NCBI RefSeq assembly: GCF_006345805.1
Contig: NC_042998.1
Location: forward strand, 183,892,001-183,956,000
Direction: 5' to 3'
Length of the DNA: 64,000 bases
Source: Octopus sinensis
Taxonomy: Eukaryota
Below, piece by piece: positions 1 to 64,000 of this stretch (position 1 is its first letter; each line of letters starts with the position of its first letter). The translations under genes were made by a program, and so were the position numbers. The notes below the pieces were generated by a model, which was not told where the DNA came from, did not search any database, and saw only the letters and a list, made by a program, of their open reading frames with translations.

Positions 1-100
1 CTGAAGCCTGGTGCAGCCATCTGGCTCGCCAGCCCTCAGTCATTCGTCCAACCCATGCTAGCATGGAAAGCAGACGTTAAACAATGATGATGATGATGAT
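1..100 (-). mobile_element. Fragment of an interspersed SINE-like repeat ending in (CAT)n
   Basis: Reverse complement matches the copy at 51596-51915 (catcatcgtttaacgtc..ttcc..gctagcatgggttggacg). Confidence 0.7.
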
Positions 101-285
101 GATTAAACACTTTATAAGTCAGTACTGAATTTTACTGAGTTAACAATGCTATTAAATCAATAGTTAAGGTTATCTCTATGGGTTTTCTATAGAAATTATA
201 GCCAGCACTTATTATAGTCAGTGCTGGCTATAACTTCCACAGAAAATCTGTTGAGATAAACTTAATAAGTAATAATCATTTGCAG

Positions 286-607
286 CGCAGGAGTGGCTGT
301 GTGGTAAGTAGCTTGTTTACCAACCACATGGTTCCAGGTTCAGTCCCACTGCGTGGAACCTTGGGCAAGTGTCTTCTACTATAGCTATGTCTATGTTTGT
401 GTGTCTGTGTTTGTCCCCCTAGCATTGCTTGACAACCGATGCTGGTGTGTTTATGTCCCCGTTACTTAGCAGTTCGGCAAAAGAGACCGATAGACTAAGT
501 ACTGGGCTTACAAAAGAATAAGTCCTGGGGTCGAGTTGCTCGATTAAAAGCGGTGCTCCAGCATGGCTGCAGTCAAATGACTGAAACAAGTAAAAGAGTA
601 AAGAGTG
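286..607 (+). mobile_element. tRNA-derived SINE
   Basis: A-box-like tggctgtgtggtaa, B-box-like ggttcagtccc, tail gactgaaacaagtaaaagagtaaagagt. Many copies in the window (1245-1752, 23800-24280, 45235-45760, 53968-54425, 63318-63540, 63726-64000). Confidence 0.85.
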
Positions 608-1127
608 AGCTATATAGATTGCTGTATAGCTAGGTGGACCAATAAAAGTTAAGTGTCTCAGCTACTTTCACAACATAGAGTCTGCAAAGATTATGGGTAC
701 TACTCCATCTAACTCTGATTTTCTGATATAAAGCATCAGTACCTGATGACAAAATATGAATTGTCAACTTCTCTACTCGTTGTCCTACTACGAAATCTAT
801 ACGGTGTTTCATAGTTTTACAAAAGAGAAGAGAAATAAAAGCAAAATAAAATAGATCGAGGTTGTGAGAACATTTTCATCTACCATTTATGTCCATTGCT
901 TTGTGCTTCATAGAACCTTAATGAATTATTGTTATTGTTGTTGTTTTACCCCTTGGTCAACCTTAACAGTGCAGATTTATGTACCAGCAACAAATGTCCC
1001 ATTCTTCTCTTAGGATTTACACACCTAGAATTATATTATCCAATTTATTCCTCTGTTTCAAGATGGTAGGGTGTAATCTCAGGGATATTTGGTGAATATT
1101 TCATGCATTTTGAACAACTATTTAGAG

Positions 1128-1543
1128 TAGGGATTCTCAACCATTTTTTATCCATAGACCCCTATGATTGCTATTTTATTCTGGTGGACCCACCATAGCT
1201 ATTTGATGTTTAAAAACTAGTTTTATTTCTTTCTTTCTTTTCTTTTCTTTTACTTGTTTCAGTCATTTGACTGCAGCCATGCTGGAGCACCGCCTTTAGT
1301 CGAGCAAATCGACCCCGGGACTTATTCTTTGTAACCCCAGTAAGTCTCGGGGTCGGGTTGCTCGACTGAAGGCGGTGCACCAGCATGGCCGCAGTCAAAT
1401 GACTGAAACAAGTAAAAGAGTAAAGAGTAAAGAGTACTTATTCTATCAGTCTCTTTTGCTGAACCGCTAAGTGACAGGGACGTAAACACACTAGCATCAG
1501 TTGTCAAGCAATGCCAGGGGGACAAATACAGACACACAAACAT

Positions 1544-1578
<35 letters not shown>

Positions 1579-1977
1579 CATATATATGATGGGCTTCTTT
1601 CAGTTTCCGTCTACCAAATCCACTCACAAGGCATTCGTCAGCCCAAGGCTATAGTAGAAGACACTTGCCCAAGGTGCCACGCAGTGGGACTGAACCCAGA
1701 ACCATGTGGTTCGTAAGCAAGCTACTTACCACACAGCCACTCCTGCGCCTTTATAGAAACTTTTTTCAAAATACCTTTTTGTTTTTATCCCCACATTAAC
1801 TTAAAGAAACCTAGCTGTTTCTTGCAATAGATACCAATACATACATCTAAAGCAATATATTTTCTGGGGCTGTTGAAATATTATTGTAGATCCTCAATTT
1901 ACTATTTTGTTGCATGAACCCCTAAAAATTTTATATGGAACCTAAGGGGTTATATGGACCCCTGTTGACAACCACTG
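1128..1977. mobile_element. hAT-type non-autonomous DNA element carrying a nested SINE
   Basis: 8-bp TSD atttagag (1120-1127 and 1978-1985). Termini tagggattctcaac / gttgacaaccactg. Confidence 0.75.
1245..1752 (-). mobile_element. tRNA-derived SINE containing an inverted copy of its own tail
   Basis: Same family as 286-607. 1245-1325 and 1340-1418 are reverse complements. Confidence 0.8.
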
Positions 1978-1994
1978 ATTTAGAGGCTCACTCA

Positions 1995-2130
1995 ATAGTG
2001 TTTATTATTTATATTATTTACAATTGATGGATATTTGTCCTTATCTTGTTTGTTGTTAATACGTTTCGGCTGATATACCCTCCAGCCTTCATCAGATGTC
2101 TTGGGGAAATTTCAAACCTGGGTTCTCATT
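1995..2130 (-). mobile_element. Tail of a hammerhead-bearing SINE-like element
   Basis: Near-identical to 59195-59330. The - strand reads CTGATGA-A-GGCTG..CAGCC-GAAACGTA, with stem I disrupted. Confidence 0.7.
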
Positions 2131-2541
2131 TCTGCTACCACAACAGCTCCTTTATAGGATCCAGTTATAGGATCAAGACATCATCAGGAGGAACCACATC
2201 TGGTTTGGTTTCGGTCCCTACTCCTCTACCGTTTGGGGTGGGGTGGGGGAAGAATGTGGGAGTGCCATGAGAGTAGTATGTTAAATGGTCAACTGCCAGC
2301 TGTGGATGGTAGTAGAGTGGTCAAGTGACCAGAAACATCTCTTTTGAATGTCTTGTTTATAAAATTTGTGTAGGTGTTATTCTAAACAGTAAACAGGTGT
2401 TATTCTAAAAGTTAGGGAGGAGGAGAAGGAAGAAGACAAAGAAGAAGAAAGAGAAGTGAGAATAAGAAGGAATGTAGGTAGTATGAAAGTAGTAAGGTGC
2501 TAAATAGTCAAGTAACTTAAAATTGGCACCTCATATATATG

Positions 2542-2589
<48 letters not shown>

Positions 2590-2591
<2 letters not shown>

Positions 2592-2800
2592 TAATCCAAA
2601 CGGGAAAACAGAAAAAACAACAACACGTGGAACAATTACAGTATTATTATTATTAGGCGCTCAGGAAAATGGAATAAGGAAGGTATGACGTTTCGAGCGG
2701 AGCTCTTCGTAAGAAACATAAGAGAAAGAAGAAAGCAGAAAGGTCCCGATGTGGGCGAAAGAGGGGGAAAAAAAAAAAAAAAACGCGACTGGTGTTTACG
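2590..2800 (-). mobile_element. Penelope-derived non-autonomous fragment with a degenerate hammerhead
   Basis: Homologous to 13045-13258. The - strand reads CTTACGAAGAGCTCCGCTCGAAACGTC and ends gtttggatta next to (TA)n. Confidence 0.6.
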
Positions 2801-2889
2801 AGTTACACATGCTGAAATGACCGGAAGTTTTGGAAACCAAGGCCAAAGTAGGTTTTTAAAGCCAAAAGAGTGGAGACAGGAAGGCTGGT

Positions 2890-4128
2890 AACAAAAAATG
2901 AGGTGTATGTATGTGTAAGTGTGTGCATGTGTGTGTGAGGCGAGATAAAAAAACAAAAGATATATGTATGTGTTAGTGCGTGCGTCAGTATGTAAGTGTG
3001 TAAGGTAGGGCGAACAGTAGTTGACATAGCAAGTCTCGAGTGAGTGGTCAGTAGTAAAAAAAGGAGGAAGAAGGGAAGGAGGGTAAGGGTGGGGGCGTAT
3101 GTAACGTGTCTGTGTTGAGTGGTAGTGTGTGTGTCCAGTGTGCGTAGTTGTATGTAAGGCAAGTAATTTTGACGTGTGTGTAAGTGTAATGTATATGTAT
3201 ATGCAAATGTGTGTGTGTGTGTATGTGTGTGCGTGTGTGTTTGCAAAAGTGTGTGTGTGAGTGGGTGTGTGTATGTGTGTGCGTGTGTGTACAACAAGGC
3301 GGGGGGGGGTATTAAGGAAAAAAAAAAACTGAAGCTGAGGGAAAGATGGAAGAGTGGTCCCGCGGCGACAGGCGTGGGAGCACCCAAAGTACGCGCCCGC
3401 CCCAGATACGGACAGGAGAAATAGTCGGTAACCTCGAGCTTGGTGCATGCATGCGCGAGCGCGCACAAGCGTGTATGTGCGCGCGCCTGCGAGTGTGTGT
3501 GTAGGTATGTGTGTGTGTGGATGTGTGAGTGTGTCTGTGTGTATGTCCGGGTGTCAGTGTGTCCGATGAATGTATGTAAGTATGTGTGTGTATAGATGTA
3601 TGTCCGTGTGTGTGTGTGTGTGTATGTGTATGAGTGTGTATGTATGTACGTGTGTGTGTGTGGAAGTGTGTGTATGTGCGTGTGTGTGCGCGTACATGCA
3701 GGTGTGTGAGTGAGTGTGTGTATGTGTATGTATGTGTGAGTGTGTATGTCTGTGTGTGTAGGATGCATGTATGTGTATGGGTGTACGTATGTGTGTGTGT
3801 ATGTATGTGTACGTGCGTGTGTGTGTATGCATGTGTGCCTGTATGCGTACTGCGCGTGTGCATGCATGCATGCATGTGTGTGTGTGTGTGTGCATGTGTG
3901 TAGGTATATATGTATGTGCGTATATGTGTGTGTATGTGCGTACATGTGTGTGTGTGTATGCATGTGTGTGTATGTAGGTATGTAGGCGTGTGTGTATGCA
4001 TGTGTGTGTATGTAGGTATGTAGGCGTGTGTGTATAGGTGTATGTATGTAAGTATGTATGGGTGTGTCCGTGTATGTGTGTGTATGCATGTGTGTGTATG
4101 TAGGTGTGTAGGCGTGTGTGTATAGGTG
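2890..4128. repeat. Complex (TG)n/(TATG)n low-complexity tract with a 38-bp sub-repeat near 3950-4125
   Basis: Visible directly. It generates the spurious His/Thr-rich ORFs. Confidence 0.95.
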
Positions 4129-4134
4129 AATATT

Positions 4135-4710
4135 AGGGAATAAATCCAAACTTACAGGGAAAAATTAGATTTAGGATTAAATCCAACTTTATAGTATAAA
4201 TATATTATATTATAATAGAAATATTAAAATAACTAAGTCTCTCTAAAAGAGAACAGCGGCAGCGTTCCCGGAAAATAATAGTTATCGCCATACTAATATG
4301 GCATTCTTATAAAAATAAGAAAAAAGCTGTCCGCTTATTAGCTCCATGAGGCCATCGCCTTAAGTTAGCTATTTGATACACAAACTGTATCCATATAACC
4401 TTCGAACAAGGGAGGTCAGTCGCTCCACACTACTTGACCGGCAGCTACAGACGCGTTTCGGGGTATTGCCCCTTTTCAATGCAGCGTAGCCAGCCAGTAG
4501 GTGTCGCTTCCGACAATCTCTGTTCGATGGTTTTATTTACCTAGTTTCGGTGGAATACATCCACTTGTTTTCAATAATAGAAATATTAAAATAACTAAGT
4601 CTCTCTAAAAGAGAACAGCGGCAGCGTTCCCGGAAAATAATAGTTATCGCCATACTAATATGGCATTCTTATAAAAATAAGAAAAAAGCTGTCCGCTTAT
4701 TAGCTCCGCT
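4135..4710 (-). mobile_element. Penelope pseudo-LTR-like segment with a partial direct repeat
   Basis: About 135-bp direct repeat (about 4212-4345 and 4573-4706) flanking a hammerhead motif, with the same gtttggattta-type end as the 2590 and 13258 copies. Confidence 0.65.
4444..4485 (-). ncRNA. Minimal type I hammerhead ribozyme motif, U3/A8 variant
   Basis: The - strand reads gctgca-TTGAAAA-GGGG caata CCCC-GAAAC GC GTC-tgtagc, giving a 6-bp stem I, 4-bp stem II, palindromic ACGCGT stem III and a GUC triplet. Confidence 0.7.
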
Positions 4711-4902
4711 TATTAGTTCAGGTGTTAAAAATTAGAACCTCCAGTTGTTTCCTATATTTTTTAAAGAAAAATTCACATCCTCTGAAGGTGGAGATAGCTC
4801 TAATAATTCCAGAATTTATGTTGTATAGTATTTGATATACCTGTATGGTATCTGATTTACCTAACCAAACCCAAACAATAGTATGTAATAATAATAATAA
4901 TG

Positions 4903-4937
<35 letters not shown>

Positions 4938-4941
<4 letters not shown>

Positions 4942-6315
4942 GCCCTGATGCAGTACCAGGCAGTGGCTCTCATGGCTTCTGATCTTAACTGATTGGAAGT
5001 GTTATCATGTACATTGTTTTGTCTTGGTATAAAAGATGGGCTACAGCAAATATTCTGCTCAATACCACAGATTTGCTTGTCAGTTGTTTGACCATAACCA
5101 GTTGAGCATGTCCCTTAGTGGCTGACGATATGTGCATCTCTGATCACGAGCAGAAGTAGTGGGGGAGCATCATAGCCATGTGTTGAGAGGGATTCTTTGG
5201 GGTTTGAATAGTTCACCTCTGAAAACATGGGTGGTTCTTTCAACATCCTTAAACAACCCTTATTCAGGGACCGTTTGAGTGGGATGGGCTACTCAACCTG
5301 AAGAAAATTCTAACAGGGCCCCACCTGCAAGGTCATGTGCTGTTTATCTTGATATGAGATCACCATGTCACGCACATATGGTTGTGATGCATGTGCCTGG
5401 TGTACCCTTATCAGACGGGTAGTCATGATGGGTATATTGGGCTTCGTATATTTTACCCCAGTGTCACTTTGATGGCATGAACTGCTCTCTCACTCAATAA
5501 TAATAATAAAAATAATTACCACAAGTTTACTTGTCAGTTGTTTGACCTTAACCATTTGAGCATTCCCTTAGTGGCTGACGATATGTGCATCTCTGATCAC
5601 GAGCAGAAGTAGTGGGGGAGCATCATAGCCATGTGTTGAGGTGGATTCTTTGAAGTTTGAATAAGTCACCTCTGGAAACATGAGTGTTTCATTCAACATC
5701 CTTAAACAACCCTTATTCAGGGACTTTTTGAGCAGGATGGGTTACTCGACCAGAAGAAAATTCTAACTGGGCCCCACCTGCAAGGTCATGTGCTGTTTAT
5801 CTTGATATGAGATTACCATGTCGCACACATATGATTGTGATGCATGTGCCTAGTGTACCGTTATCAGATGGGTAGTCATGATGAGTATACTGGGCTTCGT
5901 ATATTTTACCCCAGTGTCACTTTGATGGCATGCACTGCTCTCTCACTCAAAAATAATAATAATAATAATAACAGCATATAAATAATAATAACATAAACAA
6001 AGGATTAAGGATGTTGAACGAACCACCCATATTTCCAAAGGTGAATTATCCAAAGCTCTAAAAATTCCTTTCAACATGTGGCTATGATGCTCCCCCACTA
6101 CTTCTGCTCGTGGTCAGAGATGCACATATCGTCAGCTACTAAGGCACATGCTCAACTGGTTAAGGTCAAACAACTGAGAAGCAAATCTGTAGTATTTGGC
6201 AGAATATTTGCTGTAGCCCATCTTTTATACCAAGACAAAACAATGTACATAATAACACTTCCAATCAGTTAAGATCAGAAGCTACGAGAGCCACTGCCTG
6301 GTACTGCATCAGGGC

Positions 6316-6319
<4 letters not shown>
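4938..6319. mobile_element. Composite of three copies of one interspersed repeat (two direct, one inverted) bounded by (TAA)n and (ATT)n
   Basis: 4938-5252 is the reverse complement of about 6005-6319. About 5070-5500 is directly repeated at 5520-5950. Confidence 0.8.
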
Positions 6320-6364
<45 letters not shown>

Positions 6365-7599
6365 TCTCACTGAGATCAGTAAGGTACCAGTAACATACTA
6401 AGTTTGATTGAATCGACTAACCACTCCCTTATGTCTTTATGTTAGAAGTGATTACAACAAAGGCAGAGGATAGCAGAATTAGTAGAGGATTGGTCATGTT
6501 CTGAGGTCAAATCTTGCTGGGGTTGATTTTACATTTCATCTTTTCAAGAGAGATAAATGCCTTCTGGTTTTTAGGCACAAGATGAAGAATTTTGAAGAAA
6601 AGGTGTTAGTCGATACCATTGATCGAAGTGTTTGACTTTATTGTGCCTGAAGGACAGGATTTGAACTCAGAATGTAAAGAGATGGACTAAACACTGTAAA
6701 GCTCTAACGATTCTGCCATCTTATCACTCTCTTTCCAGGCCGAAATAAATGACTGTCATGTACTGTGGACAGTTTAATTGGCTAAATTCTTCTCTTTATT
6801 GCCTATAAGATATCTTGGATGTGAATGGAAGGAAGGACATTGTATAGATTCTACAAAATTATTATTAAAAAAATTAATTATTTTTTTCTAATTTTGGTCA
6901 GCAATTTTGAGGGAAAGGGGAAAATCATTTACATTGTCCTCTGTTCTTGATTCGGTGGATGTTAGGGACAGGTCGCCCACATTAGTTGGAATTTCTCTGT
7001 TTTGACAGGGATTCTCAGATTCTTTTTTTTACAGTGCTCTTGGAAACAATGGGGACATATTTTCAGAAAAAAAAAATAGAATTAGGGAAAAAAAAAGAAA
7101 AAGAATTATGATACATGGAATATTTTTTTCCTTACACATTTTCCCATTATGCAATTAAATGGGGAGAAAAATATTAAATAAAGAAACAAGGAAGGTATAA
7201 GATAGTCGTGAGATGTGCTAAAAACAACAGATAAATCGCCCTTAACTTTTTCAATAGTGAAACCATATTCAATATCGTATGAAAGAAATTCATATAATAG
7301 GTTCAAAATTTTTGTTTTTGTTTTTGTTTTTTTAACGAAAAGCTTTCTCCCCTTGTTTTTTTAAGTGCGTAATGCCCACAAAATCGACCAAAATCGGTCC
7401 GGATTGGGGTGGGATAAAAAAAAATCATTTTTCGAAAAATCTTTTCTGCGAAAAAGATGCCCCCACCCCATCATTTCAAAGGGCACCGTGAAAAAGAAAA
7501 GAATATCTGAAAAATTCTCGTCACACGGAGAAATTCCAACTTCTGTGGACGATCTATCCCTGACGTCCACCCGACACCCCACCCCCAAAAGGATGAAAG

Positions 7600-8565
7600 G
7601 CAAAGAGAATCTCAACGGAATTTGAACTCAGAAAGTGAAGAACCGGGTAAAAATGCAGCTAAATATTTTTGTCTGACGTGCTAACGATTCTGCAGGCTAT
7701 AATAATTCTTTCTCCTATAGGCGCAAGGCCTGAAATTTGGGGGAAGGGGTTAAGTCAATAAAATCGACCCCCCAGTACTCAACTGCTGCTTATTTTACCG
7801 ATCCCGAACAGATAAAAGGCAAAGTCAACCTCGGCGGGATTTGAACTCAGAACGGAGCAGCAGACGAATTACCTATTTCTTTACTACCCACAAGGGGCTA
7901 AACACAGAGAGGACAAACAAGGACAGACAAACGGATTAAGTGGATTATATCGACCCCAGAGCGTAACTGGTACTTATTTAATCGACCCCGAAAGGATGAA
8001 AGGCAAAGTCGACCTCGGCGGAATTTGAACTCAGAACGGAGCAGCAGACGAATTACCACTAAGCATTTCGCCCGGTGTGCCAACGATTCTGCCAGCTCGC
8101 TGGCTATAATAATAATCCTTTCTACTATAGGCACAAGGCCTGAAATTTTTTTTTTTGGGTGGGGGGGGGCAGTCGATTAGATCGACGCCAGTACGCAACT
8201 GGTACTTTTTATCGAATTTGAACTCAGAACATAACGATGGGCGAAATGCAGCTAAGAATTTCGTCCAGCGTGCTAACGATTCTGCCAGCTCACCGTCTTT
8301 ATAATAATAATAATAATTATTATTATTATCATTTCTTTACTACCCACAAGGGGCTAAACACAGAGAGGACAAACAAGGACAGACCGACGGATTAAGTCGA
8401 TAATATCGACTCCAGTGCGTAACTGGTACTTATTTAATCGACCCCGAAAGGATGAAAGGCGAAGTCGACCTCGGCGGAATTTGAACTCAGAACGTTGCGG
8501 CAGACGAAATACGGCTACGCATTTCGCCCGGCGTGCTAACGTTTCTGCCAGCTCGCCGCCTTTCA
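7600..8565 (-). mobile_element. Cluster of a second tRNA-SINE family
   Basis: Repeated block gaccccgaaaggatgaaaggcaaagtcgacctcggcggaatttgaactcagaac plus a tRNA-like head. Same family as 15845-16825 and 40448-40885. Confidence 0.85.
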
Positions 8566-8612
<47 letters not shown>

Positions 8613-8622
8613 TTCTACTCAC

Positions 8623-8771
8623 TCTTCCCCAGTGACCAAATCGTTTCCACTCGGTGCATAATCCCAGATAATTTCTTCGGCTGCGATATAATAGTGAATA
8701 ATGTCTGTCTTCACTTGGGAAACTATCCCCAGCATACAGAGAAAGAAACTCGTCCACAAAGAGTGAGACAT
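8623..8771 (-). CDS. First coding exon of a secreted or membrane multicopper oxidase (hephaestin/ceruloplasmin-like ferroxidase)
   Basis: Translates MSHSLWTSFFLCMLGIVSQVKT-DIIHYYIAAEEIIWDYAPSGNDLVTGE: a hydrophobic signal peptide followed by the YYIAAEE..WDYAP motif that opens cupredoxin domain 1 in ceruloplasmin, hephaestin and factor V/VIII. It ends at a consensus donor GA|GTGAGT (phase 2). Confidence 0.88.
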
Positions 8772-8803
8772 GTTTCTGCTATAGTTGTGAAAGAAACTCA
8801 GCT

Positions 8804-8835
8804 GAAGTGATTGTGATAGCAACAACTTATTTATA
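8804..8835 (-). promoter_or_regulatory. Putative core promoter (TATA plus Inr-like) of the multicopper oxidase gene
   Basis: TATAAATA at 8835-8828 and TCACTTC (YYANWYY) at 8810-8804, about 27 nt apart and about 35 nt upstream of the ATG. A GC box lies at 8891-8897. Confidence 0.4.
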
Positions 8836-9149
8836 ACCTTGAGGGAATTCCTTTTTTTTTATTAATTCTATTTGTTTAATATTTTTCTTTCCCGCCCAAC
8901 CTATGAGAACGTTACTTCATAAATTGACGTGACCTGCTCACTCCACCCCTAACATTCACTTTGCTAACTCCGCCTCCTTTGCAACAGTACACTAAATCCT
9001 CAAAACTTCTGTTACCCAAATAATAGATATACTTAGTTTTAATCCGATAGAAGAATTTTTTTGTAACCTTCTCCTTAAATAGCTCCCTTCTCCACAATCT
9101 CACCCAGCTATTCTAGCTCAGTTAAACGAATCCTCCCTCTTCTTTCCTC

Positions 9150-9197
<48 letters not shown>

Positions 9198-9399
9198 ACA
9201 CACACACACACACACGCACACGGTGGTGATATGAAATTTCACCACCCTGAGGAAATCAGGCAAATAAGAAAGCAGTGGAAAAAGTACAAAAATCAATGTG
9301 GCATACCAGTATGACCGCAGCTGTATGGCAAAAACGAATATATATACAAATATATACAACTATATACATACAAATATACTCCTCAGTAGAATCAGTAAT

Positions 9400-11155
9400 T
9401 GCAGCCACTCCAACGATCTCGCAGGCTGTGTAGTGAGTAGTATGGATGTAGTTTCACTCTAGATTTTGGTGTGGAAAAATGCATTGAGATTATCTGTGAG
9501 AGTGAAGTAGAGTTCCGCGAAGCCAACACGAGAGAACTGAGCCTTCTCCTTAAACTAAGCTATGACTGTAACTACCTAGACCAGTGCTTTTCAAACTTTT
9601 TGCTGGAGCGGAACCCCAAGGAAACATTCCACTGGCTCGAGGAACCCCTGTGCAATAATTTAATAGTCTTATGCACACATATCTGCACAGGAGACTTAAA
9701 AATTACTGCCGATTTTAGCAGTTTTGTAACTTCTTGCGGAACCCCTGCACTGTACTGGCGGAACCCTGGTTGAAAACCACTGACCTAGACAACCATGACC
9801 TTAGTAGATTCTGCCCTACCAGGTCACAGAGGGGAAGACCATCCACAATCACCTCGGCCGTGAAGAAAAGCACCGCAGAGCGCTGGAGTGGCTGGACCAT
9901 ACCCGCACAGGACCCTGAGAACAACAATCAGGTGTGAAGAATGACTGCACATACAATAGGGCTAATATAAGAACCAGCTTGAAGAACCACATAGTATAAA
10001 GTTTAACAGAAAACAATACATGCAGATTCAAGGTACAGACATTGGTGTCGGTGAGGTTGGACTTTTCATGATCAGGTGGGACAGAAAACTTAACCAATCC
10101 TTAGCTGAACAATCCACAACTGTTTTGCTTTACTGTAGGTATGTAGATGACATATTCTAGCTAAGACAAACTCTAGTAATTGCAGTGTAGAAACCGTGAG
10201 GAGCACAACGGAGAACGTCCAGCACATAGCTAACTCCATCCACCAAAATACCAAGGTAATTATAGATTACCCCACTAGGCACCCTAACAATAGACTCCCT
10301 GATCTTAATACTGAACTTTTGTTAGAAACCGCGAGCAACAGAGTGCAGCGCCACCACTCCTATTACATGAAACCCATAGCTTCTAAATATGTTGATCACA
10401 AGAACTCAGCTTTGTCACGCAACATGAAAATCAACATACTGATCGCAGACTTAGTTAGGATAATGAATAATGCCCCCCCCCCTCCCTAAGCGAACCCTAT
10501 GAAACAAGGAAACATGTACAGAACTTTCTGCATCGCATGCAATTCTCTAGATATGACCAGAAAGATAGGGTTCGGGTATACAGGGGAAGAAGTTAGATAG
10601 CATTATTTGTAATGAAAACCAGTTGTGCCTGCTCTAGATACAAAGGTAAAGACTGGAATAGGATACAGAGAATTTGTGACAAAGCAGACAGGATGAACAC
10701 ATGGTACAAGGCCGACAAATATCAAAGAGTGATGTTTGTAGATTCAACAGCCCACGAAGAACTAGCCCGGAGATTTAGGAAAGCTCTGAAGGAGACCAAA
10801 CTCAACATTTAGATCGTTTGAAAAGCCAGGGAGCTCCATCAGATCACAGTTATGTTGGACGTACCCCTTTGAGAATACCACATGCACCAATGAGAACTGC
10901 ATGGTAAGATTAACTCTGGTATTAACTGTAGAATTAGAAATATAGTCTACAGCATAAGGTATAAGGTGCATAGAGAGTGCTTGCAGGGACAAGAACATGA
11001 CACACATTGGTGCGACATCTAGAAGCATGGCAGAGAGATTAAATAAACATTTGAGACAATATGACGGCAAAAAAAAAACAGTCTTCCATACTCTGTCGAC
11101 ATGCTAAAGACTAACATGAAGGCACACTGGGTTGACTTGACATCTGCATTTTATT
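9400..11155 (+). mobile_element. Penelope-like retroelement remnant (RT plus GIY-YIG), multiply frameshifted
   Basis: Fragments ..VYKFNRKQYMQIQG.., YCRYVDDI (about 10133), IDYPTRHPNNRLPDL, YYMKPIASK, and RNIVYSI..HIGATSRSMAERLNKH. Confidence 0.85.
9582..9782. mobile_element. hAT (Charlie-like) MITE inserted in the Penelope RT
   Basis: TIRs cagtgcttttcaaac / ggttgaaaaccactg. Perfect 8-bp TSD acctagac (9574-9581, 9783-9790). Confidence 0.9.
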
Positions 11156-11798
11156 CTGTGGAAGACATCACGCATATGATTAACAGCTATCCTAAAATAT
11201 CGTCACGGTACTACCTCCCTATGCGGCACGATGTCGTTCAAACAATTTACAATGCCATCCGCAAAAAAAAGAGTGTCCTGAAATAAACTTAGAAAACCTC
11301 ACTATGGAATACATTCATAAACACCAGTTCAAGGAATACTGGTGGAATATTCCCATCAAAACTTCTGTCAATATAAACATAATAGACCGGATATTGTTGT
11401 CTGGGACAGAGGGACAAAGGTATGTATCGTCATAGAGGTCACCTGCCCTGCAGATATAAATATCTCTTTGAAAATCAAAGAAAATATGTATGGACAACTG
11501 CTTCGAAACCTCGAGTTTCTGCATCCGGAATATGAATTCATATTCATACCAATAATAACTGGAACGCCTGATTTGTTAGTAATGCTTAAAGGAGAACTTG
11601 TATAAACTCGGATTCTCAGAAAGAGAAATCGACCGTGCAATCTGTGAGTGAAACAGTGAAAATATGAAAGACTTTTCTCAAGTTCCAAATGTGAATTTGC
11701 CTGTGTTAACTACATCCCAAAGACGGAGCCTTGTATCTTTGTTGGGAACCGTCTCCCTCCTCAGTGAAAGATTTATAATAATTAAAAAATAGAAGAGA
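11155..11798 (+). mobile_element. 3' end of a restriction-like endonuclease non-LTR retrotransposon (R4/Dong-like)
   Basis: VEDITHMINSYPKISSRYYLPMRHDVV (degenerate CCHC plus RHD), then NRPDIVVWD..IEVTCPAD (PD-(D/E)xK). A 3' UTR runs into (TACA)n. Confidence 0.8.
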
Positions 11799-11828
11799 CA
11801 TACATACATACATACATACATACATACA

Positions 11829-11858
<30 letters not shown>

Positions 11859-11859
<1 letters not shown>

Positions 11860-12805
11860 GTAAAACGACCGTGCGAAGGAGAGATGGCGAAAATGGCTCC
11901 TTTAGTGCACCACACGGTCGATTACAATAAATGCGAAAAGTATGAATGAGTACATGTGCCAGAAGGAAAGCCGTGTAGAATGTTTAAGAGAAAGATTTTA
12001 TTTATGTGTTAACATGTGTGTGTATGCGTCATAAATACATATATAGTTATAATAATAGACAGACCGTCGTGTATACAAAATGTGCTTGTAGAAACATGGA
12101 TTTATGCGTGTGCGATAAGTACAGAGCATAGAGAGAGTCTATAATAGGACGCTAGAAGAATGTTCAGACACAATGATGATAAATACCAGTTCGTAGCCAA
12201 AGTACACGATAGTTGAAGTGCTGTAACAAGAAGTTGAGGCGAAGAAGCAGAGCCTGTGCGGTACGTGCTGTACAAAGTGGTGGCTACAATGCTACTGCTG
12301 GGTTACTTGGTACAGGAGTTCTCGCAGGTTGTATTTGCTGCTAACCAAGGTGAAGTAATCCACAAACAGTGTTGAAATAGAACCTGTGTGAGGGTTGCTG
12401 GTTGCTGTGTACGTAGAGAGATGGTGTTGATGACGTTAAGAAGATGATGGGAGCGACGAAGGAGACTGCTGTATGCTGTTAGTCGAGTAATGATGTGTCT
12501 CCATGTGGCTGCTGTGGTGTTGTCGCTGGAACTGGCTGTGTCCTGTGTGGTCAGCGGCTAGATCTGAAAACGTCTGGAACCGACTGACATCAACTCGATG
12601 TGTCGCTGAAGTTTTATAGGGACCAGTCGGCGCAAACTGAGGTTTAGAAGAGACTGTCTCACGTGACCTTATCAGAAGGCTGCGAATGGTTGGGTTGCAT
12701 ATTGGCGCGCAATAGACACAGAGACAAACTGCGCCAATACTAACCAATCAGAGTAGTGAACTTTTATACTACAGGATGATAAAATCAGAGAACTTTTATA
12801 GTACA
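11859..12805 (-). mobile_element. Solo-LTR-like repeat
   Basis: TG..CA ends and an aataaa on the - strand. A related copy is at about 50085-50965. Confidence 0.5.
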
Positions 12806-13044
12806 GGATAATAAAAACAAATTGAATAACGTTGAATAATCATTTATTAATAATTTACACTTAAATATTAATTAACGACACACACTTTGTACTTTATTTA
12901 GGAATTCCACAAACAAATCTGCTGCATCTTTTCTCAAAACTTTCCAACAAAAGTGATCAAGGTGAGACTGGAAAAGTTCACTACTAACGCCTCTCATTGT
13001 CTTGTAAAAATGCAACTGCTGTTTCATATATATAGTCAATATAT

Positions 13045-13257
13045 ATATTCAATATGTGACCGCGTGTGTATCGTTGGCGATTTTCTTTCTCCGTCTTCCC
13101 TTCTTTGGACATTTTCTATATTTCTGACGAAGAGCTCCGCTCGAAACGTGAAATCCTTTTTCTTTTCTTTCCTTTCCCGAGCGTCCAATAACACTGTACT
13201 TGTTCCACGTCCCCGCGTTGTTGTTTTTTCTTGCTTGTTCATGTTTGGATTAACTAT

Positions 13258-13258
<1 letters not shown>
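13045..13258 (+). mobile_element. Penelope-derived non-autonomous element with a hammerhead motif (GUG triplet)
   Basis: attt-CTGACGA-A-GAGC tcc GCTC-GAAACGTG-aaat at 13120-13154. Ends gtttggattaac before (CA)n. Confidence 0.65.
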
Positions 13259-13288
<30 letters not shown>

Positions 13289-13297
13289 CATATACAT

Positions 13298-13338
<41 letters not shown>

Positions 13339-13342
<4 letters not shown>

Positions 13343-14621
13343 GTCATCACATAAGTTCTGTCCGATTTTACCTTTTTTAAAATTGAATGAAATTTAATAG
13401 TATTTTAGAATGTCTAATGGAATTAAAAATTATTTCTATGCATTTGTGTACATTTAAACTAATTAAATATTATTTTACAGAATAATAGAATTAAAATTTA
13501 TTTGATTAAAACCCTAACATTGAAGTATCCAAAGAGCATTTAAGGCACATAATACTTTATGAGTACAGAAAAAGGAAACTCTTCAGCCGAAGCGACTCGA
13601 AACATACACTCAGTTTATGGGAAAGAATGCTTGAATGAAAGAACTTGCAGAAGATGGCTTGTAAAATTCAGAAGTGGAGATTTCAGACTTGAAGATGAAG
13701 ATCGAACAAGACGTCCAGTGGAGCATGATGATAAGCTCCTTGATGCATTACTTGAAGAAAATCCTGCATTATCAGTTGAAGAATTGGCAATAAAGCTTAG
13801 TTCAAACCATAAAACTATTTATCGTCATCTTCAACAACTTGAAAAGGTTCCTAAACTTGGAAAATAGGTGCCTCATGAATTGTCCGAAAGCAACTACGAA
13901 TCCCGAGTTTACATCTGCTCTTCTCTCCATTCTCGCGAACTCATTTCACCCTTTTTGGATAGACTTGTGACTGGTGACGAAAAATGGATCTTCTATCGGA
14001 ATGTTAAACGTCATAAACAGTGGCTTGGTAAAAGGGAAAAGGCTCAACCACAACCGAGAAGGGAACTTCATGGGGAAAAGGTTCTTTTCTCTATCTGGTG
14101 GGATTGCAAAGGAGTAATTCACCTTGAATTGTACCACCTAATGCAACAATCGATGCTCAAGTCTTCTGTCAGCAATTAGGAGCGTTTGAACAAAGCTTTG
14201 AAGAAAAAAAGACCCGCTTTAGTGAATCGAAAAGGAGTGATGTTTCATCAGGACAATGCGCGACCCCACACTGCAAAGATCACATTACAGAAGATCGAAG
14301 AGCTTGGTTGGGAAAAAATTCCTCATCCACCTTATTCTCCTGACCTTGCTCCTTCAGACTTCCATTTCTTTCGTAGTTAACAGAATCATTTGGGGGACAT
14401 AACTTTCGCAAGCAAGGAGGAGGTCAAAACTGACATTTCAGAGTTCTTCGCTTTGAAACCAAAAGACTTTTACATTGATGGGATTAAAAAGCTTGTAAAT
14501 AGATGGAAGTCATAGATAATCATAGATAAAGTACATTGATGATTAAATTTCAATTAAATATAACATTTGATCACTTGTTTTCTTTATTCAAAATTCGGAC
14601 AGAACTTACGGGATGACCTGA
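13339..14621 (+). mobile_element. Full-length defective mariner transposon
   Basis: TIRs tcaggtcatcacataagttctgtccga / tcggacagaacttacgggatgacctga with TA TSD. Transposase pieces include VTGDEKW, HQDNARPH and YSPDLAPSDFH, interrupted by stops. Confidence 0.95.
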
Positions 14622-15240
14622 TATATGAATATATGAATATATGGGTACAGGACGTCAACAACAGTAAACAACATGAAATACGAAAACAAGTGAGTTAAAT
14701 ACGCAAATAACGAGAGAAAAAAGGACACGTAATACACAGAATGACCCTTCAACAGTTGTCGGTTGTCTATCTCCTTCGAGCAATCAACGTATATATATTA
14801 GATAAACATTAGTGTAAATGGTTAGTTCCTACGTACGTTTCACCATTGTTTTGATGCCTGGGATGCAATGAATCAGCAGGAGATCACTTTATTGCATTCT
14901 ATTATAGAAATCAAAAACAGAATGCAATAACGAGAAGACTGATTGAAGTTACGCATCCAAATGCACTTGGAACATCCAATATTGATTTCCAGTTAACTGC
15001 AATTGCGAAACATATATAGGAACGAAATATTCACATTGTTGTTTATCTAAAACCCCACTACATGCACAGATACGCACGCACGCACGCACACACGAACGCA
15101 CACACACACACACACACACACTTAAGTTTTGGCCGTTATTGGTCCAAACAATGTCTAGCTTAATGGCAGTTATGTTATAGAATATTTATAGGCCGCTCGT
15201 GTAGGGAGTAGTTGTTTACCGAAATGTATCCGGGTATCTG

Positions 15241-15288
<48 letters not shown>

Positions 15289-15418
15289 CACACACACATA
15301 CATAACATAAACACGTGTGAGTGTATGTGATTATCACTTATAATGTGCAATATATCAAATTACAATTCTAACATTGAGATAAACACACTGACACATGTAT
15401 GTATGTGTGTGTGTGTGT

Positions 15419-15460
<42 letters not shown>

Positions 15461-15844
15461 ACTAAAGAAAAGTTTTTGAAATTACTAAACGGAAACATTT
15501 AGATAGTTAAAACAGGTTTAAGCTCGTACTGACCCAGGCCATGACAAATTTAATACCACCCGAAGAAAACAATTGTGTTTCGGAAAACGGTAATAAACCT
15601 TATTGCCCTGGTTAAATCCTCTAACACCACCTGTATTCTTTACTCTTTTGTTTTTGTCATCCATTTCAAAAGAATATCCGGTTCACTTTGCTGTTGGTGT
15701 CGAAACATGGCTAACGTTACAATTGAAAATTTGACGTGTAGGAAAAAAAGTCTTTAGACTACATCCCTAAAAAGCTACTTGACTGCTTAGTTCAGCTACA
15801 TAGTTCAGTTACATTGTTTCCTCTCTGTATTTACTATAACTTCT

Positions 15845-16825
15845 TATTTCTTTATTGCCCAACAGGGGGCTAAACACAGAGAGTACAAACAATGATAGAT
15901 AACCGGATTAAGTCGACCATATCGACCTCAGTGCGTAACTGGTACTTAATTTATCGGCCCCGAAAGGATGAAAGGCAAAGTTGACCTCGGTGGAATTTGA
16001 ACTCAGAACGTAACGGCAGATGAAATACTTATTTCTTTACTGCCCACAAGGGGCTACACGCAGAGGGGACAAACAAAGACAGACAAACGGATTAAGTCGA
16101 TTCCATCGACCCCAGTGCGTAACTGGTACTTAATTTATCGGCCCCGAAAGGATGAAAGGCAAAGTCGACCTCGGCGGAATTTGAACTCAGAACGTAGCGG
16201 CAGACGAAATACCTATTTCTTTACTACCCACAAGGGGCTACACACAGAGGGGACAGACAAGGACAGACAAACGGATTAAGTCGATTACATCAACCCCAGT
16301 GCGTAACTGGTACTTAATTTATCGATCCCGAAAGGATGAAAGGCAAAATCGACCTCGGTGGAATTTGAACTCAGAACGTAACGGCAGATGAAATACCTAT
16401 TTCTTTACTGCCCACAAGGGGCTAAACACAGAGGAGACAAACAAGGTCAGACAGACGAATTAAGTCGGCCATATCGATCCCAGTGCGTAACTGGTACTTA
16501 ATTTATCGACCCCGAAAGGATGAAAGGCGAAGTCGACCTCGGTGGAACTTGAACTCAGAACGTAACGGCAGACGAAATACCTATTTCTTTACTTCTAAAT
16601 TCAAAATTCACAAGGGGCTAAACACAGAGAGGACAAAGAAGGACTGACAAACGGATTAAGTCGATTCCATCGATCCCAGTGCGTAACTGGTACTTAATTT
16701 ATCGACTTCGAAAGGATGAAAGGTAAAGTCGACCTCGGCGGAATTTGAACTCAGAACGTAACGGCAGACGAAATACGGCTACGCATTTCGCCCGGCGTGC
16801 TAACGTTTCTGCCGGCTCGCCGTCT
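15845..16825 (-). repeat. SINE-derived tandem repeat: one head plus five 184-bp body units
   Basis: Anchor tatttcttta recurs at 15845, 16030, 16214, 16398 and 16582. A single tRNA-like head lies at about 16775-16825. Confidence 0.9.
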
Positions 16826-17173
16826 TTACTATAACTTCTGCAATGGCCTCTGCTACTTGTAGCTAACTGGGAATCTTGATATTTCCACTCAAGAATTTCC
16901 AACCTATTCGTCCTTCCTCCACTCATCAATCACTCTTATCTTGTTCATCCCCCTCCCTTGACCCAGCGTTAAGAACAGCGCTCAGTCTCTCCTTCCAGGA
17001 ATGTCGGTACTAGGGCCTACGAAATACATGAGCATTGCTCTTTCATCTCATTATGAATGTGTGTGTATGTATGTATGTATGTATGTATGTATGTATGTAT
17101 TATCAATGTATGTGGTATGTATGTATATGTGTATGTATGTGTGTGTACATACATACATACATACATACATACA

Positions 17174-17204
<31 letters not shown>

Positions 17205-17239
17205 TTAGCGTTTAATTTGAGGGCAATTGTTGTCTGCAT

Positions 17240-17308
17240 ACCGTTTAGCTTAATGGTAGAATACTCAGCCGGTATCTAAGAGGTAAGGGTTCAAGTCCCG
17301 TAACTGTC
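17240..17308 (+). pseudogene. Degenerate tRNA-like sequence (probable SINE head)
   Basis: A box tagcttaatggtaga, T arm ggg-ttcaagt-ccc, imperfect acceptor and anticodon stems. Followed by a dispersed-repeat tail (17400-17580). Confidence 0.45.
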
Positions 17309-17576
17309 TGCTGACAACTTTTTCCTTCTTATAAGAGTAAAAGTGCCCAATCTTTCTGCTGCTTTCACGGCTGTATTTCGTTCGAAATTTACTTTCTTGT
17401 CCGTAACCTTCGAAACATGCATGGAGTCGAACCAGGGACAGCTGATGAAGGGGAATATTCCTTGTATTGTTTGTTTTGTACTCTGTTTTTTCGTTGTTAA
17501 AAAAAAGTCCGTTTCCATGTTTGTTTTTATATTTTCGTTTCTCGTTGAGTTCTACGTCTATTTGTGGTGTCCTGTA

Positions 17577-17627
<51 letters not shown>

Positions 17628-17632
17628 ATATT

Positions 17633-17688
<56 letters not shown>

Positions 17689-17824
17689 TGTATATATATG
17701 CATGTATATATATATATATATATATATGCATGTATATATATGCATGTATATATATGCATGTATATATATATATATATATGCATATATTTTATTTATTAAA
17801 TTATTTTATATATATATATATATA

Positions 17825-18550
17825 CTAGCAGCGAAACCCGGTTTCACCCGGTCCGTTTGGATGATGTGGTTGTAAAACCTGTTCTGTGTAAGCATTCAAC
17901 ATGTTTGGGCACGCTTACGTTAAAAAACAAATTTTAGAATGACTTTTTTCGGTCAAAACGCTAAAAATAACTGACCAACAAAAAAAAAGAGACAACTAAG
18001 ATTCAACCAAATAAAAAAATAAACCCAAATATTAAGCGAACAAAGATGAACCATCCTACTTCCATTGCACGCGCACACACACACATAATCACATACACAT
18101 TCATATACCCTCCCTTTTACATACACACATACATATATTCACACAGAGTTGAAACGCTGTTTGACTTATTTTTTTCATCGTACAATTTTCATCATCCCAC
18201 TACCAAGTATGACATCACCCCTTCCTTCCTTATTCATCGCCCTTTCTCATTCATAAACACAAGCGTATTATTATAGTGGATTATCTCGGTAACCATGGGA
18301 GCTATGAAAGAATATGACCTCACCCTTCCTTATTCATCTATCACCCCTTCCTTTCTCAATCATAAACACAAGAGTATTATTATAGTAGATTATCTCGGTA
18401 ACCATGGGAGATATGAAAAAATGCAAAGACCAGCATCACCACCGGATACTTCTACACATCTGTATAATTTTTCACACAATTCCACCCAGCCGTTTGACCG
18501 TGAATCCCAAGACAAGAAAGAATTGCCTATGTCAAATTTATATCTATAGA
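17825..18550 (-). mobile_element. Non-autonomous Helitron-like element with an internal duplication
   Basis: The - strand starts TCTATAGATA and ends with an imperfect hairpin plus CTAG|T. About 115-bp internal tandem duplication (about 18185-18420). Confidence 0.55.
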
Positions 18551-18789
18551 CATACTACCGAAGATACTCGGCGTTGCTCGGGATTAAAATGGCATAGTTA
18601 TTTATCGTTTTATTTTTTTCGGTCATGTGACTGCAGCCAGGCGAGATCACCACCTTAAGTCAAAGAAATCGACCCCAGGATTTATTCTTTGTGAGCATAG
18701 TACTTATTCTATCGGCGTGTTTTGCGAAACAGCTAGGTTACGGGGACAACATCGGTTGTCAAGTGATGGTGGGGGATACAAACACACAC

Positions 18790-19046
18790 ACACACACATA
18801 AATATATACATAAATACATATATATATACACGCATACATATACATATATACACATAGATATATATACATATATACATATATATATATAAATATATATATA
18901 CATATATACAAATATATATATATATATACATATATGTATACATGTCTATATATATATGTACATTGTATATATATATATACATGTATATATAAATTCATGT
19001 ATGTATATATATATATATATATATATACACATACATGCATATAGAT

Positions 19047-19094
<48 letters not shown>

Positions 19095-19099
19095 GCATA

Positions 19100-19144
<45 letters not shown>

Positions 19145-19230
19145 ATTATATATACATATATATACATGTATATTATATATACATATATATACATGTATAT
19201 ATATATATGTATGTATATATATATATGAAT
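18790..19230. repeat. (TA)n/(TATACA)n microsatellite tract (similar tracts at 17580-17820, 19990-20260, 21060-21240)
   Basis: Visible directly. Confidence 0.95.
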
Positions 19231-19296
19231 ATTAATAATAATGGCAAGACAACAAAAGAATGAAAGAAACCTTGATATTATGTAAATAGAGGAATT

Positions 19297-19650
19297 TATC
19301 TGTAATATAATATGACAATTATTCGGTTACCATAGTAACACTCCGAGTTTCGGATGTCAGGGCGGAAACCTGCACCGGCATCTCTTCAGTTATCGAAGCA
19401 ATTAAAATATGCTATGAAAAGGACTGTTCAACAAAGGGAAATTACTATGTAGTTAACCGTTATAATAGCTCTTCTGTCTTAATAACGGTCAATTACATAG
19501 TAATTTCCCTTTGTTTAACGGTCATTTTCATAGCATATTTTAATTGCTTCGATAACTGAAGAGATGCCGGTGCAGGTTTCCGCCCCGACATCCGAAACTC
19601 GGAGTTTTATTATGGTAACCGAATAATTGTCACATATTATATTACAGATA
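19297..19650. repeat. Near-perfect foldback with a hammerhead-like motif in each arm
   Basis: Arms 19297-19463 and 19482-19650 with an 18-nt loop. The + arm reads gataa-CTGAAGA-GATG..CATC-C-GAAAC TCGGA GTT-ttatt. Confidence 0.9.
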
Positions 19651-19992
19651 TAGGTACATACATACGCACACGCACACATATAAAATTAGTGTACATTTAA
19701 ACACAAAAGAGGCGACCCTTAACAAGCAGCCTTACATGCTAGAAGGTGCAGTCAAAACGACCAAAACCACATTTAAGGCCAATTCCGAAGGGAATGAAAA
19801 AAATAACTTTTACCTTATGAATATATATATATTTGGTCGTTTTGACTGCATGTAAGGCTGCTTGTTAAGGGTCGCCTCTTTTGTGTTTAAATGTACACTA
19901 ATTTTATATGTGTGCGCGTGCGTATGTATGTATGTATGTATATGTATGTATGTACCTATATCTGTAATATAATATGTGACAATTATTCGGTT
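19617..19992. repeat. Second, overlapping foldback
   Basis: Arms 19617-19765 and 19832-19992. Confidence 0.85.
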
Positions 19993-20129
19993 TATGAATA
20001 TGTTTATGTATATATAACAAATATATGCATATATACATAAATATATATGTATATATGCATACACATATAAATACGTATTTATACATGTATACATGCACAC
20101 ATATAAATATATATATATACATACATATA

Positions 20130-20165
<36 letters not shown>

Positions 20166-20193
20166 TGTATGTATGTATATGTATATATATATA

Positions 20194-20252
<59 letters not shown>

Positions 20253-20310
20253 CAAGAACAATCTTACTTAGAAATGGATGCGTGCGTTCCGTCATATAAT
20301 ATATTAATAA

Positions 20311-21073
20311 ATAAAACATATGCATATATATATACATATAAGTACGTACAGACCTCTACATGTATATATACACGCATATATGGGTACAGGACACCAAAAA
20401 AACGTCGAACACAATGAGAAACGAAAACATAAACACAAAACCAAGGAACTGGACATTTTTCTTAAACAACAAAAAAATAGAGTACAGGACAAATAACACA
20501 AGGAAAATTACCCTTCTTCAGTCGCCATGGTTTCATCTACTCTACGTTTCGAAGGTGTGGCCTGACTTCCTTGAAGTGTGGACGGCATTTTTCTTTGCTC
20601 CTTCGCCGTCCTCAAAAATAGCGTTCGTAATACTTTTTTTCGTTCGGCTTAACAGCCCTTCTTGTCTTGTAATTCTCTTTGTCCTGTCTTTTACTGTTTA
20701 TATTTTGTACTGTCGTTACTGTCCTGTTTTTGTTACCATTTTTACCCCTCTGCAAAAAGATCTCATATTTTATTTGATTTGCTTTTCGCAGGAAGGAAAG
20801 TTTCTATCGAAGATGCGTATCGCTTTCACCTTCGAAACGCAGAGTAAATGAAACCATGGCGACTGAAGAAGGGTAATTGTCCTTGTGTTATTTTCCTGTA
20901 CTCTATTTTTTTGTTGTTTAAGAAAAATGTCCAGTTCCTTGGTTTTGTGTTTATGTTTTCGTTTTCATTGTGTTCGACGTTTTTTTGGTGTCCTGTACTC
21001 ATATATGCGTGTATATATACATGTAGAGGTAGGTACGTACATATATGTATATATATATATGCATATGTTTTAT
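20311..21073. repeat. Inverted duplication of a dispersed-repeat tail plus its flank
   Basis: Arms 20311-20557 and 20827-21073 (about 247 bp each) with a 270-bp spacer. Confidence 0.9.
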
Positions 21074-21079
21074 CTATTA

Positions 21080-21124
<45 letters not shown>

Positions 21125-21149
21125 TATATATATATGTATATAAATATAT

Positions 21150-21206
<57 letters not shown>

Positions 21207-21244
21207 ATATATATATATATACATATACATACACACACACGCTC

Positions 21245-21933
21245 ACACACACATATATATATATATACACTGTCGTTTTGCTACGCTGTTATTATTGAAA
21301 GCCTCCTCTGATATGTGGTATTTGGTGAATAAAGGAGTTTGATGTCGCTACCCTCATTTGCACCTCCTGTCGCGATGTAGGTTCATCTGGGACTCTCGAC
21401 AGGAAGAGGTCCAGTTTTGATTTGAAAACACCTATATCCACTTTGTATAGGTCCCTCGGGCTCTTTGGGAGTATATTAAAAAGCCGCAGGACACTGAAAC
21501 CCGGGTTGTTGCAAGAACTGTTCCTGAATCGTGATGGCATTGCTGGGATCTTTGGCACTGTGCAGTGTCGACCCGTTCGGCATTGGTATAGCTTTCAATG
21601 TCAAAATTTGGCACAGTTCCTTCCAGATGTATATTACTGCATACCTCTCCCGCCTTCGCTCCAGGGAGTAGAGTCTTAGCTGTTTCAGTCATTCCCAGTA
21701 GCTGAGCTGTTGCAAGGAGACGATCTTCTTTGTGAAGGTCTGCTGCTAATTTTACACCGTTGGATGACCATAGCTGAGAGCAGTAGTCCAGGTGGCTGAG
21801 GACGAATGTCCTCCAGAGGACCATCATGGTTTCTTTCTTTCTGGTTCTGAACGTTCTCGGGATCCAACAAGCCAGTCGTTTGCACTTTGTGGCCATCCTG
21901 GTAATGTGCACTCGGAAAGTGGTATCATATTTG

Positions 21934-21935
<2 letters not shown>
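21245..21935 (-). mobile_element. CR1/L2-like LINE 3' fragment
   Basis: ..RLACWIPRTFRTRKKETMMVLWRTFVLSHLDYCSQLWS.. matches the RT C-terminal region. Frameshifted. Confidence 0.8.
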
Positions 21936-21965
<30 letters not shown>

Positions 21966-22057
21966 CATACATACATACATACATACATACATACATACAT
22001 ACAAACATGCATACATACATGCCTATATACACACACACAGACACAGACACACACATA

Positions 22058-22117
<60 letters not shown>

Positions 22118-22199
22118 TGCATGTATGTATGTATACATATATTGTTGTATTTGGGGATGGTCATATTGCCAGTTTAGCCAATAATAACACAAGCACTAT

Positions 22200-23636
22200 A
22201 TATTTGGTGTTCACTTGCTTCAGCTCTATTTTATATTAATTGTATTTCGGCCAGAGTTCTTTCGTCACATTTCTGTGACCTCATCAGTGGTCCTTTGCTT
22301 TCGTCTTTCTTTTTTGTGTGTCTCTCCTTACTAATGGTTTGCCATTTTGTATTCCTATCGTATGTCTTTATTTGCGCATGCGTATATCTCAGTGAGTGTA
22401 TATGTTTAGTGTGTGTGTGTGTGTGGAGGGGGGAATGTGCCTGCCTTATCAGTATCCCCTGTTTATGCACGTTCGTTTGATTTACTTTTATTTATTTTAT
22501 TCATTTGTTTATATTTACTTACTTTTTCTTTCTTTCTATTTTTTGTTTCAATTTTAATTTAATCTAATTAATTTTGTTTATGTGTATAGTTATTTAATTC
22601 CATTTATTTATCTGTGTATTGTATTATATTCATATTATTATCAGTTTATAGGGATCTTATTCTGTCACAGGTTGTGGAATGTTGGGGTGGGGTGCTAGTG
22701 TTCCATTCTAGTTATTCTATTCTGGCAAGGTTTATCTTCTATAATGTGCGTAGCTTCCGTAATTTGTTTAAGCGTTGCGTATGTTCTATATGTGGACAAG
22801 ATTTTAACTTCTATGTTGTTGAGTGAGTCCCAGTGTTCCTGCTCGGCGTGCTGGTACAGAACCGATGACCTCTTCTCTTCCTTAAGTTCCCTCCAATGCT
22901 CATTTACCCGCTCTCCTAGGCTTCGTCCTGTCTCCCCAACGTACGTCGTCTTGTTACTGCACCGTACCTCTGTACATTTTATACTATAGACTACATTCCT
23001 AGCTTTACAGTTTGTTTGTGGGCTAAATCTAGATACAATACAGTTCCTATCAGTACAGGGGGTTCTACTAAAAGGGTAGGTTCTACCGATTAGGGATTTG
23101 ATAGGGTTACCTGGCCTTTCTTCAACCTTAATTCTTAGCTTAAGTTTATCTAGGGCCCTTCTAAAGCAGTACGCCAGTTCACCTCTAGGAGTAGTGTCGA
23201 CGAACATGATACGCTGGTATTTGTGGCTATCACACTATGAGTTGGTCTTCCCTATTTTCTTCTGAGTCCTTTCAATTGTGTTCCATAACTTGCTCCTATA
23301 GAGTAGGCAAATCCCACTCCTCTCATTACGTATGATGGTTTCAAATTTCCTCATGGCTCCTTTGTATACTCTGATCCTTTCTCTATGCCTGTACCCTGAG
23401 AACTGCATGCAGTGAACGAAGTGTTGTATGTGTCGCTTTAACTCTGTAGGGTCGCACATGCGGGACACATTTCTCATTACTCTAATGAGGTCTGCCATCA
23501 ATATATTGAATTTGGTATTGTCCGAGATAGCTGAGTTCCGTTGGATCAGGTATTTGGAGGCCATAGGTTTGGCATAGTGTGAATGAAGGATTTGGATTTT
23601 ATTATTCACCCTTTCCAGCCAGAGTTCTGTATCCAG
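22200..23636 (-). mobile_element. Penelope-like element 3' half (RT thumb, GIY-YIG, 3' UTR)
   Basis: HYAKPMASK.., then RNVVYSIKC..TYVGETGRSLGERVNEH (GIY-YIG). Homologous to 9400-11155. Confidence 0.9.
22249..22293 (-). ncRNA. Minimal hammerhead motif in the Penelope 3' UTR
   Basis: ggacca-CTGATGA-G-GTCAC agaaat GTGAC-GAAAG AA CTC-tggcc. Confidence 0.6.
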
Positions 23637-23799
23637 TTCTTCGTTGACTTGTTTCACCGCTGCGAAAGGTACCGTTCGTTTAGGCTTAAATACCAGTATA
23701 GCGTTTTCTTTCACTTGAAACTTCGCCTTTGTTTTGGTGCAAAGGCCCAATTCCTCAGAAAAAACTTCAGGAAAAATTTGTTTTAATTACTCTTTTACT

Positions 23800-24049
23800 C
23801 ATTTTACTCTTTTACTCTTTTTACTCTTTTACTCTTTTACTTGTTTCAGTCATTTGACTGCGGCCATGCTGGAGCACCGCCTTTAGTCGAGCAAATCGAC
23901 CCCGGGACTTATCCTTTGTAAGCCCAGTACTTATTCTATCGGTCTCTTTTGCCGAACCGCTAAGTGACAGGGACGTTGTAAACACACCAGCATCGGTTGT
24001 CAAGCAATGCTAGGGAGACAAACACAGACACACAAACACATACACACAC

Positions 24050-24114
<65 letters not shown>

Positions 24115-24280
24115 CGACAGGCTTCTTTCAGTTTCAGTCTACCAATTTCATCACAAGGCATTGGTCGGTCCGGGGCTATAGCAGAAGACACTTGCCCAAG
24201 ATGCCACGCAGTGGGACTGAACCCGGAACCATGTGGTTGGTTAGCAAGCTACTTACCACACAGCCATTCCTGCGCCTTCA
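23800..24280 (-). mobile_element. tRNA-SINE inserted in Gypsy pol
   Basis: Same family as 286-607, with a (ttttactc)n tail at 23790-23835. Confidence 0.85.
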
Positions 24281-25439
24281 CATTTTTACAAAAAATATTT
24301 ATGGGGAGGTCTCTTAAGTTAAATAGTTCCATCCAATCTGTTCCAAATAAATTTGTCGTATTTTCAACACAAAAACTTTGGCTTTCAAGGTTTTCCCACG
24401 AAATGTAACATCACTTATCATTTCGCCCATAAAATGCAATTTTTTTCCTGAAACACCTCGCGCAATTTTCGAAGTTTCCTTTAATCTAGGTTTCCCTATT
24501 TTTCTCCATCTATCTGTATCAATTATCGTGATATCATTGCACGTATCCAATTGTGACTTCATATTCACATTATTCATTTTTATGGATAACAAATTTTCTT
24601 TTCTGAACCTCGCTTAGAATTTTTGTTAACGATACATTCTTTCTAGAATTTTTTTTTTTTTGTTTAACCCTCTTTTTTTTTGTTTCGCTATACAATGCGA
24701 ACTTTTATGTTCGATTTTTACGATTTTTAAAAGGACAATTACTTTTAAAATGTAAACTTTGACATTCGTTTTTCCTTTTTCTTATCCGTTTCAGATCGAC
24801 ACGAATGCATCTGAGAGCAATCTTGTTCTCCAATTTTATCCGCATCATGTCCACTGCCTGTAGAGTTAATTTTTGGTACTGTACTGATTTTGTTAATATA
24901 CGGGAACGTATATCAGCATCTTTTCTTGCAGTTAACCCTTGAACAAAAATTAGACATTTGAACAAATTCAACATAGACATTGAACAAATTCATTTAATTT
25001 GAATTTTTCACACTGTCTATTAACAACCCCAACATAGGTGACGAAATCATCATCTTTCTAAACTAAATTTAAACCCTGCCAACGAGTATTGAAAAGGGAA
25101 TTTATTTCACTGAAAATTCTCGATAACAAATTAACTGTTTCATTGAAACAAATCACACCTGGTTTCTTCGGCAGAATATAATTATAGTATTCTTCGTGTT
25201 CGGCAGGGGATAACTTTCTTAAAAGTATCCGCACCCTTTTCTTGTCATTGCAATTTTTACATTCTTCTTTGAAGATTTCTTCGTATCTTCTAAAAGATGC
25301 AGAAAAAGTAGTACCTTCTTCTTGGTTATAAATAGATACTCCAATTTAGTTTGCTACGCCGTCTGATGAGAACGAAGCTGAAGTATTTCCAGACCTCTTC
25401 TACATTACTTCCAGTAACTGTTGGAATTGTTGTTGCTGT

Positions 25440-25845
25440 TTGTTTGTTTGTTTGTTGAGCGAAGCAGTCTTCATCCCAGAGCTCGCAAGATCGCGCCTCC
25501 TGTAGTGGGAGAAGTCCTCAACGAGGTCCTTTGCTATTCGTAAGACCTGCAGAAGAGAAAGCAGGTCAACCCCTGACACCGAGAGCATCGACGGCTGGAT
25601 GAATGCGCATCCAGGCTCAGCGGTTGCGTAGGAAGTCGGGGACAAGAAACAGGAAGAAAGAGTGAGAGGAAGTTGGAGCGAAAGAGTACAACAGGGGTCG
25701 CCACTCCACCCACCCCTGCCGGAGCCTCGTGGAACTTTGGTTGTTTTCGCTCAATAAACACACATAACGCCCGGTCTGGGAATCGAAACCGCGATCCTCC
25801 GACCGTGAGTCCGCTATCCTAACCATTGGGCCATTGCGCATCCAC
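25440..25845 (-). mobile_element. tRNA-SINE (third family) inserted in the gag poly-Q stretch
   Basis: 10-bp TSD ttgttgctgt (25430-25439, 25846-25855) and a (CAAA)n tail. Related copies at 52640-52970 and 61830-62340. Confidence 0.85.
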
Positions 25846-27111
25846 TTGTTGCTGTAACTGCTGTTGCAACTGCACAACGCAAGCCAATAAGTCTTTCATG
25901 TTAATGATTTTCTTTCTTTGATTTCGTACCAAAAAAATATTTACGTCTGACACAAGCTTCGAATATCTCATCGCCACTTTTATATCCTGGACATCTCGTT
26001 GCTAGATCTTGTAACGTAATTTTTGCCCGATTCTTAGGTAGTATTGTTCGTTTGCACACAACACTCTTGTTTCTCGTTGTACTAATCACTCTTGTTTTTC
26101 GCTCGAACGGACTTTAGTGCGATTTTTTAACACTAAGGAGACATCTCCTCTAGCTGATTAACACCGCACGGCTGCATCCGATATATTGAGAGCAGGGGAA
26201 TCGAACCCCTACCAGATTCTAGTGACAGGTGAGAGAACCAACGCACAGTAATTCGAACATCTACTATTACGGCAACTTACGGGTTCGGTGCGAGTTCAAA
26301 GCAGAACTAACACAATGCGCTCTCGACGACTCCTACCGACCTGTCTCTCAACCTATACGCTACTCTTCATAAGAGTTCGGCTAGTCCATTCTTCCAACCC
26401 CCCAGGGGTGTCAATGACTCTTGCCACAACATCTCCCCCTTTGAGACTGACTTCCGTTGGAAGTTAATATTATTTTTATTTTTATTGATTTATTTTCCTG
26501 CTAAATTTGAACTGCATTCTTCAAAACTAAGAATAAGTACAAGGTAAGATTACTACCTGCTTTTATAGCAAGTTGATGCAGGTAGTTTATCCCTTCCCTC
26601 TCCGACCTTTAGTTCATGCAATTGAAAAAAAACCCGCATTATTTATGGGATGACCCAATACAACGACATAAACAACAAAGAACTGTCCTTCGCCCCACAT
26701 CTCTCCCTCTCCCTCTCTCTCTCTTTCTGTACATGTGGAGCTGTTGTATGTTTGTATTCATGAAGGATGCAAGATTGGTATGATCCTACTAAAAGATTCT
26801 TCAGAGGCCCCTGCTCATGGAATTAGTGCATATTCGGTTGGGATATGTCTTACCTGGGGATGATGCTTCGGTTTGGAATGTTAGGGATGAATGATGGGAA
26901 GGAAGACGAGCTTGTTGGAGGTGACGGCAAGTAGTTATTTTTCTGCACTAGAAGAAATTTGAAGCACTCCTGAATTGATACAGGGCGGATAAGAGATACT
27001 TTAATCACACCATGATACTGCGATCAAGAGATGTTGCAATCAAGTGAGTCCATTTGCATGCAGTTTGGAATCAGAAGGCACACTGCCACATGTTTTCGAA
27101 GATCAGGACAA

Positions 27112-27168
<57 letters not shown>

Positions 27169-27396
27169 GAGAGAATGAAGGATGAGAGAAATAAGGTGGA
27201 GGACTGATAGAAGTGAGAGAGAGAGAGAGGCTGAATGTTTATGAAAGTATCGCATACTATTCTACTTACAAGCTGATTTTTGAAGAATTTGATTTCTTTT
27301 TTGTAATCTTAGAACTCGTCACGTTTCCTATTTACAAAATTTGGTAATATAAACAAATGCAACAAGCGTATTAATCGCCAACCAACCAATCAGGTA

Positions 27397-30300
27397 AGCT
27401 GTCTGTGCTTATATTTGAGAAAACAACAATGTCTAGAGTTTTGGAAATTCCAAGAAATTGTGCTTAGATTTCCGGCTACCTAAATAGTTTCGTTTGCTGT
27501 CTGTGCTTATGTTTGAGAAAACAACAATGTCTAGAGTTTTGGAAATTCCAAGAAATTGTGCTTAGATGTCCGGCTACCTAAATAGTTTGGTTAGATGTTT
27601 GTGGTTATATTTGAAAAAACAACTATGTCTAGTGTTTTGGAAATTCCAAGAAATTGTGCTTAGATGTCCGGCTACCTAAATAGTTTCGTTTGCTGTGTGT
27701 GCTTATATTTGAGAAAACAACAATGTCTAGAGTTTTGGAAATTCCAAGAAATTGTGCTTAGATGTCCGGCTACCTAAATAGTTTAGTTAGATGTTTGTGG
27801 TTATATTTGAGAAAACAACAATGTCTAGAGTTTTGGAAATTCCAAGAAATTGTGCTTAGATGTCCGGCTACCTAAATAGTTTGGTTAGATGTTTGTGGTT
27901 ATATTTGAGAAAACAACAATGTCTAGAGTTTTGGAAATTCCAAGAAATTTTGCTTAGATGTCCGGCTACCTAAATAGTTTGGTTAGATGTTTGTGGTTAT
28001 ATTTGAGAAAACAACAATGTCTAGAGTTTTGGAAATTCCAAGAAATTTTGCTTAGATGTCCGGCTACCTAAATAGTTTGGTTAGATGTTTGTGGTTATAT
28101 TTGAGAAAACAACAATGTCTAGAGTTTTGGAAATTCCAAGAAATTGTGCTTAGATGTCCGGCTACCTAAATAGTTTGGTTAGATGTTTGTGGTTATATTT
28201 GAGAAAACAACAATGTCTAGAGTTTTGGAAATTCCAAGAAATTGTGCTTAGATGTCCGGCTACCTAAATAGTTTGTTTAGATGTTTGTGGTTATATTTGA
28301 GAAAACAACAATGTCTAGAGTTTTGGAAATTCCAAGAAATTTTGCTTAGATGTCCGGCTACCTAAATAGTTTGGTTAGATGTTTGTGGTTATATTTGAGA
28401 AAACAACAATGTCTAGAGTTTTGGAAATTCCAAGAAATTGTGCTTAGATGTCCGGCTACCTAAATAGTTTGGTTAGATGTCTGTGCTTATATTTGAGAAA
28501 ACAACAATGTCTAGAGTTTTGGAAATTCCAAGAAATTGTGCTTAGATGTCCGGCTACCTAAATAGTTTAGTTAGATGTTTGTGGTTATATTTGAGAAAAC
28601 AACAATGTCTAGAGTTTTGGAAATTCCAAGAAATTGTGCTTAGATGTCCAGCTACCTAAATAGTTTGGTTAGATGTCTGTGCTTATATTTGAGAAAACAA
28701 CAAAGTCTAGAGTTTTGGAAATTCCAAGAAATTGTGCTTAGATGTCCGGCTACCTAAATAGTTTCGTTTGCTGTGTGTGCTTATATTTGAGAAAACAACA
28801 ATGTCTAGAGTTTTGGAAATTCCAAGAAATTGTGCTTAGATGTCCGGCTACCTAAATAGTTTGGTTAGATGTTTGTGGTTATATTTGAGAAAACAACAAT
28901 GTCTAGAGTTTTGGAAATTCCAAGAAATTGTGCTTAGATGTCCGGCTACCTAAATAGTTTGGTTAGATGTTTGTGGTTATATTTGAGAAAACAACAATGT
29001 CTAGAGTTTTGGAAATTCCAAGAAATTGTGCTTAGATGTCCGGCTACCTAAATAGTTTGGTTAGATGTTGTGGTTATATTGAGAAAACAACAACGTCTAG
29101 AGTTTTGGAAATTCCAAGAAATTGTGCTTAGATGTCCGGCTACCTAAATAGTTTGGTTAGATGTTTGTGGTTATATTTGAGAAAACAACAATGTCTAGAG
29201 TTTTGGAAATTCCAAGAAATTGTGCTTAGATGTCCAGCTACCTAAATAGTTTGGTTAGATGTTTGTGGTTATATTTGAGAAAACAACAATGTCTAGAGTT
29301 TTGGAAATTCCAAGAAATTGTGCTTAGATGTCCGGCTACCTAAATAGTTTCGTTTGCTGTGTGTGCTTATATTTGAGAAAACAACAATGTCTAGAGTTTT
29401 GGAAATTCCAAGAAATTGTGCTTAGATGTCCGGCTACCTAAATAGTTTGGTTAGATGTTTGTGGTTATATTTGAGAAAACAACAATGTCTAGAGTTTTGG
29501 AAATTCCAAGAAATTGTGCTTAGATGTCCGGCTACCTAAATAGTTTAGTTAGATGTTGTGGTTATATTTGAGAAAACAACAATGTCTAGAGTTTTGGAAA
29601 TTCCAAGAAATTGTGCTTAGATGTCCGGCTACCAAAATAGTTTAGTTAGATGTTGTGGTTATATTTGAGAAAACAACAATGTCTAGAGTTTTGAAATTCC
29701 AAGAAATTGTGCTTAGATGTCCGGCTACCTAAATAGTTTGGTTAGATGTTTGTGGTTATATTTGAGAAAACAACAATGTCTAGAGTTTTGGAAATTCCAA
29801 GAAATTGTGCTTAGATGTCGGCTACCTAAATAGTTTGGTTAGATGTTTGTGGTTATATTGAGAAAACAACAATGTCTAGAGTTTTGGAAATTCCAAGAAA
29901 TTTTGCTTAGATGTCCGGCTACCTAAATAGTTTGGTTAGATGTTTGTGGTTATATTTGAGAAAACAACAATGTCTAGAGTTTTGGAAATTCCAAGAAATT
30001 GTGCTTAGATGTCGGCTACCTAAATAGTTTGGTTAGATGTTTGTGGTTATATTTGAGAAAACAACAATGTCTAGAGTTTTGGAAATTCCAAGAAATTGTG
30101 CTTAGATGTCCGGCTACCTAAATAGTTTGGTTAGATGTTTGTGTTATATTTGAGAAAACACAATGTCTAGAGTTTTGGAAATTCCAAGAAATTGTGCTTA
30201 GATGTCCGGCTACCTAAATAGTTTGGTTAGATGTTTGTGGTTATATTTGAGAAAACAACAATGTCTAGAGTTTTGGAAATTCCAAGAAATTGTGCTTAGA

Positions 30301-33300
30301 TGTCCGGCTACCTAAATAGTTTCGTTTGCTGTGTGTGCTTATATTTGAGAAAAAACAATGTCTAGAGTTTTGGAAATTCAAGAAATTGTGCTTAGATGTC
30401 CGGCTACCTAAATAGTTTGGTTAGATGTTTGTGGTTATATTTGAGAAAACAACAATGTCTAGAGTTTTGGAAATTCCAAGAAATTGTGCTTAGATGTCCG
30501 GCTACCTAAATAGTTTGGTTAGATGTTTGTGGTTATATTTGAGAAAACAACAATGTCTAGAGTTTTGGAAATTCCAAGAAATTGTGCTTAGATGTCCGGC
30601 TACCTAAATAGTTTGGTTAGATGTTTGTGGTTATATTTGAGAAAACAACAATGTCTAGAGTTTTGGAAATTCCAAGAAATTGTGCTTAGATGTCCGGCTA
30701 CCTAAATAGTTTGGTTAGATGTTTGTGGTTATATTTGAGAAAACAACAATGTCTAGAGTTTTGGAAATTCCAAGAAATTGTGCTTAGATGTCCGGCTACC
30801 TAAATAGTTTGGTTAGATGTTTGTGGTTATATTTGAGAAAACAACAATGTCTAGAGTTTTGGAAATTCCAAGAAATTGTGCTTAGATGTCCGGCTACCTA
30901 AATAGTTTGGTTAGATGTTTGTGGTTATATTTGAGAAAACAACAATGTCTAGAGTTTTGGAAATTCCAAGAAATTGTGCTTAGATGTCCGGCTACCTAAA
31001 TAGTTTGGTTAGATGTTTGTGGTTATATTTGAGAAAACAACAATGTCTAGAGTTTTGGAAATTCCAAGAAATTGTGCTTAGATGTCCGGCTACCTAAATA
31101 GTTTGGTTAGATGTCTGTGCTTATATTTGAGAAAACAACAATGTCTAGAGTTTTGGAAATTCCAAGAAATTGTGCTTAGATGTCCGGCTACCTAAATAGT
31201 TTGGTTAGATGTCTGTGGTTATATTTGAGAAAACAACAATGTCTAGAGTTTTGGAAATTCCAAGAATTGTGCTTAGATGTCCGGCTACCTAAATAGTTTA
31301 GTTAGATGTTTGTGTTATATTTGAGAAAACAACAATGTCTAGAGTTTTGGAAATTCCAAGAAATTGTGCTTAGATGTCCGGCTACCTAAATAGTTTAGTT
31401 AGATGTTTGTGGTTATATTTGAGAAAACAACAATGTCTAGAGTTTTTGAAATTCCAAGAAATTGTGCTTAGATGTCCGGCTACCTAAATAGTTTGGTTAG
31501 ATGTTTGTGGTTATATTTGAGAAAACAACAATGTCTAGAGTTTTGGAAATTCCAAGAAATTGTGCTTAGATGTCCGGCTACCTAAATAGTTTGGTTAGAT
31601 GTTTGTGGTTATATTTGAGAAAACAACAATGTCTAGAGTTTTGGAAATTCCAAGAAATTTTGCTTAGATGTCCGGCTACCTAAATAGTTTGGTTAGATGT
31701 TTGTGGTTATAATTGAGAAAACAACAATGTCTAGAGTTTTGGAAATTCCAAGAAATTGTGCTTAGATGTCCGGCTACCTAAATAGTTTGGTTAGATGTCT
31801 GTGCTTATATTTGAGAAAACAACAATGTCTAGAGTTTTGGAAATTCCAAGAAATTGTGCTTAGATGTCCGGCTACCTAAATAGTTTAGTTAGATGTTTGT
31901 GGTTATATTTGAGAAAACAACAATGTCTAGAGTTTTGGAAATTCCAAGAAATTGTGCTTAGATGTCCAGCTACGTAAATAGTTTGGTTAGATGTCTGTGC
32001 TTATATTTGAGAAAACAACAATGTCTAGAGTTTTGGAAATTCCAAGAAATTGTGCTTAGATGTCCGGCTACCTAAATAGTTTCGTTTGCTGTGTGTGCTT
32101 ATATTTGAGAAAACAACAATGTCTAGAGTTTTGGAAATTCCAAGAAATTGTGCTTAGATGTCCGGCTACCTAAATAGTTTGGTTAGATGTTTGTGGTTAT
32201 ATTTGAGAAAACAACAACGTCTAGAGTTTTGGAAATTCCAAGAAATTGTGCTTAGATGACCGGCTACCTAAATAGTTTGGTTAGATGTTTGTGGTTATAT
32301 TTGAGAAAACAACAATGTCTAGAGTTTTGGAAATTCCAAGAAATTGTGCTTAGATGTCCGGCTACCTAAATAGTTTGGTTAGATGTTTGTGGTTATATTT
32401 GAGAAAACAACAATGTCTAGAGTTTTGGAAATTCCAAGAAATTGTGCTTAGATGTCCGGCTACCTAAATAGTTTGGTTAGATGTTTGTGGTTATATTTGA
32501 GAAAACAACAATGTCTAGAGTTTTGGAAATTCCAAGAAATTGTGCTTAGATGTCCGGCTACCTAAATAGTTTGGTTAGATGTTTGTGGTTATATTTGAGA
32601 AAACAACAATGTCTAGAGTTTTGGAAATTCCAAGAAATTGTGCTTAGATGTCCGGCTACCTAAATAGTTTGGTTAGATGTTTGTGGTTATATTTGAGAAA
32701 ACAACAATGTCTAGAGTTTTGGAAATTCCAAGAAATTGTGCTTAGATGTCCGGCTACCTAAATAGTTTGGTTAGATGTCTGTGCTTATATTTGAGAAAAC
32801 AACAATGTCTAGAGTTTTGGAAATTCCAAGAAATTGTGCTTAGATGTCCGGCTACCTAAATAGTTTAGTTAGATGTTTGTGGTTATATTTGAGAAAACAA
32901 CAATGTCTAGAGTTTTGGAAATTCCAAGAAATTGTGCTTAGATGTCCAGCTACGTAAATAGTTTGGTTAGATGTCTGTGCTTATATTTGAGAAAACAACA
33001 ATGTCTAGAGTTTTGGAAATTCCAAGAAATTGTGCTTAGATGTCCGGCTACCTAAATAGTTTCGTTTGCTGTGTGTGCTTATATTTGAGAAAACAACAAT
33101 GTCTAGAGTTTTGGAAATTCCAAGAAATTGTGCTTAGATGTCCGGCTACCTAAATAGTTTGGTTAGATGTTTGTGGTTATATTTGAGAAAACAACAACGT
33201 CTAGAGTTTTGGAAATTCCAAGAAATTGTGCTTAGATGACCGGCTACCTAAATAGTTTGGTTAGATGTTTGTGGTTATATTTGAGAAAACAACAATGTCT

Positions 33301-36300
33301 AGAGTTTTGGAAATTCCAAGAAATTGTGCTTAGATGTCCGGCTACCTAAATAGTTTGGTTAGATGTTTGTGGTTATATTGAGAAAACACAATGTCTAGAG
33401 TTTTGGAAATTCCAAGAAATTGTGCTTAGATGTCCGGCTACCTAAATAGTTTGGTTAGATGTTTGTGGTTATATTTGAGAAAACAACAATGTCTAGAGTT
33501 TTGGAAATTCCAAGAAATTGTGCTTAGATGTCCGGCTACCTAAATAGTTTGGTTAGATGTTTGTGGTTATATTTGAGAAAACAACAATGTCTAGAGTTTT
33601 GGAAATTCCAAGAAATTGTGCTTAGATGTCCGGCTACCTAAATAGTTTGGTTAGATGTTTGTGGTTATATTGAGAAAACAACAATGTCTAGAGTTTTGGA
33701 AATTCCAAGAAATTGTGCTTAGATGTCCGGCTACCTAAATAGTTTGGTTAGATGTTTGTGGTTATATTTGAGAAAACAACAATGTCTAGAGTTTTGGAAA
33801 TTCCAAGAAATTTTGCTTAGATGTCCGGCTACCTAAATAGTTTGGTTAGATGTTTGTGGTTATATTTGAGAAAACAACAATGTCTAGAGTTTTGGAAATT
33901 CCAAGAAATTGTGCTTAGATGTCCGGCTACCTAAATAGTTTGGTTAGATGTCTGTGCTTATATTTGAGAAAACAACAATGTCTAGAGTTTTGGAAATTCC
34001 AAGAAATTGTGCTTAGATGTCCGGCTACCTAAATAGTTTAGTTAGATGTTTGTGGTTATATTTGAGAAAACAACAATGTCTAGAGTTTTGGAAATTCCAA
34101 GAAATTGTGCTTAGATGTCCGCTACGTAAATAGTTTGGTTAGATGTCTGTGCTTATATTTGAGAAAACAACAATGTCTAGAGTTTTGGAAATTCCAAGAA
34201 ATTGTGCTTAGATGTCCGGCTACCTAAATAGTTTCGTTTGCTGTGTGTGCTTATATTTGAGAAAACAACAATGTCTAGAGTTTTGGAAATTCCAAGAAAT
34301 TGTGCTTAGATGTCCGGCTACCTAAATAGTTTGGTTAGATGTTTGTGGTTATATTTGAGAAAACAACAATGTCTAGAGTTTTGGAAATTCCAAGAAATTG
34401 TGCTTAGATGTCCGGCTACCTAAATAGTTTGGTTAGATGTTTGTGGTTATATTTGAGAAAACAACAATGTCTAGAGTTTTGGAAATTCCAAGAAATTGTG
34501 CTTAGATGTCCGGCTACCTAAATAGTTTGGTTAGATGTTTGTGGTTATATTTGAGAAAACAACAATGTCTAGAGTTTTGGAAATTCCAAGAAATTGTGCT
34601 TAGATGTCCGGCTACCTAAATAGTTTGGTAGATGTTTGTGGTTATATTTGAGAAAACAACAATGTCTAGAGTTTTGGAAATTCCAAGAAATTGTGCTTAG
34701 ATGTCCGGCTACCTAAATAGTTTGGTTAGATGTTTGTGGTTATATTTGAGAAAACAACAATGTCTAGAGTTTTGGAAATTCCTAGAAATTGTGCTTAGAT
34801 GTCCGGCTACCTAAATAGTTTGGTTAGATGTTTGTGGTTATATTTGAGAAAACACAACGTCTAGAGTTTTGGAAATTCCAAGAAATTGTGCTTAGATGTC
34901 CGGCTACCTAAATAGTTTGGTTAGATGTTTGTGGTTATATTTGAGAGAAAACAACAATGTCTAGAGTTTTGGAAATTCCAAGAAATTGTGCTTAGATGTC
35001 CAGCTACCTAAATAGTTTGGTTAGATGTTTGTGGTTATATTTGAGAAAACAACAATGTCTAGAGTTTTGGAAATTCCAAGAAATTGTGCTTAGATGTCCG
35101 GCTACCTAAATAGTTTGGTTAGATGTCTGTGCTTATATTTGAGAAAACAACAATGTCTAGAGTTTTGGAAATTCCAAGAAATTGTGCTTAGATGTCCGGC
35201 TACCTAAATAGTTTCGTTTGCTGTGTGTGCTTATATTTGAGAAAACAACAATGTCTAGAGTTTTGGAAATTCCAAGAAATTGTGCTTAGATGTCCGGCTA
35301 CCTAAATAATTTAGTTAGATGTTTGTGGTTATATTTGAGAAAACAACAATGTCTAGAGTTTTGGAAATTCCAAGAAATTGTGCTTAGATGTCCGGCTACC
35401 TAAATAGTTTGATTAGATGTTTGTGGTTATATTTGAGAAAACAACAATGTCTAGAGTTTTGAAAATTCCAAGAAATTGTGCTTAGATGTCCGGCTACCTA
35501 AATAGTTTAGTTAGATGTTTGTGGTTATATTTGAGAAAACAACAATGTCTAGAGTTTTGGAAATTCCAAGAAATTGTGCTTAGATGTCCGGCTACCTAAA
35601 TAGTTTGGTTAGATGTTTGTGGTTATATTTGAGAAAACAACAATGTCTAGAGTTTTGGAAATTCCAAGAATTGTGCTTAGATGTCCGGCTACCTAAATAG
35701 TTTGGTTAGATGTTTGTGGTTATATTTGAGAAAACAACAATGTCTAGAGTTTTGGAAATTCCAAGAAATTGTGCTTAGATGTCCGGCTACCTAAATAGTT
35801 TGGTTAGATGTTTGTGGTTATATTTGAGAAAACAACAATGTCTAGAGTTTTGGAAATTCCAAGAAATTGTGCTTAGATGTCCGGCTACCTAAATAGTTTG
35901 GTTAGATGTTTGTGGTTATATTTGAGAAAACAACAATGTCTAGAGTTTTGGAAATTCCTAGAAATTGTGCTTAGATGTCCGGCTACCTAAATAGTTTGGT
36001 TAGATGTTTGTGGTTATATTTGAGAAAACAACAACGTCTAGAGTTTTGGAAATTCCAAGAAATTGTGCTTAGATGTCCGGCTACCTAAATAGTTTGGTTA
36101 GATGTTTGTGGTTATATTTGAGAAAACAACAATGTCTAGAGTTTTGGAAATTCCAAGAAATTGTGCTTAGATGTCCGGCTACCTAAATAGTTGGTTAGAT
36201 GTTTGTGGTTATATTTGAGAAAACAACAATGTCTAGAGTTTTGGAAATTCCAAGAAATTGTGCTTAGATGTCCGGCTACCTAAATAGTTTGGTTAGATGT

Positions 36301-39300
36301 CTGTGCTTATATTTGAGAAAACAACAATGTCTAGAGTTTTGGAAATTCCAAGAAATTGTGCTTAGATGTCCGGCTACCTAAATAGTTTCGTTTGATGTGT
36401 GTGTGCTTATATTTGAGAAAACAACAATGTCTAGAGTTTTGGAAATTCCAAGAAATTGTGCTTAGATGTCCGGCTACCTAAATAATTAGTTAGATGTTTG
36501 TGGTTATATTTGAGAGAAAACAACAATGTCTAGAGTTTTGGAAATTCCAAGAAATTGTGCTTAGATGTCCGGCTACCTAAATAGTTTGATTAGATGTTTG
36601 TGGTTATATTTGAGAAAACAACAATGTCTAGAGTTTTGAAAATTCCAAGAAATTGTGCTTAGATGTCCGGCTACCTAAATAGTTTAGTTAGATGTTTGTG
36701 GTTATATTTGAGAAAACAACAATGTCTAGAGTTTTGGAAATTCCAAGAAATTGTGCTTAGATGTCCGGCTACCTAAATAGTTTGGTTAGATGTTTGTGGT
36801 TATATTTGAGAAAAAAACAATGTCTAGAGTTTTGGAAATTCCAAGAAATTGTGCTTAGATGTCCGGCTACCTAAATAGTTTGGTTAGATGTTTGTGGTTA
36901 TATTTGAGAAAACAACAATGTCTAGAGTTTTGGAAATTCCAAGAAATTGTGCTTAGATGTCCGGCTACCTAAATAGTTTGGTTAGATGTTGTGGTTATAT
37001 TTGAGAAAACAACAATGTCTAGAGTTTTGGAAATTCCAAGAAATTGTGCTTAGATGTCCGGCTACCTAAATAGTTTGGTTAGATGTTTGTGGTTATATTT
37101 GAGAAAAAACAATGTCTAGAGTTTTGGAAATTCCAAGAAATTGTGCTTAGATGTCCGGCTACCTAAATAGTTTGGTTAGATGTCTGTGCTTATATTTGAG
37201 AAAACAACAATGTCTAGAGTTTTGGAAATTCCAAGAAATTGTGCTTAGATGTCCGGCTACCTAAATAGTTTCGTTTGCTGTGTGTGCTTATATTTGAGAA
37301 AACAACAATGTCTAGAGTTTTGGAAATTCCAAGAAATTTTGCTTAGATGTCCGGCTACCTAAATAGTTTGGTTAGATGTTTGTGGTTATATTTGAGAAAA
37401 CAACAATGTCTAGAGTTTTGGAAATTCCAAGAAATTGTGCTTAGATGTCCGGCTACCTAAATAGTTTGGTTAGATGTTTGTGCTTATATTTGAGAAAACA
37501 ACAATGCCTAGAGTTTTGGAAATTCCAAGAAATTGTGCTTAGATGTCCAGCTACCTAAATAGTTTGGTTAGATGTTTGTGGTTATATTTGAGAAAACAAC
37601 AATGTCTAGAGTTTTGGAAATTCCAAGAAATTGTGCTTAGATTTCCAGCTACCTAAATAGTTTGGTTAGATGTTTGTGCTTATATTTGAGAAAACAACTA
37701 TGTCTAGAGTTTTGGAAATTCCAAGAAATTGTGCTTAGATGTCCGGCTACCTAAATTGTTTCGTTTGCTGTGTGTGCTTATATTTGAGAAAACAACAATG
37801 TCTAGAGTTTTGGAAATTCCAAGAAATTGTGCTTAGATGTCCGGCTACCTAAATAGTTTGATTAGATGTTTGTGGTTATATTTGAGAAAACAACAATGTC
37901 TAGAGTTTTGAAAATTCCAAGAAATTGTGCTTAGATGTCCGGCTACCTAAATAGTTTAGTTAGATGTTTGTGGTTATATTTGAGAAAACAACAATGTCTA
38001 GAGTTTTGGAAATTCCAAGAAATTGTGCTTAGATGTCCGGCTACCTAAATAGTTTGGTTAGATGTTTGTGGTTTATTTGAGAAAACAACAATGTCTAGAG
38101 TTTTGGAAATTCCAAGAAATTGTGCTTAGATGTCCGGCTACCTAAATAGTTTGGTTAGATGTTTGTGGTTATATTTGAGAAAACAACAATGTCTAGAGTT
38201 TTGGAAATTCCAAGAAATTGTGCTTAGATGTCCGGCTACCTAAATAGTTTGGTTAGATGTTTGTGGTTATATTTGAGAAAACAACAATGTCTAGAGTTTT
38301 GGAAATTCCAAGAAATTGTGCTTAGATGTCCGGCTACCTAAATAGTTTGGTTAGATGTTTGTGCTTATATTTGAGAAAACAACAATGTCTAGAGTTTTGG
38401 AAATTCCAAGAAATTGTGCTTAGATGTCCGGCTACCTAAATAGTTTGGTTAGATGTTTTTGGTTATATTTGAGAAAACAACAATGTCTAGAGTTTTGGAA
38501 ATTCCAAGAAATTGTGCTTAGATGTCCAGCTACCTAAATAGTTTGGTTAGATGTTTGTGGTTATATTTGAGAAAACAACAATGTCTAGAGTTTTGGAAAT
38601 TCCAAGAAATTGTGCTTAGATTTCCAGCTACCTAAATAGTTTGGTTAGATGTTTGTGCTTATATTTGAGAAAACAACTATGTCTAGAGTTTTGGAAATTC
38701 CAAGAAATTGTGCTTAGATGTCCGGCTACCTAAATAGTTTGGTTAGATGTTTGTGCTTATATTTGAGAAAACAACAATGTCTAGAGTTTTGGAAATTCCA
38801 AGAAATTGTGCTTAGATGTCCGGCTACCTAAATAGTTTGGTTAGATGTCTGTGCTTATATTTGAAAAAACAACTATGTCTAGAGTTTTGGAAATTCCAAG
38901 AAATTGTGCTTAGATTTCCAGCTACCTAAATAGTTTGGTTAGATGTTTGTGGTTTATTTGAGAAAACAACAATGTCTAGAGTTTTGAAAATTCCAAGAAA
39001 TTGTGCTTAGATTTGCAGCTACCTAAATAGTTTGGTTAGATGTTTGTGCTTATATTTGAGAAGACAACAATGTCTAGAGTTTTGGAAATTCCAAGAAATT
39101 GTGCTTAGATGTCCGGCTACCTAAATAGTTTCGTTTGCTGTGTGTGCTTATATTTGAGAAAACAACAATGTCTAGAGTTTTGGAAATTCCAAGAAATTGT
39201 GCTTAGATGTCCGGCTACCTAAATAGTTTGGTTAGATGTCTGTGCTTATATTTGAAAAAACAACTATGTCTAGAGTTTTGGAAATTCCAAGAAATTGTGC

Positions 39301-40081
39301 TTAGATTTCCAGCTACCTAAATAGTTTGGTTAGATGTTTGTGGTTATATTTGAGAAAACAACAATGTCTAGAGTTTTGGAAATTCCAAGAAATTGTGCTT
39401 AGATTTGCAGCTACCTAAATAGTTTGGTTAGATGTTTGTGCTTATATTTGAGAAGACAACAATGTCTAGAGTTTTGGAAATTCCAAGAAATTGTGCTTAG
39501 ATGTCCGGCTACCTAAATAGTTTCGTTTGCTGTGTGTGCTTCTATTTGAGAAAACAACAATGTCTAGAGTTTTGGAAATTCCAAGAAATTGTGCTTAGAT
39601 GTCCGGCTACCTAAATAGTTTGGTTAGATGTCTGTGCTTATATTTGAAAAAACAACTATGTCTAGAGTTTTGGAAATTCCAAGAAATTGTTCTTAGATTT
39701 CCAGCTACCTAAATAGTTTGGTTAGATGTTTGTGGTTATATTTGAGAAAACAACAATGTCTAGAGTTTTGGAAATTCCAAGAAATTGTGCTTAGATTTGC
39801 AGCTACCTAAATAGTTTGGTTAGATGTTTGTGCTTATATTTGAGAAAACAACAATGTCTAGAGTTTTGGAAATTCCAAGAAATTGTGCTTAGATGTCAGG
39901 CTACCTAAATAGTTTCGTTTGCTGTGTGTGCTTCTATTTGAGAAAACAACAATGTCTAGAGTTTTGGAAATTCCAAGAAATTGTGCTTAGATGTCCGGCT
40001 ACCTAAATAGTTTGGTTAGATGTTTGTGGTTATATTTGAGAAAACAACAATGTCTAGAGTTCTGGAAATTCCAAGAAATTG
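27397..40081. repeat. Satellite array of about 129 copies of a 98-bp monomer
   Basis: Monomer tgcttagatgtccggctacctaaatagtttggttagatgtttgtggttatatttgagaaaacaacaatgtctagagttttggaaattccaagaaattg. The period is confirmed (atgtctagag at 27821 and 27919). One XbaI site per unit and no ORFs. Confidence 0.99.
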
Positions 40082-42122
40082 CACTCAAAACATTCTTCAT
40101 CTAAGAACGCAGCTTGAAAACAATATTTTGTTTATTCTTTCATCTGCAAATCCAGATCGTCATTTTATAATCTCAAATGACTTAACTTCTTTTCCACGAA
40201 ACATTTTCACACGATAATGCCATTTTTTATTTTAAATTTTATTATCAAAACTAAATTTTTTCGTTAAATATGTTGGTGGGTAAAAATGATGCTGTTGTTG
40301 ATGTTGGGAGAGACAGTAATACGATGATGGAGCAAGCAGTAGGATAAGAGGTAAAGAGATGGTGGCGGTCCTAGTGATGAGGGGACAAGTGCTGGTGCTG
40401 TTGGGGACGGTAGTGATCATGGCGGTGACGGCAATATTGTAAACAAACGGCGGCGAGCTGGCAGAAACGTTAGCATGCCGGGCGAAATGCGTAGCCGTAT
40501 TTCGTCTGTCGTTACGTTCCGAGTTCAAATTCCGCCGAGGTCGACTTTGCCTTTCATCCTTTCGGGGTTGATAAATTAAGTACCGGTTATGTACTGGGGT
40601 CGATGTAATCGACTTAATCCCTTTGTCTGTCCTTGTTTGTCCCCTCTATGTTTAGCCCGTTGAGGGTAATAAAGAAATAAGAAATGTTAGCACGCCGGGC
40701 GAAATGCTTTGTGGTATTTCGTCCGCCGCTGCGTTCTGAGTTCAAATTCCGCCGAGGCCGACTTTGCCTTTCATTTTTTCGGGCTCGATAAATTAAGTAC
40801 CAGTTACGCACTGGAGTCGATGTTATCGACTTAATCCCTTTGTTTGTCCCCTCTATGTTTAGCCCCTTGTAGGTAATAAAAAACAAATATTGTAAACAAA
40901 CTACAATGCTGCTGGGTTGTACTAGGGATTAGGGTCAGGGTTGTGGTATATCAGCTTAAAGAGTTCGTGAGGTCGTAATAGGTTTTGCGTGTAGAAAGTG
41001 GCAGAAGTGGTTGTAAAAATGGAGGCTGAGCTTAAAGTACCATACTACATTCAATTGATATAATACAGTGTGATTCAATACTCGGAATACTTCCGAGATC
41101 CAATACATTCTAAATTAAACAAATTACAACAATCAAATTGAATGGTTAATGAAGAGACTTCAGTTTTATCGGATGGTTAATTAATAAACATACCGGTCTT
41201 TGTTTCTTTGCTTCGATGTATTAAATTCGCTATACAGTAATTGCGGTTAATTATTTTGCTGACAAATAGGATCGATTGAAAGAAGATAATTATTACTAAT
41301 GTATTATAGACACCATGTTCTGTGTATGACTTTAAACTGTATTCGGTAGTGGAGCCCTGCTTCAGAAGTGCCAGAGTTCTGAGAGGTGCTGAACTAACTT
41401 TTAACCACTATTTTCCAGGCGTACTCTGACTCGGAGTAATAGTACCTGGTAGGGTCCCAGTTAGGGGTTAATTAACATATCATGAAATTGCTTTCATCAA
41501 CACCGTCACATTTTCTTCACAAGTCCAGTAGCGAAAGGTAAAGAAACAACGGGGACAGATAGAAGATGCTACTGGAAGTCTTCAGCTTTGACCCTTCACA
41601 TAGGCAACCATGGTCGTTTGCTGAACAATCAATCATTGAAGTGACGATAGATCAGATCGGTAGCCACTACACACATATTTTTTATCTTCTTGTTTCTTTG
41701 TGTCCCTTTCTGTAGAAGAGCGTAGACTCGAAACGTAAAAGACATTTTGTATTCCTGAGCGTTATACTAATACATCTGTTTGTTTTCTACACCACCTGTC
41801 TTCGTCTTTTGTTTTTTCGTGAACTTTCCCCTCTAATATTATAGATACCATAAAGCAAAACATCAGATTTATGAAAAAGCAAGGAACATTTTATTGTGTA
41901 CAGTTTCTGTTTTAATCATATGCCGTTAAGCAAACTCTCGTACAAACAAGTTTAAAGTAATAAAATCACATTTTCAACAACGTTAGACCGTGGAAACTAA
42001 TTTTCATTATATTTGGGTTGTCGATCACGAAAGAATATTAAATTTGAGCATCTTAACTGCTTAAGGAACAACGCAAATGCAACAATCATATTAAACGACA
42101 ACCAACCAATCAACTAACCAAC
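40082..42122 (+). repeat. Copy A of a tandemly duplicated macro-unit of about 1.6-2 kb (flank of the array)
   Basis: Colinear with 43129-44750 apart from copy-specific insertions. Confidence 0.9.
40448..40885 (+). mobile_element. Dimeric SINE insertion specific to copy A
   Basis: 15-bp TSD aatattgtaaacaaa (40433-40447, 40886-40900). The empty site is present in copy B (about 43515-43530). Confidence 0.9.
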
Positions 42123-42193
42123 TTTAATAATGGAAGGCAATGTTTTCGATATCAGAGGAATATCGTTTCCTTCCATTAACTTCTTGTTCTTTA

Positions 42194-42560
42194 TGTAGTT
42201 CAGGCTTTCGGCAGGCGAAGAGAAAAGACTTCAAATACAACTACTATTTACAACTGGTTTATTTACAGGAAAGGTGAAAGGTGCTGCTCTCAGCTACCAT
42301 CTTAAGCTCCGATAGTGTGGGCGCATTGCCTCCAGCGATAGACAGGCAGAAAACCACAGCCAGTGCTGCTGTGTTGGGTGGCCGAAGAAGAGAACTGGTC
42401 TGAATCGGTTTCTCGTTTATATAGTTTTCTCAATTGCGAGACTCGTTGTGATCTCGCGCATGGCAAATGGATGCAGGTGAGGTCTCGCCCCAGTCTCGGA
42501 GATGGCAATAGCTGCCGCGGGATCTCATCCAATATGGCACAAACTGCTTGTGCCGCTACA
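42194..42560 (-). mobile_element. Solo-LTR-like element
   Basis: TGTAG..CTACA termini and aataaa on the - strand. Related to 56633-57018. No clear TSD. Confidence 0.55.
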
Positions 42561-43008
42561 AAGGATGAGTTGGTCCTGGATGGGTGCTTCACAATTCCAT
42601 ACATAGTTCATGGAAGAAAAAGGCGAAGACAAGATCTCTCCGAACAAATAACAATAATAATTTATTTCGCCTGAATAAACATTTCATCTCTGGACATCGG
42701 TAGCCTGGACGCCTTGGAGTGGAAGCAGCTGGGTTGGTAGCTAGACACAAAAATACGAAGATATTTTTCACAGATTCGCAACGTCGCTCGCCGTCAGAAT
42801 TCCAGCTCCACGGAGCTGGTCTAAGTTGCGTCCTGTCTGGTCAGAAGCTGGGGCCGAAGAGGATGAATGGGTGGTCAAACCTAGCTGCTGCTGATGATGA
42901 TTGCGCATGCGCATAAGTGGCTTCCGTCAGATCTCCGGAAAGCTCTAATTCTATGCGCATGCGTGGTTGAATGTTCCACAGTGGCGTCTAGAACCAGGCG
43001 TCACTACA

Positions 43009-44750
43009 CAACTAACCAACCACCTATGGGTGCTCAGATGTCCGGCTACCTAAATAGTTTGGTTAGCTGTCTCTGCTTACATTTGAGAAAACAACAATAT
43101 CTAGAGTTCTGGAAATTCCAAGAAATTGCACTCAAAACATTCTTCATCTAAGAACACAGCTTGAAAACAATATTTTGTTTATTCTTTCATTTGCAAATCC
43201 AGATCGTCATTTTATAATCTCAAATGACCTAACTTCTTTTCCACGAAACATTTTCACACGATAATGCCATTTTTTATGTTAAATTTTATTATCAAAACTA
43301 AATTTTCTCGTTAAATATGTTGGCGGGTAAAAATGATGCTGTTGTTGATGTTGGGAGAGACAGTAATACGATGATGGAGCAAGCAGTAGGATAAGAGGTG
43401 GATTATGTTGGTGATGGTGGTGGAGTTAGAGGTAAAGAGAAGGTGGCCGTCCTAATGATGAGCGGGCAAGTGCTGGTGCTGTTGGGGATGGTACTGATGA
43501 TGGCGGTGACGGCAATATTGTAAACAAACTACAATGCTGCTGGAATGTCACAGTAAACACGACAGAATGGTTGTACTAGGGATTAGGGTCAGGGTTGTGG
43601 TATATCAGCTTAAAGAGTTCGTGAGGTCGTATTAGGTGTCGTGTATAGAAAGAGGCAGAAGTGATTGTAAAAACGGAGGCTGAGCTTAAAGTACCATACT
43701 ACATTCAATTGATATAATACAGTGTGATTCAATACTCGGAATACTTCCGAGATCCAATACATTCTAAATTAAACAAATTACAACAATCAAATTGAATGGT
43801 ATTGAATGGTTAATGAAGAGACTTCAGTTTTATCGGATGGTTAATTAATAAACTTACCGGTCTTTGTTTCTCTACTCCGATGCATTAAATTCGTTATACA
43901 GTAATTGCGGTTAATTATTTTGCTCACAAATAGGATCGATTGAAAGAATACAATTGTTACTAATGTATTATAGACACCATGTTCTGTGTATGACTTTAAA
44001 CTGCATTCGGTAGCGGAGTCCTGCTTCTGAAGTTCCAGAGTTCTGAGAGGTGCTGAACTAACTTTTAACCGCTATTTTCCCAGGCGTACTCTGACTCGGA
44101 GTAATAGTACCTGGTAGGGTCCCAATTAGGGGTTAATTAACATGTCACGAAATTGCTTTCGGAAAAAAGGATACTCACAGACACCAAACGGATCCTTTAG
44201 CTCTTTAGTTGCCCATCAATAAGAAGGCAACTTCACACAACTCCTACATCCTTATAACTAATGGATTCATGACTCATGTTGCACAAGGACTAGAGAGTGG
44301 GACTGGTTCTGAACCAAACTATGCCCACTATAATAATATTCATTGTGCAGGTTCTGCAAACCAAGACTATCATCAACACCGTCAAATTTTCTTAACAAGT
44401 CCAGTAGCGACAGGGAAAGAAACAACGGGGACAAATAGAAGATGCTACTGGAAGTCTTCAGCTTTGACCCTTCACATAGGCAACCATGGTCATTTGCTGA
44501 ATCCTCAATCATTGAAGCGACGAGAGTCTAATATTATAGACACCATAAAGCAAAACATCAGATTTATGAAAAGGCAAGGAACATTTTATTGTGTACAGTT
44601 TCTGTTTTAATCATATGCCGTTAAGCAAACTCTCGTACAAACAAGTTTAAAGTAATAAAATCACATTTTCAACAAATTTACATTATATTTGGGTTGTCGA
44701 TCACGAAAGAATATTAAACTTGAGCATCTTAACTGCTTAAGTAACAACGC
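43009..44750 (+). repeat. Copy B of the macro-unit (unexpanded)
   Basis: Matches 40082-42070 and carries its own insertion of about 210 bp (about 44161-44370). Confidence 0.9.
43031..43128 (+). repeat. Single-copy 98-bp progenitor of the satellite monomer
   Basis: Exactly 98 bp (tgctcag..aagaaattg), with 6 differences from array variant C and 8 from the major variant. It is followed by the same flank (cactcaaaacattc) as the array end. Confidence 0.93.
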
Positions 44751-44829
44751 TGTAAGTGAATTTACATAAGCTTCTATTTGTATTTTAAAATTAAAAAGCA
44801 TCATCAAGAGCTCATTCCCAGTTGTAACT

Positions 44830-45230
44830 GTTGAAACCTCGAAGCTTGTCCACTTGATCAGGCGTGTATGATAAACTCTGTCGTATATGAGACAGGAATC
44901 AGAGCAATGCTTCAAGGTAACCTAACCGAAAAGAAAATTTTCATCGAGTTCTGCTATGGCGATATCAAAAGACGTTATGCAAACTACCTGTCTTCTTTCC
45001 AGTAGAACGACAAAAATAAAGCTACTTAAGTTGGTTAGCCAAGTATAGGGTTTGAAGACCACATACAATCAAATGGAGAATCGTAGAAAAATCCATGGTA
45101 TATGTTAAAGGATCTAAGAAATGCGACTTTTGCGTAGCTGCAAGATCTCACATTCTTTTTAGATCTAAGAATTCTACCGCAATACTGAATTCCGGATCCG
45201 AAATTTTCAGCAAATGCAAGCATATTCTTT
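44830..45230 (+). mobile_element. Penelope GIY-YIG endonuclease remnant
   Basis: ACPLDQACMINSVVYE..IKWRIVEKSMVYVKGSKKCDFC..LNSGSEIFSKCKH. Confidence 0.75.
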
Positions 45231-45234
45231 TCTT

Positions 45235-45760
<526 letters not shown>

Positions 45761-46137
45761 TACACAGACAAACTTTTTTGGCGAACTGGAGGACACTACC
45801 CTCTTCGGATTGAGCAGCTGTCTCGCAGACTCTGGACCCTGTCTCCGTTGAATAATTCTACAACAACTAGCTTAATTATGGTTTTACAGTCAGATGGAAC
45901 ATAACTCTAATTTTCTTTCTTTTCTTTTTCCGTTTTTTTTTTTCACCCTTCCACTTTTTGCATCTGCCTTCTCATTTTTCTCGTGAAAAGACGTGTTATA
46001 AAAACCTGCCCAGACCCGAGTCTTCAGACAAGAAACTATTAGCTGATCGTATCTTTATACTGTGTACATTAAATGATATTTATCCCTCACTGGATGGAAT
46101 ATTTTTTGTTGATCCTACCGATAACGGAACAGTAAAC

Positions 46138-46169
<32 letters not shown>

Positions 46170-46689
46170 TGTATGTATGTATGTATGTATGTATGTGTGT
46201 GTGTGTGTATGTATGCATGTGTGATTATATGCGTGCGCGTGTATTTGCGCCGGTGCGCGAAGCAGTGACGGAAAATAAGCAAACTTTAGATCAGTTCAAA
46301 TATGTTTAGGGCATATTTGAATCTGTTCAGGCTTTTATTGTGGAAAAAAAGACTCTCGCTTAAGATAAAAAGGTGTTAGAATACTAAGTTCATCTCAGAA
46401 CGCTCTCTATAGACTGGTGGACGAATTTCGAACTCTTTATTTATTCTCAGCACCATATACCATGAGACGCAACACTCTTTACTAATGCTTTAGTCTCAGT
46501 TATTGACAATGACAGCTTGACGGAAAGTCGTTTGATTTTGTGGAAGCAACTGCAATATATATTTTAGTGGTGTACAACGAAAAGGCAAGTACAACATATT
46601 TAGCTGATTAAAAACTAAACGTGATATGGACCTTGTGGTATTGGCTGTGCTGCACACGTTGTACGCGATTGTCTCCTAACAACTGCTGG

Positions 46690-47000
46690 TCTAGTACCAA
46701 GCGATAGCAAAGCGCTTCTAAAAATTTTCAGATATTTCCATATTTACTCAGTTCGTGTAACTCAGTTAACAAAATTTTATGACCTTGCCGGTGTAGAATA
46801 CAAATATGCTACCTACGGTTGAAAGAATTCTTGGCATTTTTGCTGGCTTGAAATCTTACTTTTGTTCCCAAGAACACTGCTCGGGATTGAAAAAACAATT
46901 TTTTGAATATATTTTTTTGAGAAAGTATGTATGGTTTGAAAATGGACAGCCTTTTCAACAAATTGATTCTGGTCATAAAGAAGAGTGATTCCAACGCAGC
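46690..47000 (+). mobile_element. hAT transposase fragment
   Basis: LPTVERILGIFAGLKSYFCSQE resembles the region after the RWLS motif of hAT transposases. Confidence 0.5.
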
Positions 47001-47099
47001 AGATATCAAACTGGAAATGCTACCAAATATTAGGTTCTTTCACATGAAATATCGTATTTGAAAGGTAACAATAAAATGTGTTAAAAGTGTTAGAAAACT

Positions 47100-48130
47100 T
47101 ATTTATTTAATCAAAGTATGATCCATGTTAATTTATGACGCTTACCCAACGTTTCTCTATGTCATATATTCCATCTCTAAAAAAAATTCATCTTTTGATG
47201 TGATAAACTGTCCGAATGCTTCAATTATCTCTTCTCTATTTAATAATGTTTTATTTATTATGAAAAGCTCAAAATGCTTAAATAAGTGACGATCAGTAGG
47301 AGAGATATCAGGGGAATATGAAGGGTGTTGCAAAATCTCATTATTCAGGTTTTGCAACTTTTGGACCGTAGCTTGAGAAGTGTGAGGACAGGCATTATCG
47401 TGGAGCAAAATTGGGCCATCTCTATTCACTTAGTCTGGGTTGCTTCTTTTTCAAATTCTCATGCATACAGTTAATTTCCTGGCAATACGATGTTGCTGTT
47501 ACCGTTTTTCCTTGTTGCAAAAATGAATAATGAATAACTCTCTTCGCAGACCAGCATATAATGACCACTAATATTTAGGGTGCAATGGTGGGTTTGGGTA
47601 GTGTTCAGGTGACTCTTCTGCAACTAATCACTGTCCTATTCTCCTGCTGTTGTCAAAAAGTATCCATCTCTCATCACATTGATGCCTTAATGGTCTTTTT
47701 CCGGTCGAGAAAGCAATAAGGAGCACACTTTGAGGCGTCTGTTTTTATGAATCTCGTTCAGTTGATGCGGAACAAACCTATCTGTTTTCTTGACTTTTAC
47801 AATTTTTTACAGGTGTCCAAAAACAGTTGTGCGAGATGTCTGGAGTTCTGATGAAAGTTTTCGAACCTTTTTCTCGGATTTTGTTCAACCAAAGCATTTA
47901 ATCCATCTTGCCGAATAACTGATTTTGGCCTACCCCTTGGTCTATTTTCAAGGCTATCATCTCCCGAACGAGAGCTTTGTAACCATCTCTGAACAGTTCG
48001 GATGTCAAAAAAACCGTTACCAAAGGCCCGCTTGATATTCCTTAGAGCTTCTGCGGCAGAGTGACCCAGTTTGTACTCATACGAGAAAATCACTCAACAT
48101 AGTTTGGTTGTTATCATTTTCATAAGGTCT
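47100..48130 (-). mobile_element. Decayed mariner
   Basis: YEYKLGHSAAEALRNI..TVQRW..GRP (HTH), LLHDNACPH and YSPDISPTD. Confidence 0.88.
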
Positions 48131-48530
48131 GTGAGTACGCATTTTGTATACATAAATTGTTGGGAAAGAAAAAGAGTCAAGATTAAACGCAAGGTATACA
48201 TAATTGAGTTTTTAAAAGACTGAAATAACAAGTAATTAAAAATGCGACATCTCATATGAAACAACATAATACAAATGTAGAAGAAAGAAAACAAAACTGA
48301 ATTTCTACCTCAAAGTGTAAAAGCTGAAAAAAAAAACTTGAAAGAAATAGTGAAAGCATTGAAGTGAAGAAAGAATTTTAAAAATTTTATGCAAAACACT
48401 CCTCATACCTCGACCTATGCAAAGAGAATTTAGAGCGGAAGACTTTGTGTGATTAAATTCCTCCCAGTTTTAAGGAGTCTGCAGTTAAGATCCATTAAAG
48501 TGTAACAAAAGCATTGGAAAGCAAGTAATA

Positions 48531-49781
48531 CGAGAGGGTGGGGGCTGAAAAGTTCATAGGCTGACTATGAAGAAGTGATGCTAGAGCTGTGAAATTTTGC
48601 ATGCATTAATGTTAACACTTCTTATTAATAACTACATTGTTTTTCTTTTCTTTTCTTTTTCAGGTAAATTGACATCTGACTGTTCAGAGTAGATTTCAAA
48701 AGTAACTGGTAGCAACTTTTCTTGAAATTCAACAAAATTTGGCATCGTGGTCTTATCAAGTATCTGCAGAAAAAGGGCTAACCCCCATGACATTTATGCT
48801 GACATGGTTGATACATAAGGGGATGACACTCCAGCTTTATCAACAGCAGAAAAGTGGGCAGTTGGATTTTTGAGGAGAAGGGAGAGTCTTAACGATGACC
48901 CAAGGTCTAGACGTCCTGCAACACCGAGGAAAACATTGGTTGTGTTCATCACACGTTGATGGATGACAGGCGATTGACTATAAATCAAATAGCCAATGCT
49001 ATTAGCATATCCCCTGAGAGAGTTGAGAATATTTTGTACACTAGATTTGGCATGACGAAGATTTCTGCTCGGTGATACCTACGTCTTCTGATACCTGATC
49101 AAAGCGCACCAGGCTGATCACATCAAGGGAAAAAATCTGAGATTGTTTGAGGCAGACCCGGCTGGTTTCTTTGAACATTTCTTAAGCCATGATGAATGTT
49201 GGGTTCATCACTTTGAGCCAGAAACAAGGAGATAATCCATTCAGTGGAAACAGCCATCCTCACCTGCACCAAAGAAGGCCGAGGTTGTTTCATCTGCAGG
49301 GAAGGTGCTGGCCTCAATATTTTGGGATGTAAAAGGCATTGTGTTTATCTTTGAAAGGCCCACACCATCACTGGAGAGTCAATTTGCTGAGGCAGTTTCG
49401 AAAGATTTTCATCAGGACACTGCTCCATCACATAACTCCTTGGTTTCAATGGCTGCTGTGTGTGACTTTGGCTTTGAACTGGTTTTGATCACTGTCCCTA
49501 TTCTCCCGATTTGGCATCATTTGACTATAATCTGTTCTCCAGCATGAGAAAACACTTGGCTGGGAACCAGTATTGCAGTGATGATGATGTCATGTCTGTT
49601 GTTGATAAACCTTTTGACGAACAAGATGAAAGCTTCTTCAACAATGGAATCCAAACACTGCAACACTAATGGAAGAAGTGTGCAGACCATAAGGGAGGTT
49701 GTGTTGAAAAAAATAAGCCTCATTTGATCACATTCCACGAGAATGTCTTGGTCAGCCTATGAACATTACAGCCAACCCTTG
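48531..49781 (+). mobile_element. Decayed mariner (Hsmar2-like), full span
   Basis: Imperfect TIRs cgagagggtgggggctgaaaagttcataggctgac / gtcagcctatgaacattacagccaacccttg with TA TSD. Motifs DECWVHHFEPE, GKVLASIFWD and YSPDLA. Confidence 0.88.
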
Positions 49782-50084
49782 TAAATATTGATAACTTATT
49801 TAATGAAGTTGTTATTACAAATGGCTTTGTGACTTCTCAGGCAGAAGTTTGAACAATATAGAACTTTAAATTTGAAGAAAAGTAGCACATCTAAAAGATA
49901 TGTTCGTTATGAATGTCGTAGGTTGACTAGTGAGTTGTTTTTGATTATTGTTTCTGTATGTTATACCAAATTAAGCAGACACGAACATAACTGAATATTT
50001 TATTTTTTAAATAAGATTTATTGAAGATTACAATAATTGAATATAAACTTCAAATGTCTGCTGGTAGAGAAAAATAAGACATCC

Positions 50085-50965
50085 GCGTAAAATGATTTAT
50101 TGACATGTAAACATGTGTGTCTGTGTGTGTATCGTATATACAGAATAATAGACAGGCCCTCGTGTGAACAAAATGTATGTAAGCGTGTGTTAAGAAAATA
50201 TAAGAACAGCAAAGAAGAGAACAGTAAAAGAGTCTATAGCAATCGAAGTGAGTTCATAGACACAAGAATGAGAATACTAGTTCATAGTCCATTGTACAGT
50301 TGAAATACTGAAATTGCGGCCATGTCGTACGTGAAGTCGTGGTTGTGATGCTGCTGCCTGAGTCACTTAGTACAGGAGTTCATGCAGGTTGTATATTCGC
50401 TGTTACTCCACGGTGAAGTAATTCACGAACAGAAAAGTGTTGGAACTTGGGCGAGTTGCTTGTTGGTATCTTTTCCTTTTGATAGCCAGATTTCAACACA
50501 ATTTCTAGTTAACTAAACACTTTAAAACTTCATATACTGGTAGAATGTGTCAAAAGAAAACATTATTTTCACTTGGCTTTTTTGATAAATTTGTAATTCG
50601 TTTGTTTAACGTAGTTTAATTTATCGAATTTTAACCAATCCTATGCTCTCTTTTGAGCTGAAATCATTTGCTGCGTTATCGATATTGGCTGTGTCTTGTG
50701 TGATCAGTGGCTAAACCTTAAAAGGTTTGGAACCAAAGACATATAACGAGGGAAAAGCTCGGTTTTTATAAGGAACACTAGGCTCAAAACTGGCTCTCTC
50801 ACGTGATTTTATTTAGAGGTTGTAATTGGTTATACTCAGCAAATTGGCGCGACAGAGTAAGAGACAAATTGCGTCAATACCAACCAATCACAGTAGTGGA
50901 CACAACGGGATCCAAATAGCGGCCAAAGGTTAGCTGTTACCTGCTACGTTCGAATGCACGTATAT
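50085..50965 (-). mobile_element. LTR-like repeat related to 11859-12805, interrupted by an element of about 290 bp (about 50455-50740)
   Basis: Shared blocks, for example caggagttc..gcaggttgtat..ggtgaagtaat, and ccaataccaaccaatca. Confidence 0.5.
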
Positions 50966-51595
50966 ATAATAAAGGAGAGAGAGAGGAATTTCACTTGAGT
51001 GTACGCTGCAGAAACGTTACGTGCAGCAACATAGAAACTCTTTGTGACATGTGTAGAGTTTAATTTATCTTTAAATGCTACTTGACAGTATTTTAAATGC
51101 ATAGGTTGTAAAGAATAATATTTTCGTACATAATCTGTCTTTCTAAGTCTCTCAGCCAGAACCTCAACCGTTTAAGTGATAATGACAAATCATCACACAT
51201 AGCACTTCACCACTTGCCGGCAACTGTCTCCAAACGTGCAATTAAGTTAATATATTTGAAATAAAAATATTCCCTGGATCCTCTGTCTAAGGAGAAAAGA
51301 CCTGCTCTCCTTTAGTACCCAGACCAAATACTGCGACTCTTCAAATCTTACATCATATTCCCATTCGTCTCAGTTTCAACACCTACGGTCCTGGTTTTAA
51401 CTTCATATGGTAAGCTTATATAAACATACATACAGAGATACATACATACATGCACACAAACATACGCACACGCACGCATGCTCGCACGCACACACACATG
51501 CTCGCATGTACGCACGCATGCTCGTATGCACGCACACACACACATATGTACATATATGTATATATCCATATACATGTATAGATATCATCATCATC

Positions 51596-51915
51596 ATCAT
51601 CGTTTAACGTCCGTTTTCCGCGCTAGCATGGGTTGGACGGTTCGACCGGGGTCTGGGAAGTCAGGGGCTGCACCAGACTCCAGTCTGATCTGGCAGAGTT
51701 TCTACAGCTGGATGCCCTTCCTAATGCCAACCACTCCGCGAGTGTAGTGGGTGCTTTTTACGTGCCACCTGCACAGGTGCCAGGGGGGTCCGGCATCGGC
51801 CACGATCAGTTGAAGCTTTTAACGTGCCACCGGCACGGAAGCCAGCAAAAGCGGCGCTGGCAACGGCCACGTTCAGATGGTGCTTTTTATGTGCCACCGG
51901 CACAGAAGCCAGTCG
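51596..51915 (+). mobile_element. Interspersed SINE-like repeat (also 1-100 and 55050-55440)
   Basis: (CAT)n-cgtttaacgtcc..ggatgcccttcctaatgccaacc. Confidence 0.75.
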
Positions 51916-51959
51916 GGGATATATACATATATATATATATATTCATGTGTGTGTGTGTC

Positions 51960-52640
51960 TGTATTAAAAGAATTAACAACCTGAAAAATTTGAAATTTAT
52001 TCTTTTCCATTTGATGTCGATGTTGAGACTGTTCCTGAAAATCTATAAATGGAAATGATTGAATTGCAGTGTAATATGGAACTTAAACTTCTTTTTGAGA
52101 AAACTTCAAGATATGACTTTTACAAAAAATTTAATCACATTTGAGAAATATCCTAATTTGAGAGCATTTTTGCTAAGAATTTTGAATGCTTTTGGCTCTA
52201 CTTATGCATGTGAAACATTGTTTTCAAAACTGAAGTTTGCAAAAAGTAAAACGTGAAGCTCAATAACTAATGAAAATTTGAGCAGTCAACTGTGCTGAGC
52301 AGTAAGTAACCTTGAAATAGATTTGAAGAAAATAAGGCAAAAGAAAATAAAGCAAATATCTCATTAAATTATAATTTTGATACTTGTTTTATTTTTATTG
52401 CATCCTTTACTGTGTTTAATTTCAAAATAAAATTATTTGTGTAAAACATATATTTCAAAATAAATTTAAAATTTATAAGTGGCAATAAAGCAATAGCCTA
52501 CAGTTTTATAATTTTAAACAAACAAAAAGTATGAAAAATTCTTGATTCTGTAATTTGATTATTTGACTATTAGCGCATAAAGTATACAAGTGGCCCTCAA
52601 AAATCTTTCTGGTGATTAAAGTGATCTGTGATGTAATTTG
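51960..52640 (+). mobile_element. hAT (Charlie/SPIN-like) 3' fragment
   Basis: ..QMEMIELQC..YPNL..AFGSTYACETLFSKLK (hATC dimerisation domain). Ends ..ggcctg. Confidence 0.8.
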
Positions 52641-52970
52641 AGTTGGCTAGGCCTGGGTTATAGCATTAGACTCACAATCATGAGGTAGTGAGTTTGATTC
52701 CCAGACTGGGCTGTGAGTTGTGTTCTTGAGCAAGACACTTTGTTTCATGTTGCTCCAGTTCACTCAGCTGTAGAACTGAACTGTGATGTCACTGGTGCCA
52801 AGCTGTATTAGGCTTTGCCTTTCTCTTGGATAACATTGGCGGAATGGAGAGGGGAGGCTGGTATGTATGGGCCACTGCTGGTTTTCCATAAAACAATCTT
52901 GCCTGGACATGTGCTTCAGAGGGTAAATTTCTATGTGCAATCTCATGGGCATTCATGACCGAAATGGGTC
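52640..52970 (+). mobile_element. tRNA-SINE (third family)
   Basis: B-box-like gagtttgattccc and the ttgagcaagacactt block. Opposite-strand copy at 61830-62340. Confidence 0.7.
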
Positions 52971-53470
52971 CTTAACCTTTTTTTGCATAGTAGGTTAAGA
53001 CAGGCAATCATAAATAAACTCAAAGGTTTAAGGAAATGAATACTGGGGTCAATCTGTTTGATTTAGTGTTTCAGAGCTGTGCTCCTGCATGGCCACAGCC
53101 CAATGACTGAAGTAAATAAAAGATAAAAGGTAAACTAATGATGCAAAGATTAGCCCATGATTAAACATTAACAAGGTATATATGAACAGACAGAAAGAAG
53201 AAAATTCAATATCCTACCACTATTACATTTGAAAAACAAATGTATTTCAAAACGTATAGTGTATTGTTCAGCTTGACATAGACATTGTGTGTCTTGGGAT
53301 TTGTGAACTGACCTCACCTTACCTCAGCATTTTCTTCAACATTATGTTTAATGTATTATACATATCATATCACAAGTATATCTTATTTTCAGAACTTGAT
53401 CATTTGCAGTAATAGTATTCACCTAAATATATATATAATAGTATTCTTGCCTATGAAAGAGTTTGCAATA

Positions 53471-53541
<71 letters not shown>

Positions 53542-53967
53542 CTATACTATAATATGCTTTTTTGTTTGTTTGGGGTATGTTACTTGTATTGAAAGAAAGC
53601 GCTTATATAAGTTTACAGTCTACAAAATTCTTTAAAAATCCTAATTTCGTAATATTTTTTATCGAAATATGATTTCCAAGTTTTTTGAAACAATAGCAAC
53701 AATTCTTTCTAATTTTGGTTCAAATCCAGCAATTTTGAAGTGAGGAAGTTAGTCATTCATATTGACCCAAGTACTTTGCTGGTACTTTATTTTATTGATC
53801 TCAATAAAAATGCTGTCTTTGATTCCTCATGTATCGTAACATCCTCTGAGAATAAAGATTGCCATTGATTGTTATTTGCATAATCAACTTCAAAACACTT
53901 GGATGAAGCAGCCCTCCCAACCATATAACTATACATTAACCTCACAGCAATAACATCTTGCAAGATT

Positions 53968-54425
53968 TTGAAGGAGTGGCTGTGTGGTAAGTAGCTTGCT
54001 GTGAGGTAAGTAGCTTGCTTACCAACCACATGGTTTCAGGTTCATTCCCACTGCGTGGCACCTTGGGCAAGAGTCTTCTGCTGTAGCCTCGGGCCGACCA
54101 AAGCCTTGTGAGTGGATTTGGTAGACGGAAACTGAAAGAAGTCCGTCGTATATATGAATATATATATGTATGTGTGTGTATATGTTTGTGTGTCTTTGTG
54201 TTTGTGTGTATATGTTTGTGTGTCTTTGTCCCCCCAACATCGCTTGACAACCAATGTCGGTGTGTTTACTCCCCCGTAAATTAGCAGTTCGGCAAAACAG
54301 ACCGATAGAATAAGTACTAGGCTTACAAAGAATAAGTCCTGGGGTCGATTTACTTGACTAAAGGCAGTGCTCCAGCATGGCCGCAGTCAAATGACTGAAA
54401 CAAGTAAAAGAGAGTAAAGAGAGTA
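53968..54425 (+). mobile_element. tRNA-SINE
   Basis: Same family as 286-607, with short internal duplications. Confidence 0.85.
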
Positions 54426-54479
54426 TGCTTTGGGCTTAACCAAGACCACATCCATAAACCGAAAACAGTTATTATTCCA

Positions 54480-54900
54480 GGAACGCTGACATTGGCTGTC
54501 AAAGCTGTTTAAATGGTGTGGAACAAATCAAAGCAATTTAGTTATTTAATAAAATAACTGAAACTGAAGAAATCATTGTTGACATTGTTGATGTCATCAC
54601 TATTTTAAATCTATTCCTCATGCTCACATGGACTGAAATGACCATTTTCATTACAGCATCCTGATGAATTATCACCTGATGGTGGATCAGAAGCCACAGA
54701 TGCAATCAGCAAGAGACTTCCTACACGTTTGGTGTGTTCAGCATCAATTTCCAACTGTTACTTTTCTACACAGGAATTGCTGAAGTAGCTTTGAAAACAG
54801 TAAAATGCCCGATGATATCAACAACAATGAACCAAGTGATAAACTGGATACAAATGTCTTTCAAATAGCTATGCTTCAATAATTCCAACATGCCAGTCAT
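54480..54900 (+). mobile_element. Degenerate LTR-retrotransposon integrase fragment
   Basis: SPDGGSE.., GIAEVALKTVK and KLDTNVFQIAMLQ resemble the rve core. Heavily frameshifted. Confidence 0.5.
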
Positions 54901-56006
54901 AAACACCAAAACTGTCACCATTGATGTGCAATATTTGACTCATCATCATCATAATCATCATCGTCATCGTCGTCGTCGTCATCATCATCATCATCATCAT
55001 CATCATCGTCGTCATCGTCATCATCATCATCATCGTCATCGTCATCATCATTTAACATCTGTCTTCTATGCTGGCATAGTTTGGATGGTTTGACAGGAGC
55101 TGGCCACCTGAAGAGCTGCCCAGGCCCCCTGTTTGTTTAGGTATGGTTTCTTCAACTTAATGCCCTTCCTAACATCAACCGCTTTACAGTGATCTGGTTG
55201 CTTTTATGTGTCCCCAGCACAGTTACTTTTTACATGGCACCAGCACCCATAAGCCCACAAGATTTGGAACACTCAGCTGGAGAAGGATGTAGGGTACATG
55301 CCTGTATGCAAGGACAACCATGATTTTACTTAGCTTGATGTATCTTCTCAAGCACAACAAACTACCAGGATTACAGTCCCCTGTCATTCCCTCTGAGAAG
55401 CCCAACCTCTGAAGATCCTTTCTCACCAGCTCTGTACATGGCAAATACAAACCCCATGAGATATTGCAGAATCCTCAAGTAACGAAGTAGGCAGATGTAA
55501 ATGGCCAAATGATTTGAACACTCATTGTTAAGGATAAATCAAATTACAAAATCAGATTAAATCAAATCCTACTAAAATGTGATAATGTTAGTTATTTTAA
55601 TCACATAAAATTTGATCAGTACTAGGCTTACAAAGAATAAGTCCTGGGGTCGATTTACTTGACTAAAGGCAGTGCTCCAGCATGGCGGCAGTCAAATGAC
55701 AGAAACAAGTAAAGAAGAGTAAAGAGAGTATAAGGGCAGATGGCTGTGGAAGAATTACTCTGTGTAACAGAAAATTCTTACAGAAATACATTCCCATGGA
55801 TCTTGGGCTGGTGCTGATGCTGGTGCCACATAAAATGGTAAAATGGTGCTGGTGCCACATAAAAAGTGCCCATACTGGTGCCATGTAAAAGTACTTGTGC
55901 CAGTACTGTGTAAAAGCACCCAGAACACTCTGTAAAAAAATTTTATTCAAATAATTTTTCTGTTATTTAAGGAATAGAATTGCGATACTGCAAATTGTTG
56001 CCAAAC

Positions 56007-56134
56007 CTCCTTGTAATCATGCTCTCCTATCTTAAGGAACATGAAAATGCACTGCAAAAACACAGACATGAATAACACCACTAAAAAATAATTCTTAATT
56101 GCACCGGATATCTCTCCAATTGCAAACAAGATGA
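56007..56134 (-). CDS. Candidate internal exon of an unknown membrane protein
   Basis: Acceptor ttttactgttgtattgcag|, open frame ILFAIGEISGAIKNYFLVVLFMSVFLQCIFMFLKIGEHDYKE, donor GAG|GTTTGG. Non-repetitive context, but no recognisable family. Confidence 0.3.
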
Positions 56135-56632
56135 CTGCAATACAACAGTAAAATTAAAATTCTTCCGTAGCTGTCAAATATACTGATACAAGTGACAGCT
56201 TGATGAAATTAAATACAAAAATCTCCCATATGTACATATTATGACCAGTTTGAAATACCACCAACTGAAATTAAAAATGCAATCAGCTTCAAGCAAAATT
56301 TGGCTTCAAGATTTAGGAACATTTTCTAATTGTCACTATTCAAAAATTTCAGTATTTAACCGTTTAGTACTGGCCCCAGTAATCTGTTTTATGTTAAAAC
56401 TGACCAGATCCAACCTCTCATGTATCCCCTATAATGTTATTCTAAGAATGAACAATCATATCTTTGAAATATTGAAGCTACAAGACAATGCAGAATTAAT
56501 TCCAAACAATGTGTATCAATAAGCATTATATTTCACTAAGAAACCTAAATACTAAAGGGTTAAAGGTTTATAATGGAATGGAAGGTTTATGATACCTGTG
56601 GAGTATCTCCTTCTCCAATTATAATCATTTCT

Positions 56633-57018
56633 TGTATTTTCAAGGGTCTGGAATATGAAGAAGTTCACAAGCAGAGTACAATTCAATAGCCATTTATTCA
56701 CAGAGCTCTCGTTCATGAGGTTTGCTCTCAGTGACCATCTTTATAGCAGCACGTGGTTTGTCTTAACTCCGTACACATGAGGTTCATTACTTCTGGAGAT
56801 AAGCATGTGGAGTCAGAGTGGGACAAGAGTCCACCGTGAGCTGCTGGCTGTGCAGTGTTTCTCAGCACAAGCATGAGAAGAAAATGAGAGAGTGAATGTC
56901 GTTGTTTCTTGCTTAAATACTGGTTGCCAGCGAGAATTTCATTGTTGTCTCATGCATGGCAAATGGTTACAGGCGAGATCTCATTCAAAATGGTGCTGGC
57001 TTCTTGTGCCTCGCTACA
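56633..57018 (-). mobile_element. Solo-LTR-like element
   Basis: TGTA..CTACA ends. Shares catggcaaatgg..cttgtgcc..gctaca with 42194-42560. Confidence 0.5.
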
Positions 57019-57764
57019 GGTTCATAATTTTTTACTACTAATTTCTCCAAAGAAATGTTCCTAATTTTTAAAATTAGCAAGTAAAATTATTTTTGTATTG
57101 AAATTTTCAGCAAAATAGGAAGACATGTGTCAAACTGAAAAGATCAAGAAGAATTGTGTTGGATTTTAAATAATGAAAAATCCATGATTCAAATACTTCA
57201 GGGAATCTCAGCATGAATAATTCAGTTTGTAATGGACAATGTCAACCCCTGATGTCCACCAACAACTAGAGCCTGCTGTTCAACAGTAGTTACCCCATAC
57301 CAAAGGTTCTCTTGAAAATAAGCAAGCAGAAACAATGTCAGAAAGAACTGTTTGTTGTTCTAATGAATTAGACAGAAAAAAAAATCTACTTGGTAGAAAC
57401 TTTTGTCTTACAAATTATAAATTTTTCTTTGACACTAAGAACTTCAGAAGACATTGCCCTTGTATTAGCTTTCATAATTATCGAAAATAATATGCCTAAT
57501 TCTACATTGTGTTCTACTTGCATATTTATACTGTAATATTGTTTACATCTCTTTCTCTTCGTAATTTTTTAACATTCTACCATTTGTGGTATTAGCCTCA
57601 ATACAGAGTTCACATTTAAAGAGAACATAATTCCATCAGGCTCATAACGAGATATGCAGAGTTTATGTAAAAGTTGATATCAGATATCTCTCTCTCAGAC
57701 AAATAAAGTCTCTATATATACATGCACACCCACACCCTCCCACACCCACACACATAAACATCCG

Positions 57765-57863
<99 letters not shown>

Positions 57864-58042
57864 CATTTTTGTAATTGGTTTGCAAGGTTCTTGATCTGAA
57901 TTCAAGTGTTGAAACAAATTTTGTTATGTCTTTCAGAGAGTCATTACCCCAATAATAACACACGCAGAGGTCCAATTACAATTCTTTTAATTATTAGTCA
58001 ATTGCTTAAATATCCAACCAACTAACTTAACGATCGTCCACA

Positions 58043-58286
58043 TAATGTGCTAGTTAAACAATCAATTGGTTATTTGTAAGTTAAAATTCTTTTGGCACCG
58101 TTCACAACCTTTTCAGTGATTTAGTGACTTCCCCCCTTGCTGCAAGGTGTGTACTGAGAGGCTCAGAGCAGGCCCAACAGACTTTGCAGAAACAGGAGAA
58201 GTCACTAAATCACTGAAAAGGTCGTGAATGGTGCCCAAAGAATTTTAACTTACAAATAACCAATTGATTGTTTAACTAGCATATTA
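58043..58286. mobile_element. Foldback MITE with 89-bp inverted arms
   Basis: 58043-58131 and 58198-58286 are near-perfect reverse complements. The outermost TA may be a TSD. Confidence 0.8.
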
Positions 58287-58291
58287 CGTCA

Positions 58292-58624
58292 AGTAACTCT
58301 AAGATTAAAAATTCTATATACCAGTGTATAATCAGTACTCGTAATAAAGTACGATTTTACACTGGAAGCACATCGTTAGAGTTAGCTAAAAGAATTTCTA
58401 TCCATTACTCAACATTTAGGGATAGAAATAAACGTAATAGTACCGGTCTCAGCAAACTGATTTGGGATTTAAAAGACCACAATGAACAATTTCATTTAGA
58501 ATGGTTGATTCTCTCAATTTCGATACCTTATGACAAAGGTAAGGAATTCTGTCTTCTCTGCAATTCTGAGCTATTTTTCATTATTTTTTCTAAAAATCCC
58601 CTAGTAAACACGGTTATAGAGTGA
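58292..58624 (+). mobile_element. Penelope GIY-YIG endonuclease remnant, stop-free for about 110 codons (absent from the ORF track)
   Basis: NSIYQCII..FYTGSTSLELAKRISIHYSTFR..RNSTGLSKLIWDLK..LEW..PYDKGKEFCLLCNSELFFI. Confidence 0.85.
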
Positions 58625-58878
58625 GCATACAGATGTAAAAACATTGGCAAAAACACACATTTAGTGCATATAAGTAGTCTCTATCATTATATATAATTTA
58701 AACTTTAATTTCCTTTATATTTAACATTCACTATTAATATCCCTACTCTTTCTGTTAGCTACTTATGATGTTATATCATATAACGTTTTTTTAAACAATA
58801 TTAATAGCGTTCAGTCAATCGCTATACAAATCCATCATTTTTTGCTAAAATGTCTTATTGACGAGTTTCGTTTTTTTC

Positions 58879-58964
58879 ACTTTCCTGAAGAGAAGATTGC
58901 ATTGTTTATACCATTTATTCTTTTGAATAGTATCAGTGGAATTTTCGAAACATGTGTCGAAAGT
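58879..58964 (+). ncRNA. Apparently intact type I hammerhead ribozyme
   Basis: Stem I ACTTTC/GAAAGT, core CTGAAGA and GAAA, 13-bp stem II (58892-58904/58934-58946, one mismatch), stem III AC-ATGT-GT and a GUC triplet with predicted cleavage after 58958. Confidence 0.85.
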
Positions 58965-59331
58965 AAAAATATTTGATTTACACCTGTGTTAAACTCCATT
59001 TATTTATTCATATATTATTCAAAATATTCCATGTAAACACGAAGTTTCTACCTTTATAAACAAGGAGTTACAACATCTTTACTTGTGAGCTTTTTGCTAC
59101 CCTGGTAACTATTTATTTATTTTTTCCATGTTAATTGTTAACAAGGTAAAAATACACTCATCTATTTATATATATATATATATATGATTTATTTACATTA
59201 TTTACATTCGATGGATATTTGTCCTCATCTTGCTTATTGTTGACACGTTTTGGCAGATATACACTCCAACCTTCTTCAGGTGTCTTGGGGAAATTTCAAA
59301 CCTGGGTTCTCATTTCTGAAGTATTTTTCGA

Positions 59332-59375
<44 letters not shown>

Positions 59376-59376
<1 letters not shown>

Positions 59377-59739
59377 CTCTATATATATATAAACGACAAA
59401 ATGTCTGTGTGCATGTCCTTTATACAAATCCACAATTTTTCAGTTAGAAGGCTTGCACTTTCTATGGTCATTCAAAACCGTCCAAGGGTGATCATGCACA
59501 TTTTTACATTTCCCCAGTCACCCAGCAAAAACATTATAAAATCAATAGAAGTGACTTTTTGTGAATTTTCTATCCAAAACCCAATCAAAATGCCCGAAAC
59601 TTGATACGCCAATTGAATGCCAGCTAGCTGTATGTGATTGGTCGGAGATTTGGACAGTACTCGCGTGTATGTGCGCACGCACGCAGCTGTATATGCATGC
59701 ACTAGCACTATGACCCGGCAGTGCTGGGTCATAATGCTA

Positions 59740-59740
<1 letters not shown>
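59376..59740 (+). mobile_element. Non-autonomous Helitron
   Basis: 5' TC, 3' hairpin atgacccgg-cagtg-ctgggtcat plus CTAG, inserted between A and T within (ATT)n. Confidence 0.85.
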
Positions 59741-59792
<52 letters not shown>

Positions 59793-59931
59793 CATTATTA
59801 TTACTATTATTGTTCAGGTCACTGCTTGGAATTGAACTACACCGTATGCCCATGGGCATATGGCATATTGGTTAAGAGCACGAGCTACTAACCCTAAGAT
59901 TCTGAGATTGATTTCAAGCAGTGACCTGAAC

Positions 59932-59975
<44 letters not shown>

Positions 59976-60027
59976 CAACATCGAAAAATACCTTAGGAAT
60001 GAGAACCCAGGTTCGAAATTTCCCCAA

Positions 60028-60073
60028 GACATCTGAAGAAGGCTGGAGGGTATATCAGCTGAAACGTTGTGTC
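60028..60073 (+). ncRNA. Minimal hammerhead motif
   Basis: gacat-CTGAAGA-A-GGCTG gagggtatat CAGCT-GAAAC GTT-gtgtc, with palindromic ACGT stem III. Confidence 0.65.
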
Positions 60074-60485
60074 AACAACAAACAAGATGAGGACAAATGT
60101 CCGTCAATTGTAAATAATGTACATAATTACACATCTCTTAAATATAGAACTGTAATATATATGATTTCTTCCACTAAAGGCTGTGCTCCAGCATGGGTGC
60201 AGTCACATGACCGAAACAAGTAAAACAATAAAAAGCTATGCCATTTTAATCCCGAACAATGCCAGGTATCTCTGCTCATATATATATATCTTTCAACTGG
60301 GAGATGAAACTGGGAAAACGAGTTTATTGCTAGTTAGTGAAGTTAGTTTATTCAGCAGACTGACAGACCTTTCACGGCTTGTGGTCCATGGGAGAATTCA
60401 TTCAAATAAGGTGTCCTTATTGAAAATGTCTGAAACTGCTTCATTAGCATCCGGAATTTTCTTTGAAAGTCAGAATATATTAAGA

Positions 60486-60530
<45 letters not shown>

Positions 60531-61659
60531 ATGGAGAAGGAGAGAATACAGGTATATCAGATACCATACAACATAAATTCTTGGTTTATTAACATCATCT
60601 CCACTTCTCAAGGATATGTCACAATCACCAAATGGTAATTAAGACCAGCTCCGTATGAAAAGGATGGTGGGCGGGGATAATTTCAAGAATCAAGAAATTT
60701 CTGAAGTTGACATGCCATTGAGGGGAAAGGACTGGTTTATTATCTGGAAATAAGAGAACAGTGTGAATGTATGTTTCTGCCTCAATAGGCCTCATCAGCG
60801 TGATAATTGTCTAACCTTATCTCCAGTAGCCAAACACACACACACATACTCTGTCTGTCTGTCTGCCTGCCTGCCTGCCTGCCTGCCTGTCTGTCTGTCT
60901 TCTGTCTGTCTGTCTCTGTCTCTGTCTCTCTCTCTAAAACCACCAATAACAAGTTTCTGCTTGATCAAGTTGAGTAACTTTGGAAGTACATTTTTGCCGC
61001 CAAGGGTAATTTCAGGAAATATGGCATACTTACAAAAATTATAATTTGTATTTTATCGAATTTCTTGGTGCTTATACAAAATGATGAAATAAACACTAAC
61101 TTTCAAATGTGAAATATTACCTTAAAATAAAATTAAATAAAAAAAATTTCTCATTTGTAAATTTGCAAGAAAAACATGTTATCATTTTCCTCAATTTTAA
61201 TGTCACCTTCATAAACTAACCGTCACACAACTGAGAAATAAAAACAGAAGTTTATAATAATGATATTTAACCCTTTAGTGTTAGCATTATTCTGCCAAAA
61301 TTAATCCTTTTTTATCCACATTGTTTTGAACTAATCATGCATTATCTTGTAGCGATGAGATTTTGATGAGGTAGCTGTTAATTTTTAAAATGATATTGTA
61401 GGGTTGGTGTGAGAGACCAGATATGGCCAGTGAACATAAAACAGGCAGAATACTTTTGGCCGGATATGGCCGGTTTAAATGCTAAAGGGTTAATAATAAA
61501 AATTGAAATATTTACTTATTTGAGTCACTTCCTTGGGGAATAAAGTTTACTTTTTGTACATTTTTAGCTTCATTTTGATTCTTTTTCAATCCTGCATTTA
61601 TATATCTTAAAGCAAAAGGTCACTGTATTTTATCTGGAAGAACTATCAATGTCTTTTGT

Positions 61660-61722
<63 letters not shown>

Positions 61723-61829
61723 TAAGTGTGAACCTTCATAATATAAAATCAACACTGAAAGTAATTTTGTTTTTGATTTTTTTCCATTTTATAAATATAA
61801 ACTATAATATATATGTGAACATGTTGTTG

Positions 61830-62340
61830 TGACCCCCTTCATTCATGAATGACCATGGGATTGCACCTAAAAAATTACCTTCTGAGGCACAAGTCTGAGC
61901 AAGGTTGTTTATGGAAGACCAGCAGTCGCCCACGCATACCAGCCTCCCCGTTCCATGCCACCAATGTTATCCAAGGGAAAGGAAAAGGCCGATACAGCTT
62001 GGTACCAGTGACGTCACAGCTCATTTATTAACGTGCAAGTGGCAGAGCACTCCACAGACATGTGTACCCTTAACGTAGTTCTCGGGGAGATTCAGCGTGA
62101 CAAAGAGAGTGACAAGACTGGCCCTTTGAAATACAGGTACAACAGAAACAGGAAGTAAGAGTGAGAGAAAGTTGTGGTGAAACAGTACAACAGGGTTCAC
62201 CACCACCACCCGCTGGGGCCTCGTGGAGCTTTAGGTGTTTTTGCTCAATAAACACTCACAATGCCCAGTCTGGGAATCGAAACTGTGAACCTACGACCGT
62301 GAGTCTGCTGCCCTAACCACTGGGCCATTGCGCCTCCACC
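61830..62340 (-). mobile_element. tRNA-SINE (third family)
   Basis: Homologous to 25440-25845 and 52640-52970. Confidence 0.8.
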
Positions 62341-62529
62341 ATGTGAACATGTATTTTCCTAATAATGTGTGTAGCAACTGTATGCATATATTTATGTGCA
62401 ATTTAGATTTTTAAAAATGTTAGCTTGTCACACAAAACAACTCTGTATTCAAAATTAAAAATGAAATTAACCACTGATCTAAACCTGGTTTATATTTTTC
62501 AAAATAAAATGTCTTTGTCAATATTTTGT

Positions 62530-63080
62530 TGCTCTGTTGTTTGTACTTTCTGCACTGGTGAGACCCATATTGGAGTACGGGATTCAAGCCTCTTCTCCTT
62601 ATCTCCTCAAAGACATACATCATCTCAAAAGAGTCCAGAAGCTGGCTACCCGCATGGTTCTTGGTCTCAAGCATTTGTCTTATGAAGAAAGGCTGAAGAC
62701 GCTCAACCCTTATTCTCTAGAAAAACGACACCGCCGTGGTGATCTCATTCTCGCTCACAACATCATAAGCAGAAAGTGTAACCTCTCAAAAGAGCTGTTC
62801 TTCACTTCTGCTCCAGAGCGTCGGCTGCGGGGTCACTCTATCTGAGACGATTTCATCTCAATCGAAGGAGAGGGTCTTTCTCCGTCTGGGTTGCGGATCC
62901 GTGGAATAAGCTGCCGGACGAGATAGTGAAGATGCCGACGACCGCTCAGTTCAAAGTCTCTCTTGACTAGAAATGGCCTGAATTCTTTGCATGAACACCC
63001 TCTACATAACTCCATGTCCCCTTACATGGCCTTGCTTTTTGCTTTTTGAGCCAAAAAATTAATTTAACTTAACTTAAAAT
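62530..63080 (+). mobile_element. CR1-like LINE 3' end
   Basis: ALVRPILEYG..KRVQKLATRMV..LSYEERLK..SLEKR.RRGDLI..RLRGHS, with a (TTAAC)n-like tail. Confidence 0.88.
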
Positions 63081-63317
63081 AGAAATAATTAAAATTTTGG
63101 CCACTGAGTTCCTGTATATAAAACATTAACATTTAATGAGTATAATATTTCTAGTATGCAGATGATGTATTTGTTGCCAGGGGGGACAGTTATCTGTTTT
63201 CTAATGACATGATATCACCATGTCTGCAGCCTGTTACAACTAATTTTACAGATGAGCACTTCATTCTAAAATTTTGTCTCTTCTTAGACAGAAATCTGAA
63301 TCTTCAGATGTATCTCT

Positions 63318-63540
63318 CTTTTACTCTTTTACTTGTTTCAGTCATTTGACTGTGGCCATGCTGGAGCACCGCCTTTAGTCGAGCAAATTGACACCAGGAC
63401 TTATTCTCTGGAAGCCTAGTACTTATTCTATCGTTCTCTATTGCCGAACCGCTAAGTTACGGGGACGTAAACACACCAGCAACGGTTGTCAAACGATGTT
63501 GGGGGGACAGACACCGACACACAAACACACACACACATAT
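63318..63540 (-). mobile_element. tRNA-SINE 3' part
   Basis: Same family as 286-607. Confidence 0.85.
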
Positions 63541-63725
63541 TGAGGTAGAAATTTATCCTATTCATTGTTTAGACTTTAAATATTTGCCTAGGGTTTGTAC
63601 AGGTAAGAAATGGATTACTCGTTCCCCTCTCTCTCTCTCTCTGATCCTCTTTCTTATATCCGTGTTCACAGGAGAAGAGGAGGGAAAGGGAGATAGATAA
63701 GCAATATAGTTCAATAACAACATTG

Positions 63726-64000
63726 GTGCAGGTGTAGCTGTGTGGTAAGAAGCTTGCTTCCCAAAAACATAGTTCCGGGTCACTAGCGTCGCTAGAGTGT
63801 GGGCCGACCCCGGATACCACAAAAAAATATATTATCCACAGCACACCCAAAAGTACCGCCCCTTTAAAAGTGCTGCCCGGACGCCCCCTCCTCACCACCA
63901 CCGCTACGCTAGAGTTCCGGTTTTGTCCCACTGCGTGGCACTTTGGGCGAGTGTCTTCTACTATAGCCTCGGGCCGACCAAAGCCTTGCGAGTGGATTTG
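63726..64000 (+). mobile_element. tRNA-SINE 5' part, interrupted
   Basis: Head gcaggtgtagctgtgtggtaag, continuing after 63914. Confidence 0.8.
63781..63914. mobile_element. 134-bp hAT-like MITE inside the SINE B box
   Basis: Termini cactagcg / cgctagag, with 8-bp TSD ttccgggt / ttccggtt (7 of 8 match). Confidence 0.65.

Follow-up and report, generated by a model that had tools for sequence, protein, structure and literature searches.

In the 64,000-nt stretch of Octopus sinensis DNA analyzed here (the window), two related units lie head to tail; one contains a 12.7-kb array of 98-nt monomers, and the other contains a single such monomer. On balance, we lean toward a history in which the unit was duplicated in tandem, the 98-nt segment (M) was then amplified in unit 1, and M remained single in unit 2. 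The evidence comes from the boundaries of the units, from their divergence, and from the distribution of variants within the array.

Two tandem units, an array and a solo monomer

When the window is compared with itself, the flank is seen to be repeated as four collinear blocks reaching 44750. Unit 1 occupies 27354-42073 and unit 2 occupies 42074-44749. Both outer edges of the duplication are sharp, with similarity ending abruptly (on the left at 27353/27354), the outer breakpoints share a microhomology of 1 nt, and the collinear, head-to-tail units meet at one inner junction, which is the structure of a segmental tandem duplication. The original prediction had deduced a head-to-tail arrangement from a match immediately upstream of the array; the arrangement holds (35/39 positions), and the boundary is now placed at 42073|42074. 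Substitution identity of the flanks is 95.5% across 1323 aligned nt, indels left out (K2P approximately 0.047), and there are nine indel events. No third copy of the unit, the flank or the monomer exists within the 64-kb window. Between the upstream match and its solo monomer, unit 2 carries approximately 886 nt (42123-43008). The features are as follows.

27354-27392, + strand: first 39 nt of the left flank of unit 1; 35/39 to 42074-42112 (E = 3e-8 in the window); directly abuts the array
27393-27460, + strand: truncated first monomer of the array; 68 nt, monomer positions 31-98
27461-40081, + strand: 129 full 98-nt monomers with 56 different sequences, of which the most frequent occurs 35 times
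40082-42073, + strand: right flank of unit 1; collinear with 43129-44749 at 95.5% substitution identity
40449-40885, + strand: dimeric SINE-like retroposon, in unit 1 only; 16-nt target-site duplication AATATTGTAAACAAAC at 40433-40448 and 40886-40901
42074-42112, + strand: first 39 nt of the left flank of unit 2; match to 27354-27392
42123-43008, + strand: 886-nt dispersed element, in unit 2 only; 12-nt target-site duplication CAACTAACCAAC at 42111-42122 and 43009-43020
43021-43030, + strand: last 10 nt of the left flank of unit 2 (CACCTATGGG); not related to the monomer
43031-43128, + strand: solo 98-nt monomer; exactly 1.0 copy, profile match to model positions 1-98 (E = 3.5e-30)
43129-44749, + strand: right flank of unit 2; extra 211 nt at 44159-44369 plus small indels

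Tandem Repeats Finder reports a single array at 27393-40081 (period 98, 129.7 copies, 96% matches, score 23644). Sliced in the phase of the solo monomer, it resolves into one truncated and 129 full monomers, in agreement with the predicted array of about 129 copies followed by some 2 kb of flank; its start, given earlier as 27397, is 27393. The monomers are head to tail, constant in length and mutually near-identical (mean pairwise difference 3.5%), as in tandem repeats of the satellite type. They sort into three main subfamilies. Comparison of strings of monomer types revealed duplications of 4-, 10- and 12-monomer segments (monomers 45-50, for example, are the same as monomers 55-60), and the variants and block duplications together form an ordered, non-periodic pattern.

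Junctions within the array (AAGAAATTG|TGCTTAG) connect the two ends of the solo 98-mer, as had been claimed. The right end of the array reads ...GTTCTGGAAATTCCAAGAAATTG|CACTCAAAAC, and the identical junction occurs at 43128|43129 in unit 2. The 3′ terminal monomer is complete, and the 5′ terminal monomer lacks 30 nt. Altogether the left array edge in unit 1 is short by approximately 50 nt, a loss absent from the original prediction, made up of the first 30 nt of the monomer and 20 nt of left flank (CACCTATGGG plus ACTAACCAAC); because flank is missing alongside monomer sequence, the 5′ loss looks like a separate deletion. The edge itself is a blunt junction lying 2 nt inside the site that a transposon struck in the sister unit.

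A profile built from the monomers finds one full-length copy in the window outside the array, at 43031-43128, and the same search of the window finds no partial or decayed monomer-like sequence adjoining it. A weak match at 48718-48782 (11.9 bits) scores no higher than shuffled controls. The prediction that the flank at 43129-44750 is preceded by exactly one monomer, 92/98 identical to the closest array type, was accurate: the solo monomer differs from that type at 6/98 positions and from the array consensus at 8/98. At four positions (monomer columns 5, 45, 52 and 73) every one of the 130 array monomers, those at the edges included, differs from the solo monomer in the same way, and these fixed changes may have arisen on either lineage. 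At the two ends of the solo monomer, 98 nt apart, GTGCTCA (43030-43036) and GCACTCA (43128-43134) form an imperfect direct repeat matching at 5/7 positions, a degree of match expected by chance at 3.3% of positions per register, or approximately 15% if five registers are allowed.

Both units and the array are non-coding animal DNA. Open reading frames of the two units have no Pfam domains, none of ten open reading frames taken from the units and from transposons close by has an entry in the protein collection searched, and the frame crossing the solo monomer has no relative in a protein search. Rfam and tRNA scans of the window returned nothing, and the monomer folds no better than its shuffled versions (z = −0.46). 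A 20-mer from the monomer has no match in collections of metagenomes, viral genomes and prokaryote genomes. An 18-mer gave 62 and 26 single matches, mostly in contigs named as bacterial, which we attribute to chance since all extend for only 20-23 nt. The papers searched contain no description of an octopus or cephalopod satellite. Elsewhere in the window, a Penelope-like reading frame resembles two distant proteins only, one of them from Logan run SRR11869390, and a protein search with a reverse-transcriptase-like frame found no relative. Another transposon, at 15845-16822, carries internal tandem multimers inside one target-site duplication.

Relative ages of the duplication and the array

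The macro-duplication is old and is not an assembly stutter, because identity between its flanks stands at 95.5% outside indels and both units have acquired private transposons bounded by target-site duplications. Each of these insertions has a clean target-site duplication in one unit and an empty site in the other; for the SINE-like retroposon, which may resemble an octopus SINE, the empty site is kept in unit 2 at approximately 43513-43528. The first bases of the 886-nt element are homologous to a paralog at 56568-56990, and this homology begins exactly where the insert has its inner edge.

The monomer copies that now make up the array are much more recent than the macro-duplication. A substitution-free twin exists for 107 of the 129 monomers, and the mean difference between nearest neighbors is 0.24%, as against approximately 2.3% per lineage in the flanks. 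The two leftmost monomers (27393-27460 and the next) are alone in sharing the bases of the solo monomer at all of columns 37, 43 and 48 (chance probability 1.2e-4), and the solo base at column 83 occurs in the last array monomer only. A homogenized interior with divergent edges, here the first two monomers and the last, is expected of arrays maintained by unequal exchange, in which edge monomers are known to homogenize poorly (PMC5139131).

Since its bases survive in the outermost array monomers alone, the solo monomer resembles the founder of the array and is not a recent spin-off from it. A founder carrying those four states as ancestral would differ from the solo monomer at 4/98 positions (4.1%), in line with flank divergence; the actual array monomers differ from it at 7-8/98, slightly above. 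The identical right junctions of the two units mean that their common ancestor already had the monomer at precisely this site.

Proposed history and its alternatives

We suggest that the locus began as a unit of approximately 2.2 kb, in which a single M had about 59 nt of left flank before it and about 2 kb of right flank behind it. The unit was copied in tandem through breakpoints with just 1 nt of microhomology, after which the two units drifted apart by approximately 4.5%, each gaining its own transposon. In unit 1, M was probably first duplicated in tandem, and the imperfect repeats at its ends may have mediated the slippage or unequal exchange responsible. The variant patterns show that the array grew to approximately 130 copies through unequal exchange that recurred with offsets of 1, 4, 10 and 12 monomers; during this growth new variants spread inside the array, the edge monomers retaining founder bases. 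An additional event in unit 1 presumably deleted the nucleotides missing at the left edge, 20 nt of them from the flank and 30 nt from the first monomer. More speculatively, the left edge could be a break repaired by integration of a concatemer of monomers amplified by rolling circle. In unit 2, M would have stayed single-copy throughout. Three observations count against this history: the weakness of the end repeat (5/7), the extra event needed at the left edge, and a divergence of the array monomers from the solo monomer slightly above that of the flanks. There is no indication of a function, and the likeliest view of the array is that replication and recombination produced it as a neutral by-product whose copies still turn over.

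That amplification took place in one copy only, as originally predicted, is the most parsimonious reading of head-to-tail paralogs, young array copies and a founder-like solo monomer, yet the collapse of an array in unit 2 would leave an identical picture. The further description of a satellite "caught at birth" was too strong, since the array already holds three subfamilies and 4-, 10- and 12-monomer duplications, as well as a rearranged left edge. More tentatively, and against our own expectation, the monomer may be private to this locus, which would make the array a de novo, single-locus satellite of 12.7 kb arising from unique, non-transposon sequence, in which the progenitor before amplification, the direct repeats that initiated it, the founder's bases at the edges and the order of subsequent events can all still be read.

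Collapse in unit 2 is the alternative that survives best, and we consider it unlikely. An array of at least two monomers would predate the macro-duplication, and recombination of one monomer with another would have stripped unit 2 of all but one, in the way that solo LTRs arise; in that case the solo monomer is what was left behind, and could no longer be called a progenitor that never expanded. Unequal exchange does have a single copy as an absorbing end state, the right junction is the same in both units, and the solo monomer unites left-edge bases (columns 37, 43 and 48) with a right-edge base (column 83), as would a recombinant of the first monomer with the last. However, two processes are required, an early expansion and a complete collapse, where one is enough, and the solo monomer has neither a partial monomer nor monomer-like decay beside it. 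The four fixed differences also argue against collapse, being present in every array monomer, even in edge monomers that were spared other sweeps. If the odds are equal for the two lineages, the lineage of unit 1 is probably where one or more of the four arose, and this is easiest to understand if that lineage was still single-copy at the time.

It is quite doubtful that the macro-unit represents, in whole or in part, a dispersed mobile element whose internal array varies in copy number, such as the Helitron/Helentron-borne or MITE-borne satellite-like repeats of mollusks, the two units being neighboring copies and the monomer family older and present at multiple loci. The signature is the same as that of the oyster Cg170 arrays, which lie with their flanks in Helitron-type elements that have common junction nucleotides and vary only in monomer copy number (PMC5139131). 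In addition, the window holds another transposon with internal tandem multimers, and a family of moderate copy number would seldom place a third copy in 64 kb. The ends of the units speak otherwise. Helitrons have the termini 5′-TC...CTRR-3′, Helentrons have short terminal inverted repeats, and insertion occurs at A|T or T|T. The unit here starts with CAAATGCAAC and ends with GGAACAACG, between host flanks ...ATATAAA and CTGTAAG...; the ends (CAAATG.../...AACAACG) do not fit the Helitron pattern on either strand, nor do the host flanks read A|T or T|T. Neither terminal inverted repeats nor a target-site duplication surrounds either unit, although both would be expected of a pearl-like MITE and the inverted repeats of a Helentron. 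They abut directly, and the 1-nt microhomology at the outer breakpoints is as in a plain tandem duplication; the window, moreover, has no further copy of monomer, flank or unit.

Finally, long and highly homogeneous arrays are prone to assembly error and the array length given here is as assembled, but an artifact (an array inflated or collapsed in length, or a second unit that is a misplaced haplotype or a misjoined copy) is very improbable, given 4.5% substitutions, nine indels and private transposon insertions with target-site duplications, which far exceed haplotype-level difference, and an arrangement of variants and block duplications, ordered but not periodic, that a collapsed or stuttered assembly would not produce.

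Comparison with known systems

The origins of tandem repeats with long monomers are hard to study because the unamplified progenitor has usually been lost or has become unrecognizable (PMC3389668). Here the sister copy kept by a prior segmental duplication serves as a control inside the same genome, against which one can compare the founder sequence, the time of amplification in relation to a dated duplication, and edge with interior monomers. If the family proves private to the locus, few natural records of the start of a satellite would be as clean, and the locus would be a useful case for teaching and modeling that leaves current understanding unchanged.

The Cg170 and BIV160 Helitron/Helentron elements and pearl-family MITEs of mollusks (PMC5139131) resemble this locus in having shared flanks and junctions with differing numbers of monomers. 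The octopus units differ in lacking Helitron/Helentron termini, inverted repeats and target-site duplications, in being represented by two abutting copies only, and in holding 129 copies, far more than the short internal arrays of the mollusk transposons. The euchromatic satellite blocks and paralog-specific VNTR expansions that long-read assemblies have revealed, for example in Drosophila (1.688 and Rsp; PMC7403614) and Tribolium (Cast; PMC11610590), likewise form homogeneous arrays on a kilobase scale in ordinary DNA rich in transposons and microsatellites, and copy turnover here, as there, is very recent; those families, however, are multi-locus and were spread in bursts, whereas the family described here is known from a single array and a single solo copy.

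Ruiz-Ruano et al. (2016) proposed that short arrays first disseminate genome-wide and are then amplified locally by unequal crossing-over (PMC4935994). The local stage of that model fits, with an array at one locus, growth by unequal exchange, and poorly homogenized edges; in contrast to the model, no dissemination is seen within the 64-kb window searched. Another parallel is the birth of minisatellites and satellites from unique sequence that is enclosed by direct repeats of short length (Haber & Louis 1998; Taylor & Breden 2000; PMC3389668). In the Haber-Louis model, as summarized in PMC3389668, initiation occurs between direct repeats of 5-10 bp that bound a unique segment, and we find a unique 98-nt segment within an imperfect 7-nt direct repeat, with array junctions that join its ends. 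The direct repeat is weak (5/7) and may be a chance match. In the Taylor-Breden system the terminal unit is a few nucleotides shorter than the others; here the 3′ unit is complete and the 5′ unit is 30 nt short, with a further 20 nt of flank gone. Unlike the progenitors in these systems of satellite birth, the unamplified copy here survives only through a prior segmental duplication, and the locus is a tidy yet ordinary example of the beginnings of satellite DNA.

Two tandem units, one with an array and one with a single monomer

A unit of about 2.2 kb has been duplicated in tandem, and the two head-to-tail copies share one C between their outer and inner breakpoints:

27354-42073, U1, the macro-unit that holds the array
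42074-44749, U2, the macro-unit that holds the 98-nt segment M once (the solo monomer)

Tandem Repeats Finder reports one array, 27393-40081 (period 98, 129.7 copies, 96% matches); sliced in the phase of the solo monomer, it opens, as assembled, with a truncated monomer of 68 nt, followed by 129 full ones (96-100 nt). Its 3′ end, ...CCAAGAAATTG|CACTCAAAAC, forms a junction identical to that at 43128|43129, and a search of the window with the monomer profile found exactly one further full-length copy (43031-43128, model positions 1-98, E = 3.5e-30). The sole other match, 48718-48782, was dismissed because it scored no better than shuffled sequence. The array, its junctions, the recurrent flank and the one monomer ahead of its second copy had all been described in the original prediction and are borne out; self-comparison of the window shows the downstream flank repeated as four collinear blocks, up to 44750. 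Globally aligned, the right flanks are 95.5% identical over 1323 nt of indel-free blocks (60 substitutions, K2P ~0.047), with nine indel events. On the left, the predicted match lies at 27354-27392, the 39 nt ahead of the array, and 42074-42112 (35 of 39 positions). Similarity between the units ends abruptly outside 27354 and beyond 44749/44750. Between the solo monomer and the closest array type there are 6/98 differences, in agreement with the predicted 92/98 identity; against the array consensus there are 8/98. All factual statements of that prediction thus hold, with small corrections to coordinates.

In U1, the left flank joins directly onto monomer position 31. Set against U2, it is short of 20 nt of left flank (ACTAACCAAC CACCTATGGG) and of monomer positions 1-30, so an extra event is needed at the array's left edge. 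This breakpoint (27392|27393) is located 2 nt within the 12-nt target (42111-42122) of a transposon in U2, which may be coincidence or may mark a locally fragile site.

Nothing points to a function: the reading frames of the units are neither conserved nor matched by a protein domain, and the monomer's fold is not unusual. The palindrome TGGAA-A-TTCCA is kept in all monomers and the solo (e.g., 27443-27456; solo 43111-43124) and overlaps TTCCAAGAA; both may be akin to consensus sites of the Rel/NF-kB and STAT types. If so, some 130 putative motifs of these types would lie in the array, although the resemblance could well be due to chance. The strong, constant G-over-C skew over the array (+0.27 to +0.31, 28000-40000) is the monomer's own composition.

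The solo monomer as sister of the array founder

Eight columns (monomer positions) separate the solo monomer from the array consensus. At four, the solo base occurs in no array monomer; at columns 37, 43 and 48 it is a minority state, and at column 83 it appears in one array monomer only, the last. The solo bases at 37, 43 and 48 are combined in the two leftmost monomers only (chance 1.2e-4). Since homogenisation is known to bypass edge monomers (PMC5139131), we read these shared bases as founder states. The founder so reconstructed differs from the solo at 4/98 positions (4.1%), the same as the flanks, and the solo is therefore the sister of the array founder, split from it by the macro-duplication. 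Edge-only sharing and flank-like divergence led us to reject a recent origin of the solo from an interior monomer.

The predicted amplification in one copy only is partly supported. The solo is the founder's sister; that the ancestral unit carried a single M we infer, as an older array in U2 that collapsed to one monomer would leave the same picture. Such a collapse predicts a first-by-last recombinant, which the solo resembles, but amplification of a single unit is the shorter route. Collapse also accommodates less readily the four differences that are fixed throughout the array, the poorly homogenised edges included; we consider it rather improbable. Molluscs offer a direct precedent (PMC5139131) for reading the macro-unit as a mobile element whose internal array varies, but its ends fail the tests for Helitrons, Helentrons and MITEs, and we think this reading improbable.

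With amplification in one unit as the preferred reading, the variant patterns record how the array grew and turned over, namely by unequal exchange. There are 56 distinct monomer sequences, the commonest present 35 times, and the mean pairwise difference is 3.5%; columns 31-53, where the three main subfamilies are defined, hold 62% of all minor-state cells. The monomer-type string DCJBGK at m045-050 is repeated at m055-060, the groups DC.B, HC and FM also recur, and the 3′ end contains a 4-monomer repeat, block duplications of the pattern expected of unequal exchange in several registers. A substitution-free twin exists for 107 of the 129 monomers, and the mean nearest-neighbour difference (0.24%) is about one-tenth of the flanks' 2.3% per lineage, indicating that the present copies are much younger than the macro-duplication.

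Transposon insertions and the surrounding window

In U2, an insert of about 886 nt (42123-43008) stands between the 39-nt left flank and the solo monomer. It is flanked by the perfect 12-nt direct repeat CAACTAACCAAC and begins where homology to its only relative in the window begins, a diverged partial paralog at 56568-56990 (nhmmer E = 1.8e-14); on these grounds it is a transposon that entered U2. A hairpin with 13-nt arms opens it (42128-42178), and the motif CGCATGCGCATA occurs in it twice, as a perfect inverted pair (42904-42915 and 42952-42963). U1 has its own insert, a dimeric SINE-like element (40449-40885) between 16-nt target-site duplications, for which U2 retains the empty site. 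These separate inserts show long independent histories of the two units and disfavor an assembly or haplotype artefact, which is unlikely as the source of the duplication.

The window consists of repeat-rich, non-coding eukaryotic DNA of about 38% G+C, with dozens of microsatellites and several SINE-like and retroelement remnants; Rfam and tRNA scans of it gave no matches. Dispersed elements include:

7580-8572 (-), 15845-16822 (-), 40449-40885 (+), SINE-like element of ~231 nt with a tRNA-like head and internal multimers
21432-23750 (-), Penelope-like retroelement remnants; the reading frame at 22695-23207 has a GIY-YIG-like motif

The abundant SINE may resemble one known from octopus genomes. 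At 15845-16822, a full unit is joined by four tandem copies of the 3′ 183 nt, and one 15-nt target-site duplication (TTTACTATAACTTCT, 15829-15843 and 16826-16840) encloses the whole. The halves of the 40449-40885 dimer are just 83.6% alike despite insertion after the U1/U2 split, so the element was probably dimeric already when it inserted. With these SINE-like multimers, the window shows another way to tandem arrays, one borne by transposons. The Penelope-like frame has only two distant relatives in a 5.8-billion-protein collection, in which repeats of this genome are therefore poorly represented. Self-comparison also revealed a perfect 134-nt direct repeat (4212-4345 and 4574-4707, 362 nt apart) and a 453-nt tandem dimer (92%), followed directly downstream by a partial copy in inverted orientation (5063-5969 and 6005-6364).

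A proposed history and its precedents

A unit of about 2.2 kb duplicated in tandem; we suggest that it bore one M, and that M itself would first have been duplicated in U1. That step may have used GTGCTCA at M's start and GCACTCA just past its end, which lie 98 nt apart and match at 5/7 positions (background 3.3% per register); as its site, the pair is suggestive only. Amplification and turnover by unequal exchange came next, as the variant patterns show. U1's left edge would have been lost in a further event, and each unit took in its own transposon.

The locus adds a further case to a process already described, and would gain interest if the monomer family proves private to it. It agrees with current models of how tandem repeats arise and amplify locally (PMC3389668, PMC4935994); the main difference is that here an earlier segmental duplication preserved an unamplified sister copy.
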